Assembly (NCBI GenBank): GCA_002269645.1
Contig: NIVC01000827.1
Span: forward strand, 62,001 to 126,000
Source of the DNA: Macrostomum lignano
Taxonomy: Eukaryota
Length of the DNA: 64,000 nucleotides
Reading direction: 5' to 3'
Position numbers and translations under genes: made by a program. This document shows, piece after piece, positions 1 through 64,000 of this stretch (position 1 is its first letter; each line of letters starts with the position of its first letter). The notes under the pieces were generated by a model that worked only from the letters and a program-made list of their open reading frames with translations, was not told where the DNA came from and ran no database searches.

Positions 1-1
1 A

Positions 2-1612
2 CTCGCTGTCAACCTGATCTGGGGAGAGCCGGATAGCGGACTGGACCTGTGGAACGCATTCGCAGAGGACCTTGGCGAAAATCTACGCTACCACAACCGT
101 GATCTAAGTACAGAAGAGGTCACCGACACGACGTTGCGCCAGCTGCAAAGCCTGCTGACCTCTATGGGCGGTCGCAGCTTGCGAGAGTACGGGCTGCCGG
201 CCGCCTCTGCCATGCCTCAAGTAGGGCCGATGCAGTTTGACACGGACGAGCAGGCTGAGATAGCGAGGACGCGCCTGCCAACGCTGACCGACGAACAGAG
301 GGCCGTGTACGAGGCAGTGACTGCCGATCTGACTGCCGGCTCTGGCGGACTGCATTTTCTCGACGCTCCAGCTGGCTTAGGGAAGACCTACTTGCTTGAG
401 GTTTTGCTGGCGTTTGTAAGAAGCCGCGGAGAAGTCACCCTGGCTGTAGCGTCATCTGGCATTGCAGCCACTTTGCTACCAGGTGGACAGACGGCGCATT
501 CCACGTGAGTTTTAAACTTCATGGTTTTTTATTTTGCTACATTTTACTTTCTGCATGTATTGGTGCATAGTACATGTAATCTATCTATATAACTTCATGA
601 TTCAAGGTCTTGATTTTTCTTTTAAGTTAATTCAAAGAAAGAATTATCAAAATTGTATGCAATTTTTGTCAGCTTCACAATCTGCCGATACAATCTCAGA
701 AAATTGATTTCTACATTCAAGAAAAAATTCTGTTGGCCTGTGCACAACTTCATTCTCGCCAGTTTCAAGATCCCAGTTCGACTCGTTCGCTCGGAGAAGG
801 ACGTCTGCTCGATTAGCTCGCAGTCGAAGCAAGCAGCGGTGTTGCGGACGGTTCGGCTCATCGTCTGGGATGAGATTTCAATGACCAACCGGAAGGACCT
901 GGAGACTGTCGAACGAAGTCTGCGAGACGTACGAAGTCAAGATCGCCCTTTCGGTGGAGCTGTGGTTGTGTGCTCCGGAGACTTTCGACAACTGCTGCCT
1001 GTCGTGAAAAGCGGAACGCGAGCCAACAACGTGTTTGCGTGCGTCAGCCGATCCAAGTTTTGGCCATTGTTTCAGCGGCATCGCCTGAGGACCAACATTC
1101 GGCTGCTGAGGAGTTCCGATGCGGCACTGTATGAGCGCTACTCGAGACTTCTGATTCAGGTGGGATGTACTCTGTACTATTTATACCGTACTTTTGATTG
1201 CTGTAGGTTGTTTATTTTCTACCTGGCATGCCAATTGTGCTCCTGCGCAACCTCAACCCACCGCGGCTTTGCAACGGCACCCGACTCATTATCCTAGCGC
1301 TGCAAAGTGGCTGCCGGCCAGTTCACCGGCGATGAGATCCTGCTGCCGCGGATCCCTCTGGTGCCGAACAACGCGGACCTGCCCGTAGCATTCAAACGGC
1401 TGCAGTTTCCGGTGAAGCCAAGCTTTTGCCTGACTATCCACAAGTCCCAAGGGCAGAGCTTGGAGACTGTCGGCATCGACCTGACTGTGGGATGCTTTGC
1501 TCACGGACAGCTCTACACTGCTCTGTCTCGAGCCAAGAATGCAGCGAGTATCCGAGTCAGGATGCCGGGAACCACGACAAAGAACGTCGTTTATCCAGAG
1601 ATTCTCACATGA
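2..1612 (+). pseudogene. Helitron Rep/helicase, PIF1-like SF1 helicase region (5' end outside window, internally deleted, frameshifted)
   Basis: Frame open from base 2. Motifs LDAPAGLGKT (Walker A), ASSGIAA, TAHSTFKIP (after splicing), IVWDEISM, GDFRQLLPV, LLRNLNPPRLCNGTRL, QFPV-TIHKSQGQSL and HGQLYTALSR, all typical of Helitron helicases. The segment between LLIQVG and GMPIVLLRN is missing. Confidence 0.9.
505..762 (+). other. Spliceosomal intron (phase 2) in the Helitron helicase
   Basis: Donor GTGAGT at 505, acceptor ttcattctcgccAG at 761-762. Removal gives CAT TCC AC|T TTC AAG ATC CCA = HSTFKIP, the conserved Helitron motif. Confidence 0.85.
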
Positions 1613-2699
1613 GATTAGAGCTGATTATGCATGACTTATAAGTATGTCCTTTTAGTTCTAATAAAGTATTATAGGGAAATGAAAACTGAAAGTTTAGACA
1701 ATAAATTAAGCATAGAGGATTTACACGCCTAAAGCAAAAGAATGTAGCCATCACGTGCTAGCACAAAGCTGACAAAAGGCCAGAAAAAATTCAATTTCAA
1801 TTTGTGAACTGGTTTTGAACAACGGTTTCTGTTCTGTCGATTTCACAACCTTAAATTTTACAACCTCAAAATCAGTTTTTCATTTCTCTGTCACGATATG
1901 TATCATAATTTACTTACAGCCTTTGATATGTATGTTACTATTATACTCTTACCGTAAATCTGTATAGTATGAAGGGAATTTGTAAGGTATTCTATTTTCA
2001 TAAAGTATAAACTTATTTTTAAATAGCTTATATTTAAGGCAATACCTTTATCAAATCCCCAAGATGCTTAATACCAGTACAGCCGCAGTTATTGAGCAGT
2101 TATTAATTTCAATTAGTTTCAATAATGCTGGTGCCCACCATCACAGCTTTTCAACCCCCCCCCCTCCTATCGCAGTAAATGTGCGTCAGCAATATATGAA
2201 GAAAAATCCTACTATAATGCTATATTCCGCGAAAAAAATCAGGCAATTCTTTCATAAATATCTGATTCTGTAGAATACTAACTAGCTTATTCATACTTAT
2301 TTTTACTCTGGAGACTGTATTTTACCTGCTACTATGAGTACTTTATACGCATATAGTTGAGGTATTGATGTACAAGTATTCTACGAGACTCCAGCTCGTG
2401 GCGGGACTTTCCACTATGGCTAAATTTATAATATAGTAAAGTGCAAGTCACATTCGCACTGAAGCCATGAAAAGAGTTAAACTGAAGTGGAAAGTCCTGA
2501 ATGATGTCTTCCGTCTTTCTCATTTCAATAGCACCACTTATTTTACGAGAGCAGTGTCGATTCAATGTAACTGTCCTATTTATCAAGACAGTGGAAAGCC
2601 TTTGGGCTAAGTAGAAGAGTCTTTAAATAAGTTGGAAATTATTGACTCACAGAGTTTCTGAACTAAGATACTTTTTACTGACTGATCTATCGCTTAACT

Positions 2700-3020
2700 A
2701 CACATTGCTAACAGAGAGTTGCGTTGATGGGGGAATACTATTGATATGGGAATGCTGTTCATGGGGCAATGCTGCTGATGGGGGAATGCTTTGGATTCTT
2801 TGGATTGGGATTATTTGGACGGGGGTTTGGACGGGGGTCAATTATATTTTGATGGGGGATTATTTGGATGGGAGAATCTTTGGATTATTTGGATGGGGAT
2901 TATTTGGATGTGGTTTATTTAGATGGGGATTCTTTGGAGGAGGGATTCTTTGGATATGGATAGATTGGGGGATTGGGGGATTCTTTGGATGGCGAAAACT
3001 GTGGTTGGAGTTTGGACGGA
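2700..3020. repeat. G/T-rich degenerate low-complexity repeat (GGGGATT/TTTGGA units)
   Basis: Recurring ttggatggggattatttgga-type words; the ORF across it is compositional (G/W/I-rich). Confidence 0.6.
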
Positions 3021-3023
3021 AAG

Positions 3024-3060
3024 CCCCAACGGGGGTTGGAATTGGCTAGTCCAATATACT
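3024..3060 (+). mobile_element. Putative Helitron 3' end (hairpin + CTAG) directly followed by a Helitron-like 5' end (TC...)
   Basis: CCAAC-GGGG-GTTGG hairpin a few nt upstream of CTAG (3046-3049), then TCCAATATACTAAAAATG and (GTAT)n, resembling the 5' ends of non-autonomous Helitrons. Confidence 0.5.
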
Positions 3061-3689
3061 AAAAATGAGTTGTCTGTATGTATGTATGTGGGTAGGTAGG
3101 TATGGGATAGATTTCAGAAAAAATCTGAAATCGTTTCAGAAGTCGTTTCAGAAAAAACGACTTAACCGATTTTCTTCAAACTTGACACATTTGATCAGAA
3201 ATTTTCCTGGCACGGTACATGCATCTTGGCTAAGAAATCGCTCAATTTTAAAGGGATTAAATATTCGAAAAACATGCTTTTTTGCAAAGGTCAAGCAAAA
3301 TTTTCGACTTTAAATACAGTGTAAGAATGCTAGAGAAAAAACTGACTGGCTGAATTCTGATTCTGATTAAGATTGCATCACAACAAGAGGAAAACAGTGT
3401 CGAAAAAATGCACACAAGACTTGATTGTAATTGTGTAACCATATTGCTAACTTGAATTGAGACTGATACTGGCTGACTGAGAAATTAATTGTCATAACTT
3501 TTTACTTAACCGACTTGCTATAAGAAATGAATTTTAAGGGCCACAATTCATGTTCTCCAATTAAAAAGAGATAGCCTAGATGCGAACAGACTGGACTGCT
3601 AATGTAGCGACCTGGGTTTGAAGCTTAGTAGTGCAAAATAATTTTTTTATTAAAACACTTTACAAACACAAAATGCTAAACATAAAAAA

Positions 3690-6600
3690 GCGCAATGTCA
3701 AACATAAAAGTAGCACCATGTCGAACATCAAAGAGCCACAAAGTCAAAGATTAAATAGGCACGATATCAAACATTAAAGAGGCACAAAGTTAAACAATAA
3801 AGAGCCACTATGTCAAACATTCAAGAGCCACAATGTCAAACATCAAAGAGCCACAATGTCAAAGATTAAAGAGCCACCATGTCAAAAATTAAAGAGCCAC
3901 AATGTCAAAAATAAAAGAGTCACCATTTTAAACATTCAAGAGCCACCATGTCAAACATATGCGTGACTCCATGTCAAACATTAAAGAGCCACCATGTCAA
4001 ACAATAAAGATACACCATGTCAAAAATTAAAGAGCCACAATGTCAAACATTAAAGAGCCACGATGTCAAACATTCAAGACCCACCATGTCAAACATTAAA
4101 GGGCCACCATGTCAAACATTAAAGTGCTATCATGTCAAAAATTAAAGTGCTATCATGTCAAACATTAAAGTGCTACCATTTCAAACATTAAAGTGCTACC
4201 ATGTCAAACATTAAAGAGTCACCATGTCGAACATCAAAAATTAAAGAGCCACGATGTCAAAAATTAAAAAGCCACCATGTCAAACATTAAAGGGCCACCA
4301 TGTCAAACATTGAAGTGCTATCATGTCAAACATTAAAGTGCTACCATGTCAAACATTAAAGAGCCACCATGTCGAACATCAAAAATTAAAGAGCCACAAA
4401 GTCAAACATTAAAGAGCCACTATGTCAAACATTCAAGAGCCACAATGTCAAACATTAAACATCATGTCAAACATTAAAGAGCCACCATGTCAAACATTAT
4501 GTCAAACATTCAAGAGCCACAATGTCAAACATTAAACATCATGTCAAACATTAAAGAGCCACCATATTGAACATTAAAGAGCCACAAAGTCAAACATTAA
4601 AGAGCCACCATGTCGAACATCAAAAATTTAAGAGCCACAAAGTCAAACATTAAAGAGCCACTATGTCAAACATTCAATAGCCACAATGTCAAACATTAAA
4701 CATCATGTCAAACATTAAAGAGCCACCATGTCGAACATTAAAGAGCCACAAAGTCAAACATTAAAGAGCCACCATGTCGAACATTAAAGAGCCACAAAGT
4801 CAAACATTCAAGAGCCACAATGTCCAACATTAAACATCATGTCAAACATTAAAGAGCCACCATGTGGAACATTAAAGAGCCACAAAGTCAAACATCAAAG
4901 AGCCACGATGTCAAACATTCAAGACCCACCATGTCAAACATTAAAGGGCCACCATGTCAAACATTAAAGTGCTATCATGTCAAACATTAAAGTGCTACCA
5001 TTTCAAACATTAAAGTGCTACCATGTCAAACATTAAAGAGCCACCATGTCGAACATCAAAAATTAAAGAGCCACAAAGTCAAACATTAAAGAGCCACTAT
5101 GTCAAACATTCAAGAGCCACAATGTCAAACATTAAACATCATGTCAAACATTAAAGAGCCACCATGTCAAACATTATGTCAAACATTCAAGAGCCACAAT
5201 GTCAAACATTAAACATCATGTCAAACATTAAAGAGCCACCATATTGAACATTAAAGAGCCACAAAGTCAAACATTAAAGAGCCACCATGTCGAACATCAA
5301 AAATTAAAGAGCCACAAAGTCAAACATTAAAGAGCCACTATGTCAAACATTCAATAGCCACAATGTCAAACATTAAACATCATGTCAAACATTAAAGAGC
5401 CACCATGTCGAACATTAAAGAGCCACAAAGTCAAACATTAAAGAGCCACCATGTCGAACATTAAAGAGCCACAAAGTCAAACATTCAAGAGCCACAATGT
5501 CAAACATTAAACATCATGTCAAACATTAAAGAGCCACCATGTGGAACATTAAAGAGCCACAAAGTCAAACATCAAAGAGCCACGATGTCAAACATTCAAG
5601 ACCCACCATGTCAAACATTAAAGGGCCACCATGTCAAACATTAAAGTGCTATCATGTCAAACATTAAAGTGCTACCATTTCAAACATTAAAGTGCTACCA
5701 TGTCAAACATTAAAGAGCCACCATGTCGAACATCAAAAATTAAAGAGCCACAAAGTCAAACATTAAAGAGCCACTATGTCAAACATTCAAGAGCCACAAT
5801 GTCAAACATTAAACATCATGTCAAACATTAAAGAGCCACCATGTCAAACATTATGTCAAACATTCAAGAGCCACAATGTCAAACATTAAACATCATGTCA
5901 AACATTAAAGAGCCACCATGTCAAACATTATGTCAAACATTCAAGAGCCACAATGTCAAACATTAAACATCATGTCAAACATTAAAGAGCCACCATGTCA
6001 AACATTATGTCAAACATTCAAGAGCCACAATGTCAAACATTAAACATCATGTCAAACATTAAAGAGCCACCATATCGAACATTAAAGAGCCACAAAGTCA
6101 AACATTAAAGAGCCACCATGTCGAACATCAAAAATTAAAGAGCCACAAAGTCAAACATTAAAGAGCCACTATGTCAAACATTCAATAGCCACAATGTCAA
6201 ACATTAAACATCATGTCAAACATTAAAGAGCCACCATGTCGAACATTAAAGAGCCACAAAGTCAAACATTAAAGAGCCACTATGTCGAACATTAAAGAGC
6301 CACAAAGTCAAACAATAAAGAGCCACCATGTCAAACATTAAAGAGCCAGCAAGTCAAACATTAAAGAGCCACAAATTCAAACATAAAAGAGTCACCATGT
6401 CAAAAATTAAAGAGCCAGCAAGTCAAACATTAAAGAGCCACCATGACAAACTTTCAAGAGCCACAATGTGAAACATTAAAGAGCCACCATGTCAAACATT
6501 AAAGAGCCACCATGTCAAGCATTAAAGGGATTTCAAGTTCAAACATTAAAGAGCCACCATGTCAAACATGCGTGACTCCATGTCAAACATTAAAGAGCCA

Positions 6601-6876
6601 CCATGTCAAACATTAAAGAGCCACCATGTCAAACATTAAAGAGCCACCATGTCAGACATTAAAGAGCCACCATGTCATACATTCAAGAGCCACGATGTCA
6701 AACATTCAAGAGCCACGATGTCAAACATTAAAGAGCCACGATGTCAAAAATTAAAGAGCCACAAAGTCAAACATTAAAGAGCCACAATGTCAAACATTAA
6801 AGAGCCACAATGTCAAGCATTAAAGAGCCACCATGTCAAACATTAAAGAGCCACAATGTCAAACATTAAAGAGCCT
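3690..6876. repeat. Minisatellite array, 23-bp consensus AAAGAGCCACCATGTCAAACATT, with higher-order repeats
   Basis: More than 100 degenerate tandem units. The variant block cgatgtcaaacattcaagacccacc recurs at 4061, 4906 and 5583. Confidence 0.95.
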
Positions 6877-6984
6877 TAAATGTTGGAAATTCTGGAACTC
6901 ACGTTGAGTGCGCCGTCTGTCCGCCAGGAAGCAAAGTGGCAGCAATGCCGGATGACGCTACAGCAAGAGCCACTTCAGCAAAAG

Positions 6985-8030
6985 TGAAGAAGAGAGGTTT
7001 CAAGTTTGAAGATGGTCTAGAGTATCACAAGAATATTCCTGATGGCAGGGGTTGTTTTCTTGAAGTTGACCTTGAATATACAGATGAGTGTAAGAAAGCT
7101 ACAAGTAAATATCCACTTGCTCCTGCGAAACGAACAACTAGATTAGAGGATTTATGACATACAGAAGCAATACCTCGAAGTCGAAAAGAAAAAGTTTGTC
7201 CAGTCAAAGTTGATTTTGACATTTTACAATAAGGAGAAATATGTTTTACCTCAGAGACTACTTGAGTTTTATGAGAAGAAGATGGGCATGCGAGTTGTGA
7301 GCCATTGATTTGCTATAGAGCGCCCACCCCATTTTTCCGGCTCCGTACGTCAGCCGGCTTTCTCTCTCTAACTCTCGCCCCCTTATCTGTACTCGTAGTA
7401 AGCAAAGTGTACATTTACGACCACCACCCCACGCAATGCAGTAGCCGACTAAATATTAAATAAATAGCATCGTTTCGCCCACTGTGGCTTTCGTACTTCT
7501 TCGTGCAACTGCCAAATCATGCATTGAACTCTTAAACGAGTTACAAGAGTTTATAGAATTATTTCATTCAGAGTCAAACTGGTTGAGTAAATACATCGAA
7601 TTTAAAACCAAGCGGGGAATGGAAGCAAAAACTAAATTTGAGAAATACCTGTGGAATCTACTAAACAACTCATTCTACGGTAAAACAATCGAAAATGTAA
7701 AGAATAGGTCAAACTTTAATCTTGTAGCTGAAGAAAAAACTGCAAGGTGTTATTTTTCCGAACCAAATTTCAAAGATTTCCTTGTATTTAGTGAGGATGC
7801 AGTTGGTATCCAAATGTACAAAAAGACAATTGCGTGTGACAAGCCAATTTATTTAGGGATGGCCATTCTGGATTATACAAAAATTCTAATGTACGATTGC
7901 TATTACAATGTTATTGAGAAGAATTGGAACAGCTGTCAATTGCACTATTCTGATTGTGATTCGCTGATATTCTCAGTGATTACTCAGGATGTTTATGGGG
8001 ATCTTGAAAAAATTAAATATGCATATTTAA
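6985..8030 (+). pseudogene. Polinton/adintovirus protein-primed DNA polymerase B fragment, interrupted by a solo LTR
   Basis: GCFLEVDLEY..KYPLAP, LILTFYNKEKYV, RVTRVYRIISF..SNWLSKYI (restored), LLNNSFYGKT (motif B), KPIYLGMAILD and YSDCDSL (motif C-like). Confidence 0.85.
7296..7536 (+). mobile_element. Probable 241-bp solo LTR with 5-bp TSD CGAGT
   Basis: CGAGT at 7291-7295 and 7537-7541. Starts TGT, ends TAAA (degenerate CA), contains AATAAA. Removal restores PolB text MRVTRVYRII. Confidence 0.55.
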
Positions 8031-8188
8031 TCACTGTGTACACTTATATCACTGTGTATCACTGTGTACACTTATATCACTGTGTATCACTGTGTATCAC
8101 TGTGTACACTGTGTATCACTGTGTATCACTGTGTACACTGTGTATCACTGTGTATCACTGTGTACACTGTGTATCACTGTGTAATCAC
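8030..8188. repeat. 10-bp microsatellite (CACTGTGTAT/CACTGTGTAC)n
   Basis: Directly visible tandem repeat, ending just before a tttctgcAG acceptor-like site at 8191-8199. Confidence 0.95.
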
Positions 8189-8194
8189 TGTTTT

Positions 8195-9011
8195 CTGCAG
8201 AGCAGAAAACATCCTGAATGCCCAGAAAGTTCGACGTCAAATTCGGAAGGCCGGCCTCCGCTCTCGCAAGATGCGCAAGCGGCCTCGACTCAGTCCTGCC
8301 CACATCGCCAGCCGAGAGCAGTGGGCGATGCAGCGCGTCCACTGGAGGCAGCAGCAGTGGCGACGCGTTGTTTTCACTGACTAGAGCCGGTTCCGACTTT
8401 TTTAAGCAGATGGTCGCACCCGCGTTTGGCGAGAACCGCGGCAGGAGATGCTGCAGAAGCATGTACAGTGCACTGAGAGCCAGGCTGCCTCAGTGCACGT
8501 TTGGGCCGGCATCTCGCTACATTCAAGGACGGATATCGTCTTCCTGGATGCCAACGTGAACGCTAATAGCTACGCAGATCTTCTGCAGACTCGGTTCCTA
8601 CCGTTTGCCGACGCTGCTTTCGGAGGAGTTGGCAACTGCATTCTCCAGGATGATAACGCGACGCCACACCGAGCTGATGCTGTTGTCAAGTGAAAGAGCA
8701 GCTACAGATCCGCACTCTGCACTGGCCTTCCCGGTCCCCAGACATGAATCCAATCGAGCATGTCTGGGACTTTCTATAGCGCAGCATTCGAAAAGAGAAG
8801 TCACCACAGAATGTTGCGGAGCTACGTCACGCCATTGCAAACGCTTGGCAGCAACTTCCCCAGGACTTTCTGCGCCGCCTCATCTTGGGGATGCCCCGCA
8901 GAGTCGCCACTCTTCTGCGTGCGAGGGGATCCCACACGCGGTATTAAGCCTTGCGATTTTAACTGCATATCGCATAAAAAAATGAGCTTGTGATTTTGTG
9001 CGACCGGCGTT
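8195..9011 (+). pseudogene. Tc1/mariner-family transposase remnant
   Basis: WRRVVFTD*SRF, VHVWAGIS, ILQDDNATPH and WPSRSPDMNPIEHVW: the Tc1 DDE triad with stops and frameshifts. Possible right TIR near 8990-9011. Confidence 0.8.
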
Positions 9012-9344
9012 TATTATTGATTCAATAACCCTTCCCTCCTCGCGGCGTAGTAGCGTAACTCGCGGGTTGAATTGTGATCGAGAAGTTATCTCTGACTAGG
9101 CGCGATAGGGGTGGAACTTTTGACTGTCGCTGAGTATATTTCACCCCTCGTTTGCTTGAAAATTTTTAGGTGTTTCATCTCTGCAAACTTTATATTTATT
9201 CTTGAACTCATCGGTCTCAAGATATGAATCGGCTTTATAAATTTGTTTCTCATGATCAATGATGTCGGCATCTGTTGTATTTTTTCATTGTGAAGTGACA
9301 CATTTTGGCTCTAGAAAGTTACCATCCAGATTGAATGTATTTTA

Positions 9345-9455
9345 ACCAATGAATGCGCTCCAATTAGCAAAAGCTGAGGACACGACCCCAACCTCAACCA
9401 ATGAAAAACAGTTATGTACCATCCAATGCGATCAAGACTGAAAAGTACTATAAAA
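9345..9455 (+). promoter_or_regulatory. Pol II promoter-like cluster (several CCAAT boxes then TATAAAAG)
   Basis: aaccaatga, ccaatta, aaccaatga and atccaatg, followed by TATAAAAG near 9448. No downstream ORF identified. Confidence 0.35.
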
Positions 9456-9914
9456 GCTCATGTTAACCAAGCAAGAAGCACGCCTGGCCTCGCCTCACTT
9501 CCGCCTCTCTTTTCCTTCCTCGACATTTTAGCTTACCTCCTTTGACTAATTTTGATTGACACTGTTAGGGTCTCAACTTAAACACTAAAATTGATAAATT
9601 GACTCACTAAAACTAAAACAACAACCAACCCACGTTCCACAATAGACTGAACCTTCGGTTCACCCGAACACAGAAACCCCTTGGAACTCAAACAAAACGA
9701 GCTTATTATTTGGAATTCCATCCTAGACATTATATTTTGTAAGATAACATCTCGAGATTGTGACCATCAAATACAACGGTCTGTAAGTTACCATCAAGTG
9801 TTTGAATCATTAGGAAAAGTCAGTTGAATCCGTCGCCTCGGTTATTTGGCTCTCACATTGATATTTGAAATAGACATAGAGCCATAGAAGTGAGAGACCA
9901 GAAAAAGAACAATA

Positions 9915-10140
9915 ACATATATTTTAAAATATTTCAATGGGTAATTAATATTTATAATTCGTCTTTTTTTCTGCATCTCCAATATTTTGTCCAAAGCCGG
10001 GCTTGTTATTACATTCGACTATTAGGTTGCCAGTAAAACAACATTACACTGGCTTGAATGTAAAGTTCTAGCTTGAATAACTCCTCCACCAGTTAGTAAT
10101 TTTATTGATGGATTGTTCAAGACACCACTTACTTCCTGAC
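9915..10140 (-). pseudogene. D5-like SF3 helicase C-terminal fragment
   Basis: Manual minus-strand translation: QEVSGVLNNPSIKLLTGGGVIQARTL..(frameshift)LIVECNNKPGF..GDAEKRRIININYP. This matches D5 motif B, motif C (CN.P) and the Arg finger. Confidence 0.7.
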
Positions 10141-10143
10141 TGA

Positions 10144-11850
10144 TGTGGTGATCCAGCATAGCTAGCATAGGCTGCTCCTGGGATCCCCTCTTAGTCAGTC
10201 AGTTAGTGCTTGGGCTGTAGCAGTGGGAGTTGGGCATAGGGCCTGTCCCTTCCTCCTCTTCCTTTGTGCAGGCTCAGGTGTGCAGCTGTCGCGGGACAGG
10301 GAGAGAAACTCTCTCCCCCTCTCCCCCTGGCGCAGTCTGCAATGGGCTAAAAATAGAAACATTAGTCAGTGGGATATTTCTCCCTTAATACAGGCTCATT
10401 TAGTCAGCGGGAGTGAGAGCATAGCTCTCCGCCCGGGGTAGGCTCTCGTGGGGTCTTGGGTGCACTCCTTGCATGCCGCAACATGCAAGCAGTGTACCAG
10501 CAGGCCATGCGGGGGTGCTTTCACAAGGTCGAAATTTCACAACGTCGAAAAGTAAATTATTTCACAAGGTCGAAACTTCACAAGGTCGAAATTTCACAAC
10601 ATCGAAAACTTTAGCAAGAGACTTCATAAGGTCGAAATTTCATAAGGTCGAAATTTCACAACATCGAAAACTCAAATAGCAGCCACTTTCACAAGGTCGA
10701 AACTTCACAAGGTCGAAATTTCACAACATCGAAAACTTTAGCAAGAGACTTCAAAAGGTCGAAATTTCATAAGGTCGAAATTTCACAACATCGAAAACTC
10801 AAATAGCAGCCACTTTCACAAGGTCGAAACTTCATAAGCTCGAAATTTCACAAAGTCGAAAATTTTATATATCAAGAACCATACAGTAGTTTTCTACGTT
10901 GTGAAATTTTGACCTTATGAAATTTCGACCTTATGAAGTCTCTTGCTAAAATTTTCGATGTTGTGAAATTTCGACCTTGTGAAGTTTCGACCTTATGAAA
11001 GTGGCTGCTGTTTAACTTTTCTACGTTGTGAAATTTCGACCTTGTGAAATTTCGACCTTATGAAATCTCTTGCTAGATTTTTCGATGTTGTGAAATTTCG
11101 ACCTTGTGAAGTTTCGACCTTGTGAAAGTGGCTGCTATTTGAGTTTTCGATGTTATGAAATTTCGACCTTGTGAAATTTCGACCTTGTGAAAGAAGGTGC
11201 TTTCGACGTTGTGAAATTTCGAGTTTGTGAAACCCCCCCGCCATGCGGAGGCTGCATGATGAGGCAGATGTCTTATGGACATCTCCAAGATCGTTCCTGG
11301 CTCCGGGTAGTCCACGGAACTGCCTCTGAGCTTCCCATTGGCCCTGAGACCCCCGAGATTGAGTATAAATACAGAGTATGTGAAGGCCCAAAGAGACCAT
11401 CCGCCTCTCGGACCGCAGAGACCGCCTGCTGTCTTCGAGCAAAGGCTAGCTTTCCTAGACGCTTTTCCTAGATGAACTAGCTTAGGCAGATTCGCTAGAC
11501 GCTTTTCCTAGGGATAATCTGCTAACAATTCTTTGTTGCAGCTGCCATTTGCTCATTGAGACTGCCGCAGGTCTTTGTGCTCGCCAGACCTTCAACACCG
11601 TCTGGACCTGGTCTCGTGGCCTACATCCTACGCTGTTGGGCAACATAAGTGACACCTAATAGGGTCTAGGGATTGTTACTGCGACACCAGTGGAGTTACT
11701 AAATGATAATCTAGGATCGGCCGGTGACCGTCATTCACATTAATAAACGTTTTACTGACTTGTTTTGTCTTATTTATTTTCTACTTATCAGTAGGCCTAC
11801 CTAGGGATAACCTGTCGAGGATATCACCTGTAGACCTACAAGGTGGCAGC
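10144..11850 (+). mobile_element. Probable Gypsy-type LTR (TGT...ACA, about 0.96 kb after removing the nested element) with tRNA-Leu-type PBS
   Basis: TGTGGTGA at 10144, TATAAATA near 11363, AATAAA near 11742, CTACA end at 11840, GGTGGCAGC at 11842-11850. No partner LTR found. Confidence 0.55.
10513..11239. mobile_element. Non-autonomous foldback/Mutator-like element built from inverted arrays of about 15-bp repeats; 9-bp TSD
   Basis: TSD GCCATGCGG at 10504-10512 and 11240-11248. G-rich/C-rich termini. Left arm (TTTCACAAGGTCGAA)n, right arm its reverse complement, about 30-bp spacer near 10862-10892. Confidence 0.85.
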
Positions 11851-12089
11851 AACCCAACTACCAATACTCGGTTTAATATCTAATTGTACTCAGTAGAGAC
11901 TAAGAGGGGTTAATTCGGACCATAGTGCTAGACCACTCAGGCCAGCTACCGGCCGTACAGGTTATTGAGGACAGACAGAGAAAGTAGTAGGCAACAGCAG
12001 TAGTCATCAAAGAGAAGGGGATCCACAGGCCATTACATTGGTGGGATTCACAAGGCCATTACACTGATAACCAACCTCTTTTTATTTAT

Positions 12090-13200
12090 TAGTGCTAGAG
12101 CAGGTTGTGGCTTGTCAATTGTTATTGGTGAATTCAAAACATCAGGACTCAGTGGTGCTGCATAACATCGCTATTGTAAATTATATTATTCTTCTTATAA
12201 TCATAAACAAAGTGGGTTATGTTAACGTCAGTGAAATTATCATCAAGATACTCAATCCTACCATAATAATCATATTTGCTTTTCCATTCCTTATATTTAT
12301 CATAATTTTTTTATATTTAAAAAAATATTTTCCTTCACTAGCCCATTTCTTCAACGTACCGATAGTAAGTCTGTCCTGCGCATCAGCAGAGCTGGCACTG
12401 GTGCTATTCCACACCCTTTTACATGACTCGGAATCGAACTAATCATAATTTACTCTTGACCAATCAGTGAATACTTTGTACATTTCATCACCACTGTCTA
12501 TGTTCCGGAGTATGAGTGCTACCTTGTACCAAGAATTATAGTCTTGGTTTTTGTGTTGTATTATACTTAACAACTTTGAAACTCCTTCACAAGTGGGTGG
12601 TGGAACGGCGCTTTTTAGTGCCTGTTTATAGGATTCTTGGTTTTATTTTTTATCCCGTGGCTTAATTAATCTATTTTATCTCATCAAGAATGACATTTGG
12701 TATGTCTATTAACCCTTTGCACTTTGTACGTTTTTATTCCTTAATTTCACCATCGACATAATAGAAACCTGGTGGAGCAAATACTAAAGCCGGAATATCA
12801 AAACCCAAACTTTGTTGAATCGTTACTTTTAATCTATCCACCTTGTTAAAGTAAAAGTGGTGACCCTTGTTTGTCTGAACAATCCATCACAATGAGTCAT
12901 ACACAGTTCTTTCAACTCAGGGCATAGGTCAGCATTATCAATATCGATTACGGTTATATTTGAATTTTGAGTATCTATCCAAATCATGTTGTCTACCTCT
13001 GGTCGAAATGGTGGGGAGGTGAATTCGTGTCTGCTTTGGTTGGCATTCCTGACGGTATTTTTTTCTTTGTTTTACTATTCCATGTTATACTGCAACTTCC
13101 GAACCTAAAATTACGTTCTCCATAGAGATTCATTAGTTTATCGTACGATTTTGTTTGTTTTAAATTTGTCAATCTTGGAGGTGGTGCATTATGGTTTTGA
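12090..13200 (-). pseudogene. AEP Prim-Pol primase + PriCT-2 + D5_N-like gene remnant
   Basis: Manual minus-strand translation: NITVIDIDN (DxD), IVQTNKGHHFYF, GFDIPALVFAPP; then DYNSWYKVALILRN..FTDWS..CKRVWNS..LTIGTLKKWA (PriCT-2-like); then DNFTDVNITHFVYDYKKNNIIYN. Contains stops and frameshifts. Confidence 0.75.
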
Positions 13201-13341
13201 AACGGATCCTGTACGATCACAGGAGAGACACTTGACTCGTTTTAATTTTTTCTTTCCATTTTGTTACAAATATAACAATATATAATTTGTTACAATATAT
13301 ACAATATAACAATATTATAACAATATAATTAAACGGTTTCA

Positions 13342-14082
13342 ATGTACTTCTCAAGGGTTATGGGGAGTTTGAAAATGTTCAGTAGGTTCCAGTGCAAAAC
13401 TGAAAGCACTGATGACTACGCTGAGAATCTGACAGAGCTAGCATGCAGGGCGTTTCTCCATCTAACCAACGATCAGAGACAGGAAGAGGTGGTGGAACAG
13501 TTCATTAGAGGTGTTAGGGTTGCCCCAGAGACTAGAGAAAAGCTACTGCTAGCTCAGGTAAACTCGCTTCAAGAGACACGTCGAGTCTTGCGACGTATCG
13601 AAATGGCGTACGCTATGTCTCGCAGAGGTAGAGACCCGCAGCAGTGTAAGGCAACTGGAGGAGACGAAGCTGAGAATAGCTTGAAGGAATTAGTCCGCAA
13701 ACAGAGTGAGGCGCTAGAGAATCATCAGAAGGTGCTTCAGGAGTTACTCCGACACCACCAGAGTGTTGAGCAAAAGGTCAAGCAGCAGCAGCCGTCAGGT
13801 CAGCAGCAGCAAGGCCAAAATCAGCAGAGGCGTCCCCCAGTTAAGTGCAACAGGTGTGGCAAGCTAGGTCACATAGCTAAGAATTGTAGACAGCCACATC
13901 CTCAGAACCAGCTTAGGTACCCGGCTCAGCAGCAGATGCAGTATCAGCAGCCGCAGTATCAGCAGCCAATGTACCCACAGCAGCAAATGCAGCCGCAGTA
14001 TCCGCAGCCGCATTACCCTCAGCAGCAGAATTCGGGAAACGGAATAGACGGAAGCGTCGGAGGCAACGCTTTCCAGCAGTAG
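13342..14082 (+). pseudogene. gag: Gypsy gag (5'-truncated) with CCHC zinc knuckle
   Basis: EQFIRG motif, CNRCGKLGHIAKNC, Q/P-rich tail. Confidence 0.85.
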
Positions 14083-14147
14083 ATCCCTCACAGTCTGTAG
14101 CCTCACAACCTGTAAATAGCAGCGATATTTTTTCTGTAAATAGTGAA

Positions 14148-16505
14148 TTGAATTCTTCAGTGTATAACAGTACGCATGCGCAATCATTTAATCAATCATT
14201 TAATCAGCCAAACATTTATTCTCAGCACTTTTCAAACGCACCACAACAGCAACCTTATTCTAGCAAGCAGCAGCTAAAACAACCAAAATTAAATGAACCA
14301 ACTAGAAAGCAAAGTTACAATCCGTATATCACTGGCAGCATTTTAAATAAGGAAATAGCTTATCTATTAGACACTGGCAGTAATAGAAATATCTTAGGAC
14401 GCGAAACCTGGAAGCATCTTTTCACTGGCGAGAATAGGCATCTATTAAAGCATTGGGACAATAGAATTGTTTCTTTTATGGAAGAGCCTATTCCAATTAA
14501 GGGTTTCGTAGTTATTAGGGCAACATTTAGCGATTTCGAAGAAGTTGAGTTTCTCTTATGTGACGCAGATGTAGACAATGTAATAGGTGTGACGTTTGTC
14601 CAAAAATATTGTACTACCATTGACTTCGATGCAGGAATGCTAACCATGAAACAAGGAACTAGAATTCCGCTTCGATCAACCAGAGCTAAGCCTCAGGTTA
14701 GGAGAATCTATGTCGCAGAAAAGACGACAGTTCCAGCTAATAGTTTAGGATTAGTCAAGGTCAGATTAGCAGCAGGTAGTGAAACTAATTTCGGAGTGCC
14801 ATCAGTTGTTGAGCCACTCAGATCAGGATTAAAGACTAGAACAGAGAAAGTAACTGTAGTGCCAAGTTTAGTAACTCTAAGACAAGGGAAGCTTACGAGC
14901 GTATTTAGAAGTGATTAACACCAGTTCACAGGAAGCTAGAGTACCAGCATCAGCATTAGTAGGGATGGCTAAGCCACTCTTAGCTAGCGAGCTTAACTAT
15001 CTGAAGGAACAGCCAGGAGAAGAGCAGAATAAGAGCACGCAGTCTTGCGGAAGCAGAGAAAAGATCAGTCAGGTACAAGACAAGTCGGAAGACTGGATTA
15101 GTGAGATTAACATAGGAACTGAACTGACTCAGGAGCAGAGACAAAAGGTGATCGAGGTCGTCAAGGAACATTCAGCAGCTTTCTCGCAGCACGAGTTAGA
15201 CTTAGGCAGAACGCATTTAGTCACACATGAAATTATCTTGAAGGACAACAACCCAGTTCAGATACCAGCTAGGAAAATTCCACCTCATTGGATCAAGGAG
15301 GTAGATGAGCAGTTGGATCTCATGTTGGCTAGAGGCATAATTACTCGTAGGCCTAGTTACTCGCAGTACTCGACTCCATTAGTCATAGTACCTAAGAAAG
15401 ACGGCTCGCTGAGATTAGTTAACGACTTTCGAGCACTAAACAATAAATCTGAGTACTTTCCGTATCCAATAACTAATATCAATGAAACATTCTCATGTCT
15501 CCATGGAGCCAGTCAATTTTCTACGTTAGATCTATTTTCAGGATATTATCAGATAGCTCTTAGGGAAGAAGATAAGTGCAAGACTAGCTTTCCAACTTTA
15601 CATCGAGGCTCGTTTGAGTACGAAGTATTGCCAATGGGATTGCAAGGAGCTCCAGGAACTTTTCAACGGCGCATGAACTTAGTTCTTAAGGACATTGCAC
15701 AGAAGTTCGCCATAGCTTACTTAGCCATAGATGATGTAATAGTTTACAGTGCAGACTTTGAATCTCACTTAGAACACCTGAAAGAAGTGCTCAAAAGACT
15801 AATCCAAGCTAATATGAAACTAAAAGCGAAGAATTGTCACCTTTTCAAATCAGAACTGCAATATCTAGGACATGTCAGGCAAATCAGGAATTAAGAGAGA
15901 TGCGTCAAAATTAGAATCAATCAGAAACTGGCCGAAACCTAAATCTGTAACAGAGCTTCGAAGCTTTCTCGGACTATGTAATTACTATAGAAAATTCGTT
16001 AGAGATTTTGCCGAGGTAGCAGCACCACTCTGTGAGTTAACTAAGAAGAACATTAAATGTATCCAGGACAAATGGACCAGGATTCATGATGAATGCTTCG
16101 AGTTGTTAAAGGAACGGATATGCTCCGAAGAAGTGCTTGCTTACCAAGAGTTTATTACAGACCCCCAAATTTTTTTTGTTAGAAACTGATGCATCAGATG
16201 TCAGAATTGGGGCGGTCTTGAATCAAGTTCAGAGCGACGGAATTGAAAGGCCGATCGCGTATTATAGTCGGAAGATGAGGCAGTCAGAAACTAGATATCC
16301 GATTACGAGGAAGGAGCTTCTAGCGATTGTTGACTCACTGAAGTACTTTAGATTTCACCTCGTAGGAAAACGTTTTAAGGTGCGCACTGATCACAATGCC
16401 CTAACCTGGTTGCTTCGCCAAACCGAACAGACAGGCATTTTAGGTCGTTGGATCGAAAGACTTTCTGAATTTGATTTTGAGATAGAAGTGACCCTAAACA
16501 TGTGA
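14148..16505 (+). pseudogene. pol: Gypsy pol: aspartic protease, reverse transcriptase, RNase H (frameshifted)
   Basis: YLLDTGS, LRLVNDFRALN, FSTLDLFSGYYQI, MGLQGAPGTFQR, YL(AI)DD, LRSFLGLCNYY, LETDAS, ELLAIV, TDHNAL. Confidence 0.95.
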
Positions 16506-16840
16506 ATGCTGACGCTCTATCCAGGATCCCTGATCCTCAACCGGAAGAGATGTCCCCACATGCCAGGTCGCTAAGCTGTAGGGCAACTGTGAACACAGAC
16601 CCAGCATCAGCTTTTACTGTCAGCTCAGGCAATTCCGCGTTCACTGAAACCTGTAGCTCGAGCAGTGGAGTTCCGTCATGCTGTTCGTCACAAGACACTG
16701 TCACGAACCGACACAATACTCCGATCTTTAGTAGCAGTAGGCTAGACAATAAACAGGGACAGGAGCCTAAAGCTGGAAAGCCGCCTGCATGCAATGCCCT
16801 GCTCAGTGACTATCTCCGTAGCCCAGTTCGCCGTGACTAA

Positions 16841-18124
16841 TTGATCGCAGCACAGCTAGCCGATCCGGCGGTAGGCTTTGTTAGAAATTTAATTGAGAAT
16901 GACTCGCCTAAACCGACATTTCAAGAACGACTAGAGTTAACCCACGACTGTAGGAACCTCTTAGGGTACTACGAGTTGCTCAGAATTGAGGACGGTATAC
17001 TCAAAGTGGACTTATCTATGGGGCAGATTGATCCAAAGGTAGTATTGCCCAAGTCTCTGGATAGTGAAGTCTTTCACCAATTCCATGATTCACCGTTATT
17101 GGGACACCTAGGTCGAGATAAAACTTATCAGAGAATTAAAATTCGATTTTGGAGGCCAGGATTAGCAACAGCAGTTGAGCGCTACGTAGCCAAATGTAAA
17201 TCGTGCTTAGAAAGTAAGACTAGGAGAAGAATTAAGGCACCAATCCAGAACTACCTGTAGTCGAACCGTTCGGTAGACTACACATAGATCTGATAGGACC
17301 TATTGGCCAAACTAGCAAATCAGGAAACAAATATGTACTTTCAGTCATAGACAGCACTAGCAAATTTCCATTCGCATTCGCAATTAGGAATCAGAAGGCT
17401 AAAACAGTTATCAAAATTCTACAAGAACGAGTTTTCGCTGATTTTGGGATTCCACAATGGATTCACACAGACCAGGGAACACAGTTCACTGGTAGGGCCT
17501 TTAGGAAATTTTTAGACCTCTATGGCATTAGACACACTCGAACAACATCCGCAGAGCAATGGCTTAGTAGAAAACCTTAATAAGCAGATTAAATCAATTC
17601 TCACCTGTTTACTGGAGAAGGAGCATTCCAACTGGGACGTTCTGTTGCCAGGTTACATAACAGCTCTGAGAACTAGCACGCACACTGCCACAGGATTCAG
17701 TCCACACTATTTAGTCTTTAGAAGAGAGGCCAGAATGCCCTGTGACAATGAGCTGAACGAGCCAAAGCAGTTCCAGGATTTGCCATCTTATGTCCAGGAA
17801 CATCAGCAGAATCTGCAGGAAGGCCAAGAACTAGCGAGAAAGAGATTAAAATTAGTGCAGCAAAACCGTGAGCAGGAGTACTCTAATAAGCCTAAGCCGA
17901 AAACATTGCCTGTAGGAAGCTTAGTATTTATTAATAATCCAGTAATTGCTAACACAGAGGCCAACAAATTTCACAGAAAGCAAAGTGCAGTTTATGAAAT
18001 TGTAGAACAATTATCAAAAGTAGTTTTTAGGATCAGACCAGTTATTAAAAATAAGAAGGCTAGGAAGGAAGAACTTATCATGCATAGGGATAACTTAATG
18101 AACGTACCACAAGCAGATTATTAG
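16841..18124 (+). pseudogene. pol: Gypsy integrase (H2C2 finger + DDE core, frameshifted)
   Basis: HDSPLLGHLG..CKSC, LHIDLIGP, IHTDQGTQF, HPQSNGLVE, HTATGFSP. Confidence 0.9.
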
Positions 18125-18246
18125 GAAGAAGAAGCTAGTACTAAACCAAAAGGACATAAGAACCAGTACAGTAGGGAACAGTTAGCCAATAGACAGCCGA
18201 ATGTGTACAATGACTCTGAAAGTGAAGACGAGTACGAAGACGCAGT

Positions 18247-18411
18247 GCAGTTTATGCCAGTGCAACATCAAATAATGAGCAGTTTATGCCAGTGCAACAT
18301 CAAATAATGAGCAGTTTATGCCAGTGCAAAATCAAATTAACGTGCAACATAAAAATAATGAGCAGTTTATGCCAGTGCAACATTAAAATAATGAGCAGTT
18401 ATGCCAGTGCA
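18247..18411. repeat. 32-33-bp tandem repeat in the pol 3' tail
   Basis: GCAGTTTATGCCAGTGCAACATCAAATAATGA units, about 5 degenerate copies. Confidence 0.85.
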
Positions 18412-18676
18412 TCCTCGAAATAATGTGCAGTCAGTGGCAGATCAACAAGTACAGCGTCAAAATTTTAATCAAAATAATCTAATAGGTGTACAAGGAGTTA
18501 TGCCAGTACAATTAAATAACAATACTAATCTAGGGATTAATTTAGAAGCTAGACCCGCGAGAGAGCGTCATGCTCCAGATAGGTTAACTGTCAGGCCAAA
18601 TCAGAAAAGTTACGTACAGAGGATAGCGGCGTTGTTTAACCCATTCAACCTCTTGCAGCCTAAATCCCAATAAGTC

Positions 18677-19240
18677 ATGGCCGACGCCCCACTCCGCGTC
18701 TATCTGAAAAAGCGAATCTATGGCCAGCAAAGAAGACAGGCAGCTTCAGAAAATTAACCCGCAAGAATTAGGGCTGTTCAAGAAGTGAGCGATAGTGTCG
18801 TGACAAGCAGTAAAAAGCAGAAATTAGAGCAGCCGGAAGAGGGCGGTGAGCCCGAAGGAAAACTGGTCGTAGACATAGACTTGGAAGAATTGGAAAGGGA
18901 GACGAAAAGAGAGGAAGAAGCGTTCCGAGAGGAGATGACCAGATTCATGGAAGAGGTACGACAGTATGAGGAAGGAAGCCAGCAGGAAGACGGATTAAAG
19001 GAAGAAGAAGAGCGACAGCAACCGGCAGAGGAGCCAGCCGAGCCGCAAGTGGACCCTGGCGAGCAAAAGAGGAAGTTTCGACGCTGCCGCCGGGCCCTCA
19101 AGTACATACTAAGGACGGGTAAAACCGGTATGTTCGAAACCGAGTTACCCGAGGCCTGCGCGTGTTTCTTAACGACAGCGACCAAGGAGGAGGCAATTAA
19201 GTGCTACGAAATAGCCTGTACCTATTGCCTCCAGTACGCG
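18677..19240 (+). pseudogene. Gypsy accessory ORF3 of unknown function, copy 1 (cut by LINE A)
   Basis: ATGGCCGACGCCC starts 4 nt after the pol-tail stop. Acidic coil then CRRALK..LPEAC..C.EIAC.YCLQYAE. Homologous to 35029-35845. Confidence 0.65.
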
Positions 19241-19242
19241 GA

Positions 19243-19992
19243 GACTCCTGTTTGATCAACTTCTACAAGGACGGGTCGATCAACATCCCCTGGCACTCTG
19301 ATGACGAGGTAGAGCTAGGGCCTAATCCGACAATAGCATCCATCTCGATTGGCGCAGCGCGCGACTTTCACATGCGCGCCAAAGGATCAACTAACATAGC
19401 ATGGTCTCAAAGACTCGCCAGTGGCTCGCTGCTGGTAATGAGCGGTGCTACTCAATCACACCTCCAACACGCGGTCCTCAAGGACCCTAAAGTCAAAGAG
19501 CTCAGAGTCAACCTTACGTTTAGACTCACGCACGACGCCAGAATTCCGGAAGTACTTCCTGCCTCTGCCCAGTCAAACCCTTGTGTGCAACCAGTCGAAA
19601 ACAGCATCACTTGCGATCTCGACGATGAGGACTCGGTTCGCCGCAGAGCAGAGCCGGAAGCGGAAAATTTGAGACAAATAAGATCACGTTCAAACAGTTG
19701 CACGGGGCGCAAACCTAGCAACCAGCAGCCAACCACTCAAACATCTCAACAAAACACCACGCAACTAGCTCATGAGCAGCCATCAACCATCAGCAAACAC
19801 TACTCGCAGCAACAAGCCAGCATCCAATCGCAGCAGCAGCAGCCGCCATCCGAAAACTCACAACAATCACTCACTCACCAGGCGCCACAGACAACAACAC
19901 AGCAACAGCAACAAACTGAAACTAAAATAACCTGCAATAGCCAACCTAGCCAAATTATCCAAAATAATCAGCTAAACCAACCTAAAGCTTAA
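19243..19992 (+). CDS. AlkB-family (ALKBH2/3-like) 2OG-Fe(II) dioxygenase domain of LINE A + Q/S/T-rich tail
   Basis: SCLINFY, WHSDDE (HxD), IASISIGAAR, GSLLVM, QHAV (distal His), RVNLTFR (RxxxxxR). Confidence 0.9.
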   Translation, partial: DSCLINFYKDGSINIPWHSDDEVELGPNPTIASISIGAARDFHMRAKGSTNIAWSQRLASGSLLVMSGATQSHLQHAVLKDPKVKELRVNLTFRLTHDARIPEVLPASAQSNPCVQPVENSITCDLDDEDSVRRRAEPEAENLRQIRSRSNSCTGRKPSNQQPTTQTSQQNTTQLAHEQPSTISKHYSQQQASIQSQQQQPPSENSQQSLTHQAPQTTTQQQQQTETKITCNSQPSQIIQNNQLNQPKA

Positions 19993-20068
19993 AGCCAAAC
20001 TAGCCAACCTAGCTCTAATCTAACCAACCAACTTAACACTGCAAGCAACAATTATCAGCTTAGAACTA

Positions 20069-21449
20069 ATGACAACTCAAAACCTAAAAACTCAGCCCCA
20101 GTCATCTTTGAGATTGAGCATGAAGGATCCCATCAAATTTGAGTGGTTTTTGAAAGACAACTTTCCTGAAATCAGAATTAAATCGGTCAAAGACCTATAC
20201 CATAGCTCTGGCTACATTGTAACACCAGAACATCCTAAGGATTTCAACAAATTACTAACAGCACCACTTAAAACTAACAAAATTAATGAATACGAAATAA
20301 CAAGACGCATGGCAGCCAAGAGGCCAATAAAACAAGGGGACGATCAGGTGCGTGCACCTCTCAAATCACCACAGGTGTACTCTTTTATTGTCAAATACGT
20401 CCCCATTGTGGTGGACGCTAAAGAGTTAGCAAAACACCAGGTGGAGTCAGAGCAGCAATTACCGATTGATGGCGCCGTGCGCATCATCTCCAAGGCAACA
20501 GGTGAACCATCACCGCATGTTCGCCTCTTCACGAAGAGCAAGGGCGCGATGGAGAGATGCATTGAGCACGGCGTCCATCTAGGCTTCAGCAGGTTTCGGT
20601 GTGAGGAGTCGATCAATCTCCCACCAGTCAAAGCTATCCAGTGCATGAAGTGTCAAAGACTAGGGCACCACGAGAAAAGATGCACAGCGTCAGCATACAG
20701 ATGTAATAAATGCGCAGGGGAACATTTCTCAGCTGACTGCCCCAAAGACCGCAAGTTCGAATGCGCCAACTGCGGGGGCGAGCACCCAGCGTATTCGTTC
20801 AAATTCCAAAAAATCAAGGAAGCTAACGAAATTGCAACTAAAAAAGCACATGAAAAAATCAGAGCACAGAGAGAGGAAGCAAAACAAAATCAGAACATCT
20901 TTGGTAGTCAGTCCCTAGGGGAGGCCTTTGGGGTACCAGGACTGCTATCCTACGCTGACGCAATGCGACCAATGCGACCTGGACTCACCAAGCCAATCCT
21001 GGGTCCCATCGCGTATTCTAACCGTGCCGCCGCCGCCGCCGCTGCCGCTGCCGCTGGCGACGCCCCACCAGCGGAAGCGCTGGCGAGTCGACATGCTCCG
21101 ACCAATCCGGCGGCAATCCAAATCTCCGCCAATCCGCCCACGCTGCCGGCAGTTGCCTCCGACTCCGTCACCATGGCCGCGCCCAAAACTAGGAGTTGAA
21201 AACGCCAATGACATGCGCAAATCAAGTGAGAGGGGCCTAATCTCCCGGATGGGGGTGCTTGAGGTTGTACTTCAGGCACTCACTCGGCTCATGGGCACTA
21301 ATCTGGGACGGATGCTCACCGAATGGGAAGCGGGGCAACTCGCAATCCAGGCGGTGACTGAAGTCCTGGCAGCACTCAGGAATCGAAGGGGACCTGATTC
21401 AGGGACAGGGGACACTGAAGCCGCGCAAGCGGGCGGAGGTGAAACCTGA
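20069..21449 (+). pseudogene. LINE A gag-like ORF1 (frameshift near 21200)
   Basis: CMKCQRLGHHEKRC, CNKCAGEHFSADC and CANCGGEHPAY knuckles preceded by a PRE_C2HC-like region. Confidence 0.9.
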
Positions 21450-21480
21450 ACCTGACCATTAAATTACGTTAAGCGTTAAC

Positions 21481-24130
21481 TTGATCTTCAATTTCAACTC
21501 ATCTAATAATTCACCTAAAAATAATGGGCCGGGAAAACAGTCTGTTGTGTGGGACTCTCTAAACATTGGGCATCTCAACTGCAACGGGCTTAGCAACAAA
21601 TTCTACGAGATTTCATCTTGGGTTAACAAAGAAGACTTAGATATTGGGCTTTTCTCTGAAACATGCCTAGAGGAAAAAAACAAATTTCACTTACCTGGGT
21701 ATGCCACGCTCCGGTTTGACGTCCCTAACTGTAGAAGAGGACTCGCAATTGTCTATAAAAACCATCTTGATGTTATGAATGTTGAAAAAAATTTCGATAA
21801 CTGTAATCACGAATTCATTAGCTTCGAAATTCATCTTAAAAATAACAAACTTAAGCAATTAAACGTGGTTCTCTTCTACAGAGCCCCAACCCCAACCCGG
21901 CTTGACTCCGAGGTGCTAGACCATTTTTTCTCTAGACCCTCTACCATAGTCATTGGAGACTTCAACTGCAACCATCCTGCCCTAGGGAGCGACACCCAGC
22001 TCAACTTCCCAGGAAAACAACTCTTCGAGTGGCTCGACTCCCAACCCAACCCACCCAACATCCTTAACAATTATGGAGACTGCACCAGGGTTAGCTATCG
22101 TAGCGGCTGTTCTAAGAAATGTCCTTGACCTTGGGATCTGCTCCCCGGACCTCTCCAAACACGCCAGTAATGTTATAGTGGGGGAAGATCTTGACAGCGA
22201 TCACCTCCCTATCATCATTAAAATATACCTCGACCCCAATTGCAAGCTTAAACAAAAACCACCCAAAAGTTTTTGGAACACCGACTGGGAGGCCTTCAGA
22301 GGCACCCTCCAAGATAAACTTAGTAACAATCAGATCCTCAGCCGCAGGTTCTCAACCCCTGAAGACCTTGATCACGCGGTAGACCTGCTCACTCAAAGTA
22401 TTCATGACACCATAGACGAAGTGGTTCCCAACAGAGACCCTAGGGAGCAGCTTCTCCCAGACATTATCAATAAAATTAAACATAGGAGGAAATCTATGCA
22501 CTAAAATAGCTAAAACAAGTTACAAGAAAGAACCTAAGAACTTTTGGATAGACATTAAGAAAATGACTGGAGAAGGCCCTAAGGCGATCAATTACCCGCT
22601 CCTCGTCTACAAAAATACACACGCTGAAACTGAAGCGGAAAAAGTCAAGCTGTTTAGCAACTTCCTTAAAGATCAGATGCAATGTCACCCCAAGCAAAAT
22701 TCAAAAATTTACAATAGAGTCATGGAAACCAAAGATCATGAGATCTTCAAACCCCACAACAATATTCTAGCTGCCCTTTCCTACCACAAATAGCATGCTA
22801 ACCCAGATAATCCCGATAATGAAGACATTGAAGGAGACATTCTAAACATTACTGATCAGGATGTCTTATGGGAAAGTAGGAAACTCAGGTCAGGAGGAGC
22901 TGCTGGTCCTGACAGAATACCCAACCTAGTTCTAAAATATGGATTCAGCCCAGACTCTATTAGAGTGCTCGCAAAAATCTTTAACTCAAGCTTCCTCCTA
23001 GGATACTTCCCCAAGCAATGGAAAAAAGCTACTATCAAAATGATCCCAAAACCAAATAAACCCAAATCATTAGTGGATAGCTACAGACCCATCAGCCTAA
23101 CCTCTTGCATTGGCAAATTGTATGAAAAAATCCTAGCTAGAGATCTCAGAATAATTCTAGAAAACCTAGGAATTATCAACGACGAACAATGTGCTTATAG
23201 ATACGATCATTGCACATACGATAATATAGTAAGACTCACCGACGATGTGCTGAAAATGCTCCAGTTGAAGCAGTACACGTTGGGAGTCTTCTTTGATGTT
23301 AAAGAAGCCTTTGACGGGGTCTGGCTGGACTTCCTTAAATATAAAATTCGGAAAAGTAAAGTCCCGCACAACATGGCACGAATTCTAGCAAATTATCTAG
23401 ACGATAGAACTGTGGAGCTTGTGGTTGGCGGAGCCCGGGGCGGGGAATTTCAGCCAATGGCAGGCGTTCCGCAGGGTGGGGTCCTCTCGCCCCTGCTTTT
23501 CATCATATTCGCCAGCTCTATTCCAAAGCCAACTGATAGCAAGGTTCAATTTAGTCAGTTTGCTGACGACCTAGCCGTATGGGCCTCAGTTAGAAAGTCC
23601 ACCATGGCAGCAAAAAGGCTGAACTCCTACTTTCTAGTCCTCAAAAAATGGTTAGACAATCTGGGCATTGTTATTAATCCCTCTAAAAGCACAGCCATCT
23701 CCTTCTTTAAACCTAATGGAAATAAAACTGGTCCAGGCGATCCTCCAGTTAAACTTGGGCACGACAAAATCAGGTACTATGACTCCGTCACCTTCTTAGG
23801 GATGGTCCTTGACAAGCAACTCAATTTTAAGGCCCATGTCGAAAAGATCATTGGGTCCTCCACGCTCAAAACTGCTGCACTTGCCAGAATGGCAAAAATT
23901 CCAGGATTTCGCAATTGGCTCTTCGCCTTATCTACAGGGCTTACATTGAGAGCACCATGACCTATGGGGCTCCAGTGCTTATCAACCTTCTCGATTCCCT
24001 TGTCAACAGGCTCCAAATCCTGCAAAATAAGGCACTGCGCATCTCGATTGACGCCCCGCCCTACACTAAGATATCTTACATCCATCAGGTCACCAAGATG
24101 CCTATGGTCAAAGAACGGCTGCTTATCCTT
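21481..24130 (+). pseudogene. LINE A ORF2: apurinic-like endonuclease + reverse transcriptase (frameshifted)
   Basis: HLNCNG, FSET, IGDFN, SDHLP; AAGPD, YRPISLTS, FFDVKEAFD, GVPQGGVLSP, QFADD, LQNKALR. Confidence 0.95.
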
Positions 24131-24133
24131 GTG

Positions 24134-25511
24134 TTGTACTCGCGGGCTGCGATCTCGTCTAGCCCGGTCGTTTTGTTTCCCCGGGGTAGCGGGTTCGGTG
24201 CGGGACTGCCCCGGGCGCGCGGCGGAGGGATGGACAGAGGACGAACGACTGGCGCTCCTCGAGGCGGATGGCCACTCCGAGGGGAAGAGGAAAAGATGCG
24301 ACCCGGGGCGCACAGGCACTCCTTGGTCACGGAAGGCTCGGGGTACTTCCACGGTCAGCGGAGCGGATAGCCACTCAGAGCCGGCCCGGGAGTCACCGAG
24401 GTGAATGTGAAACGAGGTGAAGGTGAAGGATTGGCCGGGGCGTATAGACACTCCGGACCAATCAAGAGATACGAGGTGATGGATTAGCTGGGGCGTACAG
24501 ACACTCCCAGCCAATCGAAGAGTGCAGGTGAGCAAGGGGGTGAGTAGGTGAAGCGATGAGGCGGCGAGGATGGAGGGAAGACACGTGCAGAGAGCCCCAA
24601 AAAACGCGAACGCAACCCGAATAAACGTAATTTAAGCTCACCGGGCGGGGTCGAACCGACTCATGCGACGCAGTTTATTTGGCCGTAGTAACTGTTCTGG
24701 CAGCTCGGAGACGGCGGGTGGCACGGATTAGCTTGCTACGAAGTGTTCCGATAGTTTACTGGGCTCGTGCAGTTTTGTACTTTTAAGATAGTTTTCTTAC
24801 TCAGTTGCTGGTGTAGCTCTAACCGCAAAAACCAAGCAGTGTGCCACCAACCGGCTCCAAGCCAGCTAATAAATAATATGCCAAAAATGGGGGAGTGGGC
24901 CAAACCGGCCTGAGCGCAAATACTCACACAACAGAACCCCGCGAGCACCCCACCCTAGCACAGCCAATCAAAACATACGCTGGGTAAGGCTTTACGAACG
25001 GGGGGGTAGAAAAGCGAGGGTCTGCCGTCCCAGCCAGCCGATCAGAACACACGCCGGCTGCCTAAAACCAAAACCGGCTGAACCAACTCAAACCAGCTAG
25101 GCCGGCAGACCGGGCGGTTCGCATGCAATAAAAAAAACATGTTGATGAGAAGGTCAGTGTGGCGCAGGCCACAACACTTGCTAAAAATGGTACAAAAAGC
25201 CCTGGAAAGCGATATCCATGGTTTTAAAAATGATACCAAAGAGTGGCTTAGACCCGGGTTCAGGGTCCCCTTTACTACCAAACTCTACGGTATAGAGAAT
25301 AGAAGCACTCGAGAGTGTCACCACACCTCGAGCCGCAGCGTGAACTCTGAGTGTCACAACACCAGAGGGATCGAATTATTATCGCAGAGCGTCGCCACGC
25401 CTGCTCGTCGTATTCATAAAAGTACAGACAGAGCGTCACAACGCCTGTTATATCACATATAATATATATTGTACTCGGGACTGGGCACCCAAGCCGACCC
25501 GGGTTACAACA
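24134..25511. mobile_element. Unidentified LTR-like insertion in LINE A with TGTTGTA...TACAACA termini
   Basis: Inverted 7-bp termini, GC-rich non-coding interior, interrupts the ORF2 C-terminus. No TSD found. Confidence 0.45.
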
Positions 25512-26094
25512 TAGGCAACAATGATTATAGGTAAACTTACCGGTACGGGTCTGTCCTCTGGTAGTGCAGCTTGCTGGTTCCAAAATGATGATTCGAAAGG
25601 GCTAGCCCATAGGGGTAGGGTCCCTTTTACTTACAATACTCCCTGGCACACCATACTTAAACATTCGTTTTCGTAAAGGTGTCAACAAATTTAGTTACCA
25701 TTCAAGCATTGAGAGCATCTACTCACAGTAGTAATCATCAAACCAGCTTTTATTTTATACTCTATCTTTCGAATTTCTCCTACAAACCTTTGTGCTTCAT
25801 CACTGTACATAACTCTTACACTCCTTTTCTGTTTTTAGTTTCAACCCTCACTCATTTGTTTTAACCATCTTACTCTCTTTCATTTGTTTTAAGTTTTATT
25901 TGCATTGTTTCATTGTATTTAGTTTTACTACTGTATCAATTAAATTTGTTTTTATTTTTACTCTTCCAAACTCGACCCTTAAAATACTATATACCAACGA
26001 GAACAAAAAATACATCAATTGCGTGAGAGCCCCCCCCCCAGGGCTGAGGCGCAGGGCCTTCGTTTGCCCAGTACTTATTAATGAATGAATGAAT

Positions 26095-26145
26095 CTTTGG
26101 AAAGCATCCTGCTTGCGCGTCTTGCGAATAACAAGGAATTTTTCA
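26095..26145 (+). mobile_element. Short remnant of a Gypsy LTR
   Basis: AAAGCATCCT..TTGCG....TTGCGA matches the LTR at 36554; AACAAGGAATTT matches the LTR at 43253. Confidence 0.5.
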
Positions 26146-27182
26146 AAAACTTAAGAACTTTGCCTAGGCCACCCAAGCTCTCTTCTAAAGTAGCTGTGTG
26201 GTTCTAGTTCTAATTCTAAATAACCGAATTCAATATCGAAAAAAGCCAAAAATCCAAAAAAATTAAATTGTAATTTTGCAATATATTACTGCATACTGTA
26301 ATCAATATATTTACATATAAAATACTGTAATACATTAATATTATTTATTTAACTGTTCCTGAGCAGCTTCCTTGCCTTCTTCTTTAAAATAACTTGCTCA
26401 GATAGGTATTAGGTAAATTTCTTTCTTCACCGGAGACCATCTGCACAAAAACCTCCTACAAAGCAAAGAGATTCCAATCAGATTCGCAATCGACTGCTTC
26501 CCGACTAATAATTTCAACTCCCAAAAAAATTCAAAGCTTTTTGTACTAAACTTTGTGAAGTGCGCAACAAAATTATCTAAATTTTAGTATTTTAATATCT
26601 TTCTTGTAGTAATAATTAGTCAACAGCAATGTCTAAATTACCTACCTTTACTAAAAAAGAGGTTGCGAACGCGGCTGAGCCACCAGCCAAAAGGCCAAAT
26701 AATAGGCAGTCCACGGACTTGCGACAAAATGAAAGAGCAATGGTCACGCCGCAGCTAAGGCAGGCCCCTGGCCGCACGTCGGTCCCGCCGGCAGAACGAC
26801 GGCGCCTTTCCCAAGGTGCCTCGGCAAAGACCACGCCCCCGCTGGAACCAGAAGTCCTTGAGCCCGGCTCGGATAATTCCTTGCCGGCAACAACGGCGAC
26901 CACCACTCCGAATTCACCGATTCTTGCTAACCCGACAGAAAGATCAAATTCACCAGGCAGCACCATATCAATCTCGTCGGCGAGCGGCTCTGCGACTGTG
27001 TTGGAAGGAGCTGGCCAAGCTGGCTCCAATGACCCCAACGCAGCCGCAGCAGCATCAGAATCTGATTCTGCCTCCGTGGCAGATTCTGCGCGCGACGTCA
27101 ACGTTGACCTGGATGCCGAGGACACTAGCATACCCTACGAGAACCCAATCGCTTTTCCAAGACAAGACAAGACAAGACCGGC

Positions 27183-28085
27183 ATGATATCTAAGTTGCCC
27201 AGCCAAGACGTCCGCCTGGTCTACTATCCAAATATGCTACGTAGTGTTGCCACCGATGACAGGCTAGTTCAAGACCTTCTTCCAATAGCTGTGAGACATC
27301 GGCCCCAGGAACAGCGTCGAGTTGTGTGGTACGGCCTGGAGTATTCTTATTCCGGTGTCCCGCTTGGCGCTAACCTGAAGTGGCACCCATTAGTAGAAGA
27401 TATGCGAGATTATCTAGAGCTCAATGCGGACATAAACGCACCTAAATTCAATAGCTGCCTCATCAACTTTTACGAATCGGCAGATGATTGTATACCTTAT
27501 CATGCTGATAACGAACCAGAGCTTGGCCAAGACCCCTTCATTGCTACGGTCTCCTTCGGAGCCGTGCGCCAGTTCTTGGTCAAGAATAACGAGGATCAGC
27601 GTGTAATTGCCCAATTTGAGACCAAACCCGGCTCGGTGATCGTAAAGTCGGGAGCCTGTCAGCAAAGATGTAAGCACAGTGTCCCAGGAGTCGGCGTGCA
27701 GGAGGGTGTACGCATCTCACTCACCTTTAGGGTGACCCATCAACCTGGCGTCGGCACACCGGGGCACGGAGGCGCGACAGCGGCAGCAGCACCCGTCGGG
27801 GATGGGCCTGGCAGAGGCGGGGCGGACTCCGGTCCTGCTACGCCGGGCCCCCGGACGAGCGTGGCGACCGGACAACCAGGCAGCAGTGGGGCGGCCGGCG
27901 CGCCCGGCCCTGCTGCGCTTGGCAGTTCCCGCAACCAAGTCCAAGACCGTAGCGGCAACGTTGGTGCGGGGCGCGGTGGCGCAGCTCAACGGCCTAACAT
28001 CCAAGGGCAACGCCCGAGCTACGCTGACCAGGCCAACCAATTCCAAGAACGGCTACCTTGTCTTCCCAGCGACGCCCAGAGATAA
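27183..28085 (+). CDS. Complete AlkB-family (ALKBH2/3-like) dioxygenase domain of LINE B + G/A/P-rich tail
   Basis: RRVVWYG..YSYSG, FNSCLINFY, YHADNE (HxD), IATVSFGAVR, KHSV (distal His), RISLTFR. Confidence 0.92.
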   Translation: MISKLPSQDVRLVYYPNMLRSVATDDRLVQDLLPIAVRHRPQEQRRVVWYGLEYSYSGVPLGANLKWHPLVEDMRDYLELNADINAPKFNSCLINFYESADDCIPYHADNEPELGQDPFIATVSFGAVRQFLVKNNEDQRVIAQFETKPGSVIVKSGACQQRCKHSVPGVGVQEGVRISLTFRVTHQPGVGTPGHGGATAAAAPVGDGPGRGGADSGPATPGPRTSVATGQPGSSGAAGAPGPAALGSSRNQVQDRSGNVGAGRGGAAQRPNIQGQRPSYADQANQFQERLPCLPSDAQR

Positions 28086-29273
28086 TCAGATCTTCCTCCG
28101 AGGGCCGCTGAAGGAGCCGAACATAAATGGTGTACCAGTTAACCGTAGACTGCCTAATGCCAGACCAACGTATAACAGACCCGCTGACCGGCCACCTCCA
28201 GTCCAATCGGTGCACTCTGTAGTAGTCCGGGGAGTGCCGGTCGAGATTGAGATGCCGGCGTTCATTCAGCACCTGCGGGAGGACGTGGGCTTGAAGGTTG
28301 TCTCCGCGAGCCGCATCACGTCGCGAGCGCGCAACGAGCCGACTCACTTCGTCCGCCTATTCCTACCAAATAAAGCCACTGCGGATGCTTGCCTGGCGAC
28401 AGGCATCGTATCGCAGTTCACGAGGTATGCCTGCGAACCAAGCAAGACGGCTGCTCCGGCTAGGGCGCTCCAGTGTCATAAGTGCCAGCGTTTCGGCCAC
28501 AGCGCGAATCGGTGTCGTGCTGCTCCGCGCTGCAACATCTGTGCGGCGGCGCACCGCTGGCAGGAGTGCCCGAATCCGGACGAAGCCAAATGTGCGAACT
28601 GGGGCGAGGCCCATCGAGCCAATTACAGGAACTGCATTGTAGCTGCTGAAAAGCACAGCCAGGCGGCCCGGCGCGCTGCAGCCTACCAAGCCGGCGCCCG
28701 GGAAGCCGCGGCAGCAGTGCAAGCAGCAGCTCCGCCACCAGTATTAGCAGCAGCAGCGACTGAGCGAGCTGCACCAACAATAGCGACGGTGTCGGCAGCA
28801 GCAGCAGCAGCAGCGGCGCCACCCGCCCCCGCACCGCGACCAGCTTTGGTGACTGCGCCTAGACCAATCGAGACCGCTGCACGGGCGTCAACGGCTACGG
28901 GGGGCACCGACGACTCGTCCTGGCTAACCGGCCCCGGCCTCCCTAGTCGAAAGCGCCCTGTGCGCGACTCGGTTGACTCTGTGACCCAGACGCAGTTGCC
29001 AAGTGATCCGCCGCCAAGTAATGACGTGCTGCCTAACATGCTCGCTGCCATGGAAGCTATGGTGAGTGGCTAGTTCAAGCGCTCGTAGAGGTGCTTACGA
29101 TCCTCTTGCCGAGCCAGGCCGAACGGCCGCCTACTACTGAAGGCACCGGTCAAACGCTGCAGGATGTAGTAGGTAGGGTTCTGGCCTGGGCCCTTGCAGG
29201 AGGGTCGGAAGGTCACCAAGGTCTCGGTCAGCTGCTCTGCGCCCCCCGGCGACAGGTGGATGGCCAGACCTAG
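27802..29273 (+). pseudogene. LINE B gag-like ORF1 (stop/frameshift near 29071)
   Basis: CHKCQRFGHSANRC, CNICAAAHRWQEC, CANWGEAHRANYRNC. The segment GYLVFPATPRD..PLK aligns with LINE A GYIVTPEHPKD..PLK. Confidence 0.9.
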
Positions 29274-29289
29274 AACGAAATAAATTAAT

Positions 29290-31280
29290 AATGTTCGGTA
29301 ATATTAATAACGGGCACGATAGCTCTAACCCCACTGCCTCAGGGCTCAAGATCGCCCACCTGAACTGCAGGGGGATAATAAATACCGAAATTAAAAGAAC
29401 TCAGGCTCTGGGTCTCAGACCACAAATTAGATATAGCGTTGTTCTCTGAGACCATCCTGAAAAATACCCAAGTATGCACATTCCCGGGCTATGCTGCAGT
29501 GCGGTTTGACCTTCCAAGTACGAAGCGCGGACTCCTCCTCGTACACACCCCACGGGTTAAGGTAGCTGATGTCCAGCTCTCGTACGACAACATTAACCAT
29601 GAGGTTCTTACCTGCACAGTCACCCCTCTTGACGGCGCTTGCGCTGCCTTTAAACTGGCCTTGATCTATCGGTCTCCATCGCCGGACAACCTTGATGTCA
29701 GTCTTTTGACTCGGCTGTCCTAGGCCAAATACTCTCTTGTTATGGGTGACCTCAACGCCAGGCACAATTTCTTGGGGGGCGACAGTCGCAATAACAGGGC
29801 TGGCCAACAGCTTCATGACTGGCTCTGCCGCGACCCTACAAATCGTCCCACCGTTCTAAACCAACCAGGTCAGTTCACCAGAATAGCCCATCGACAAGGA
29901 ACGGTCTCCCGAAATGTGCTGGACCTAGGTCTGGCCTCCAGTGACCTTGTCCCCTACATCCAGGACTTCAAAGTGGGTGACGACCTGAATAGCGACCACC
30001 TTCCAATTATTCTTACCTTGGCAAGCAACTCCCCAGACTGGCAAGGGCCAGAGAAGGCTCGAAATTTTGCTAAAGCCAACTGGGAGGAGTTCCAAAATAG
30101 CCTTATGGAAAAAGATCGACGCATGGCCTCCAGACCTTAGAACCAGGCAGCAGATTGATGCGGAGGTCGACTTCATCACCGGCGCGATCCAGGAGACTAT
30201 CGAAGAAAATGTCCCGGTCAGAAAAAGCCGTAGAGCCCTCCCCCAGAGGATCATTGCTATGATCAAGGAGAGGAGAAAGCTTCGGCGTCTGTACCATAGC
30301 ACCAGGGACGACAACTTCATGCTCCTCGCGAATAGGAAGGCGAAGGAAATAAAAGCGCCATTCGTTCGTTTGAGCAGGGCCAATTCACCAAATTGTGCGA
30401 GAAAATAGTTGAGAAAAGTCAGTGTCGGAATGTCAAGGACTTCTGGCAGGACACAAAAAATTAATGGGGCGCAAAAAGGGCACCACTTTTCCGTCCTTGA
30501 ATGATAGCGCCACCCTCGCACACACAGACTCTGACAAGGCTGATATGCTTGCGAGAGCCTTAGATGCCAAAATGCGCCCGATCCCGTCTACGGATGACGA
30601 GCTGAAGAAGAAGGTTGAGCAGACTATGAAGCTCCCACTCTTCAGACCTGTCCCACCCAGCGCGGAACCGCACATGGGCCACCCCCTGGAGGCTCCTATC
30701 TCTGTTACAGATACCCTCTGGGTGTCGCGACTTTCCTAGTCATTTCTTAGTTCACCTTCAATTGTCTCTGTTTACTCCATTTTCTCTCTCGCTGTCTAGC
30801 TCAATCTTGTTATTCTTATCTCTCTCTCCCTTGCTGCGTTCTGATTGGCTCTCCGTTCTCGCCTCTTTCCTCAGTCGCGCACTCCACCCCCTCTCTTTAT
30901 TATTCTGGGCTCAACCCCCCAAAGTTAAATGTTCTATAAATATATCGGTTTGGGCCCTGCGCCCACTTACTGCTCATCCTGCTCCTTCAATTTAACTCCA
31001 ATTAAATAGTCTTTAGTTTAGTATTTTTTCTACACTGGGAGCTGGACCATCTAAAGGTAGACAGCGCTCCGGGCCTGGACAAGGTGCCAAACTGCGTCCT
31101 GAAATATGGCCTGGAGTCCATTGCGGTTACACGCATAACCAAGCTCTTTAATGACTGCTACCGGGCAGGGATCTTCCCATCGCAATGGAAGAAAGCAGTA
31201 GTCACCATGATCCCGAAGCCGGACAAACCGCCTGAATCCCCGGGTTCCTATCGGCCCATCAGCCTGACCTCCTCCCATCA
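29290..31280 (+). pseudogene. LINE B ORF2: endonuclease + N-terminal RT, split by a solo LTR
   Basis: HLNCRG, FSET, MGDLNARH, SDHLP; TLWELDHLKVDSAPGLDKVPN restored after removing 30723-31039. Confidence 0.9.
30723..31034 (+). mobile_element. 312-bp solo LTR with 5-bp TSD CTGGG
   Basis: TG...CA termini, CTGGG at 30718-30722 and 31035-31039, internal CCAAT (reverse) and TATAAATA. Removal restores the LINE reading frame. Confidence 0.85.
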
Positions 31281-31525
31281 GCCTGGTATCTGTGGTGTAT
31301 CGCACACTGAGATGCACTATAGTTTATATAAGTTCAAGTTCGTTATTCAATGCCGTTCGTTTGCACTAATCGCCTCTAAGCATTCTATCGCTACAGTTTC
31401 TTCTATGGTAATTAACCCAGCCCAAAGTTGCTAGAGCTCACCTTTTTGATCTCTTTCAAATAAGAAATAAAAAGAATCTTAAGCTCATGAGTTAAATACT
31501 TCAGCCGGAGTTCAATTCACAACAA

Positions 31526-31572
31526 TGGCGTCGCGAGCAGGATCCGAACCTGCGCGGGGAAACCCCATTGGA
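31526..31572 (-). other. Extended 47-nt PBS = reverse complement of the 3' part (positions 39-76, including CCA) of a mature tRNA-Ser
   Basis: Reverse complement TCCAAT GGGG TTT CCCC GC GCAGG TTCGGAT CCTGC TCGCGAC G CCA. It has a perfectly paired T-stem, a long variable hairpin, G73 and CCA. Confidence 0.9.
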
Positions 31573-31616
31573 CTCCCCATTGGCAGCTAATAATTACTAG
31601 CTGCTGGTGGCCCGGA

Positions 31617-32510
31617 ATGCAACAGGACGTTGCCCAGTTTGTTCGACGCTGTCCAGACTGCTGCAGGCTTCGGCCTCAACTCGGCCACGACAGGGATCGC
31701 TGGCCTCCATCAACGTATCCGTTCCAGCGCGTACACATGGACTGGGCATACGTAAAAGGCGCTGAAAACATCCTGGTCATCGTGGATTCCTTTTCCGGCT
31801 GGATAGAAGCCTTTCCTTGCCGCGATCGCACAGCTGATTCAGTCATTCAGTGCCTGCGTACCGTATTCACACGGTTCGGCGTCCCCGAGCTGGTGGTTTC
31901 GGACAACGCCCCAGAGTTCACTACTGAAGTGCTCACATCGTGGCTCCGCGCCAATGGTGCCAAGAAGCTCGAGTCACCTACCTATTACCCGCAGGCGAAT
32001 GGAGCCGCAGAAAGGGCCGTTCAGACCGTCAAGTCCGCACTAAGGGCCTGGTCTAAAAAAATTACACACATGGAGTTTAGCCGCTTCTTGCAAAAGGTCC
32101 TCCTGCACCACAGAAACTCAGCCTCTTCGCGGGGCTGCTGCCCAGCCGAAATTCTCTTTGGACGGCGACTCAGAGTCCCGGTGGTGACCAACTTCGAACA
32201 GGGTGACAGCGTGATCTATGCGCCAAGCAGCTCCTCAGTCGGCAACCCGGCAAAGTTCGTGATGACGGCAGGTCAAAACACAGCGTGGATCCTCGCTGAC
32301 GATGGGCTTCGCCTTGCAAGCACGAATCAACTTGCCCCAATGGCCACCTGGCCATCGGAATTCGAGATGGAGGACGAAGATGAGACTAACAGCGTGCCAG
32401 AAACCGGAAACGAGCCAGTCGCAGGGATTCAGACACCCGTGCCTGAAGAAGCCGTTCAGCTGAGAAGGAGCCTCAGAAACCGATCCGCTCCTGAGCGCTT
32501 TGTGCCTTAA
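31617..32510 (+). CDS. Gypsy-type integrase (partial zinc finger + intact DDE core)
   Basis: WWPGM..CPDC, VHMDW, IVDSFSGW, VSDNAPEF, PQANGAAERAVQTVK; uninterrupted 297-codon ORF. Confidence 0.9.
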   Translation: MQQDVAQFVRRCPDCCRLRPQLGHDRDRWPPSTYPFQRVHMDWAYVKGAENILVIVDSFSGWIEAFPCRDRTADSVIQCLRTVFTRFGVPELVVSDNAPEFTTEVLTSWLRANGAKKLESPTYYPQANGAAERAVQTVKSALRAWSKKITHMEFSRFLQKVLLHHRNSASSRGCCPAEILFGRRLRVPVVTNFEQGDSVIYAPSSSSVGNPAKFVMTAGQNTAWILADDGLRLASTNQLAPMATWPSEFEMEDEDETNSVPETGNEPVAGIQTPVPEEAVQLRRSLRNRSAPERFVP

Positions 32511-32849
32511 ACTGGTATCCGAGGAGGGTTGAAAAAAACGCGAAACTAATGAAACGACATGAAACGACTTCACTGTTCCAATTGACATCTTCTGAATATA
32601 GGGAGGGGCATGTGGTGTATCGCACACTGAGATGCACTATAGTTTATATAAGTTCAAGTTCGTTATTCAATGCCGTTTGTTTGCACTAATCGCCTCTAAG
32701 CATTCTATCGCTACAGTTTCTTCTATGGTAATTAACCCAGCCCAAAGTTGCTAGAGCTCACCTTTTTTATCTCTTTCAAATAAGAAATAAAAAGAATCTT
32801 AAGCTCATGAGTTAAATACTTCAGCCGGAGTTCAATTCACAACAGTATC

Positions 32850-33119
32850 CACACTTTGCGTGCTCACAGGGAATACTACAGGTTCTGCTGTTGCACCTTT
32901 CCATTTGTAATAAAACTTATTATTTGCTGCCGTCACATTGGGAACGTTTGACCAACCAGTGAAGTCGTTAAGATAGACATGGTAATTAGCACCTGGATCC
33001 AGGCGAATCGCCTGCACTAATTTTTGAACAAATATCCCGTTTGAGTCATTAATTCGCCCAGTTATTGTAATAGGAATGCTCCTTGGAGTGAGAAACAATA
33101 TTACTTTGTCTTTCAGCAA
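32850..33119 (-). pseudogene. Polinton minor capsid (penton) N-terminal fragment
   Basis: Nearly identical to the N-terminus of 45574-46437; cut by the LTR element. Confidence 0.8.
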
Positions 33120-33175
33120 TCGCTTTCATCTTTTTTCAGCCAAAAAAATTAAACTTTACTGGATGAATTGTCTTG

Positions 33176-34162
33176 TCAAGTCAAGTGAATTGTCTGAATT
33201 GGATGAATCATGTTAAGCTTCACCTTCCTCTCAAATGCATAGATAATGTACAGGTCCACGGGTGTTGCGACAATCCTCTTAATGTTAGTCACGATATTCA
33301 CAGGGCTGTTATCAGTAGGCATTTGTCTGGCAGACACATCAGCGCCAAACATCGGATATAAAGTTCCATATTGAAGAGCAGTGATAGCAATTCCATTGTT
33401 CTCTTTCACAGCCAAGTCGACCAACTCGCTGTAAAATTTGCTAATCTTGTTCTGACTGAAATCTCCATTTTGTGGCAGTGCAGGGTAAAGATTATCACTG
33501 ATTTCATGCTGAATGGACCGCACGTCTCCATGCATGTAGCGTATAATGCTATTTGGGTTTTTCATGTTAATAATAATATACCTTGGATTGCTGCATGATC
33601 CCTCTTTAATGCAGATGTTTGTTCTAGTTTCGTTTCGCTCATCTCGACACATGTAGGCCGTGTATGCAACATCAATGTCCTTCTCTATTGCCTTCAGATA
33701 ATCCGCTTTTAGTGCGGTCTTTGGCTCAATGACTTCCAAATACAGCTCGATTCCGGTTAGCTTCACCTCCATCCTAGTGTGGTCCGCCCCAGTCCACAAC
33801 ACTCTACTGCGATCATCTCTAGTCAGTCTAAATGTGTAGCTAAAGTTACTAGTCAGTCGATTAAATGTATTACAGAATCCACTCATAAATCTCAATGGTA
33901 CAAATACATCAACAGACCGATACAGCAGGTTCTTAGCAGCAGCATCAGCACCTTGCAATGTATAGTTGTATCTCTTCTTCCTATTTTTATAGCCACTGTC
34001 ATTGATATCTCCTTCTTTTTTATCTGCAATAAAACCCGCACCACTTCCCAACTGAATAAAATCAGGATTCTCGATCAAACAATGAGGGTCATATACAATT
34101 CCAAAGTTGGCGATTCGCTCCAACTCAGTGCTCCCATTCGATACACTAAACTCCTTGAACAT
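33176..34162 (-). pseudogene. Polinton major capsid protein (double jelly-roll type), 5'-truncated
   Basis: VPLRFMSGF..FRLTR, LYP..DF..FYSEL, YPMFGADVS and YAFER patterns; immediately upstream of the penton-like ORF, with the same order at 45010-46437. Confidence 0.75.
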
Positions 34163-34169
34163 TTACGCC

Positions 34170-34920
34170 CTGTCCTCGGGTCCATCTCCTGGCTCCTGCT
34201 GAAGGTCCCAGCTTGTCTCTGGCTCTCATCCTGACAGTGGATTGGTGTCCTGGGAAGGATGTTCGTCTCGTACCGGGGACAACCGGCTGAGTCCGGAGTT
34301 CTCTTGCCCTGGGTGCCTCTCTCTCCCGACCCCTTGGTCTGGCCCCCAATAATGAGCTGGATAGGCGATGCCCTTGGGTTGGTAGCAACAGAGTTGTTCT
34401 GCTGTCCGCCTAGAGTCTTCCCCCTCGGATACAAGCCTTCCAGACTCACTCCAAAATAGAGCTGGGTAGTGAAAAAGCCTTGAGGCTCGAGAGCCCAGTG
34501 TGGATCGCCCTTGGTAAGTAGCTGCCCAGACTCGCTCCAATAGTTTAAGCCATTTCCGCAGGTTTAGGAGTAATTCCTCACTCGGACTACTTTTTTTCAG
34601 TAGTACTCCAAGCATTTCGCTCTCCAATTTTTCTGCGCACTCCCAAAGACTCGCTAGCTGGGGGGGGTGGCCTGGGTGGACTCGGTCCTAGCACCGTCCC
34701 TGATTCCACTGTTGGGTTGGCGGTGTCTTGTACCGTAGGCTTGGGTCAACTTCGCCCACCCGCGCTTTGAGCCGGGTCCAATTCCCATGTCTCTCGGGGT
34801 ATCTCGGGCCCTGAACAGCTAATGTCTTGGCCCCTGGTAGTGCCCCTCGCGGCAGAGCCCTTCTTTTGGGCTGATCCGCAAGTAGCTAAGCTTCCCACCC
34901 CCGTTTAACAACAACAACAA
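34170..34920 (+). mobile_element. Probable 3' part of a non-LTR element ending in an AGCCC/GGGCT hairpin and (AAC)n tail
   Basis: CGGCAGAGCCC-loop-GGGCTGATCC...CGTTTAACAACAA, also present at 43196-43257. No coding homology recognised. Confidence 0.4.
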
Positions 34921-35028
34921 AAGCATCCTCGTTGCGATCCATTGCGATCTGACTTCAAAAAAGTTCTGTGCAGAGGATAGCGGAGTTGTTTAACCCATTT
35001 AACCTCTTGCAGCCAAAATCTCAATACT

Positions 35029-35845
35029 ATGGCCGACGCCCGAATCCGCGTTTATCTGGAAAAAACGAATTTATGGCCAACGAAGAAGACAGGCAGAAAA
35101 TGAGCCCCCAAGGATTAGGGCCATACAATTGGCAGAACAAGGCGAATGCAAGAGGCAGAAATTAGAGCAGCGGGACAAGAGCGAAGGAAAGTTAATCGTG
35201 AACGTAGATTTGGAAGAACTGGAGAGGGCGACTAAACGAAAGGAGGAAGAGTTTAGAGACTAGATGGCTCAATTTATGGAAGAGATACGACAGCATGAGG
35301 AAGGAGTAGAGCCCATTGACGAGCAGGAGACGGCCGCAGACGAAACAAAGTGCCAGCCAGAGCAACCCGAGCAGTGCCAGACGGAGCAGGGCCAGCCTGA
35401 GCCTGCGCCAAACCCGCTCATCGACTATGCCACACTGTTTAGGGTAGACCTAGGCGACACGCCGGCCCCTGAGGAGACCAGCACCGAACGGCTGGAAAGC
35501 CCCGGTACACGGGCCCGGAAGTTTTGCAAGTGCCGTCGCGCCCTTAAACGGTTCATCCTGGCCACAGGAAGAACGGGGCACTTCGAGGCTTAGTTACCGG
35601 AAGCGTGCGTCCATTTCCTGGCCACGGCAACATCAGAGGAGGAAGTCAGGTGTTTTGAAATCGCCTGCTCATACTGCCTACAGTACGCCGAAGGGAGGGC
35701 TCGGGGACCAACCAACATGAGAGCGACCACCGAGCTGCTTGAGTTTATCGCCGGACAATTCGACCCTACTCACCAGCTGATTCCGGTAAACGGACTACTT
35801 TATCTATCCACGCAAAATACCGTAAATCTCCGGCCAGCTCATTAA
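35029..35845 (+). pseudogene. Gypsy accessory ORF3, copy 2 (in-frame stops)
   Basis: Collinear with 18677-19240, including the upstream pol tail (QRIA.LFNPFNLLQPKSQ). Extends to ..LLEFIAGQFDPTHQLIPVNGLLYL..PAH*. Confidence 0.7.
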
Positions 35846-36388
35846 GTAAAAATAAGAAACTAAATAATTCTTCCAAAGCAATTACACATGCTCGATGCCA
35901 TCAATTATTTTCTTTTTTATTTACCATCTTGTGGAGTAGAATTTGAGTAAAACTTGCCAAATTATTTTACCGCTTTTTTACACCGCATTTTTCTGTTTTC
36001 ATGTTGTATACACTTGCCAATTATTCTTGTTTGTGTTCTTTTAGTTCAACGTGTTCAAAACATTTAGCATCATCAAGGTTTAATAGTGCAACTGTGCATG
36101 TCATTAACTATTCTTATCATATTCAACATTTAATCAAGGTCTTAATAGTACAAAGTATGTATGCCACTAATCATACGCGTATTTCAACTTATTCGACAAT
36201 TAATATCATTGAAGTTTTACGACCCTGCATACCATTAACTTTTCCACTTGTCATACGTGCAGTCCTAGTAATTCTTGCTCACCACATAGTTATATTCAGT
36301 CATCGCTGACAAGCGCAATCATACTTATTACATACCTAAATTTCGTTTAAATACAATGTACAAAAGGGGGTTTTGCACATTTTATAGC

Positions 36389-36852
36389 GAGGGGGAGGTG
36401 TAATAGGACATTATTTTTAGGAACAGGAGTTATTGTGGGTTTAATTGTGCTTTTTGCCTACTATCAGTAGTTCAGCCCGGGAAAATAATTAAAGCGGGGG
36501 TAAATCGCTAGTTTTGGGTTCTCTAGAACTACATGGGCAGTTTGGCCCTCGGAAAAGCATCCTCGTTGCGATCCATTGCGATCTGACTTAGAAAAATTCA
36601 CAAAGGAAGTGGTAAGAAGGGGAACAGGAAAATATAAGGGTTAGGATTGCACTAGAGGAGTCTTGTTTCTAATATTGGGAGTCTTGCCCAACGCACATGA
36701 ACGGGAATAAAAACTAATGTAAAATAACCTTTTGTACGCATTTCTTTTATTATTAAATATTTCCAAAACTGTTAACTATAATCTTTGGTGTCCTGACTAA
36801 CTTCTTTAATCTAATTACTAGAATTAGGGAAATCAGGAGCCTGGTGGCAGCG
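36389..36852 (+). mobile_element. PPT - LTR - PBS (tRNA-Leu type) junction
   Basis: GAGGGGGAGG at 36389-36398, TGTAAT at 36399, AATAAA inside, TGGTGGCAGCG at 36842-36852. The 3' half is homologous to 43255-43495 plus 47163-47199. Confidence 0.75.
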
Positions 36853-37050
36853 AACTACCAAAAAGTCTCAAACCAGTAAGAATTAAATCCACTAGTTAAA
36901 TACTTAGCAATAAAGACCAGTAGCCTAAACCGCGAGGTACCACGCGTGTCCACCAGCACAGCAATTGTCTTTATTTTTAACATTTATGCAAGCTTTTTTG
37001 CCGGCTAGCTTATGCGGGAGCTCTATATAAGAGGAGGCTTTAAGTGGGTC

Positions 37051-37236
37051 TTATTTCATGACCATGACAGTCGCTCTTTGAATCCCTCCCACGACCCATC
37101 CGGAACCTCTGGGTGTAAACGCTTCAATTTTCTTAGTGACATCTTGAAGGAAAGGATCCAGTGTGTCTGTAGGGGTGAATGGCTTTGCCTTTGTTGTCAT
37201 GTAATACTCGAGATGCTCAGTGGGTTTTACAGGCAT
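37051..37236 (-). pseudogene. Probable pPolB N-terminal fragment
   Basis: KIEAFTPRGSGWVVGGI resembles the IE.F...GSGW motif upstream of Polinton PolB. Confidence 0.5.
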
Positions 37237-37305
37237 ATAAAACGCAATCTTGAATGATAACTGTAGTTTTAATATTTTAATTAATTTCTGTGTCAGCTGG
37301 TATCA

Positions 37306-38296
37306 CTAGGAGTTCAGCTCTAGTGAATGACCGCTGACCGATTTAGGGTTAAAGGCTTGAGATAAAAAGTAATACTCTCCAGAGTCGTAGGTAAAATGTC
37401 TGTCTATTTTATGTACATCAAGGCTGATAGGATCTGTAGCTCTTCTTTTAGTGTCCTTTTCTAGCTCTCCAGGTAGATATAAAAAGCGTAGAAACTCAGA
37501 GTATGCCTGTATGTATTGTGATTCAACTCCTGGAAGCATAGGATAGTTCGAGGTGTGTTTTGTGTTGTGCGTGTTGTGTGTGTTGTCTGTTCTATGAGAT
37601 GCCTTAAGTTCGACAGTGTCTTGTTTAATTGCATGGGACGGTTTCAATCCAGTCATGCGTGTGACTTCATTGTTCAGTTGCTCTATAACAGTGGGGAGGC
37701 GGTCTGTCCATTTTGTATAGTATTGGCCATTTTTTAGTTTCAGCTCCTCAGCTGTCTGCTTAGTGAATAGCCTCTTGGCTAGAGTTAGATTGAATCTCTC
37801 AACGTACGCCTGGTCTCTGTGCAGGTCTGTTCTGCCATAGCGAATTTGTGTCATACTTATGTAGAAGTGATTTCACCGCACCTAGGAATTCTTTACCCGG
37901 GTCGGTCATAAAGATTTTAGGGTAACTAAGGGGCGAGTTTATGTATATTTCTTGGAGGGCAGCTGCAACTGCTTCTGACTTCTTTGTCTTAAGTGGTCTC
38001 GCTTCCTTATATCTGGAGGCAATGTCTATAACTGTGAGAGCATACTTGTAGCCTGAGTCATTAGGGAGAAACAGAAGATCTGCTTGGTGCGCCTCATTAG
38101 GTTTATAAATACTGAAATGGGGCCTTTCAAATTTTACTGGTGGGAAATAGACTTGAAAGACAGCCTGCTTAGAGAGCCACTTTTCTACTGTAGCTTTTGG
38201 TTCCTTACTTAGTTTTGCGAGTTTGGGGACTGCATTTTTTCCTACAAAGAATCCTTTGTCGCTGTAGTAGAGCTTTTGAAGTTTCTGATCTGTCAT
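37306..38296 (-). pseudogene. Polinton retroviral-like integrase (one frameshift)
   Basis: KLYY..G, HQADLLFL, YALTVIDIASRY, MTDPGKEF, QAYVERFNLTL. Confidence 0.9.
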
Positions 38297-38326
38297 TTTA
38301 AAAAAAAGAAAATTTTAAATAAAATA

Positions 38327-38827
38327 ATGCAACGATCTGGTGGTAAGTTAGATTCACATGGACTGATAGAAAAGCTTCCTCATCCAAATAAAGGCTGGAC
38401 AATTCCCGGCTACAAATATTGCGGGCCTTTAAATCCACTTGAAATACAGTTAGATAAAAGCAATAATCCAAATCCTGGGCATGAGCCTTTGAACGAGCTA
38501 GACTCTGTCTGCATGTGGCACGATGTTAAATATAGAGATTTTCCTGAGGAGAAGAATCGCTGGGACAAAGAAATGCTCAGAAAATTAGACAATATGGGGA
38601 ATTCAAGCGGGTTTCGTGAGTCTATTGCTCGGAAATTAGTCAAGGCGGTTATTTTGGGAAAGACAAAGTTGGGATTAAGAATTAGCGCCGAGGGTGGGTG
38701 TTTGGGAAGAGAGGGTGGGTGCACGGGGAGAGAGGGCGGACGCTCGGGAGCAGGGTTTATTTTGTGCGCTCCTAACAAGGAACTAGGAAGACTTTTGAAA
38801 GATATTGGGGTAGAGAGAGACGCTTGA
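38327..38827 (+). CDS. Parvoviral-type phospholipase A2 domain protein of a Polinton
   Basis: IPGYKYCGPLN (Ca-loop-like) and LDSVCMWHDVKY (HDxxY). Transcribed divergently from the integrase, 30 bp away. Confidence 0.8.
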   Translation: MQRSGGKLDSHGLIEKLPHPNKGWTIPGYKYCGPLNPLEIQLDKSNNPNPGHEPLNELDSVCMWHDVKYRDFPEEKNRWDKEMLRKLDNMGNSSGFRESIARKLVKAVILGKTKLGLRISAEGGCLGREGGCTGREGGRSGAGFILCAPNKELGRLLKDIGVERDA

Positions 38828-39404
38828 GTCGGGAAGGGTTTGTGAGCGCGAGGAAAATCAATATTATTCTGGATCCGAATAATAACGATTTTTTACTGTG
38901 CGAGGATCTACACTATCTTGTTCTTTCTCTACCTTCATTCATTTCCAGCCTTGCAACTAGCTCGCACGTTGGTTCATGGGGAGAGAGGGCGAAGGCTCGG
39001 GAGCAGGGTTTATTTTGTACGCTCCTAACAAGGAACTAGGAAGACTGCTGAAAGAGCTGGGGGTAGAGAGGGGCGCTTGAGTCGGGAAGGGTTTAACTAT
39101 CATTCTCAGCCCTGGCCAAACGCGACAGCTACATTTTGAAAAGGGTTGGGGTAACTGCTATTTGCTGAGGGAGCGCAGCCCTCTAATCGATTTTGCGAAT
39201 GTACAAGTTCCACGCGTGCTTTCCTTTCCGCTTTGACAACCCCAATCAACCAAGGAAATGTACCTCCGCTTGTACACCGTGCGTTCTTGTTTGCTAACTA
39301 CGTTCTGGAAACTTTCATTTCCACCCTAGCTAGCTGTATAAAAGCAAAAAAAACACTGAACACTACACATACTTTCGATTGTAATATACTATTAAAATCC
39401 CAGC

Positions 39405-39845
39405 ATGGCTTTGTCTAAAGAGAAACAAAGACGCATCTCAGACGTTGTGGAGATGACCACATCGTTATTAAAAAAAGATCGATCGCTGCTGGGAGCTCGC
39501 CTCCGAGACTTTCCCAATGAAGAGCTGATGAGGCTTCAAGCAAGCTTGCAAAAGTTAAACGGTCTGCCAGACAAGGGGAAGAGCGTATCGGAGAAGAAAG
39601 AAGAGAATAGACAAGAGGAAACCGTAATTGAAAAAATTAAGGAAAAATTGGAGGATATCGAAGATCGCGGCGTGCGAGTCAGTCTACAGTCACTAATCTC
39701 TTCGATTAATTTCGTCGGAGAAAAGTTGTTCGATTTGTCGAGAACATCGATTATCGAGGGCACCAAGCAAGTGATAGTTGGCATTGACAATGTCAACTTA
39801 AGGCGATCTTACAATTCGAGTTCGGAAGAAGAGTCAACTATTTAA
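39405..39845 (+). CDS. Hypothetical 146-aa charged protein within the Polinton fragment
   Basis: Clean ORF with ATG; TATAAAAG about 70 bp upstream; no recognisable motif. Confidence 0.5.
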   Translation: MALSKEKQRRISDVVEMTTSLLKKDRSLLGARLRDFPNEELMRLQASLQKLNGLPDKGKSVSEKKEENRQEETVIEKIKEKLEDIEDRGVRVSLQSLISSINFVGEKLFDLSRTSIIEGTKQVIVGIDNVNLRRSYNSSSEEESTI

Positions 39846-39859
39846 GTTCAAAGTTTGGT

Positions 39860-40259
39860 ATGGACGAACGCGAGCTCGTGTGTTTGACATAACCATTCGG
39901 AAAGTGAGTGATTATGTGAAGTATTACCGGCTGTACCTGGAGTTCCCGGGGCTGATCTTCTCGGGTTATTCGATGGGGCGTGTGTTGAACTATAGCGCTC
40001 CAATCCGCAAGGCTGCCACCGACACCAGATTTGACCAGCTGCTGAGAATGCAGCACGAAAGTGTTGCCTTCCTTACAATGGAAGGTGAATTTGAAAAGAC
40101 AATCCATGCCTGGTACGAAGACGGTAAGTAATTGCTTCACAGTTTTAATTCTATTAAATTTAAATTTATAATTCTTAAAACGTTGCTTTTATTTTTTCAG
40201 AGGCCAACGAGGAAGATGATGAAGATGAGGACGAGGACAACAAAGTGAAGATGTGCTGA
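39860..40259 (+). pseudogene. Two-exon small gene with acidic C-terminus (intron 40124-40200)
   Basis: G|GTAAGT donor, polypyrimidine tract + CAG acceptor, in-frame exon 2 EANEEDDEDEDEDNKVKMC*. An apparent 2-nt slip (gtgtgt) near the start breaks the frame. Confidence 0.55.
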
Positions 40260-43254
40260 CAGTGACAACACTCTAATATTTATTCAGGCATTTTATTGAC
40301 AAGTCCTTTAGGTTATTGTTTGTTGTGTTAAGATTTCATAAGTATTAATATTTTCATAGTGTAGAGAGTAGTGGCAAGATACCACTTACCACTAAATACC
40401 ACTAGAGGGAGGGGCAAGGCAAGAAAGGCATGAGGAGGTCCGCCAAGGTTGTGTGTTAAAAAAAGCGGAGTGTAACAGAAAGCGTACACTGGCATGGGAG
40501 AGAGATTTCTCTGAAACCGAGGTACCCAAGGCCAGCTGGGGAGACGAATATTTGAACGTACTGGGCGCACATGATTTTTTCTAACGCGTTAGAGAAAACA
40601 ATGTGCGTACATGATTTTTTCTAACACGTTAGAGAAAATCATGTGTGGTTTTTCCGAGACAGTCCAGAATAGCGTCAAGTTGTTTAGAGCCTACTTATAA
40701 GTAATATGACTAGAAATTCTTACTTCAAGTAATAACACGATAAAATATGGGATATGTACAGAGGATACTGTAGGTTTGTTAGATAACATTCCTTCTAATA
40801 TAAATTTAGAGCAACTTGTAGACAATTTTAGAAGTACCACCAATTAATATTTTTTCTTGTTTTTGTTTATGTAAAACATTGTTATTCTATTAATGAGTTT
40901 TCTCAGCTAGCTATTGTTTTTTGCCTCGCAAGATTCACATCAAGCATGAAATTTATTTCAGTTGACGTGTTTTATCGGGTAAAATTTTTACCTTAAATAT
41001 GCCTTTAAAGTAGTTATTTTTCAGTCCACAATAATGGTATAAAAAATCCACTGTCACATATAATACAAAGGTCTGCTTTCTTTCTTTTCTTTGTTTTAAG
41101 TGAAATTACCATCAACGATTGTACCTTTCATGCAGAGCCAAACTCTGAGAATTTTCTCAGCTGTGTTTTGAACCATTGAGATTTAAGTGCTTGATTAATA
41201 TTAGGGACATTGATATCAACGCCGGGCCAATATTTTCTCATGTACTCGCTGCATTCTAGTTTGCATCGGTACTTACTCTTGTAAATAGGCTCGTGCGCTT
41301 TGTAATAAGAACCTGGAGAGACAACTGGAAACATTTTTATTGAGAATTTAACTTTTTTCATAGGATAAGCACCCTGGGTTTGGGGATTTAAAGTTTTAGG
41401 GATGTGTTAGCACGTTGCGGATTGAATGTGGGGAGAAGAATGCAGATTATTTTCTGATTGTTTCGAATATGCTATGGGTAGATGTCAGTGGATCATGTCA
41501 GTGTCAATGATTCTGTCAGGGATAATATGGATGGATTTGGGTGGATTATGTTCGAAGTTTTCGGAGCAAGTAGGAGACCTGTTATGCTCTGATTTAAGGA
41601 TAATATGGATGGATTTAAGAGGATTATGTTCGAAGTTTTCGGAGCTGTTATGCTCAGAGCATAAACCCTCAGAGCATAACATTAGGACACCTGTTATGCT
41701 CTGATTCTGTCGGGGTTAATATGGATGGATTTAATGGGATTATGTTCGAAGTTTTCGGAGCAAGGGCGACCCCCTTTTTTCTGATTCTGTCGGGGATAAT
41801 ATGGATGGATTTAATGGGAATATGGAAGACGTGAAAAATTTTGTCCCAGAAGCCCCCTCATGCCTTCTACTCCTCTGCCTAATCTTCAGTATTTAAAAAA
41901 GCCAAAAAAATGCTTGCTTTACTTCCTTGCCTTCTTCCCCCTGTCTCCTTGATAGCCGTGTGTCAGCGCAGATAGAACTTATAAGCAAAACTTGCTACTA
42001 AATATAAAAAATGCGTGCTTGGCTGGTTGGGGGAAAGCCTATAAACCAGCAGTCAATGGGGGATTGAACGAGAACTTTTTTACCTGTGATCGCCTCCTTT
42101 TGCATTGTGTCGCACCGCCGTTACAATAACCATGCCAATAACAGTTCTATCTCTCAGTAATGCCAATATTGTCTGCAGTATTCCCCTTACTGTATGGTCC
42201 AGAACCTTTGTGAGGACCCCTCTCTCTATCAGATTGCCCTATATTATAAGACTTAGAAATCTGAACGGAATTTAAGAGTTCGCTAGCAGAAAGCTAAAAA
42301 CCAAAAATAGCAACAGCAGAAAGTGCGAGCAAGCGAAAAGGAGAATGATTAGACAAAATCCGCCCCCAGAGATCAACTATTCATTTCAGCGCAGGCCCGG
42401 TTCGGCATGACAGCAGCTGTGCCGACGTGGAGCTGCCTGACACCGGATCCGCAGAGGCGCTGACGTGGAACCGCCTGAGACCGGACCCGCAGCTGTGCTG
42501 ACGTGGAGCTCCCGGAATCAACCCGGCCTACCCCGACCTGCAGCTGCCTGCATCGACCCAACCCAGCAGAAACTGGAGCCGCCCGGACCCGATCGGGAAC
42601 GAGATCGAGAGGAGGCCGAGTCCGCACAAGAAGGCGGGATCGATGAAAGAAAAGGGGTTGGCGTGCCTGCCAACCAACTAGTTTAATGACAATAACTGTA
42701 CGAGACTCGAGGCTGCGACCTCACTCACCCCAAATTCCCATGCGTACTGTTGCTATGGTATTTTCTTCCCCTCGGATCGAGGGTTTTAAAGACATTATAT
42801 ATATCGGAGCGGAGCGCGGAAAAAGAATCGCCGCGCGAGTCAGTTAGAGATTCTATTTGAATTCCGTTACGTTAAACACATTAGAAAACTCATAGTGTTT
42901 GTGTTATTTATTGAGTAGGATCTAAGATAAGGATCCCGAGAGATCATCACAGCCAGCCAGTATACTGAGTGTCGATAGTCGTTAGGAGTTATAGCCTTCA
43001 AGACATCTAGACTGCAATAATCCGCTAGACCAATTATACGAAAAATATAAGTAAAGACAAGAGACATCAAAACTTGAAGCGCTATATATATCTTATAGTG
43101 CAAAATATTTTTATCCTCCAATTGTAAATATCAATATATATTAAATTTTTAATTTCGTGTACCAATACTCGCATAATTTTAAAATAATAATACATCGGCA
43201 GAGCCCTACTCGGGCTGATCCAAGGTGCCCCTTCTTAGCACCGTCGTTTAACAA

Positions 43255-43495
43255 CAAGGAATTTGGTAAGAAAGGGGAAATAAGGGGAAAAACTAAAATA
43301 GGAATTGCACAAGAGGAGTCTTGCCTCTGAATTACCGGGAGTCCTGCAAAAGCACAATTAATGGAAATATGAATTAAGGGGAATAAATGTAACCAACCTT
43401 TTTGTACGTTAAAACATTTTGTTATTATTAGTAAAACTTGTGTTACTAGAATTCTCATTAGTGTCCTGACTCAGTTCTTTAACTCTAAATACCAG
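43255..43495 (+). mobile_element. Gypsy LTR 3' half, continued at 47163-47199 with PBS TGGTGGCAGCG, split by the mini-Polinton
   Basis: Aligns with 36600-36852 once 43496-47168 is removed. Confidence 0.75.
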
Positions 43496-43966
43496 AGTAG
43501 AAGGCATGAGTTGGCTTTTGGGACAAAATTTTTCACATCCTCCATAATCCCATTAAATCCATCCATATTATCCCCGACAGAATCAGAAAAAAGGGGGGTC
43601 GCACTCGCTCACAAAACGTCCTCCATAATCCCATTAAATCCATCCATATTATCCCTGACAGAATCATGAAAAAGGGGAGGGGCCGCACTTGCTCCGAAAA
43701 CTTCGAACATAATCCCATTAAATCCATCCATATTATCCCTGACAGAATCAGAGCAGGTGTCAACTGATACCTGTTATGCTCACTGTGGACACCTGTTATG
43801 CTCACTGACACTGACATCATCCACCGACATCCACCCATAGCATCTTCGAAACAATCAGAAAAGAATCTGCATTCTTCTCCCCACATTCAATTCGCAACGC
43901 GAAACCAGATCCCTTAGACTTTAAATTATCAGCGCAGGGTCCTTACCCTTTGAAAAAAAAACTAAA

Positions 43967-44215
43967 TTGTCAATAAAAATGTTTCCAGTTGTCTCTCCAG
44001 GTTCTTATTATACTCAGCCTAATCCATTGTACAAATCCAAGTACCGATGCAAACTTGAATGCAGCGAATACATGAGAAAATATTGGCCCAACGTTGATAT
44101 CAATGTCCCTAATATTAATCTAGCTCTCCAAAGACATTGGTTTCATAAGTATGGAGTAGTCATTAACGATTACGACAGCTACTATAACTTTGCAGAAATC
44201 ATTAGGCAATTGTAG
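43967..44215 (+). CDS. Small ORF inside the left TIR (mirror copy 46442-46690, minus strand; diverged copy 41128-41361, minus strand)
   Basis: MFPVVSPGSYY..YKSKYRCKLECSEYMRKYWP.VDINVPNIN is open in all three TIR copies. Confidence 0.55.
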   Translation: MSIKMFPVVSPGSYYTQPNPLYKSKYRCKLECSEYMRKYWPNVDINVPNINLALQRHWFHKYGVVINDYDSYYNFAEIIRQL

Positions 44216-45009
44216 AATGTCGTTACGATACGCTTTAAGACTTTAAGACTGCATTAATAGATATTTTTACGTATGGTATTTTTGCTGTGTGGCGGGTGGG
44301 TGATAGCGGAATGGGTATGGCAGCTTTTTCTTGTCATAGCGCGAGCGGCGTGTGCAGCATAGAGAAAAAAGCTTTTGCCCAGCTCAACCCTAACTAGCTC
44401 AGAAGATCCCTTGCCTAGCTTCAGAAACGCCCATTTAGTTCCTTGTTTAAACCCCCAGCCTTTTCAACCCCCAGCTCTTTCAGCAGTCTTCCTAGATCTT
44501 TCCCAGGCAACCCCAATCAACCATTAATAGAAAATACTGGCTATAAGTAGAAAATCTGCGGGTTTCCCTTCTAGAATTCGAATTCTAGAAAATTCTAGAA
44601 TAAAAATAAAATCCATGGATTCCCGCGCCCACACCAATGGTATATATACAGCCGATTCACACCGCCCCTCGCCTCGCCTCGCCCCTCGCCTCGCCTCGCC
44701 TTGCCTGCCACACTGTATAATACACTGAGAAAAATTGCTAGAGCTCTTAAAGAGTCTCAGATTATCAGCAAAGCTATATCCTCTCTGAGTATGGCCGAAA
44801 CAATCGCCAGTACAGGATTAACTGACGATATGGAAGGATTATTGACAAAGGATAAAACTGAAGCGAAAGCTTTCTTCGAAGAACTTTTGAGAGAGATTCC
44901 TGACGAACGAAAAGAATTTTGGTGTGATAAAGTCAATTCAACTTGGGACTTGGAAGGATCATCAATTCGACTGGAAGACCTCTTCACTGGAGACAACGAC
45001 GAAGTGCAG

Positions 45010-45554
45010 TGCCAAAGACTGCACTAAAAGCTGATTATCTTAAGACAATAGAGAAGGACATTGATGTTGCATACACGGCCTACATGTGTCGAGATAAGCG
45101 AAACGAAACTAGAACAAACATCTGCATCAAAGAGGGATCATGCAGCAATCCAAGGTATATCATTATTAATATGAGAAACCCAAATAGCATTATACGCTAC
45201 ATGCATGGAGACGTGCGGTCCATTCAGCATGAAATCAGTGATAATCTTTACCCTGCACTGCCACAAAATGGAGATTTCAGTCAGAATAAGATTAGCAAAT
45301 TTTACAGCGAGTTGGTCGACTTGGCTGTGAAAGAGAACAATGGAATTGCTATCACTGCTCTTCAATATGGAACTCTATATCCGATGTTTGGCGCTGATGT
45401 GTCTGCCAGACAAATGCCTACTGATAACAGCCCTGTGAATATCGTGACTAACATTGAAAGGACTGCCGCAACACCCGTGGACCTGTACATTGTCTATGCA
45501 TTTGAGAGGAAGGTGAAGCTTAACATGATCAACAATTCATCCAGTAAAGTTTAA
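45010..45554 (+). pseudogene. Polinton major capsid C-terminal half
   Basis: Nearly identical to the C-terminal half of 33176-34162 from PKTALKADYL onward; fused to an unrelated upstream ORF by deletion. Confidence 0.8.
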
Positions 45555-45573
45555 ATATTTTTTAGGACAAAAA

Positions 45574-46437
45574 ATGGAAGCGATTGCTGAAAGACTAAAT
45601 AATATTGTTTCTCACTCTAAGGAGAGCATTCCTATTACAATAACTGGGCGAATTAATGACTCAAACGGGATGTTTGTTGAAAAATTAGAGCAGGCGATTC
45701 GCCTGGATCCTGGCGCTAATTACCATGTCTATCTTAACGACTTCACTGGTTGGTCAAACGTTCCCAATGTGATGGCAGCAAATAATATGTTTTATTACAA
45801 ATGGAAAGGTGCAGCAGCAGACCCTGTGGTATTCCATGTGAGCACGCAAAGTGTGGATACCTACAATAAATTTCTAGAAAATGTCTTTACTAAGAGAGGC
45901 CATTTTGAGACACCTGATGCGAGTAAGCCAGAGAAGAAACTGTTCCCTGTTAAACTAACCTATGATCTCACTGTAATGAGAGTGGTCATGCAAGTTCACA
46001 AAGATGCGGAGGTTGAGTTTAAAGATGACACTTGGTATAGGGAACTGGGATTCGAGAAGAAAGTTTATAAGGCAGAATCCGCGGCGCGGACCGCCACTCA
46101 AGCATCGTGGACTGTTAGAATGGTCCGGGAAAGTGTAAGCGGTTTCTTCTTAGCACCCAATATTGCAGACATTGTAAAGGGTTTGAATATTCTAATCAGA
46201 AGCAATCTCAGTCTTGATTGGGTATTTAAGGGAAAGCGAACGAATATTTTGTACAACATCTCCAACTCTGTTGCTGGAGGACAGATGGTGGTAGAGAAAC
46301 CAAATCCAGTGAAAAGAGTTGTATTGAGTAATAAGGAGATTCACGAGATTGTGCTACAGTTTGAGACTGAAGATGGGATGAGTGTTGATTTCAATGGTGA
46401 AGAGTTTGTATTGACGTTAATCATTGAGAGAATGTAA
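45574..46437 (+). CDS. Polinton minor capsid (penton), intact 287 aa
   Basis: AIRLD..YHVYL..SNVPNV..NNMFYY at the N-terminus; GQMVVEKP..IHEIVLQF..G..VDFNGEEFVLTLII at the C-terminus. Single jelly-roll pattern, directly after MCP. Confidence 0.8.
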   Translation: MEAIAERLNNIVSHSKESIPITITGRINDSNGMFVEKLEQAIRLDPGANYHVYLNDFTGWSNVPNVMAANNMFYYKWKGAAADPVVFHVSTQSVDTYNKFLENVFTKRGHFETPDASKPEKKLFPVKLTYDLTVMRVVMQVHKDAEVEFKDDTWYRELGFEKKVYKAESAARTATQASWTVRMVRESVSGFFLAPNIADIVKGLNILIRSNLSLDWVFKGKRTNILYNISNSVAGGQMVVEKPNPVKRVVLSNKEIHEIVLQFETEDGMSVDFNGEEFVLTLIIERM

Positions 46438-48698
46438 GAAATCACAATTGCCTAATGATTTCTGCAAAGTTATAGTAGCTGTCGTAATCGTTAATGACTA
46501 CTCCATACTTATGAAACCAGTGTCTTTGGAGAGCTAGATTAATATTAGGGACATTGATATCAACGTTGGGCCAATATTTTCTCATGTATTCGCTGCATTC
46601 AAGTTTGCATCGGTACTTGGATTTGTACAATGGATTAGGCTGAGTATAATAAGAACCTGGAGAGACAACTGGAAACATTTTTATTGACAATTTAGTTTTT
46701 TTTTCAAAGGGTAAGGACCCTGCGCTGATAATTTAAAGTCTAAGGGATCTGGTTTCGCGTTGCGAATTGAATGTGGGGAGAAGAATGCAGATTCTTTTCT
46801 GATTGTTTCGAAGATGCTATGGGTGGATGTCGGTGGATGATGTCAGTGTCAGTGAGCATAACAGGTGTCCACAGTGAACATAACAGGTATCAGTTGACAC
46901 CTGCTCTGATTCTGTCAGGGATAATATGGATGGATTTAATGGGATTGTGTTCGAAGTTTTCGGAGCGGGTGCGGCCCCTCCCCTTTTTCATGATTCTGTC
47001 AGGGATAATATGGATGGATTTGATGGGATTATGGAGGACGTTTTGTGAGCGAGTGCGACCCCCCTTTTTTTCTGATTCTGTCGGGGATAATATGGATGGA
47101 TTTAATGGGATTATGGAGGATGTGAAAAATTTTGTCCCAAAAGCCCCCTCATGCCTTCTACTTACCAGAATTAGGGAAAGCAGGAACCTGGTGGCAGCGA
47201 AATCTATCAATATACCCCGAAAATCCACTAAGTTCTAAAGTAGACAAAACCAGTAAGCCTAGACTGCAGGTACAACGCTTGTCCAATCATCTATCAATTG
47301 CTAAAGCAATGATGCAATTCGAGCAAGGTAGAGTGATCTACTATCTAAGCACCAAGTATGCCATCGGGAAGAATTCAACATCACAATCTGGAAGGTTGAG
47401 GACTACAACAAATACTATCAACTCCGCCTTGAATATACAGGTTTAATTTTTTCTACCTATTCAATGGGCGTAGTCATAAATTATAGTGCTGCGATTTGCA
47501 AGGCAAACATTGATGCTAGGTTTAAGGATCTTTTCAAGATGCCATATGAGACAGTTGCCTTGGTTTCGAAAGATGGTTCCTGAAGAAAAGCAAGTTCACC
47601 AGTGGTATGAAGATAGTAAGTGATTGCATCACTATTGTGGTATTGTAAGTAAGTTCATATTTCTTAAAGCTTCGCTTTTATATTGTAGCTTTCAACAAAA
47701 ATTTTGACATGGAAGACACAGAATACGCTGCCGAGAGCGTCACCGAAGTCCAAGAGGTGCTCGAGAGTGGAAAATGGGTGGAGAAGTAATCAATTTGCGT
47801 GCTATTTTTACTTCTACTAAACTGGCTATCTTTTTAGTGTATACATGATTTTTTCTAAACGTTGAGAAAAATTCATGTGCTGTTTTACACACAATGCGCC
47901 GAGGACAGAGAAATGCGCTCCAGCGGGGCAGGCTATTTGTGCAATCGGGCATAGCCCGCGAACCATAGGTTCATTCTTTGGATATTCTTTTGTGTTTGCG
48001 ACTTCTTTATTCTCTATACAAAAAGAGTAAGAAAATGAGCTATAAAAAACCACTCGAGATGCCTGCGTACTACCCTTTTCTTTAGTGTCTGCACCTTCAT
48101 TTTTTGTTACTAAAAATAGACAAAAATGACGCACATTACACACACATACAATCTGAATTAATTGCAAATAAAAGAAGACCCAGTAGAGTATCGTGCAGAA
48201 AATGGGTGGTAATTTTGTTATAGCTGACTGAATATCTAAAGCATTTCCTAGAAATAATGGTTTATTGAAAGTCATTTTATATACATAAAATTTACTATCA
48301 TTAAATTGAATGAAACTTTCAAATTGTATATACTTGAAATTACATTGAATTGACCCGTGCATCCAACTTTTCTCTTGGTTTTAGAGCTGGAATTGTGAAA
48401 ATTGCACTTTTTCAAAATATTTGAAAATCACAAAAAATCGCTGTTTTTTAGACCATTTTCACCTGTTTTTAGTCATTTTTTACTTATTTTAGGTGATTTT
48501 TAAAATGATTGAGGGCATGAGGGCAAGGGCAACCCCACTTTTAAAAAGTATAAAAATTCTAAAAAATCTGTGTTTTGCGAAATATACCACAGGCTAATGC
48601 CCCCACATGCCCTGACCCTCAACACCCTCACAATATATTTATATTTTATATATTTTATATTTATCACACACACCTTGCAACTATGACCTCCTGGTAGT

Positions 48699-48797
48699 AG
48701 TAGTAGTATGATATAAGGGGCTGAGTCATCCAGCGAGCTGACGCGCAATGCGCCCGAGCAATAAGTGTGTCGCAGCCCCTTATATCATACTACTACT
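48699..48797. mobile_element. 99-bp element with perfect 25-bp TIRs starting AGTAGTAGT
   Basis: AGTAGTAGTATGATATAAGGGGCTG ... CAGCCCCTTATATCATACTACTACT; no TSD seen. Confidence 0.6.
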
Positions 48798-50150
48798 GAT
48801 GCCTGAAAGGCGCGCAAAAATTTGCTTAGTTCACAATTTCCGTCGACGCAATCGTTTGTGGCCCAAATGAAACTAGACACAATTATCACTACTGGAAGTG
48901 AAATTGTTAGTACGTAGTCTCGTATTGTATGATGCATGGCAGAAGGACACTAACTGTCAGCTAGGGTACAATTGACACTCTGGGTTAGGTTTGTGTACAT
49001 ATAGATGACAAGAATCAGAGCAATAGAGTTATTAGTGTACGAGCGTACATCTAATCGTATATCGAACTGCATATCGTAGTATTGCATGTACATGTAACAC
49101 TGAGATTAATGACACTTGTACATGTGATGGGCTTCGGACTTTTCAGCATTAAAGCTACAGGGCCTCTAGCCTCAGAAATGAATCAATAGAGTTCTAGCCT
49201 GGGGTGAAAATTACCCTTTCTATTGAGAATACAGTTTTCACAGTTTGTGCCTTCAGATTCACACGATTCAAACTTTCCATATTCTTTAGATAGTTATTTG
49301 AAGTACTGACTGCTAAAGAGTGACCTTTAAAAATTGAATTTTCAGCGACCCGGGCTATAAAAAAGTGCCTGGCAGAATAAATGTGAAAAATAAATAAATA
49401 TATTAGTCAGCCATAACTCCTTTAGCTTGCGTCACAAACACTTGGGAGTACTTTGTATCTAGGCTACCCTGTACCCATGATTGTTTGGTCTGACCACTTT
49501 GACTTTGAAGTTGAATTTTTAGCCAAGGATTCAATCAAAAGGAAATGTTATTAGCTGTCGAAAGTGCCCTCAGAAACCTCTCTAGAGAGAGATAAAGTAC
49601 CCCGTATAGGCCTCTATATATTTCTTATAGGGTCCCAGTCCCAGTAGGGGGTCTCGACCACTCTGTCTGAAAGAAGACTTACTCAATCGGCACTGAACCA
49701 GAGTACACAGTACGAGCTAGAGACTCTTTAGAGGAGCCATTTGACGAAAACCGTGTCTAAATTGATGCTTCCTATATGGCGCAAGCTCATGCCAAAGTGG
49801 ACGCCCTAACGGCATTTACAAAACATGGGGGTAGGGCATGTTAACCGATTTTTGAAGCCACTTAATTCGCCCTGTTTTCAGTGAATTTTGCGTCTTCGTC
49901 CTCCTGGATAGTAGTAGAGATGATGCGAATTCACATATCAGCTCTATAAGTGCCCGCTTCGGTGCGGGAATACGGGGCATTGACTAGAAAAAGGCTCCCA
50001 TGTCCGTAATGTAATTGGGGTGAAAATTACCATTTTTCAGAGGGTTGCATCTCAGAGTAGGATACTCATTTTCTGATCAAACCAACGCATACATGCGCAA
50101 CCTTGGGAATCACTTAAAGATTTTTATTTACATTTTTATTTAATTTAAAA

Positions 50151-51046
50151 ATGGCAGAAGAAAAACTTAAATATATCTACTACAATGACAAAGGATTCTT
50201 TGTAGGCAAAAAAGTAAACTCATGGAGCTGAGTAAGGAACCAAAAGCTACAGTAGAAAAGTGGCTCTTTAAGCAGGCTGTCTTTCAAGTCTATTTCCCAC
50301 TAGTAAAATTTGAAAGGCCTTATTTCAATATTTATAAACCGAATCAGGTGCATTAAGCAGATTTACTCTTTATGCCCAATGACCTAGGGTTCAAGTATGC
50401 TTTGACTGTCATTGACATTGCCTCCTGCTATAAGGAAGCTCACCCACTCAAGATGAAGAAGTCAGAGGTTGTTTCCAGCGCACTGCAAGAGATCTATAAA
50501 ACCTCTCGTCTAACCTATCCAGAAATGTTCATGGCTGATCAGGGTAAGGAATTCTATGGGGCAGTAAGAAGTCTCCTACAAAAGCACAATATGAAAATAC
50601 GCAATGGCAGAATAGACCTGCACAGGGACCAAGCATACGTTGAGAGATTTAATCTGACTTTAGCAAAAAGACTATTTGCAATGCAAACAGCGCAAGAACT
50701 CAAACTAAGTGCGGGGCAGTACTATACAAAATGGACAGACCGCCTCCCCACTGTTATTGAGCAACTGAACAATGAAGTCATGCGCATGACTGGATTGAAA
50801 TTGTCCCATGCAATTAAACAAGACACTGTTGAACTTAAGACATCTCATAGAACAGACACATCACAATACCCTAAGCTTCCAGGAGTTGAATCACCATACA
50901 TACTGACAAACTCTGAGTTTCTATGCTTTTTAAATCTACCTGGAGAGCTAGAGAAAAACACTAAAAGAAAAGCTACAGATCCATACTTCAGCCTTGATGT
51001 ACATAAAATAGACAGACATTTTACCTCTGAGTATGGAGAGTATTAA
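50151..51046 (+). pseudogene. Second Polinton integrase copy (frameshifts and stop near the 5' end)
   Basis: Clearly homologous to 37306-38296 (YALTVIDIAS, MADQGKEF, QAYVERFNLTLAKRLF). Confidence 0.9.
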
Positions 51047-51300
51047 TTTTTATCTCAAGCCTTTAACCCTAAATCGCCCACACGGTCAAGAGCTGAACTC
51101 CTAGTGATACCAGCTGACACAGAAATTAATTAAAATATTAAAATTAATGACAAATATTGAAACCAAAACCATCAATAAACTCAATAAAATTATTGAATCA
51201 AGGAAACCAGGTCTTATATCATTTAAAGGTGTCAAAGTAAAAAGCAATCTCATGCAGCAAATAGTTCAATGTAATGAACAAAGACAGTATCACAGATGAA

Positions 51301-51402
51301 AAGTCAGGAGGAATCCTACCATTAGCAGCTCTTATCCTAATCATTACAGGCACTTGAAGTGCTGCAGGTGGTGTAGCTCTAGGTGTAGCGAGTGCTGTTA
51401 AA
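51301..51402 (+). pseudogene. Adenovirus pX-like hydrophobic peptide remnant
   Basis: KSGGILPLAALILIITGT*SAAGGVALGVASAVK resembles the GGILPL..IAAAIG..GIASVA tail of adenoviral pX, recalled from memory. Confidence 0.5.
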
Positions 51403-51725
51403 ATGAAGGACAAGATTGCTGGTGACATAATCACTGAATTCATTGGGTTAAAAGCAAAGTCCTATTTTGTAAAATGTGAGTCGTCAGACCCAATTAAAAA
51501 ATCAAAGGGAATTCTGAAACATGTGGTTAGGAAAGAAATTAATGAAGCTGAATACAGAGACGCCTTGAATTGCAAAAAAGACATCACATGAGTTCTCAAA
51601 GCTATATTTTAAAAACCATATTATTCACACAATTCAGCAAAAGAAGATTGGACTGTCAGGTGTAGATAACAAGAGATTCATTTTTGATGACAATATTAAC
51701 AGTCTACCATTTGGGCACTGGAGAT
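51403..51725 (+). pseudogene. pPolB C-terminal fragment
   Basis: MKDKIAGDIITEFIGLKAKSY..KKSKGILKHVV, then KR.I.DD.I.SLPFGH-like text after frameshifts. Confidence 0.75.
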
Positions 51726-51824
51726 TAGGTTTAGGAGGTGGAGGATGGGTTTAGGTGGAGGATAGGTTTAGGTGGAGGTTAAGAGAAAGTTAAATAAATA
51801 TTTAAAATACCCGCCTCATAAAAA

Positions 51825-52052
51825 ATGACAACAAATAACTTTCTTGAAGATTTGGCTAACAAACTGGAAATCTCAAACTTTAGAGGAATATTTGTGAGGG
51901 ACACTCTGCCTGATTTTCCTCTAAGAAAAGAATGCAGAATCATGAACTTTGACACCACCAATAAGCCAGGATCTCATTGGGTTTGCTGGGTGATTGCAAG
52001 CACAAGTGTTATTACTTCAATAGCCATGGGATGGCAGTACCAGAAAAGCTAA
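51825..52052 (+). pseudogene. Adenain-like cysteine protease N-terminal fragment
   Basis: NFRGIFVRDTLP..IMNFD..KPGSHWVCW, the Polinton protease His motif. Confidence 0.8.
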
Positions 52053-52310
52053 GAAATTATATGAAGGGTAAAAAGGGTTAAAAATAAAACAATTTACCAC
52101 TCAGATTTTATTCTCCAAGGTTTCCCCAGTGTTCCCTGTGTTTCACCAAACCAAACAATCAATTTGGTATTGTAGTGACTGGCTGCTAACTGGTTATTCA
52201 GCAGCATTCACTAGCTTTTCCTAAGAGTGCTGTGGTCTGCTGCACAGTAGCTCAGTCTACCTGATCTAGTGAGAGAGATACCCTGTGCTGGGCCCAAGTG
52301 TTTACTGCCC

Positions 52311-52960
52311 GATGACTCATCGCCTGAGCGGGTGCGGCAGCCACACTCAATGTTTTCCCCTCCCACGCTGAGGAGGCGTAGCAGGATGACTCATCACCTG
52401 CGTGGAGTGTAATGGCTGCCTAGAGGGAGTAAACAGGATGACTCATCTGCCCATGTTCTATTTTTAGCATAGAATATGCACGTGACTATGCACGCACACT
52501 GTGCGTAGCCACTGACCTTGAGTCACGCCACTGCTGCGTGACAGGGTTGCCTTATTTGGAATTTGGCCTTGCATCACGCATTGCTTGCATGATTTTTGTG
52601 ACTAAATAAGGTAGTTTCAAGCACTTACCGCATGAAACTCACATGATTTTTGGGGGTCTGCTTGGCTATAAATATGGAGCATCTGCGAGCCATTTTTTTC
52701 TAGATCGTGGAGCAACGCGGAGCTGACTGCGTTGTCTTGCAGAGCATTGTGGCTGACTCGTGAAGCCTCCTCCAAGCTCTCCTCTCTCATTTCAGGTTTT
52801 ACAGGTTTTCAGGTTTGAGCAGCATTCAACTAAGATAATTGACTGTCGAGACATTTTTCAGATTTGCCTTTGCTCTGAGTGACTTTGTTATTTTATTTCA
52901 GGTGACGGATAGACAACTCTGCCGACGCGTTGAGTGTGCACACCAAGGTGGCAGCAACCC
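52311..52960 (+). promoter_or_regulatory. LTR-like promoter region: three GATGACTCATC (AP-1-type) sites, a TATA box and a PBS-like word
   Basis: Sites at 52311, 52385 and 52437; TATAAATA at 52667; AGGTGGCAGCAACCC at 52946 is identical to 11841-11855. Confidence 0.4.
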
Positions 52961-55542
52961 TTCCAAGTCAAGGCTAATGTTTTAGGTTCATTTTCAGGTA
53001 AATTGATAAGCAGTACAACCTTGCTATCTAGCTACTTCAGGAGCAGCGGGTTCTATTTCTAGGAACATCTTCAAGAACCCGAGAAGGAGTAGTACTTCAG
53101 TATAATCAATCAAACAATGGCATTTTTTGCTCAACTATATGTGTGTTATATTACTTTGTAGAAAATTTAACACTGAATTCAAAAAGTGTTAAAATTGTTT
53201 TAAATGTAAGTTAAAAATTGTGTTTTATACACCAATTCTTCTATAGACATCTTAAATCATTAAAAAAACTTAAAAATGCATATTTCTTGAATAATTTCTA
53301 TCAAAAATTCAGATTTTCTCAAGTATCTATTGAGTAGATTGTCAAAACTTTATCTCATCTTGTAGATAAGAATGTCTTCTTTCAAATGATATCACTTTTT
53401 TAGCCTCTTGAAATATATTCCCCATGAGACAGTAACTGCATATTTGGTTTTGAAGATCCTTGTTTGGTTGATGAGATCTTACCCTATGGCTTTATTATAT
53501 TGTTTATTGTTTTTATTTTATTCACTTTGAAAGTTGATATCTTCTTTACATTTTTCCAACCTAGTATGTAGCTTACAAGACTTGCTACTAAAATAGTTAT
53601 AACTTTTTTATTACTTGACCAAAATTAAAAAGTAAAGTATCATTTTAAAACAACTACAACAACTACAACTGTCTATCACATGGTATCAAAAGAGGACAAA
53701 TTAGGCTTAAAAAATTAAAATCTCACTGGACTTCCTACTTTTGAAAAAATGTTCTGTTTTATAATAAATAGTAGCTAGGCCTATATTAATAATAATATAA
53801 ATTATAATAATAATTTAAGCTCAGCTATAGCTACTTTCTTCCTTCTATATGTAGAGGTTAGGATTTATTACCCAACTTTGTATACAATTTTTGGGTATAA
53901 AACCAAGATGGCCACAACATTGAATCTCTATTATATCTACTCTTTTTCTCTATACCATTATTTAGCAACTTAATAGCTTTTGTAATAATAACTAATATGT
54001 TTAATGAATCATATTAATATTTATAAATAGAAGGCTTAGGTAGGCTACAATAATATATTTGAAACTAATTACCCATAATACAAATATTTAATCTTTTTCT
54101 ATGTTTGTGCCAATTTATTGTGTCTATCAAATCTATCACTTAGTTTATCAAGAAACCATTGCTAGTAGTAATGTTATACAAAATAGGATACATATGCAAT
54201 AAAGTATTATTTTGTGTTAGGTTACTTGCTTTATATATTAGATAAATATAGGTTAGGCTATAAAAAAAGATAAAGCCAAAGGGAATGTTCTTAATTTAAA
54301 ATAATTATTATAGCATCTACCCCTCAAGACTTAAAGATCTATAGTATGATATAATATATTAATACCAACCAACAAGAAATGAGTGCATAGTGCATATATA
54401 TACATAGACCTATTATTATCTATTTATACATTTAGTCATTTAGAGCTGTAGCTATCTTGGTGTGTGGCTATTTTGGTCATGCGCCAATTTTTGTTTTCTA
54501 CCATTTATTAGAATTTCACACAAAAATATAATCAATGTTGTAAACAATTAAAAAAGATAGGGCCTAACCATGTATAGCTACATCAACTAGGTTTTTTAGT
54601 TAGTTTCATAAGCACAAAGAGCAAAATACAAGCCAACCCACCTTTGAAGAAAACAGCGTCTTCATTTAGGCCTGGGGGGCTACTAGTTAGAATTAAGATA
54701 GGTCTATTATATTGGCTAGGCCTATTAAACAATATAATTGAGATGCTGCATGATGCAAGCAAATAAAAATAGAAGCTTGTATTAATATAATAGAAGTGTT
54801 TACTTACTGTTACTGTCGCTGTATCCTCAAAACGGAACAAAAAGCATTCAAGATTTTAGACAAGTCCGCGTCCTTGACTTTAGACTGTATAGGCCTATAT
54901 GTACATCAAAACGGCCACACGCGGAACGGCTAGACACAATGAAATTAGTAAGCCGTAAGGTCATCAAGGGTTAGTATTTGTTCTAGGGGAAAGTTCTGTC
55001 ATTTGCAAAATTCCCCGCTTGACCATGTGGCAGCCACTGGCAGGCGGGATGGCCATGCCACAATTGAAGTCCTGAACTTGATACTTAATAACTTTTAAAC
55101 GCATACAATAATAATAGTTTCACCATTCCCATCCGCTGACTTTTCGCCCCATTTCTGTCCATCGTTTGTTCAGCTCCCCTTCCTTTCCATGGCCTGGTCG
55201 CGTCATTTCACTGTTTATTTGTCGTCCCTTTGCTGAATTTTGCTTTTCCGCGCATTGTTTTAACGTATTTGTGCATGTTACATCCCGCGAATTTTGTTGC
55301 CCACTCCCCCGTCCAGCGCCTGTCTCCAGCGTTTGTCAGCGTTTCTTTGTGTATTTAAGCAGTGGTCCTGAGCCCTGTTTTCTTCAATTTTTTGCGTGGT
55401 GTGTTTTATTATTAGTAATTTGTTCACTGATTAATTTTGACCAGCTTTAGTAATTTAATTTAGCGCCCCGGCGCCGCAAGCGATATTCATCTTTCGTCGT
55501 ATTAACATTAATAATTATTCAGCGCTAGCCTGCCTTTGTTCA

Positions 55543-56748
55543 GCGTAACGAATTACGGTGGTGACAGCAACTACCCTACTGACAGAAACAAGCTCAGCAA
55601 ATCAACGCAATATTACTACAGTGTCAAATCTACGGTGTTTTATCGATTGAACGACCGCGCCGCTACACGACCGCTCCGCTACGATTACGACTACCCTCCC
55701 CCCGGACTTGAGAACCCGGCAGTGGGAGTAAAACAGGAGAAGAATTTCGTTGTGATTCGTCTGCGCGATTTCCGGCTTGATTCGTGCGAACGCAACGCTA
55801 ACCGGTTTCGAAGAAAACCCGAACAACCCCATTTCAAATTTTATTTTCTTTCTCCGCCCCCACCTCAACCACTTAATTTGTCTTTGTCCCTAGATAGTGA
55901 ATGGTAGGGCGAACTACCACCTTGTGAAATTTTGCAGTATGACGCCATTTTGCGCAACCCTTGTGTTCCCTTTTTTGTCATCCGTTGCGCCGCCCCTTGC
56001 CCCATCCCTCGCCCCATCGTTTGCCACCGTTAAATTTTGTTTAACTTTGAATACGTTTTGTTGGTGCCGCCCGCTGCCCCATCCTGTGCCCCATCCTCTG
56101 CCCCATCCCTTGCCTTTCTGCCCCATCTGCTGCCCCAGCCATGGCCGGACGGACCACCAGGCTACGGTATTTATGGCCAGTTCGGGCCGCCAATTTTGAA
56201 ACTCCGCCTGCTCGCCCGCTCATTAGCTTGTCTTTTGCGCCCGGCACCGCCGCGATCCATCTCTCTCGTAGTAAATAATAATAATATTTCAATAAATTAC
56301 CTGCGCTAATAGTAACAAGTTTCCTTAATTACTCGAAGCCTTTAATAGTTTATCTTGAGTTATTTGCCCGTGGGGCGTTAAACAACCCAACTCAACTCCG
56401 AACGAGCTCTGAAATCTCAACGTTCCGTAATACGAAATTACGGTGGTGGCAGCGCTACTCTACTGACAGTAATTAGTTCAGAAACTCAGAAAGCAGATTT
56501 ACGGTGTCTAGACCATTGAGTCTAAAGTCTGAACGACCGTGCCTACTCAAGACCGCTCGACTACGACAACGACTACCCTCCGCCCGGCATTGAGGACCCG
56601 GCTGTCGGAGTAAAACAGGAGGAAGCAAACCGTTGTAGTTCGCCTGCACGATTCCCGGATTTATTCATGCGAACTCAACGCCGGCCACAGCAGCAACTAA
56701 TTTCAAACGACCGATTTCTAAGAAAACTTTCTCCGCCCCACCTCAATA
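55543..56748 (+). repeat. Diverged direct repeat (55543-55868 and 56425-56748), each copy starting with a PBS-like word and containing a coding-like segment
   Basis: ACGGTGGTG(A/G)CAGC start; shared peptide LNDRA..RPL.Y..DYPPPG.E.PAVGVKQE..VV.RL.D.R..SCE.NA. Confidence 0.7.
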
Positions 56749-59700
56749 GTCTAGGGGATCGATCTGTGACGTTGGTGGTTCTTTTATTCTCCCATTTCGT
56801 CGATTAGCATCTACTAAAAATATTTAATATGTATTTTATTTATATCAATTGGTTTTAATTTTGTGTTTATTGACAATAATAAACATGCAATGTTTTTTAT
56901 ACTGAATGAAAATAGTTATTGTCGGATTTCCATCCTCCAATTATTTGTACTTTCTGTTTTGCAATTCAGCCTTGTACTTTTCAGTTAGCCGGCTCCCTTC
57001 GTCTGCCATGCTCTTCCCCACAGACAATCTCAATCGTTAATTCACCCTAGATTATACAACTAACCTGTTCATTCTGTTAGTATAAATACAAGTTAAACTG
57101 GCGGCTTAGGCCCTTCATCCTACTGCTTTTCTAACCCGCTAATCATTAATTTATTAGTTAATTGTCAATTCGACAGTTATATTTACTATTTTGAATTCTG
57201 TGGCTTCAGAGAGTCCAGGGGCGTGGAGCTAGTGCGGCTGCTGTTCCTATCGCCAGCAATTTGATTTCCGTAACATTGATAAACAGTAGTTCAAAATCGC
57301 TCTAAATTAAGTAGTTTTTCCCACTAAGGTCATCTTCGAGAAGCCATTCCATCCACTACAGCTGTTCGTTATACCTGTTTAGCATCAGCTATTTACCACT
57401 TCATGTACCGTTCGTATCTGTAACCTACAAATATTATACATAATCCGTAATCGAATAATCGGCTCCGTCAGTTATCGGTCATCACTAACTGTGTGTTCAA
57501 TCACTACTTGAATAGCAGCCCGTCAGCACGCGAATTCTCGGACCAGATATTCGTCATGCAGATCTTTTCGGGGAATTGGGAATTTCTCGGAATTCGAAAA
57601 TGTTCAACAAGACTACTATAAGGAGTAAGCTTAGAGAAACTCCTGGTAACGGGAGTGTTCGAGTGGCAAGACACTATCTAATTATAGGCTAAGATCAGTC
57701 CGTATAGGAGGGCTACGCGATGGACCATGCAGAGTTGCCTGGGAAACGGGGCGCACTAATGGGAAATTTCAATAGTTAACGTGGAATACTCGGCATAGGG
57801 GGTAGGGTGCCTAATAGGGAAAGAAAGGAAAAATAAGAAGGCAGCACGCTTAATAGGGGAAATAAGGCAAGAAACCTAATGGGTAAGTCAGGCAATATGC
57901 CTAATAAGGATATGAGAACAAGTAGGCAGGATATCTACTAGGCAGTAAGCCTAGTGGGTAAGGAGGCAAGACGCCTAATAATCGGAGGTTGGGGATCCAG
58001 GCAAAAGGTCACAAAGTATGTAGTGACCTAATTGTATTGACCTTTGCTAACTTTTTGTACCGTATTCAATATAAACATTGTTTCTAGAATGAAATACATG
58101 TAATATGAAGTAAATAGCACTTTCCATATTAGGCAATTTAAATCCGCGCACATGCTTCCCAAATTCTCGAATGTTCTGCAAAACAAGGCTAATACACACA
58201 AGGCACTCAGTCAAAAACCATTGCCAGTTTGCTCCTTTGCTCTCACTCACTCCATTAGCCGAACATCCTTAGAACCACCGCCTTTACGCCTTCATTTAGT
58301 TAAAACATTTTCGGTGTCGAATATAAATGGAATGGACGTGCAGAGAGGTACACATGTAGCAGAATTTTATTTCGTGTATATATACTACACTCTTCATTCG
58401 ACATGACGTTCCAATGTCAAATTCAAATGAATGCATATCTCAGGAAATGCGAACAAATTAAAAAAGAGATAATTAAAATAAATCAAAACACAGATTTAAC
58501 TCTGGATAATTCCATGATCTTTCTTGCCAAATTAATTTGCACAGTAAAAATTTTACTATCTTTTTACTTTTGGTGTATGCGCATGCATGGCCGTTTTTTC
58601 GTATGGCTATTCCAGCCTTGTGGCCGTTTCGTGGTTTGTGTTAATTTCTTTTCTTATTCCTTTAACAGTTAAGCACGTGCTCTGGTGCAGGCGGCTCCGT
58701 ACATTTTATCCTCTCTGCGCCCCTCTGCAGGGGTGAGTCGTCACTCGTCATTATAGTCGACGTCTATATATAAACGATATTTTTCTAGCGCTGACAATTT
58801 ATAAATTAAATGACTTCAATAAATGCCAAACATACTAATAAAATACACTACTACGTCCTTTGCTTTATCCCTCTAACGCCTGTGAATCAGCACTGATGAA
58901 GAACATGATATGACTGCAGCTAGCTTGAATTCTGATTCAAAATGATTGATTCATTGATCAACTACGGTACTCATGTTTGGCCATTCGGTCCACTGCAGCC
59001 CCCGCCTTCAGCGTAGCTGCTCATCTGAGCTCTCGCATTTTTTGGGAATCAAATAGTAAGAAATAAATTATCGGATGAGATTAGCTGAAAACTAAAAATG
59101 GTTTGTCGGTAGGTAAGTATCTATCGATCTACATGTATCAAGGTAGGTATGCGATCGAATTTAGCAAAATCAGAGCTGAAAGTCTGTCGATCCTCATCAC
59201 AAAAATGCTTATTAACAGATAGAGAGGACTCCGTATCGCAACAAAAACTTTGTTCAACGAAAACCGCGGTCTCGGTTTGCGCACGTGCGGTGCATAGTTT
59301 TTGTTGTTGACGGGAGTAGCGGGGTAATTTATACCGGTATATGCTCGAGATTTTATATCGTCGAAAGACCGGAATCTTTGTATTATTTGAAAGTGCTTGC
59401 GCAGTGACTTTTGTGTGCAGTTCTAACAATTCCGAACACCTGCGTTGCCAGCCTACGAACCCGGATGTAGCAGAGTCCTCAATTATTTTTTCTGTCATCC
59501 TCTTCCCTCAAGCCTCTAGTTCTCCCTGTCTGAACCCTTTAGTTAACGGACCTAATTGGGAATCCACGGCCTCTAAGTTTGCAAAGTAAATTCCCTAGCT
59601 TTCTCGACCCTCAACTATGAAAGCAACCAGAGCTAGCAACCTAAGGACTCTGGCAGACAGCCGGCAGGTAGGAGCTGAATTTACGTGCTGCTCTGCAATA

Positions 59701-60822
59701 CCGATCATCATCTCAAGCAGCTTGCGTTGGGTGGTGTTTATGGCACCATGATACGCACAAGATCAGCAAAAATATAATATGAGTCTTTCAACAAAATTCA
59801 GGTGCGGCCAGGCAGGAGAAACGACTGCCGGGACCTTCGTCCCAGACGCACTTTCTCATCCGTCAAGTGACGACACCGCGAGGCCGCAGCCTCTGGATGG
59901 AGCACGGCTTGTTGGAATAGATTTTCCCTGCTGTTTTTCGATCCTCTTTGGAGAACAATCTACGACGCTGGACATTCAAATCTTTTAAAATCTGTATTTG
60001 AGCCTTCAAGGGGTGTCGAGCCGACCGAAAGCTTCATTGCAAAAGTTTTTATATAGCACTGACCTCATTATTTCCCACTTGATGAGCCAACGCGTACATG
60101 CAAGTGAAAGTGAGTTTTATTTCACTGGCTATCAAACTCCTACGTGTATATTATAGATGAAGGATCTTCAAGACTAACCCCCAATTCAGCCTCGTTCGAA
60201 GAGTTTATTTTCCTTAAGACTTAAGGCTTAAGGCTTCCTTAAGGCTTAGGAGTAGAGTTGGTGATGCGTCATCAAGTTAATTTTAACCAGTGGATTTGCA
60301 GATTGCAGCTGCTAGCCTGTAAACTCTGTTTGAGATTACTATAAATGTAGTTCGTGTATCTCAAATGCACTCACAGCCTCCATGGCCGGACAAAAGTTAC
60401 CCTTTCCTTGAGAAGAATGAGACTGAGAAAATTACTCAACACATTCTACTGCATGTGGCCAGTCGAGAAAACACACCTTGGCAGCATAGCAACTCTCAAA
60501 CTCTTGGCGAGAGACAAGTTTACGTGATAATTGTTGGAGTGGCTAAATACAAACTTCGATACTTAATGAGAATGTGAAATGAGCGCAAACTGAAGCCATT
60601 GACAAAAATGTTTGCTCATGCTCTGCATAAGAGAGTCTGTTTATTTGCGCTCAGCACCAAAGCAAATGTGTGCTTGGCCAAGTCTGTTGATTTTCTGATG
60701 CAGGCAAGGAATTAATCGCTTCTTTTTTGTCCTGGAGTGCCAGGCTCGCGCGCGAATGCAGAAAAGCACGACAGAAACGTGATTGAGTTTACACACGAAA
60801 AACTGGACGAATCGCCTTGCCA

Positions 60823-60830
60823 TATAAATA
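60823..60830 (+). promoter_or_regulatory. TATA box of the peptide precursor gene
   Basis: TATAAATA about 90 bp upstream of cgccATG. Confidence 0.55.
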
Positions 60831-60914
60831 GGTGGCGTTCGGCCAAAATTGATCCAGAAAAAAAATTGTCACCAATCGCGAACTTGTCAAGAAACTCCGA
60901 CATCGACCTACGCC

Positions 60915-61169
60915 ATGAACAAAAGGCAGTTTGCTCTGGTTCTGCTTGCTGTCGCCTGCTTCGCTGCTACCCAGACCCTGGGCCGGCCGTCGCGGGAACC
61001 GGAACTCCTAGATGCCGACGATGCTGACACGTCCGTAGCGGACCAGCTGTTGAACGCTCTGGCTGAGACTGAGGACGGTTTGGATGCTGTTCCGAAAGAT
61101 CGAAAATGGTTCATCACTGGCAACAGCAGGGCTCCGACTCATTCAAACTACCGCTTTTACCACGGCTGA
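60915..61169 (+). CDS. 84-aa secreted prepropeptide (signal peptide, acidic pro-region, RK site, Gly-terminated mature peptide)
   Basis: MNKRQFALVLLAVACFAATQTLG (signal-like); D/E-rich spacer; DRK then WFITGNSRAPTHSNYRFYHG*. TATA box upstream, AATAAA at 61233. Confidence 0.8.
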   Translation: MNKRQFALVLLAVACFAATQTLGRPSREPELLDADDADTSVADQLLNALAETEDGLDAVPKDRKWFITGNSRAPTHSNYRFYHG

Positions 61170-62049
61170 GTGCTGCAGTTCAGAACTGATCTGCCGTATT
61201 CTTTAAAAATACTGACGATGAAAACGAAATATAATAAAATTTATTTATTTACACACACGATGTTATTTTGAGAAAATTTACGAATAAAATTTGCAAGCTC
61301 CTCCTCTTTACAGTACCATTGTGTCATGTCAGCTTTGAATGTTTACTTGATTATAAGCAAATTTTCCTATTTATTATTGGAGGTCACATTTTAGGCACAG
61401 ATTTGCGTCTAATCTGTTAAAATACTGTATTGTGCTTGCTAAGGCATTTACACGCTAACATGTATACTCTGCATCATGCGGGGGAATTAGCTGTGTTCCG
61501 AGAAACCGGTAGAAAGTCAGCTTGGAAGTTTGCTAGGCTGGCTCAGTGCCAGTAAGAAAGTTTTAAAAAACAAACTTCTGAGGCATCATTAACATCCGGT
61601 AAAAATGTAAGAATTTTGCCCTTTATAAGCGAAAAACTCTGGCGTCTTCAGGGTTCTTGCTTTACTTGGCTCGTATTTATCGCTGAAGTCGGTTCAGCGC
61701 TAGCAAGAGCTTAGCAGCTGGAACACTGTAGGAAGTGATGCCCCGAATTTCGTTAGCTTCCTTCCCAGGTGAGCCATTGATTCCTGCCTTTCTCTAAAGC
61801 CCCTGAAACTCACAGCTTTCTTTCCGTTTACAAAATGTTTGAAAAAGATTCTTGCCGGTAGAGCACAGACCTCTCTGCTGACTTCATCACGGATGTGCGG
61901 CAGAGCTGCCACAGGAAAGAGCCGATCCGCAGTTCCGGAATCCAGCTTCGGAACCTCGATGCTTCCTGGATAGCCGGCCCGGCTATTTAAAGCCTGAAGC
62001 TCAGTTGCCAATGCCGATAGCCTGGCCGATCAGAAACCAACAGCAAGCC

Positions 62050-62716
62050 ATGCTAGGACTGCTCACTGTGCTCAGCATCGCTGCGGCCGTCTGCGAGGCC
62101 CCCGAGCCACCGGGCTCGATCAGCTGGACGCAGAGCTTCGACAAACTCGAAGACTACGAGGTGGCTCGGACTGAACGAGTCGCGTCCGAAATCCAGTGCG
62201 TGACGCTGGCCAGCCGAGCGGCCTCGGCCCAGGTCGCCGCCTACGACGCCAAGACCGAGCTGTGCAGGACTTACCGCTGCCGAATGGGGCTGCCGCACTG
62301 CAGGAAGTGCCGGAATGTGCACAAAGGCAATCAGGCTGTTTGGGTGAGCACCAGGTTATGCGTCCTTCCAGGCGAAACTTTAATGCCTTACACTCGTCAT
62401 CACCAGCTTTCACAAGCAACAATTTACAGACCAACATAAACGATTTGTAAAGTTGTTTTTCTGCTCGACCTTCCCTTTCAATAGCTTGGATCGAATCGTC
62501 TTTTGGAAGGCCACTAAGTACGAGTAATGCATTTTCATAAAACTTCGATTCACTTCAGACGGCCAGCACCGACTGTTGGATTACAATCCAGCACCGGACC
62601 TCCAGCTCCACCAGCTTTAACGCTAGCTACGCCGCTTACAAGAGTGGCTTTGGTGAAGGCGAGAATGGAAACTTTTGGATCGGTGAGTTCCTTTGTTAAG
62701 ACTGTAGAATACATCG

Positions 62717-62755
<39 letters not shown>

Positions 62756-63264
62756 CGTGTGTCTGTCTGTCTGTCTATCTGTACGCACCCGTCTTTGAGG
62801 ACATGGCAAGTCATTCTCGCAATCGTCTTACCAAATGAATCACAGGCCTGAGAAATATTTTTGAGTTGACTTCAAGTCCGCAGCCACGGCAGCTGCTCAT
62901 CCTGATGAAGCTGTGGAACAACACTGAGAGCTGGGCGCGCTACTCCAGCTTCTACATTTATGATGAAGCCAACAAATTTAGAATGTTCGTTTCCGGTTTC
63001 TCCGGAAGCTCCGGTGTTGCTGATGACCTCGCTCAATTTGACAACAAAGACTTTTCCGCCAGAGACGGACCATCAGGAGATGGACAAAAAAACTGTGCCA
63101 AGTTCGCAGGCGGCGCTTGGTGGTTCGGAGGCTGCCCGGACGGCCACCTAAACGGAGCTTATCAGACATCATCTGCCGTGCCTGGCAAGGGCCAGGGCGT
63201 CATCTGGTCCCGGTCGTACGGCGCTGAGTACTCGCTGAAGGAGGTCGAGATGCTACTAATTTGA
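62050..63264 (+). CDS. Secreted PAN/apple-like + fibrinogen-related (FReD) protein; exons 62050-62343, 62559-62682, 62846-63264 (278 aa)
   Basis: Signal MLGLLTVLSIAAAVC. GT-AG introns keep the frame. Motifs WITIQHR, YKSGFG..NFWIGLRNIFELT, FSARDG, CAKFAGGAWWFGGC..HLNG, GVIW and YSLKEVEM. Confidence 0.85.
62721..62781. repeat. (TCTG)n microsatellite in FReD intron 2
   Basis: Directly visible. Confidence 0.95.
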
Positions 63265-63529
63265 ACTGGGACACTCAAAACTAACTTTTGATACCCTAAC
63301 TGAAAATGGTGGTCACTTCTCTGAGTACTAACAGTAGTACATTTCCATACCTAATCAAAATACACATAGAATCGAATAATTATCCTGAGTCTTGTGCCTC
63401 TGCAAGGACAAAGTACGAAATACAAGGCACTGCAAAAATCTATTGACTTCACATGATAAACTTATTTGGCTTTGAAAAAGTAAAACGGCCGCTGAACAGA
63501 GAAGTCGCGGTTATAAAGATTGTTGCGAT

Positions 63530-63788
63530 ATCGTGTTTGCTTGGTGTAGGCAGCGCCTAATAGCGTGTCAACCGCAGCATCGGGAAGGTGGTGAAGACTT
63601 CTGTTGCTGAAGGTCGGAACTGGAGAAAGGCCCTGGACGACTGGCTTCTGGCATTCCGCACAACGCCTCACCGAGCAACTGGGCGGACTCCGGCCAAGCT
63701 CCTCATGGGCAGGCCGATCAACGACGTAATCCCAGTCAGCAGACAGCCGAAGTCATCTGGTGTCGGCCAGGAAGCCGTGAAGGACTAG
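63530..63788 (+). pseudogene. LTR-retrotransposon integrase C-terminal fragment
   Basis: WRKALDDWLLAFRTTPHRATGRTPAKLLMGR. Confidence 0.75.
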
Positions 63789-64000
63789 AACCGGCGGTAC
63801 ACGCAGCAGATGAAGAGAGTGCGTTCGACAGGCGCACGGCCGCAAAGGAGCACCGCATCGTTCCCGCCATGAATGTCTTCGCAAGCAGCAGGCACGCAAA
63901 AAAACGCAGCTGCCATTCGAAACTCCGCCATATGGACGGTGCAGGAGGTTCGAGGCGATACCTGCATCCTTCGGCGAGGCCAGTAGTCTTGCATGCGGCA

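What the first reader, a model, noticed from the sequence alone, without database searches (positions are those of the whole stretch)
19243..28085. Two divergent LINEs both carry an AlkB dioxygenase upstream of the gag-like ORF
Seen: LINE A (19243-19535) and LINE B (about 27280-27740) each encode an ALKBH2/3-like domain ahead of the three-knuckle ORF and APE-RT. The domains are only about 40% identical by eye over about 97 aa. Both keep HxD, the distal His and RxxxxxR, and both end LTFRxTH, although the surrounding ORFs are frameshifted. Known: AlkB enzymes demethylate m1A/m3C in single-stranded DNA/RNA and occur in plant RNA virus replicases; commonly described LINE ORF1 modules are RRM, CCHC, PHD, esterase and similar. 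Inference: an old LINE lineage keeps its own repair or demethylase module, perhaps protecting its RNA or TPRT cDNA or removing RT-blocking methylation. I cannot confirm that this is undescribed.
Basis: partly seen in the sequence, partly recalled or inferred. Interest (0 to 1): 0.88.

Follow-up and report, generated by a model that had tools for sequence, protein, structure and literature searches.

The report
LINE retrotransposons carrying an AlkB demethylase
Two decayed flatworm (Macrostomum-type) LINE retrotransposons belong to an old, multi-family lineage whose RNA-binding ORF1 protein begins with a catalytically intact ALKBH3-like demethylase, an accessory enzyme I could not find described for LINEs, which probably clears reverse-transcription-blocking methyl lesions from the element's own RNA or cDNA.

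Summary
Window 19243-19533 (LINE A) and 27207-27740 (LINE B) match Pfam 2OG-FeII_Oxy_2/AlkB (E 1e-25, 2e-21). They are 40% identical over 97 aa and keep N/Y, HxD, distal H and RxxxxxR.

Both copies are dead. A is 5'-truncated inside AlkB at 19243. B has a whole AlkB domain but frameshifts, and is cut in the RT.

Intact relatives show AlkB is the N-terminal domain of ORF1p, not a separate upstream gene: AlkB, linker, two RRMs, three CCHC knuckles. An APE-RT ORF2 follows. They come from Macrostomum lignano proteins and unidentified SRA assemblies.

At least four to five families, 32-53% identical in AlkB, keep every catalytic residue. AlkB has the lowest dN of any ORF1 region, and its divergence tracks APE divergence.

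The closest sequence and fold match is human ALKBH3 (TM 0.81-0.85). The host has its own intron-containing ALKBH3-like gene.

AlkB also occurs in the ORF1 of a Penelope-like element, and as a stand-alone ORF in an unrelated metagenomic LINE.

Nine literature searches found no AlkB-bearing LINE or PLE. The known parallels are plant-virus AlkB and an orchid Gypsy ALKBH5-like ORF. The function proposed here is inferred, not tested.

The parts
19243..24175 (+). LINE A: a 5'-truncated, decayed copy of an AlkB-LINE family. It is 85-94% aa identical to Macrostomum lignano proteins P0278 and P0132.
   Evidence: Homology of the upstream repeat to its paralogue stops at 19242/35691. tblastn of P0278/P0132 is. 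ORF2 covers aa 15-893 of 950 of the intact L001 ORF2. The 3' end is not defined; RT homology fades at 24121-24175.
19243..19533 (+). LINE A AlkB, C-terminal half only (Pfam profile 92-194). HxD is at 19294-19302, the distal H at 19468, and RxxxxxR at 19504-19524.
   Evidence: The intact N-terminal half of the family is seen in P0132/P0134.
19534..20127 (+). LINE A Q-rich linker of ORF1. It has an in-frame TAA at 19990-19992 and a frameshift near 20127.
   Evidence: Comparison with the continuous ORF of P0278/P0135.
20128..21199 (+). LINE A ORF1 RNA-binding part: two RRM-like modules and three CCHC knuckles (20642-20683, 20702-20740, 20762-20806). The third knuckle is mutated.
21481..24175 (+). 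LINE A ORF2: APE (about 21556-22300) and RT (about 22494-24121), with frame changes 1>2>3>2.
   Evidence: Pfam Exo_endo_phos and RVT_1. tblastn with the L001 ORF2 and database RTs.
26629..31275 (+). LINE B: a copy of a second family (AlkB 74% identical to P0001, 51% to the M. lignano P0128/P0282 group). It probably has its ORF1 start, is frameshifted, and is cut inside the RT.
   Evidence: An integrase ORF of another element follows at 31617-32510.
26629..27186 (+). Low-complexity ORF directly abutting the AlkB ORF (ATGA overlap at 27183-27186). It is the likely disordered N-terminus of ORF1, separated by a frameshift.
   Evidence: Position matches the 50-230 aa disordered N-termini of intact relatives. 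Homology to P0279 is NOT significant (E 0.23), so this assignment is inferred.
27207..27740 (+). LINE B AlkB: a complete ALKBH3-like domain. N/Y are at 27465/27471, HxD at 27501-27509, H at 27675, and RxxxxxR at 27711-27731.
   Evidence: Pfam. AF2 model pLDDT 89.5. Foldseek best match is ALKBH3, TM 0.81-0.85 over about 190 columns. PDB phmmer gives ALKBH3 at E 1e-21.
27741..29073 (+). LINE B linker (frame change about 27860-28050), then the RRM-like region and three CCHC knuckles (28474-28515, 28531-28569, 28591-28635; third mutated). ORF1 ends at 29073.
29327..31275 (+). LINE B ORF2: APE (29327-30113) and the N-terminal part of the RT (30187-30652, 31000-31275), in several frames, then truncated.

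Best explanation
Both window elements are dead copies of a lineage of APE-type LINEs. The lineage belongs to the Jockey/CR1-like superfamily and has a type-I ORF1.

In this lineage the ORF1 protein is a fusion: disordered N-terminus, a complete ALKBH3-type Fe(II)/2-oxoglutarate dioxygenase, a low-complexity linker, two RRMs and three CCHC knuckles. These points are shown.

The rest is inferred. ORF1p binds the RNA that encoded it, so the fused enzyme is delivered in cis to the element's own ribonucleoprotein. There it oxidatively removes N1-methyladenine and N3-methylcytosine from the single-stranded template RNA. It may also remove related base-pairing-face alkyl lesions, and may act on the first-strand cDNA or single-stranded target DNA during target-primed reverse transcription. 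These lesions are hard stops for reverse transcriptases. A 6-9 kb element that must be copied end to end gains full-length, retrotransposition-competent copies by carrying its own eraser.

The module was acquired once before the families diverged and was inherited with ORF2. Similar modules were taken up, or exchanged, by a Penelope-like element and by an unrelated LINE.
For: Identity and completeness of the domain:
- Pfam matches.
- All Fe(II) and 2OG ligands are invariant in nine TE-borne sequences from five groups.
- The AF2 model is confident (pLDDT 89.5) and superposes on human ALKBH3 bound to ssDNA (TM 0.81-0.85, rmsd about 2 A). That is better than on ALKBH2, and far better than on ALKBH6 or E. 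coli AlkB.
- phmmer gives ALKBH3 at 1e-21, ALKBH2 at 3e-12, and no E. coli AlkB.
- The counterparts of ALKBH3 R131 and Y143 are conserved.

Fusion to ORF1p:
- Single ORFs of 688-962 aa carry AlkB plus RRM and CCHC in P0129, P0130, P0136, P0147, P0278 and P0282.
- The tandem-RRM fold is supported by an AF2 model and by Foldseek hits to HuR, Pub1 and U2AF65 tandem RRMs.

LINE context: APE-RT ORF2 lies downstream in L001, L003, L009, L008 and L134.

Selection:
- AlkB has the lowest dN of the ORF1 regions in two family pairs, with omega about 0.1 and pN/pS about 0.27-0.29.
- 41 of the 56 invariant ORF1 columns lie in AlkB.
- AlkB and APE identity matrices are congruent.

Shared derived residues are rare in other AlkBs: FG-P, VP-FN, NSC, N-F-Y and TFR-T, seen in 10-12 of 12 TE sequences against 4-23% elsewhere.

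The host has its own intron-containing ALKBH3-like gene, so the TE copy is an addition.

The association recurs in other retroelements: PLE L007 and LINE L061.

Precedent: plant-virus AlkB domains repair m1A/m3C in RNA (PMC2553587). An orchid Gypsy element encodes an active AlkB-type RNA demethylase (PMC9289625). From established knowledge, ALKBH3 prefers single-stranded DNA and RNA, and AlkB treatment is used to remove RT stops in tRNA sequencing.
Against: - No biochemical or genetic test exists, so substrate and target are inferred from homology only.
- The counterpart of ALKBH3 D189 is G or P in the TE and bacterial sequences, so substrate preference may differ from the human enzyme.
- Nothing shows that LINE RNA in these animals carries m1A or m3C.
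- Cis-preference of this ORF1p is assumed by analogy.
- Monophyly of the TE AlkBs is recovered in the point-estimate NJ trees but has only 5-17% bootstrap support.
- The two window copies cannot make an active enzyme.
- The species behind the intact SRA-derived elements is unknown.
Confidence: 0.6

Rival explanations
1. Epitranscriptomic counter-defence. The domain erases a host-installed regulatory mark (m6A, or regulated m1A) from the element's RNA. This would escape reader-mediated decay, sequestration or chromatin silencing, rather than repair chemical damage.
For: An orchid Ty3/Gypsy lineage encodes an ALKBH5-like protein with demonstrated m6A demethylase activity, interpreted this way (PMC9289625). 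m6A writers and erasers modulate mammalian L1 (PMC7873242, listed). Recurrent capture by three kinds of retroelement fits an arms-race logic.
Against: The domain groups with ALKBH3/ALKBH2 and bacterial repair-type AlkBs, not with ALKBH5 or FTO. Neither of those appears among the listed sequence or fold matches. m6A does not block reverse transcription. In mammals m6A promotes L1, so erasing it would not obviously help.
Confidence: 0.15
2. A DNA-directed role. The enzyme works on DNA rather than on the template RNA. It could repair 3mC/1mA in single-stranded target or flap DNA at the integration site. It could also remove the 3mC that DNA methyltransferases deposit as a by-product on heavily methylated transposon DNA, protecting copies or insertion intermediates.
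For: ALKBH3/2 are DNA repair enzymes, and the best structural matches are ALKBH3-ssDNA complexes. A review states that Macrostomum lignano has retained DNMT1 and DNMT3 together with ALKB2, and that DNMTs introduce 3mC (PMC9246332). TPRT exposes single-stranded DNA.
Against: The domain is fused to the RNA-binding ORF1p rather than to ORF2p, which contacts the target DNA. In plant viruses the same kind of domain serves an RNA genome (PMC2553587). Nothing links these LINEs to DNMT activity.
Confidence: 0.15
3. A passenger or non-catalytic module. The AlkB fold serves only as a nucleic-acid-binding or oligomerisation domain, acts on a protein substrate, or is a transduced host fragment of no use to the element.
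For: Some AlkB homologues have non-repair roles. No activity data exist for these proteins.
Against: All seven metal and 2OG ligands are invariant across families that are only 32-53% identical. AlkB is the most constrained part of ORF1. The domain is present in every full-length ORF1 of all families found. A useless passenger would have decayed.
Confidence: 0.05

Closest known systems
Type I ORF1 proteins of Jockey-superfamily LINEs, especially type IC (PHD + 2 RRM + 3 CCHC) of CR1 subgroup 3 / L2 subgroup 2 (Khazina & Weichenrieder 2009; Metcalfe & Casane 2014, PMC4120745)
   Same: Two RRM-like modules followed by three CCHC knuckles. An extra globular domain is grafted on the N-terminal side. 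An APE-RT ORF2 lies downstream.
   Different: The extra domain is an AlkB dioxygenase, not a PHD finger. The published catalogue of ORF1 domains lists CCHC, RRM, PHD, coiled coil/Tnp22, esterase and zf/lz, with no oxygenase. The RT clade of the present elements was not placed against reference sequences.
Esterase-bearing (type IV) ORF1 of CR1/L2 LINEs (PMC3905857)
   Same: The esterase is the only enzymatic domain listed for LINE ORF1 in the catalogue I read (PMC4120745). It shows that ORF1 can carry a catalytic accessory module.
   Different: It has a different fold and chemistry (SGNH esterase, proposed lipid or membrane role), and it replaces the RRM/CCHC architecture rather than adding to it.
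AlkB domains in the replicase polyproteins of plant RNA viruses, Flexiviridae and others (van den Born et al. 2008, PMC2553587)
   Same: A selfish RNA-based replicator carries its own repair-type AlkB. Those enzymes remove m1A and m3C from RNA. Here too the domain is embedded in a larger replication-associated protein.
   Different: The hosts are plants and the replicons are RNA viruses with RdRp. Here the carrier is an animal retrotransposon, the fusion partner is the RNA chaperone ORF1p, and the polymerase that would be blocked is a reverse transcriptase.
ALKBH5-like ORF of giant Ty3/Gypsy (Tat/Ogre-like) elements of Phalaenopsis orchids (PMC9289625)
   Same: A retrotransposon-encoded AlkB-superfamily dioxygenase with RNA-binding and demethylase activity shown in vitro.
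   Different: That is an LTR retrotransposon of plants, with a separate extra ORF of the ALKBH5/ALKBH9 (m6A eraser) subfamily, acquired recently in one genus. Here the carriers are non-LTR and Penelope-like elements of animals, the subfamily is ALKBH3-like, and the domain is fused to ORF1p and old enough to span families 32-53% identical.
Human ALKBH3 (PDB 2iuw, 8jnk, 8jnr)
   Same: Best sequence match (E 1e-21) and best fold match (TM 0.81-0.85). The HxD...H triad, RxxxxxR, N/Y, and the R131 and Y143 counterparts are shared.
   Different: Identity is only about 30%. The D189 counterpart is G or P. Orthology is unresolved: bacterial AlkBs and the host's own ALKBH3-like gene are equally close at about 42-45%. 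The TE domain is intronless and sits inside a TE protein.
TET/JBP dioxygenases associated with Kyakuja-Dileera-Zisupton DNA transposons in fungi (Iyer et al. 2014; recalled from my own knowledge, not checked here)
   Same: A 2OG-Fe(II) nucleic-acid-modifying dioxygenase travelling with a transposable element.
   Different: It is a different dioxygenase family (5mC oxidation), the carriers are DNA transposons, and the hosts are fungi.

Membership tests
AlkB family of Fe(II)/2OG dioxygenases (Pfam PF13532) | Profile match above the curated threshold | tested here: met
   A scores 91.3 bits and B 77.7 bits against a cut-off of 31.2. Relatives score 70-110 bits.
AlkB family of Fe(II)/2OG dioxygenases (Pfam PF13532) | HxD...H iron triad, RxxxxxR and N/Y 2-oxoglutarate ligands | tested here: met
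   These residues are invariant in both window copies and in all TE-borne relatives aligned.
AlkB family of Fe(II)/2OG dioxygenases (Pfam PF13532) | Complete double-stranded beta-helix core with N-terminal nucleotide-recognition part | tested here: met
   Met for LINE B: AF2 pLDDT 89.5, and about 190 of 193 residues superpose on ALKBH3. NOT met for the window's LINE A copy, which has only profile positions 92-194 because of 5' truncation. Intact members of family A have the whole domain (P0132).
AlkB family of Fe(II)/2OG dioxygenases (Pfam PF13532) | Oxidative demethylase activity | not testable with these tools
   Needs enzyme assays.
ALKBH3 subfamily (ssDNA/RNA m1A/m3C demethylase) | Closer to ALKBH3 than to other AlkB homologues in sequence and fold | tested here: met
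   phmmer gives ALKBH3 at 1e-21 against ALKBH2 at 3e-12, with no others at or below 1e-3. Foldseek ranks 1-9 are all ALKBH3.
ALKBH3 subfamily (ssDNA/RNA m1A/m3C demethylase) | Phylogenetic placement inside the ALKBH3 clade with support; substrate-contact residues | tested here: inconclusive
   NJ trees on 148 columns are poorly supported. Animal ALKBH3, the host ALKBH3-like protein and bacterial AlkBs are about equally distant. The R131 and Y143 counterparts are kept; the D189 counterpart is not.
APE-type non-LTR retrotransposon (LINE) | ORF2 with apurinic-like endonuclease followed by reverse transcriptase | tested here: met
   Window A and B. Intact 950-aa ORF2 in L001.
APE-type non-LTR retrotransposon (LINE) | ORF1 nucleic-acid chaperone (RRM + CCHC, type I) | tested here: met
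   Three CCHC motifs (Pfam zf-CCHC in P0136 and P0282). Tandem-RRM fold.
APE-type non-LTR retrotransposon (LINE) | Multicopy, with 5'-truncated copies | tested here: met
   LINE A is truncated at 19243. Many M. lignano and SRA copies exist.
APE-type non-LTR retrotransposon (LINE) | 3' poly(A) or microsatellite tail and target-site duplication | tested here: inconclusive
   Both window copies lose homology before a recognisable 3' end. No tail or TSD was identified.
Jockey clade / Jockey superfamily | RT groups with reference Jockey/CR1/L2 RTs in a phylogeny | not tested
   No reference RT library was at hand. The best named database hits (31-38% identity) are labelled jockey or BS, and the ORF1 is type I. 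The superfamily is likely; the clade is open.
Penelope-like element (for locus L007 only) | RT followed by a C-terminal GIY-YIG endonuclease in one ORF | tested here: met
   RVT_1 and GIY-YIG hits are weak (E about 3e-3 each) but in the right order. YIDD and GIY...YVG motifs can be read in the translation. The upstream 1012-aa ORF has PF13532 at 5e-31.

The most novel reading that the evidence does not exclude
Retroelements of at least three kinds have each taken up a repair-type AlkB demethylase: Macrostomum-type LINEs (fused to ORF1p), a Penelope-like element (in its ORF1), and an unrelated PHD/C-rich-ORF2 LINE (a stand-alone ORF). This would mean that base methylation of the template RNA or cDNA is a general, so far unrecognised barrier to reverse transcription in vivo. 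The methylation could be m1A/m3C damage or host-installed marks. Element-encoded erasers would then be a counter-measure, an animal retrotransposon analogue of the plant-virus AlkB story.
Probability: 0.35. Interest if true: 0.85.

Novelty: new variant of a known kind. Interest (0 to 1): 0.75.

Why it matters
In the ORF1 domain catalogue I read (PMC4120745), the only enzymatic domain is an esterase of unknown role. A conserved, catalytically intact nucleic-acid demethylase fused to the RNA chaperone would be a second enzymatic domain, and one with a readable function.

It gives a direct and testable handle on whether methyl lesions or marks on LINE RNA or cDNA limit retrotransposition. It links transposon biology to the AlkB repair and epitranscriptome field. 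It also extends the 'selfish replicator carries its own AlkB' theme from plant RNA viruses and one orchid LTR element to animal non-LTR and Penelope-like elements.

Practically, the many TE-borne AlkB copies can confound presence/absence calls of ALKBH2/3 in flatworm genomes. Such calls are used in DNMT-ALKB2 co-evolution arguments. M. lignano is transgenesis-capable, so the function can be tested in vivo.

Tried and rejected
1. The ORF upstream of LINE A (18785-19255) as the 5' part of the LINE or the missing N-half of AlkB: rejected. It has a paralogue at 34955-35691 not followed by AlkB, and homology stops exactly at 19242. It has no Pfam hit.
2. The ORF 26629-27186 as a demonstrable homologue of the N-terminus of the M. 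lignano B-like ORF1: not supported (BLASTP E 0.23). It is kept only as a positional inference.
3. Exact look-up of the window's AlkB ORF in the assemblies index: not on record.
4. The third homologue search, with the full ORF1 alignment, was swamped by low-complexity words. It returned only 4 hits. One was a protist SR-rich AlkB protein and one was an AlkB-less gag-like ORF1.
5. A robust AlkB phylogeny was not obtained. TE monophyly appears in BLOSUM-distance NJ trees but with 5-17% bootstrap support, so I lean on shared signature residues and AlkB/APE congruence instead.
6. Within-family dN/dS was not possible. Contigs of one family from different SRA runs are identical in ORF1: 0 differences in 2.5-2.7 kb, and 1 nonsynonymous difference between P0129 and P0277. 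Between-family dS is saturated, so omega values are rough.
7. The small ORF between ORF1 and ORF2 in L001/L005 as a conserved extra gene: no similarity between families.
8. Identifying the species of the SRA runs through a recent M. lignano TE paper: no matching accessions.
9. Using 97-99% identity between two M. lignano loci as proof of recent transposition: rejected. The flanks align too, so they may be duplicated or homeologous segments.

Full report
**1. What is in the window**

The 64-kb window is a transposon-rich stretch of eukaryotic DNA.

Between 19.2 and 31.3 kb, on the + strand, lie two non-LTR retrotransposons. They share the same order of parts but little sequence:
- AlkB: 40% identical over 97 aa.
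- Gag-like region: 35-37% identical.
- APE: 37% identical.

Pfam assigns 19201-19992 and 27183-28085 to PF13532 (2OG-FeII_Oxy_2, the AlkB family) at E 1.2e-25 and 1.7e-21.

**2. State of the two copies**

LINE A starts abruptly at 19243, in the middle of the AlkB domain (Pfam profile positions 92-194 only).
- The ORF just upstream (18785-19255) is not part of it. The stretch 18601-19242 has a paralogue at 34955-35691, and the similarity ends exactly at the junction.
- So A is a 5'-truncated insertion, the usual fate of LINE copies.
- Its ORF1 has an in-frame TAA (19990-19992) and a frameshift near 20127, compared with the continuous ORF of close relatives.
- Its ORF2 covers aa 15-893 of a 950-aa intact relative, in four frame segments.

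LINE B has the whole AlkB domain (27207-27740).
- It is preceded by a low-complexity ORF (26629-27186) whose stop overlaps the AlkB ORF's ATG.
- This is probably the disordered ORF1 N-terminus cut off by a frameshift, but homology could not be shown.
- B has a further frame change before the RRM/CCHC part. Its ORF2 is in five frame segments and ends inside the RT at about 31275.
- In both copies the third zinc knuckle is mutated.

Neither copy can be active.

**3. Relatives**

An exhaustive HMMER search of 1.84 billion cluster representatives with the LINE B domain gave long proteins as its best hits (350-960 aa). Ordinary ~200-aa bacterial AlkBs follow at 35-45% identity.

The long proteins are AlkB plus gag-like fusions in one reading frame:
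- P0129, 962 aa
- P0130, 757 aa
- P0136, 892 aa
- P0147, 843 aa
- P0278, 861 aa
- P0282, 688 aa

Sources:
- P0132, P0134, P0135 and P0278 are Macrostomum lignano proteins, 85-94% identical to LINE A.
- P0128, P0279 and P0282 are M. lignano proteins 51% identical to LINE B.
- The window therefore comes from Macrostomum lignano or a close relative.
- The other proteins come from Logan assemblies of SRA runs whose organism I could not determine.

Fetching the contigs shows complete elements:
- L001 (9.1 kb) has ORF1 (AlkB-RRM-CCHC, 843 aa) followed by a 950-aa ORF2 with APE and RT.
- In L003 the 962-aa ORF1 is followed at the next codon by an ORF2 opening with APE.
- L009, L008 and L134 show the same order.

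So AlkB is the N-terminal domain of ORF1p, not a separate upstream gene.

An AF2 model of the region after the linker shows two beta-alpha-beta-beta-alpha-beta modules. All its best Foldseek matches are tandem RRM proteins. With the three knuckles, this is a type I ORF1.

The architecture parallels the 'type IC' ORF1 (PHD + 2 RRM + 3 CCHC) described for some CR1/L2 elements. Here the PHD finger is replaced by AlkB.

**4. Is the domain kept by selection?**

An alignment of nine TE-borne domains from five groups, 28-49% identical to LINE B, keeps every catalytic residue: the N and Y that bind 2OG, HxD, the distal H and both R of RxxxxxR.

In the alignment of full ORF1 proteins, 41 of the 56 invariant columns lie in AlkB.

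Nei-Gojobori estimates:

| Pair | AlkB dN | RRM-CCHC dN | Linker / C-terminus dN | pN/pS | omega |
|---|---|---|---|---|---|
| P0129/P0130 | 0.23 | 0.28 | 0.72 / 0.50 | 0.27 | about 0.1 (dS saturated) |
| P0147/P0136 | 0.29 | 0.34 | 0.68 / 0.61 | 0.29 | not computable (dS saturated) |

Pairwise identities of AlkB and APE give the same grouping. B with the M. lignano B-like family: 53% and 47-49%. P0129 with P0130: 73% and 59-60%. All other pairs: 32-52% and 35-43%. This is what co-inheritance since a common ancestor predicts.

Neither is met.

**5. What kind of AlkB**

- Against all PDB sequences, the best match is human ALKBH3 (E 1e-21). ALKBH2 follows at 3e-12. E. coli AlkB, ALKBH5 and FTO do not reach 1e-3.
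- The AF2 model of the LINE B domain (pLDDT 89.5, pTM 0.87) superposes on ALKBH3-ssDNA complexes with TM 0.81-0.85 and rmsd about 2 A over about 190 columns. ALKBH2 gives 0.73-0.80, and ALKBH6 and E. coli AlkB about 0.65-0.70.
- The counterparts of ALKBH3 R131 and Y143 are conserved. D189 is G or P, as in bacterial relatives.

Among non-TE proteins, three kinds are about equally close at 42-45%: bacterial AlkBs, a nematomorph ALKBH3-like protein, and M. lignano P0140/P0286. P0286 is an RS-rich plus ALKBH3-like protein encoded by a 3.1-kb gene for a 490-aa product, so it has introns. It sits between ordinary genes and is probably the host's own ALKBH3.

NJ trees put all TE-borne domains in one clade when BLOSUM-type distances are used, but bootstrap support is only 5-17%. 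Five residues shared by 10-12 of 12 TE sequences, and by only 4-23% of other AlkBs, support a common origin. The donor, host or bacterium, is unresolved.

**6. Beyond these LINEs**

- L007 (SRR19430222) has a 1012-aa ORF1 with a TE-type AlkB: 37% identical to LINE B, with all signature residues. It is followed by an ORF with an RT (YIDD) and a C-terminal GIY-YIG nuclease, which makes it a Penelope-like element.
Only one, L061 (6.4 kb, 36% GC), showed RT homology.
- L061 is a different LINE. It has a 284-aa ORF1, a stand-alone 207-aa AlkB ORF (PF13532 at 1.8e-21, catalytic residues kept), and a 1257-aa ORF2 with a Cys/His-rich N-terminus, APE and RT.
- Its AlkB is only 27-35% identical to the flatworm-type ones, and its RT only 27% identical to the L001 ORF2 RT. 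This suggests an independent capture.

**7. Mechanism**

Shown: the fusion protein, its completeness, its conservation, and its linkage to ORF2.

Inferred:
- ORF1p assembles on the RNA that encoded it, so it brings the dioxygenase to the element's RNP.
- ALKBH3-type enzymes act on single-stranded RNA and DNA and remove m1A and m3C. These lesions block base pairing and stop reverse transcriptases.
- Removing them from a 6-9 kb template, and possibly from the nascent cDNA or the exposed target strand, would raise the yield of full-length copies.
- The closest functional precedent is the AlkB domain of plant RNA viruses, which repairs m1A/m3C in RNA (PMC2553587).

Rivals:
- An m6A or regulatory-mark eraser, as proposed for the orchid Gypsy ALKBH5-like protein (PMC9289625). 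This is less likely given the subfamily.
- A DNA-side role, such as removing DNMT-generated 3mC. A review reports that Macrostomum lignano has retained DNMT1 and DNMT3 (PMC9246332).
- A non-catalytic role, which the invariant active site contradicts.

**8. Novelty**

Nine full-text searches found no report of AlkB in a LINE or a Penelope-like element.

The survey of ORF1 domains in the Jockey superfamily lists CCHC, RRM, PHD, coiled coil/Tnp22, esterase and zf/lz only (PMC4120745).

Repbase and Dfam could not be queried, so a catalogue entry cannot be excluded.

I rate it a new variant of a known kind: a LINE with a new accessory enzyme, paralleling virus-borne and LTR-element-borne AlkB.

**9. 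Caveats**

- There are no activity data.
- The RT clade was not placed.
- The AlkB tree is weakly supported.
- dS is saturated.
- The species of the intact elements is unknown.
- The 5' boundary of LINE B and the 3' ends of both window copies are undefined.

Noticed in passing
window 38276-38827 (+), 37306-38296 (-), 33176-34162 (-): An ORF with a parvovirus-VP1-type phospholipase A2 domain (PF08398, E 2e-13) lies next to an rve integrase on the other strand (PF00665, E 1.2e-8). About 4 kb away is an ORF with a weak double-jelly-roll-like hit (PF21738, E 1.4e-4, below cut-off). These may be remnants of a Polinton/Maverick- or adintovirus-like integrated element.
   Followed up: partly
window 18601-19242 and 34955-35691; direct repeats 34919-34962 / 36553-36596: A repeated element bearing a Glu-rich ORF with no Pfam hit (75% nt, 48% aa identity between copies). 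The second copy is flanked by 44-bp direct repeats. LINE A's truncated 5' end abuts the first copy exactly where the homology stops. Its nature is unknown.
   Followed up: partly
L007 (logan SRR19430222_281972) 2120-5158 and 5149-7395: A Penelope-like element (RT + GIY-YIG) whose 1012-aa upstream ORF carries a TE-type AlkB domain. This puts AlkB in a second class of retroelement.
   Followed up: partly
L061 (JGI Ga0115564_10011537) 56-910, 1021-1644, 1716-5489: An AT-rich LINE from a metagenome with a stand-alone 207-aa AlkB ORF between ORF1 and a 1257-aa ORF2 (Cys/His-rich N-terminus + APE + RT). Its AlkB is only 27-35% identical to the flatworm-type ones, so it is likely an independent capture.
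   Followed up: partly
L135 (M. lignano NIVC01003020.1) 6001-9068; proteins P0286/P0140: An intron-containing host gene for an RS-rich, ALKBH3-like protein, among the closest non-TE relatives of the TE domain. Published presence/absence calls of ALKB2 in Macrostomum (PMC9246332) could be confounded by the many TE-borne AlkB ORFs. This is untested.
   Followed up: partly
L134 (M. lignano NIVC01003829.1) 1457-5103 and 5940-11543; L008 9992-16443 and 16443 onwards: AlkB-LINE copies of the B-like family lie head to tail in both loci. The two loci are 97-99% identical, flanks included, so they may be duplicated or homeologous segments of this neopolyploid genome.
   Followed up: no
window 653-1297; 13342-18124; 31617-32510; 50372-51046; 18247-18431: Other mobile-element remnants are present: a PIF1-helicase fragment (Helitron-like), an LTR-retrotransposon gag-pol (CCHC, RT, Integrase_H2C2, integrase C-terminus), two further integrase fragments, and a 32-nt tandem repeat.
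   Followed up: no
protein P0284 (EukProt transcript, 977 aa): A protist protein with a long Arg/Ser-rich N-terminal region and a C-terminal AlkB domain. M. lignano P0286 has a similar RS-rich plus AlkB layout. This hints at RNA-directed AlkB proteins outside transposons.
   Followed up: no

Follow-up and report, generated by a model that had tools for sequence, protein, structure and literature searches.

CCA-ended tRNA copies that run past position 58 behind LTR ends in the Macrostomum lignano genome

In retroviruses, plus-strand synthesis extends over 18 nt of the primer tRNA and halts before m1A58, and longer minor products cannot transfer (PMC13191261, PMC8599865). The overrun plus-strand strong-stop products described for HIV-1 and MLV stop at Psi55, m5U54 or ms2t6A37, or copy the full tRNA (PMC13191261, PMC8599865). 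The role of m1A58 as the plus-strand stop in vivo has been debated for decades (PMC8599865), and nearly all tests of this stop have used HIV-1, MLV or the yeast Ty elements.

Here we followed up a locus in a 64,000-nt stretch of the M. lignano genome (the window; assembly GCA_002269645.1, contig NIVC01000827.1, positions 62,001 to 126,000, forward strand). A sequence-only reading of the window had noted 47 nt complementary to a tRNA-Ser directly behind a 5' LTR, with a single mismatch at position 58, and had proposed that a reverse transcriptase (RT) had read through m1A58.

A deleted Gypsy copy with 47 nt of tRNA-Ser

The locus at 31291-32844 of the window is an internally deleted, 1,554-bp Gypsy LTR copy with the following features (window coordinates):

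31286..31290, +, left target-site duplication (TSD), 5 bp, identical to 32845-32849
31291..31524, +, 5' LTR, 234 nt, TG...CA, a direct repeat with 2 differences from the 3' LTR
31525, spacer of 1 nt between 5' LTR and tRNA copy
31526..31572, +, 47-nt antisense copy of mature tRNA-Ser(CGA), positions 76 to 39, with the non-encoded CCA; 46/47 identical to host gene plus CCA; in place of the family's 10-nt primer-binding site (PBS)
31544, +, C opposite tRNA position 58 (A58 in the gene), the sole mismatch of the copy and a putative m1A58 misincorporation
31573..31586, +, junction insert, 14 nt, in which 9 nt from the end of the tRNA copy recur as a direct repeat; its last 3 nt also precede the siblings' resumption site
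31587..32510, +, integrase remnant: part of the H2C2 zinc-binding domain, rve core and C-terminus (Pfam PF17921, PF00665)
32600..32608, +, polypurine tract (PPT), assigned from sequence, 2 nt before the 3' LTR
32611..32844, +, 3' LTR, direct repeat of the 5' LTR
32845..32849, +, right TSD, 5 bp, identical to the left one

The hallmarks of a Ty3/Gypsy element (TG...CA LTRs, PBS, PPT and TSD) are thus all present. Upstream of the integrase remnant about 2.84 kb, comprising gag, protease, RT and RNase H, is missing; the copy resumes at nt 3085 of its 4,343-nt siblings, inside the integrase zinc-binding domain, and the size of the gap was corroborated by a public contig with 2,847 nt across the same interval. 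Integrase is the only coding part kept and is 98% identical to a sibling integrase, with private differences of 2/234 between the LTRs and 9-17/1,015 against siblings. A function for this single copy is not likely. The junction itself rests on one assembly: contigs from four public runs covered the LTR and the integrase and none spanned 31568-31589, which is no evidence either way since contigs drop rare variants. No word of at least 9 nt from the 14-nt insert was found in two 4.3-kb siblings.

Read in reverse complement, 31526-31572 agrees with the host tRNA-Ser(CGA) gene with C67 (3 loci, ARAGORN) plus CCA at 46 of 47 positions, so the extent proposed from the sequence, from CCA76 to 39 starting 1 nt after the 5' LTR, was exact. 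The three matching CGA genes lack CCA and end in T-rich trailers, and a control search with the reversed pattern returned 0 matches, which excludes a chance origin of the tRNA match. The proposed identity, Ser(CGA/UGA), narrowed to CGA, as the variable arm and C67 fit the CGA genes and the TGA genes differ at four variable-arm positions. The base that follows the copy does not pair with tRNA position 38, in agreement with the proposed end.

Position 58 alone differs, with A in the three host CGA genes and G implied by the element (base 19 of the PBS, 31544, is C), confirming the predicted mismatch. This C can come from neither the siblings nor the gene, since the siblings have A at base 19 and the gene would give T. 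A single mismatch in 47 nt would fall on position 58 with a chance of 1 in 47. A58 was found in 18/18 host Ser(AGA/CGA/TGA) gene loci and 24/24 Ser(GCT)/Leu loci (41 of the 42 inspected in sequence, one taken from a printed match), and the three CGA genes match the copy at its other 46 nt, as had been expected of host genes under read-through. The host tRNA set was not drawn from the Rfam tRNA search, which scored 63 candidates only.

An LTR-end pattern search gave 21 junctions, of which 17 belong to the family of the window element and four, each with one mismatch, to another family. The PBS is 10 nt in 15 of the 17, its first bases overlapping the start of gag, 15 nt in one deleted copy and 47 nt in the window copy. 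The long PBS therefore occurs only in the deleted window copy, with 10-15 nt in the 16 siblings, and is not a family trait. Two refutations had been named for the read-through proposal, a host gene with G58 and a family-wide 47-nt PBS; both fail, given A58 at 42/42 loci and the short sibling PBS. The siblings measure about 4.3 kb, and 5-bp TSDs flank most of those inspected. In one 4.3-kb sibling, Pfam analysis of the natural frame placed protease at 299-386, RT at 469-628, RNase H at 691-820 and integrase at 926-1083, the PR-RT-RNaseH-IN order of Ty3/Gypsy. The sequence-only reading had also listed further PBS in the window, 9-11 nt long and of Leu type: 11-nt matches to the tRNA-Leu(AAG) 3' end with CCA do occur at 36842, 47189 and 56444, but none is preceded by a CA end.

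The Gypsy copy lies beside a broken LINE at about 26620-31273, one of an abundant class in this genome. The LINE fragment breaks off at 31273-31290 with a short local duplication and abuts a capsid-like repeat just left of the TSD, placing the Gypsy copy almost on an older rearrangement junction. The right flank of the element is a repeat with two inverted occurrences, at 33176-34162 (-) and 44931-46437 (+), and its capsid-like (double-jelly-roll) match is weak (E 1.4e-4, below the Pfam cut-off). Within the broken LINE, 27129-28085 (+) encodes an AlkB-like 2OG-Fe(II) oxygenase domain (PF13532, E 1.9e-21) that precedes LINE frames labelled from motifs as zinc-knuckle, endonuclease-like and RT-like; the genome holds 150 matches to this domain, many of them within frames of 700-1,000 aa and frequently arranged in tandem. 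Both m1A and m3C are removed by AlkB enzymes (PMC5066629), and AlkB has been reported in an orchid Gypsy element (PMC9289625), the one case, and not in a LINE, that our literature search on AlkB in retroelements returned. Long tandem arrays with a 23-nt period and a PIF1-like helicase fragment occupy 3580-6900 and 626-1297 of the window.

Recurrence of the tRNA copies and their errors

Searches with position 58 left free gave 34 Ser(AGA/CGA/TGA) loci and 32 Ser(GCT)/Leu loci, in which 17 of the 24 CCA-ended copies carry a base other than A at 58, compared with 0/42 gene loci. Generic scans for CCA-ended T-arms behind an LTR-type end (87 distinct matches inspected, most of them without a paired T-stem) added one Lys and one Tyr copy. 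When loci with shared flanks were counted once, this genome held 15 independent events in which a CCA-ended tRNA copy follows an LTR end. All begin exactly at CCA76, 0-3 nt after the LTR-type end. Position 58 is misread in nine (T in five, G in three, C in one) and A58 is kept in six. Letters below are in tRNA sense:

Event A (window), Ser-CGA: G at 58; ends at 39
Event B, Ser-AGA: T at 58, G at 34, T at 32; ends at 23
Event C, Ser-AGA: T at 58, G at 34, A at 32; ends at 28
Event D: A at 58; ends at 35
Event E, Ser-TGA: A at 58; ends at 33
Event F: G at 58; ends in the variable arm
Event G, Ser-GCT, 81 nt: exactly three differences, at 58, 32 and 26
Event H: C at 58, then indels
Event I: T at 58; ends at 28
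Event J: T at 58; ends at 33
Event K: A at 58; ends at 37
Event L: A at 58; ends at 33
Event M, Leu-AAG: differences at 58, 34 and 26
Event N, Lys-TTT: A at 58
Event O, Tyr: A at 58; ends at 39

The AGA assignment of events B and C rests on G34, which inosine would explain; their alignment to the rarer CGA genes with T67 is just as good. Two LTRs were confirmed in nine of the 15 events, and two events have LTRs that are 100% identical. The LTR of event K is 99% identical to that of event J, Gypsy pol lies downstream in events H, L and N (inverted in H), and for events I and O the support consists of LTR-like ends and local structure. Overruns thus recur across the genome, and the earlier single-copy description had missed this recurrence together with the I34, m3C32 and m2,2G26 signatures described below.

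Several events other than the window copy occupy 2-4 loci. These loci share about 0.8-1.1 kb upstream of the PBS, reaching past the LTR wherever its length is known, which marks them as segment or haplotype duplicates and not new insertions. No daughter with new flanks was found in this assembly for any of the 15 events. The suggestion that the element had fixed a read-through product therefore holds in that the product is present, but it is present as a single deleted copy in this assembly, from which no re-transposed daughter was found.

The tally excludes seven further tRNA-like CCA types, three Glu and four diverged or SINE-like, which all have A58 and for which no LTR was shown; adding them gives position 58 misread in 9/22. 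The three Glu(CTC) types (L302, L303 and L304, on contigs C1626, C566 and C259) were dropped as events on this ground, and the four diverged or SINE-like matches likewise. One of the Glu(CTC) copies is full length and abuts an oppositely oriented Glu(TTC) fragment; in human cells Glu(CTC) is hypomodified at 58 (PMC5066629). A search for overrun copies of tRNAs of the A52-T62 type returned 58 matches, with 26 in the control; beyond the T-arm none of them resembled a tRNA. At L183 (contig C2635) a pair of related Tyr-primed LTR ends, 160 nt apart and pointing towards each other, comes with a 271-nt inverted repeat, and one of these ends has a 38-nt overrun copy.

Across events A-N, mismatches occur at 58 in 9/14 copies, as A34 to G in 3/3, at C32 of Ser copies in 4/5 and at G26 in 2/3. 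Together, 18/25 of these positions are mismatched, compared with 7/741 elsewhere (Fisher p = 2e-25; under the rule used for copy ends, A is 2 nt and J 4 nt longer). Because some T-arm positions were fixed in the search patterns, the background is lowered; positions 26-34 were left unconstrained, and at the free positions of the patterns the background is 1/224. The dominant mutation sites in tRNA-seq are m1A58, m3C32, m2,2G26 and I34, which is read as G (PMC5066629). Several copies end just 3' of 32, 26 or the D-loop, which are also known RT stops in tRNA-seq (PMC5066629), and the order T5 > G3 > C1 at position 58 fits the low C signal reported in RT misincorporation when m1A is followed by A (PMC4787781). 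By analogy, the errors at 58, 34, 32 and 26 match the tRNA-seq signature of m1A58, I34, m3C32 and m2,2G26, with the modifications of the host assumed from those of other species. The overrun copies are likely to record tRNA modifications as misread by the element's own RT. For the window copy, read-through of m1A58 with misincorporation is well supported by A58 at 42/42 host loci, short PBS in the siblings and the misreading of 58 in 9/15 events.

The end of the window copy at 39 had been taken as the record of a bulky modification at position 37, which was not established. None of the 12 copies covering 37 is mismatched there, and all four other Ser(AGA/UGA) copies that reach it pass without error. 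Over the 15 events, two end at 39 (window and Tyr), one ends at 37, ten pass cleanly, one passes with indels and one ends earlier, with no reproducible RT stop at 38/39. A pause at position 37 is possible for the window copy. The idea that two modifications were recorded is thus well supported for position 58 and weak for position 37, given clean read-through in ten other copies.

In four other overrun families the sibling PBS was 15 nt in 10/10; 10 nt in 9/10 with one of 20 nt; 14-18 nt in 11/11; and 14 nt in 3/3. PBS base 19 was surveyed at 92 PBS-like sites from 90 loci among 185 matches. In the 62 sites that match a tRNA over at least 18 nt, base 19 is C in 35, T in 10, G in 9 and A in 8. 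For ordinary 18-nt Ser PBS in clusters of at least 3, minority letters made up 8/40 at base 19, 12/40 at base 10 and 0-3 at bases 20-45 (rough clusters, uncorrected for kinship). Base 19 behind the 18-nt Ser PBS varies within families (C/A, C/T, A/T/C and C/G; L038-L067, L237-L296), as frequent incorporation of a base opposite m1A58 by RT would predict. Base 10 also varies within families, tracking T67/C67 isodecoders. Directly after the 15-nt PBS of a Ser(GCT)-primed family (L407-L416), at nt 16-28 after the LTR, 11/13 nt can pair with the tRNA D-arm; this second stretch may reflect a bipartite primer interaction. At L239 (contig C105) one LTR end is followed by three tandem PBS-like units.

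Proposed origin of the copies and alternatives

The window tRNA copy most likely arose, with a probability of roughly 0.85, when RT failed to stop at the methylated A58 of its primer and the overlong strand was joined to a wrong internal site. In this scheme, plus-strand strong-stop synthesis would run into the primer tRNA while it is still attached, and with a PBS of 10-15 nt, shorter than the 18 nt up to m1A58, the end of the plus strand would always overhang. RT would sometimes bypass m1A58, inserting dC or dA, and continue to a later block or pause. The overlong 3' end could not pair with the PBS and would be joined elsewhere on the minus strand, by microhomology or, in the window copy, with a short slipped insert; the two-LTR product would then integrate normally as a dead-end copy. 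Seen directly in the window copy and its family are a tRNA copy that includes CCA, its one mismatch, a deletion of 2.84 kb and short PBS in the siblings, and 14 further events accompany it.

At the junctions, the distance from the LTR downstream to the point where sibling sequence resumes is 16 to 453 nt in four other families; in the window copy it is about 2,850 nt. One event has 11/13 nt of homology between the copied tRNA D-arm and the element leader at the point of resumption, and three others have 1-3 nt. At the window junction the tRNA copy ends without microhomology; the 14-nt insert with its 9-nt repeat follows, then 3 nt common to the siblings. A fold-back origin of the three bases after the copy, which equal tRNA-sense 32-34, was rejected as chance-level, one of these bases belonging to the duplicated word. 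Intermediate forms were also found: overruns of 15-20 nt with deletions in the same families, an 18-nt PBS followed by inverted pol, and the variable base 19. We infer a graded failure of the m1A58 stop, in which long overruns survive only when mis-joined.

The tRNA sequence could instead have been written after integration, by host repair of a break near the PBS that copied the PBS-annealed tRNA (by a LINE RT or polymerase theta) and was end-joined downstream. Modifications would then still be recorded, by another enzyme. The 14-nt insert with its 9-nt flanking repeat resembles the templated insertions of alternative end joining, which host cells also make, and LINEs are abundant, with one flanking the element. 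Repair is nonetheless improbable, as all 15 events start at CCA76 within 0-3 nt of an LTR-type end, where element replication must copy the primer, and the same families contain the shorter overruns with deletions. The D-arm homology at one junction also argues against it, as do the two events with 100% identical LTRs, which leave little time for a later repair event.

A genuine overrun that read an unmodified A58 correctly, with the mismatch at 58 arising afterwards by point mutation or through faulty assembly, is highly improbable. The window copy does have private differences, its site is known from one assembly and spanned by no contig of the four public runs, and A58 is kept in 6/15 events; yet the single mismatch had a chance of 1 in 47 of landing on 58, the same change is present in two other events, and six more have T or C. 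That the primer came from a host tRNA-Ser locus encoding G58 and missing from the assembly is hardly credible, with A58 at 42/42 gene loci. The assembly, in 5,269 contigs, may be incomplete, and one Ser-TGA-type event has T67, absent from the three TGA genes found, but the wrong letters T, G and C are spread over three amino-acid/anticodon groups, so that several missing genes would be needed. We give next to no weight to a reading in which the long PBS is inherited and under selection in the family, or marks a non-autonomous subfamily that replicates. Several other events do occupy 2-4 loci, but these are segment or haplotype duplicates, and only 1/17 family junctions has the 47-nt PBS; this reading is refuted for this assembly.

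Significance and relation to known systems

If RT overrun is the source, the copies show the outcome of stop failure in an animal germline and which letters a Gypsy RT probably places opposite four modifications. They point to one way in which deleted non-autonomous copies and tRNA-like genomic fragments arise, and DNA alone would allow tRNA modifications and the use of primer isodecoders to be inferred for organisms that lack tRNA-seq. They also raise the question of how second strand transfer is completed in elements with a PBS of 10-15 nt. We lean slightly towards a broader view, with recurrence evidence from the M. lignano genome, in which animal genomes would be a minable archive of tRNA modifications and mis-transferred Gypsy copies would be germline single-molecule tRNA-seq reads made by endogenous RTs. 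Most of the writing would be done by short-PBS (Mag-like) families, with PBS base 19 as a mark of m1A58 under constant rewriting. Any assembly would allow such an archive to be read for m1A58, I34, m3C32 and m2,2G26 in the very tRNAs that served as primers, and LTR divergence would date its entries.

With the Mag lineage of Ty3/Gypsy the window family shares short LTRs, a length of about 4.3-5 kb, a 5-bp TSD and a tRNA-Ser/Leu PBS (PMC3286476), as well as the lack of env; the likeness is one of traits, whereas lineage membership is defined by RT phylogeny. The Helenus TRIMs and cqgypsy_1 of Culex are likewise LTR elements with long tRNA-derived sequence (PMC10886601, PMC3286476). In Helenus, however, a degenerate tRNA promoter lies inside both LTRs as a family trait (PMC10886601), whereas the window tRNA copy lies outside the LTR, occurs once and is antisense, and the window element has no tRNA-derived Pol III promoter in both LTRs of the kind that defines Helenus/TRIMp3. 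The element cqgypsy_1 carries two whole tRNAs and was likened by its authors to a Twin element (PMC3286476). As described in those texts, neither system is a one-off antisense primer copy with errors at modification sites. Ty1 and Ty3 are reported not to inherit primer sequence (PMC5371799), while the overrun families here appear to do so.

The error pattern is the same as the RT signatures of tRNA-seq (Hauenschild 2015; Clark 2016, DM-tRNA-seq; PMC4787781, PMC5066629), with m1A58 read as T or G, I34 as G, and mismatches and stops at m3C32 and m2,2G26. Unlike tRNA-seq reads, these copies were written in vivo, likely by endogenous RTs, with one molecule per event, and are stored in chromosomal DNA.

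The window copy has the traits of an overrun and strand-transfer deletion: a start at CCA76 at the LTR end, extension past 58, absence from siblings and then a 2.84-kb deletion. Pulsinelli and Temin (1991, J Virol 65:4786) reportedly described strand-transfer deletions in retroviral vectors that start at the PBS through errors of plus-strand transfer, with capture of cellular sequence. By that account, their mutants came from single-round experimental vectors, whereas those described here are natural germline copies. Retroviral precedents thus exist, and in the literature searched, mainly open-access papers from 2000 onwards, no report was found of genomic LTR copies that preserve modification-site errors. 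As in the HIV-1 and MLV overruns, in which RT copies the primer tRNA past m1A58 and the longer products fail normal second strand transfer (PMC13191261, PMC8599865), the window copy runs past position 58. The retroviral products are intermediates seen in vitro or in cell culture that fail to complete; the Gypsy copies described here are integrated and inherited, mis-joined, and with their misread letters preserved.
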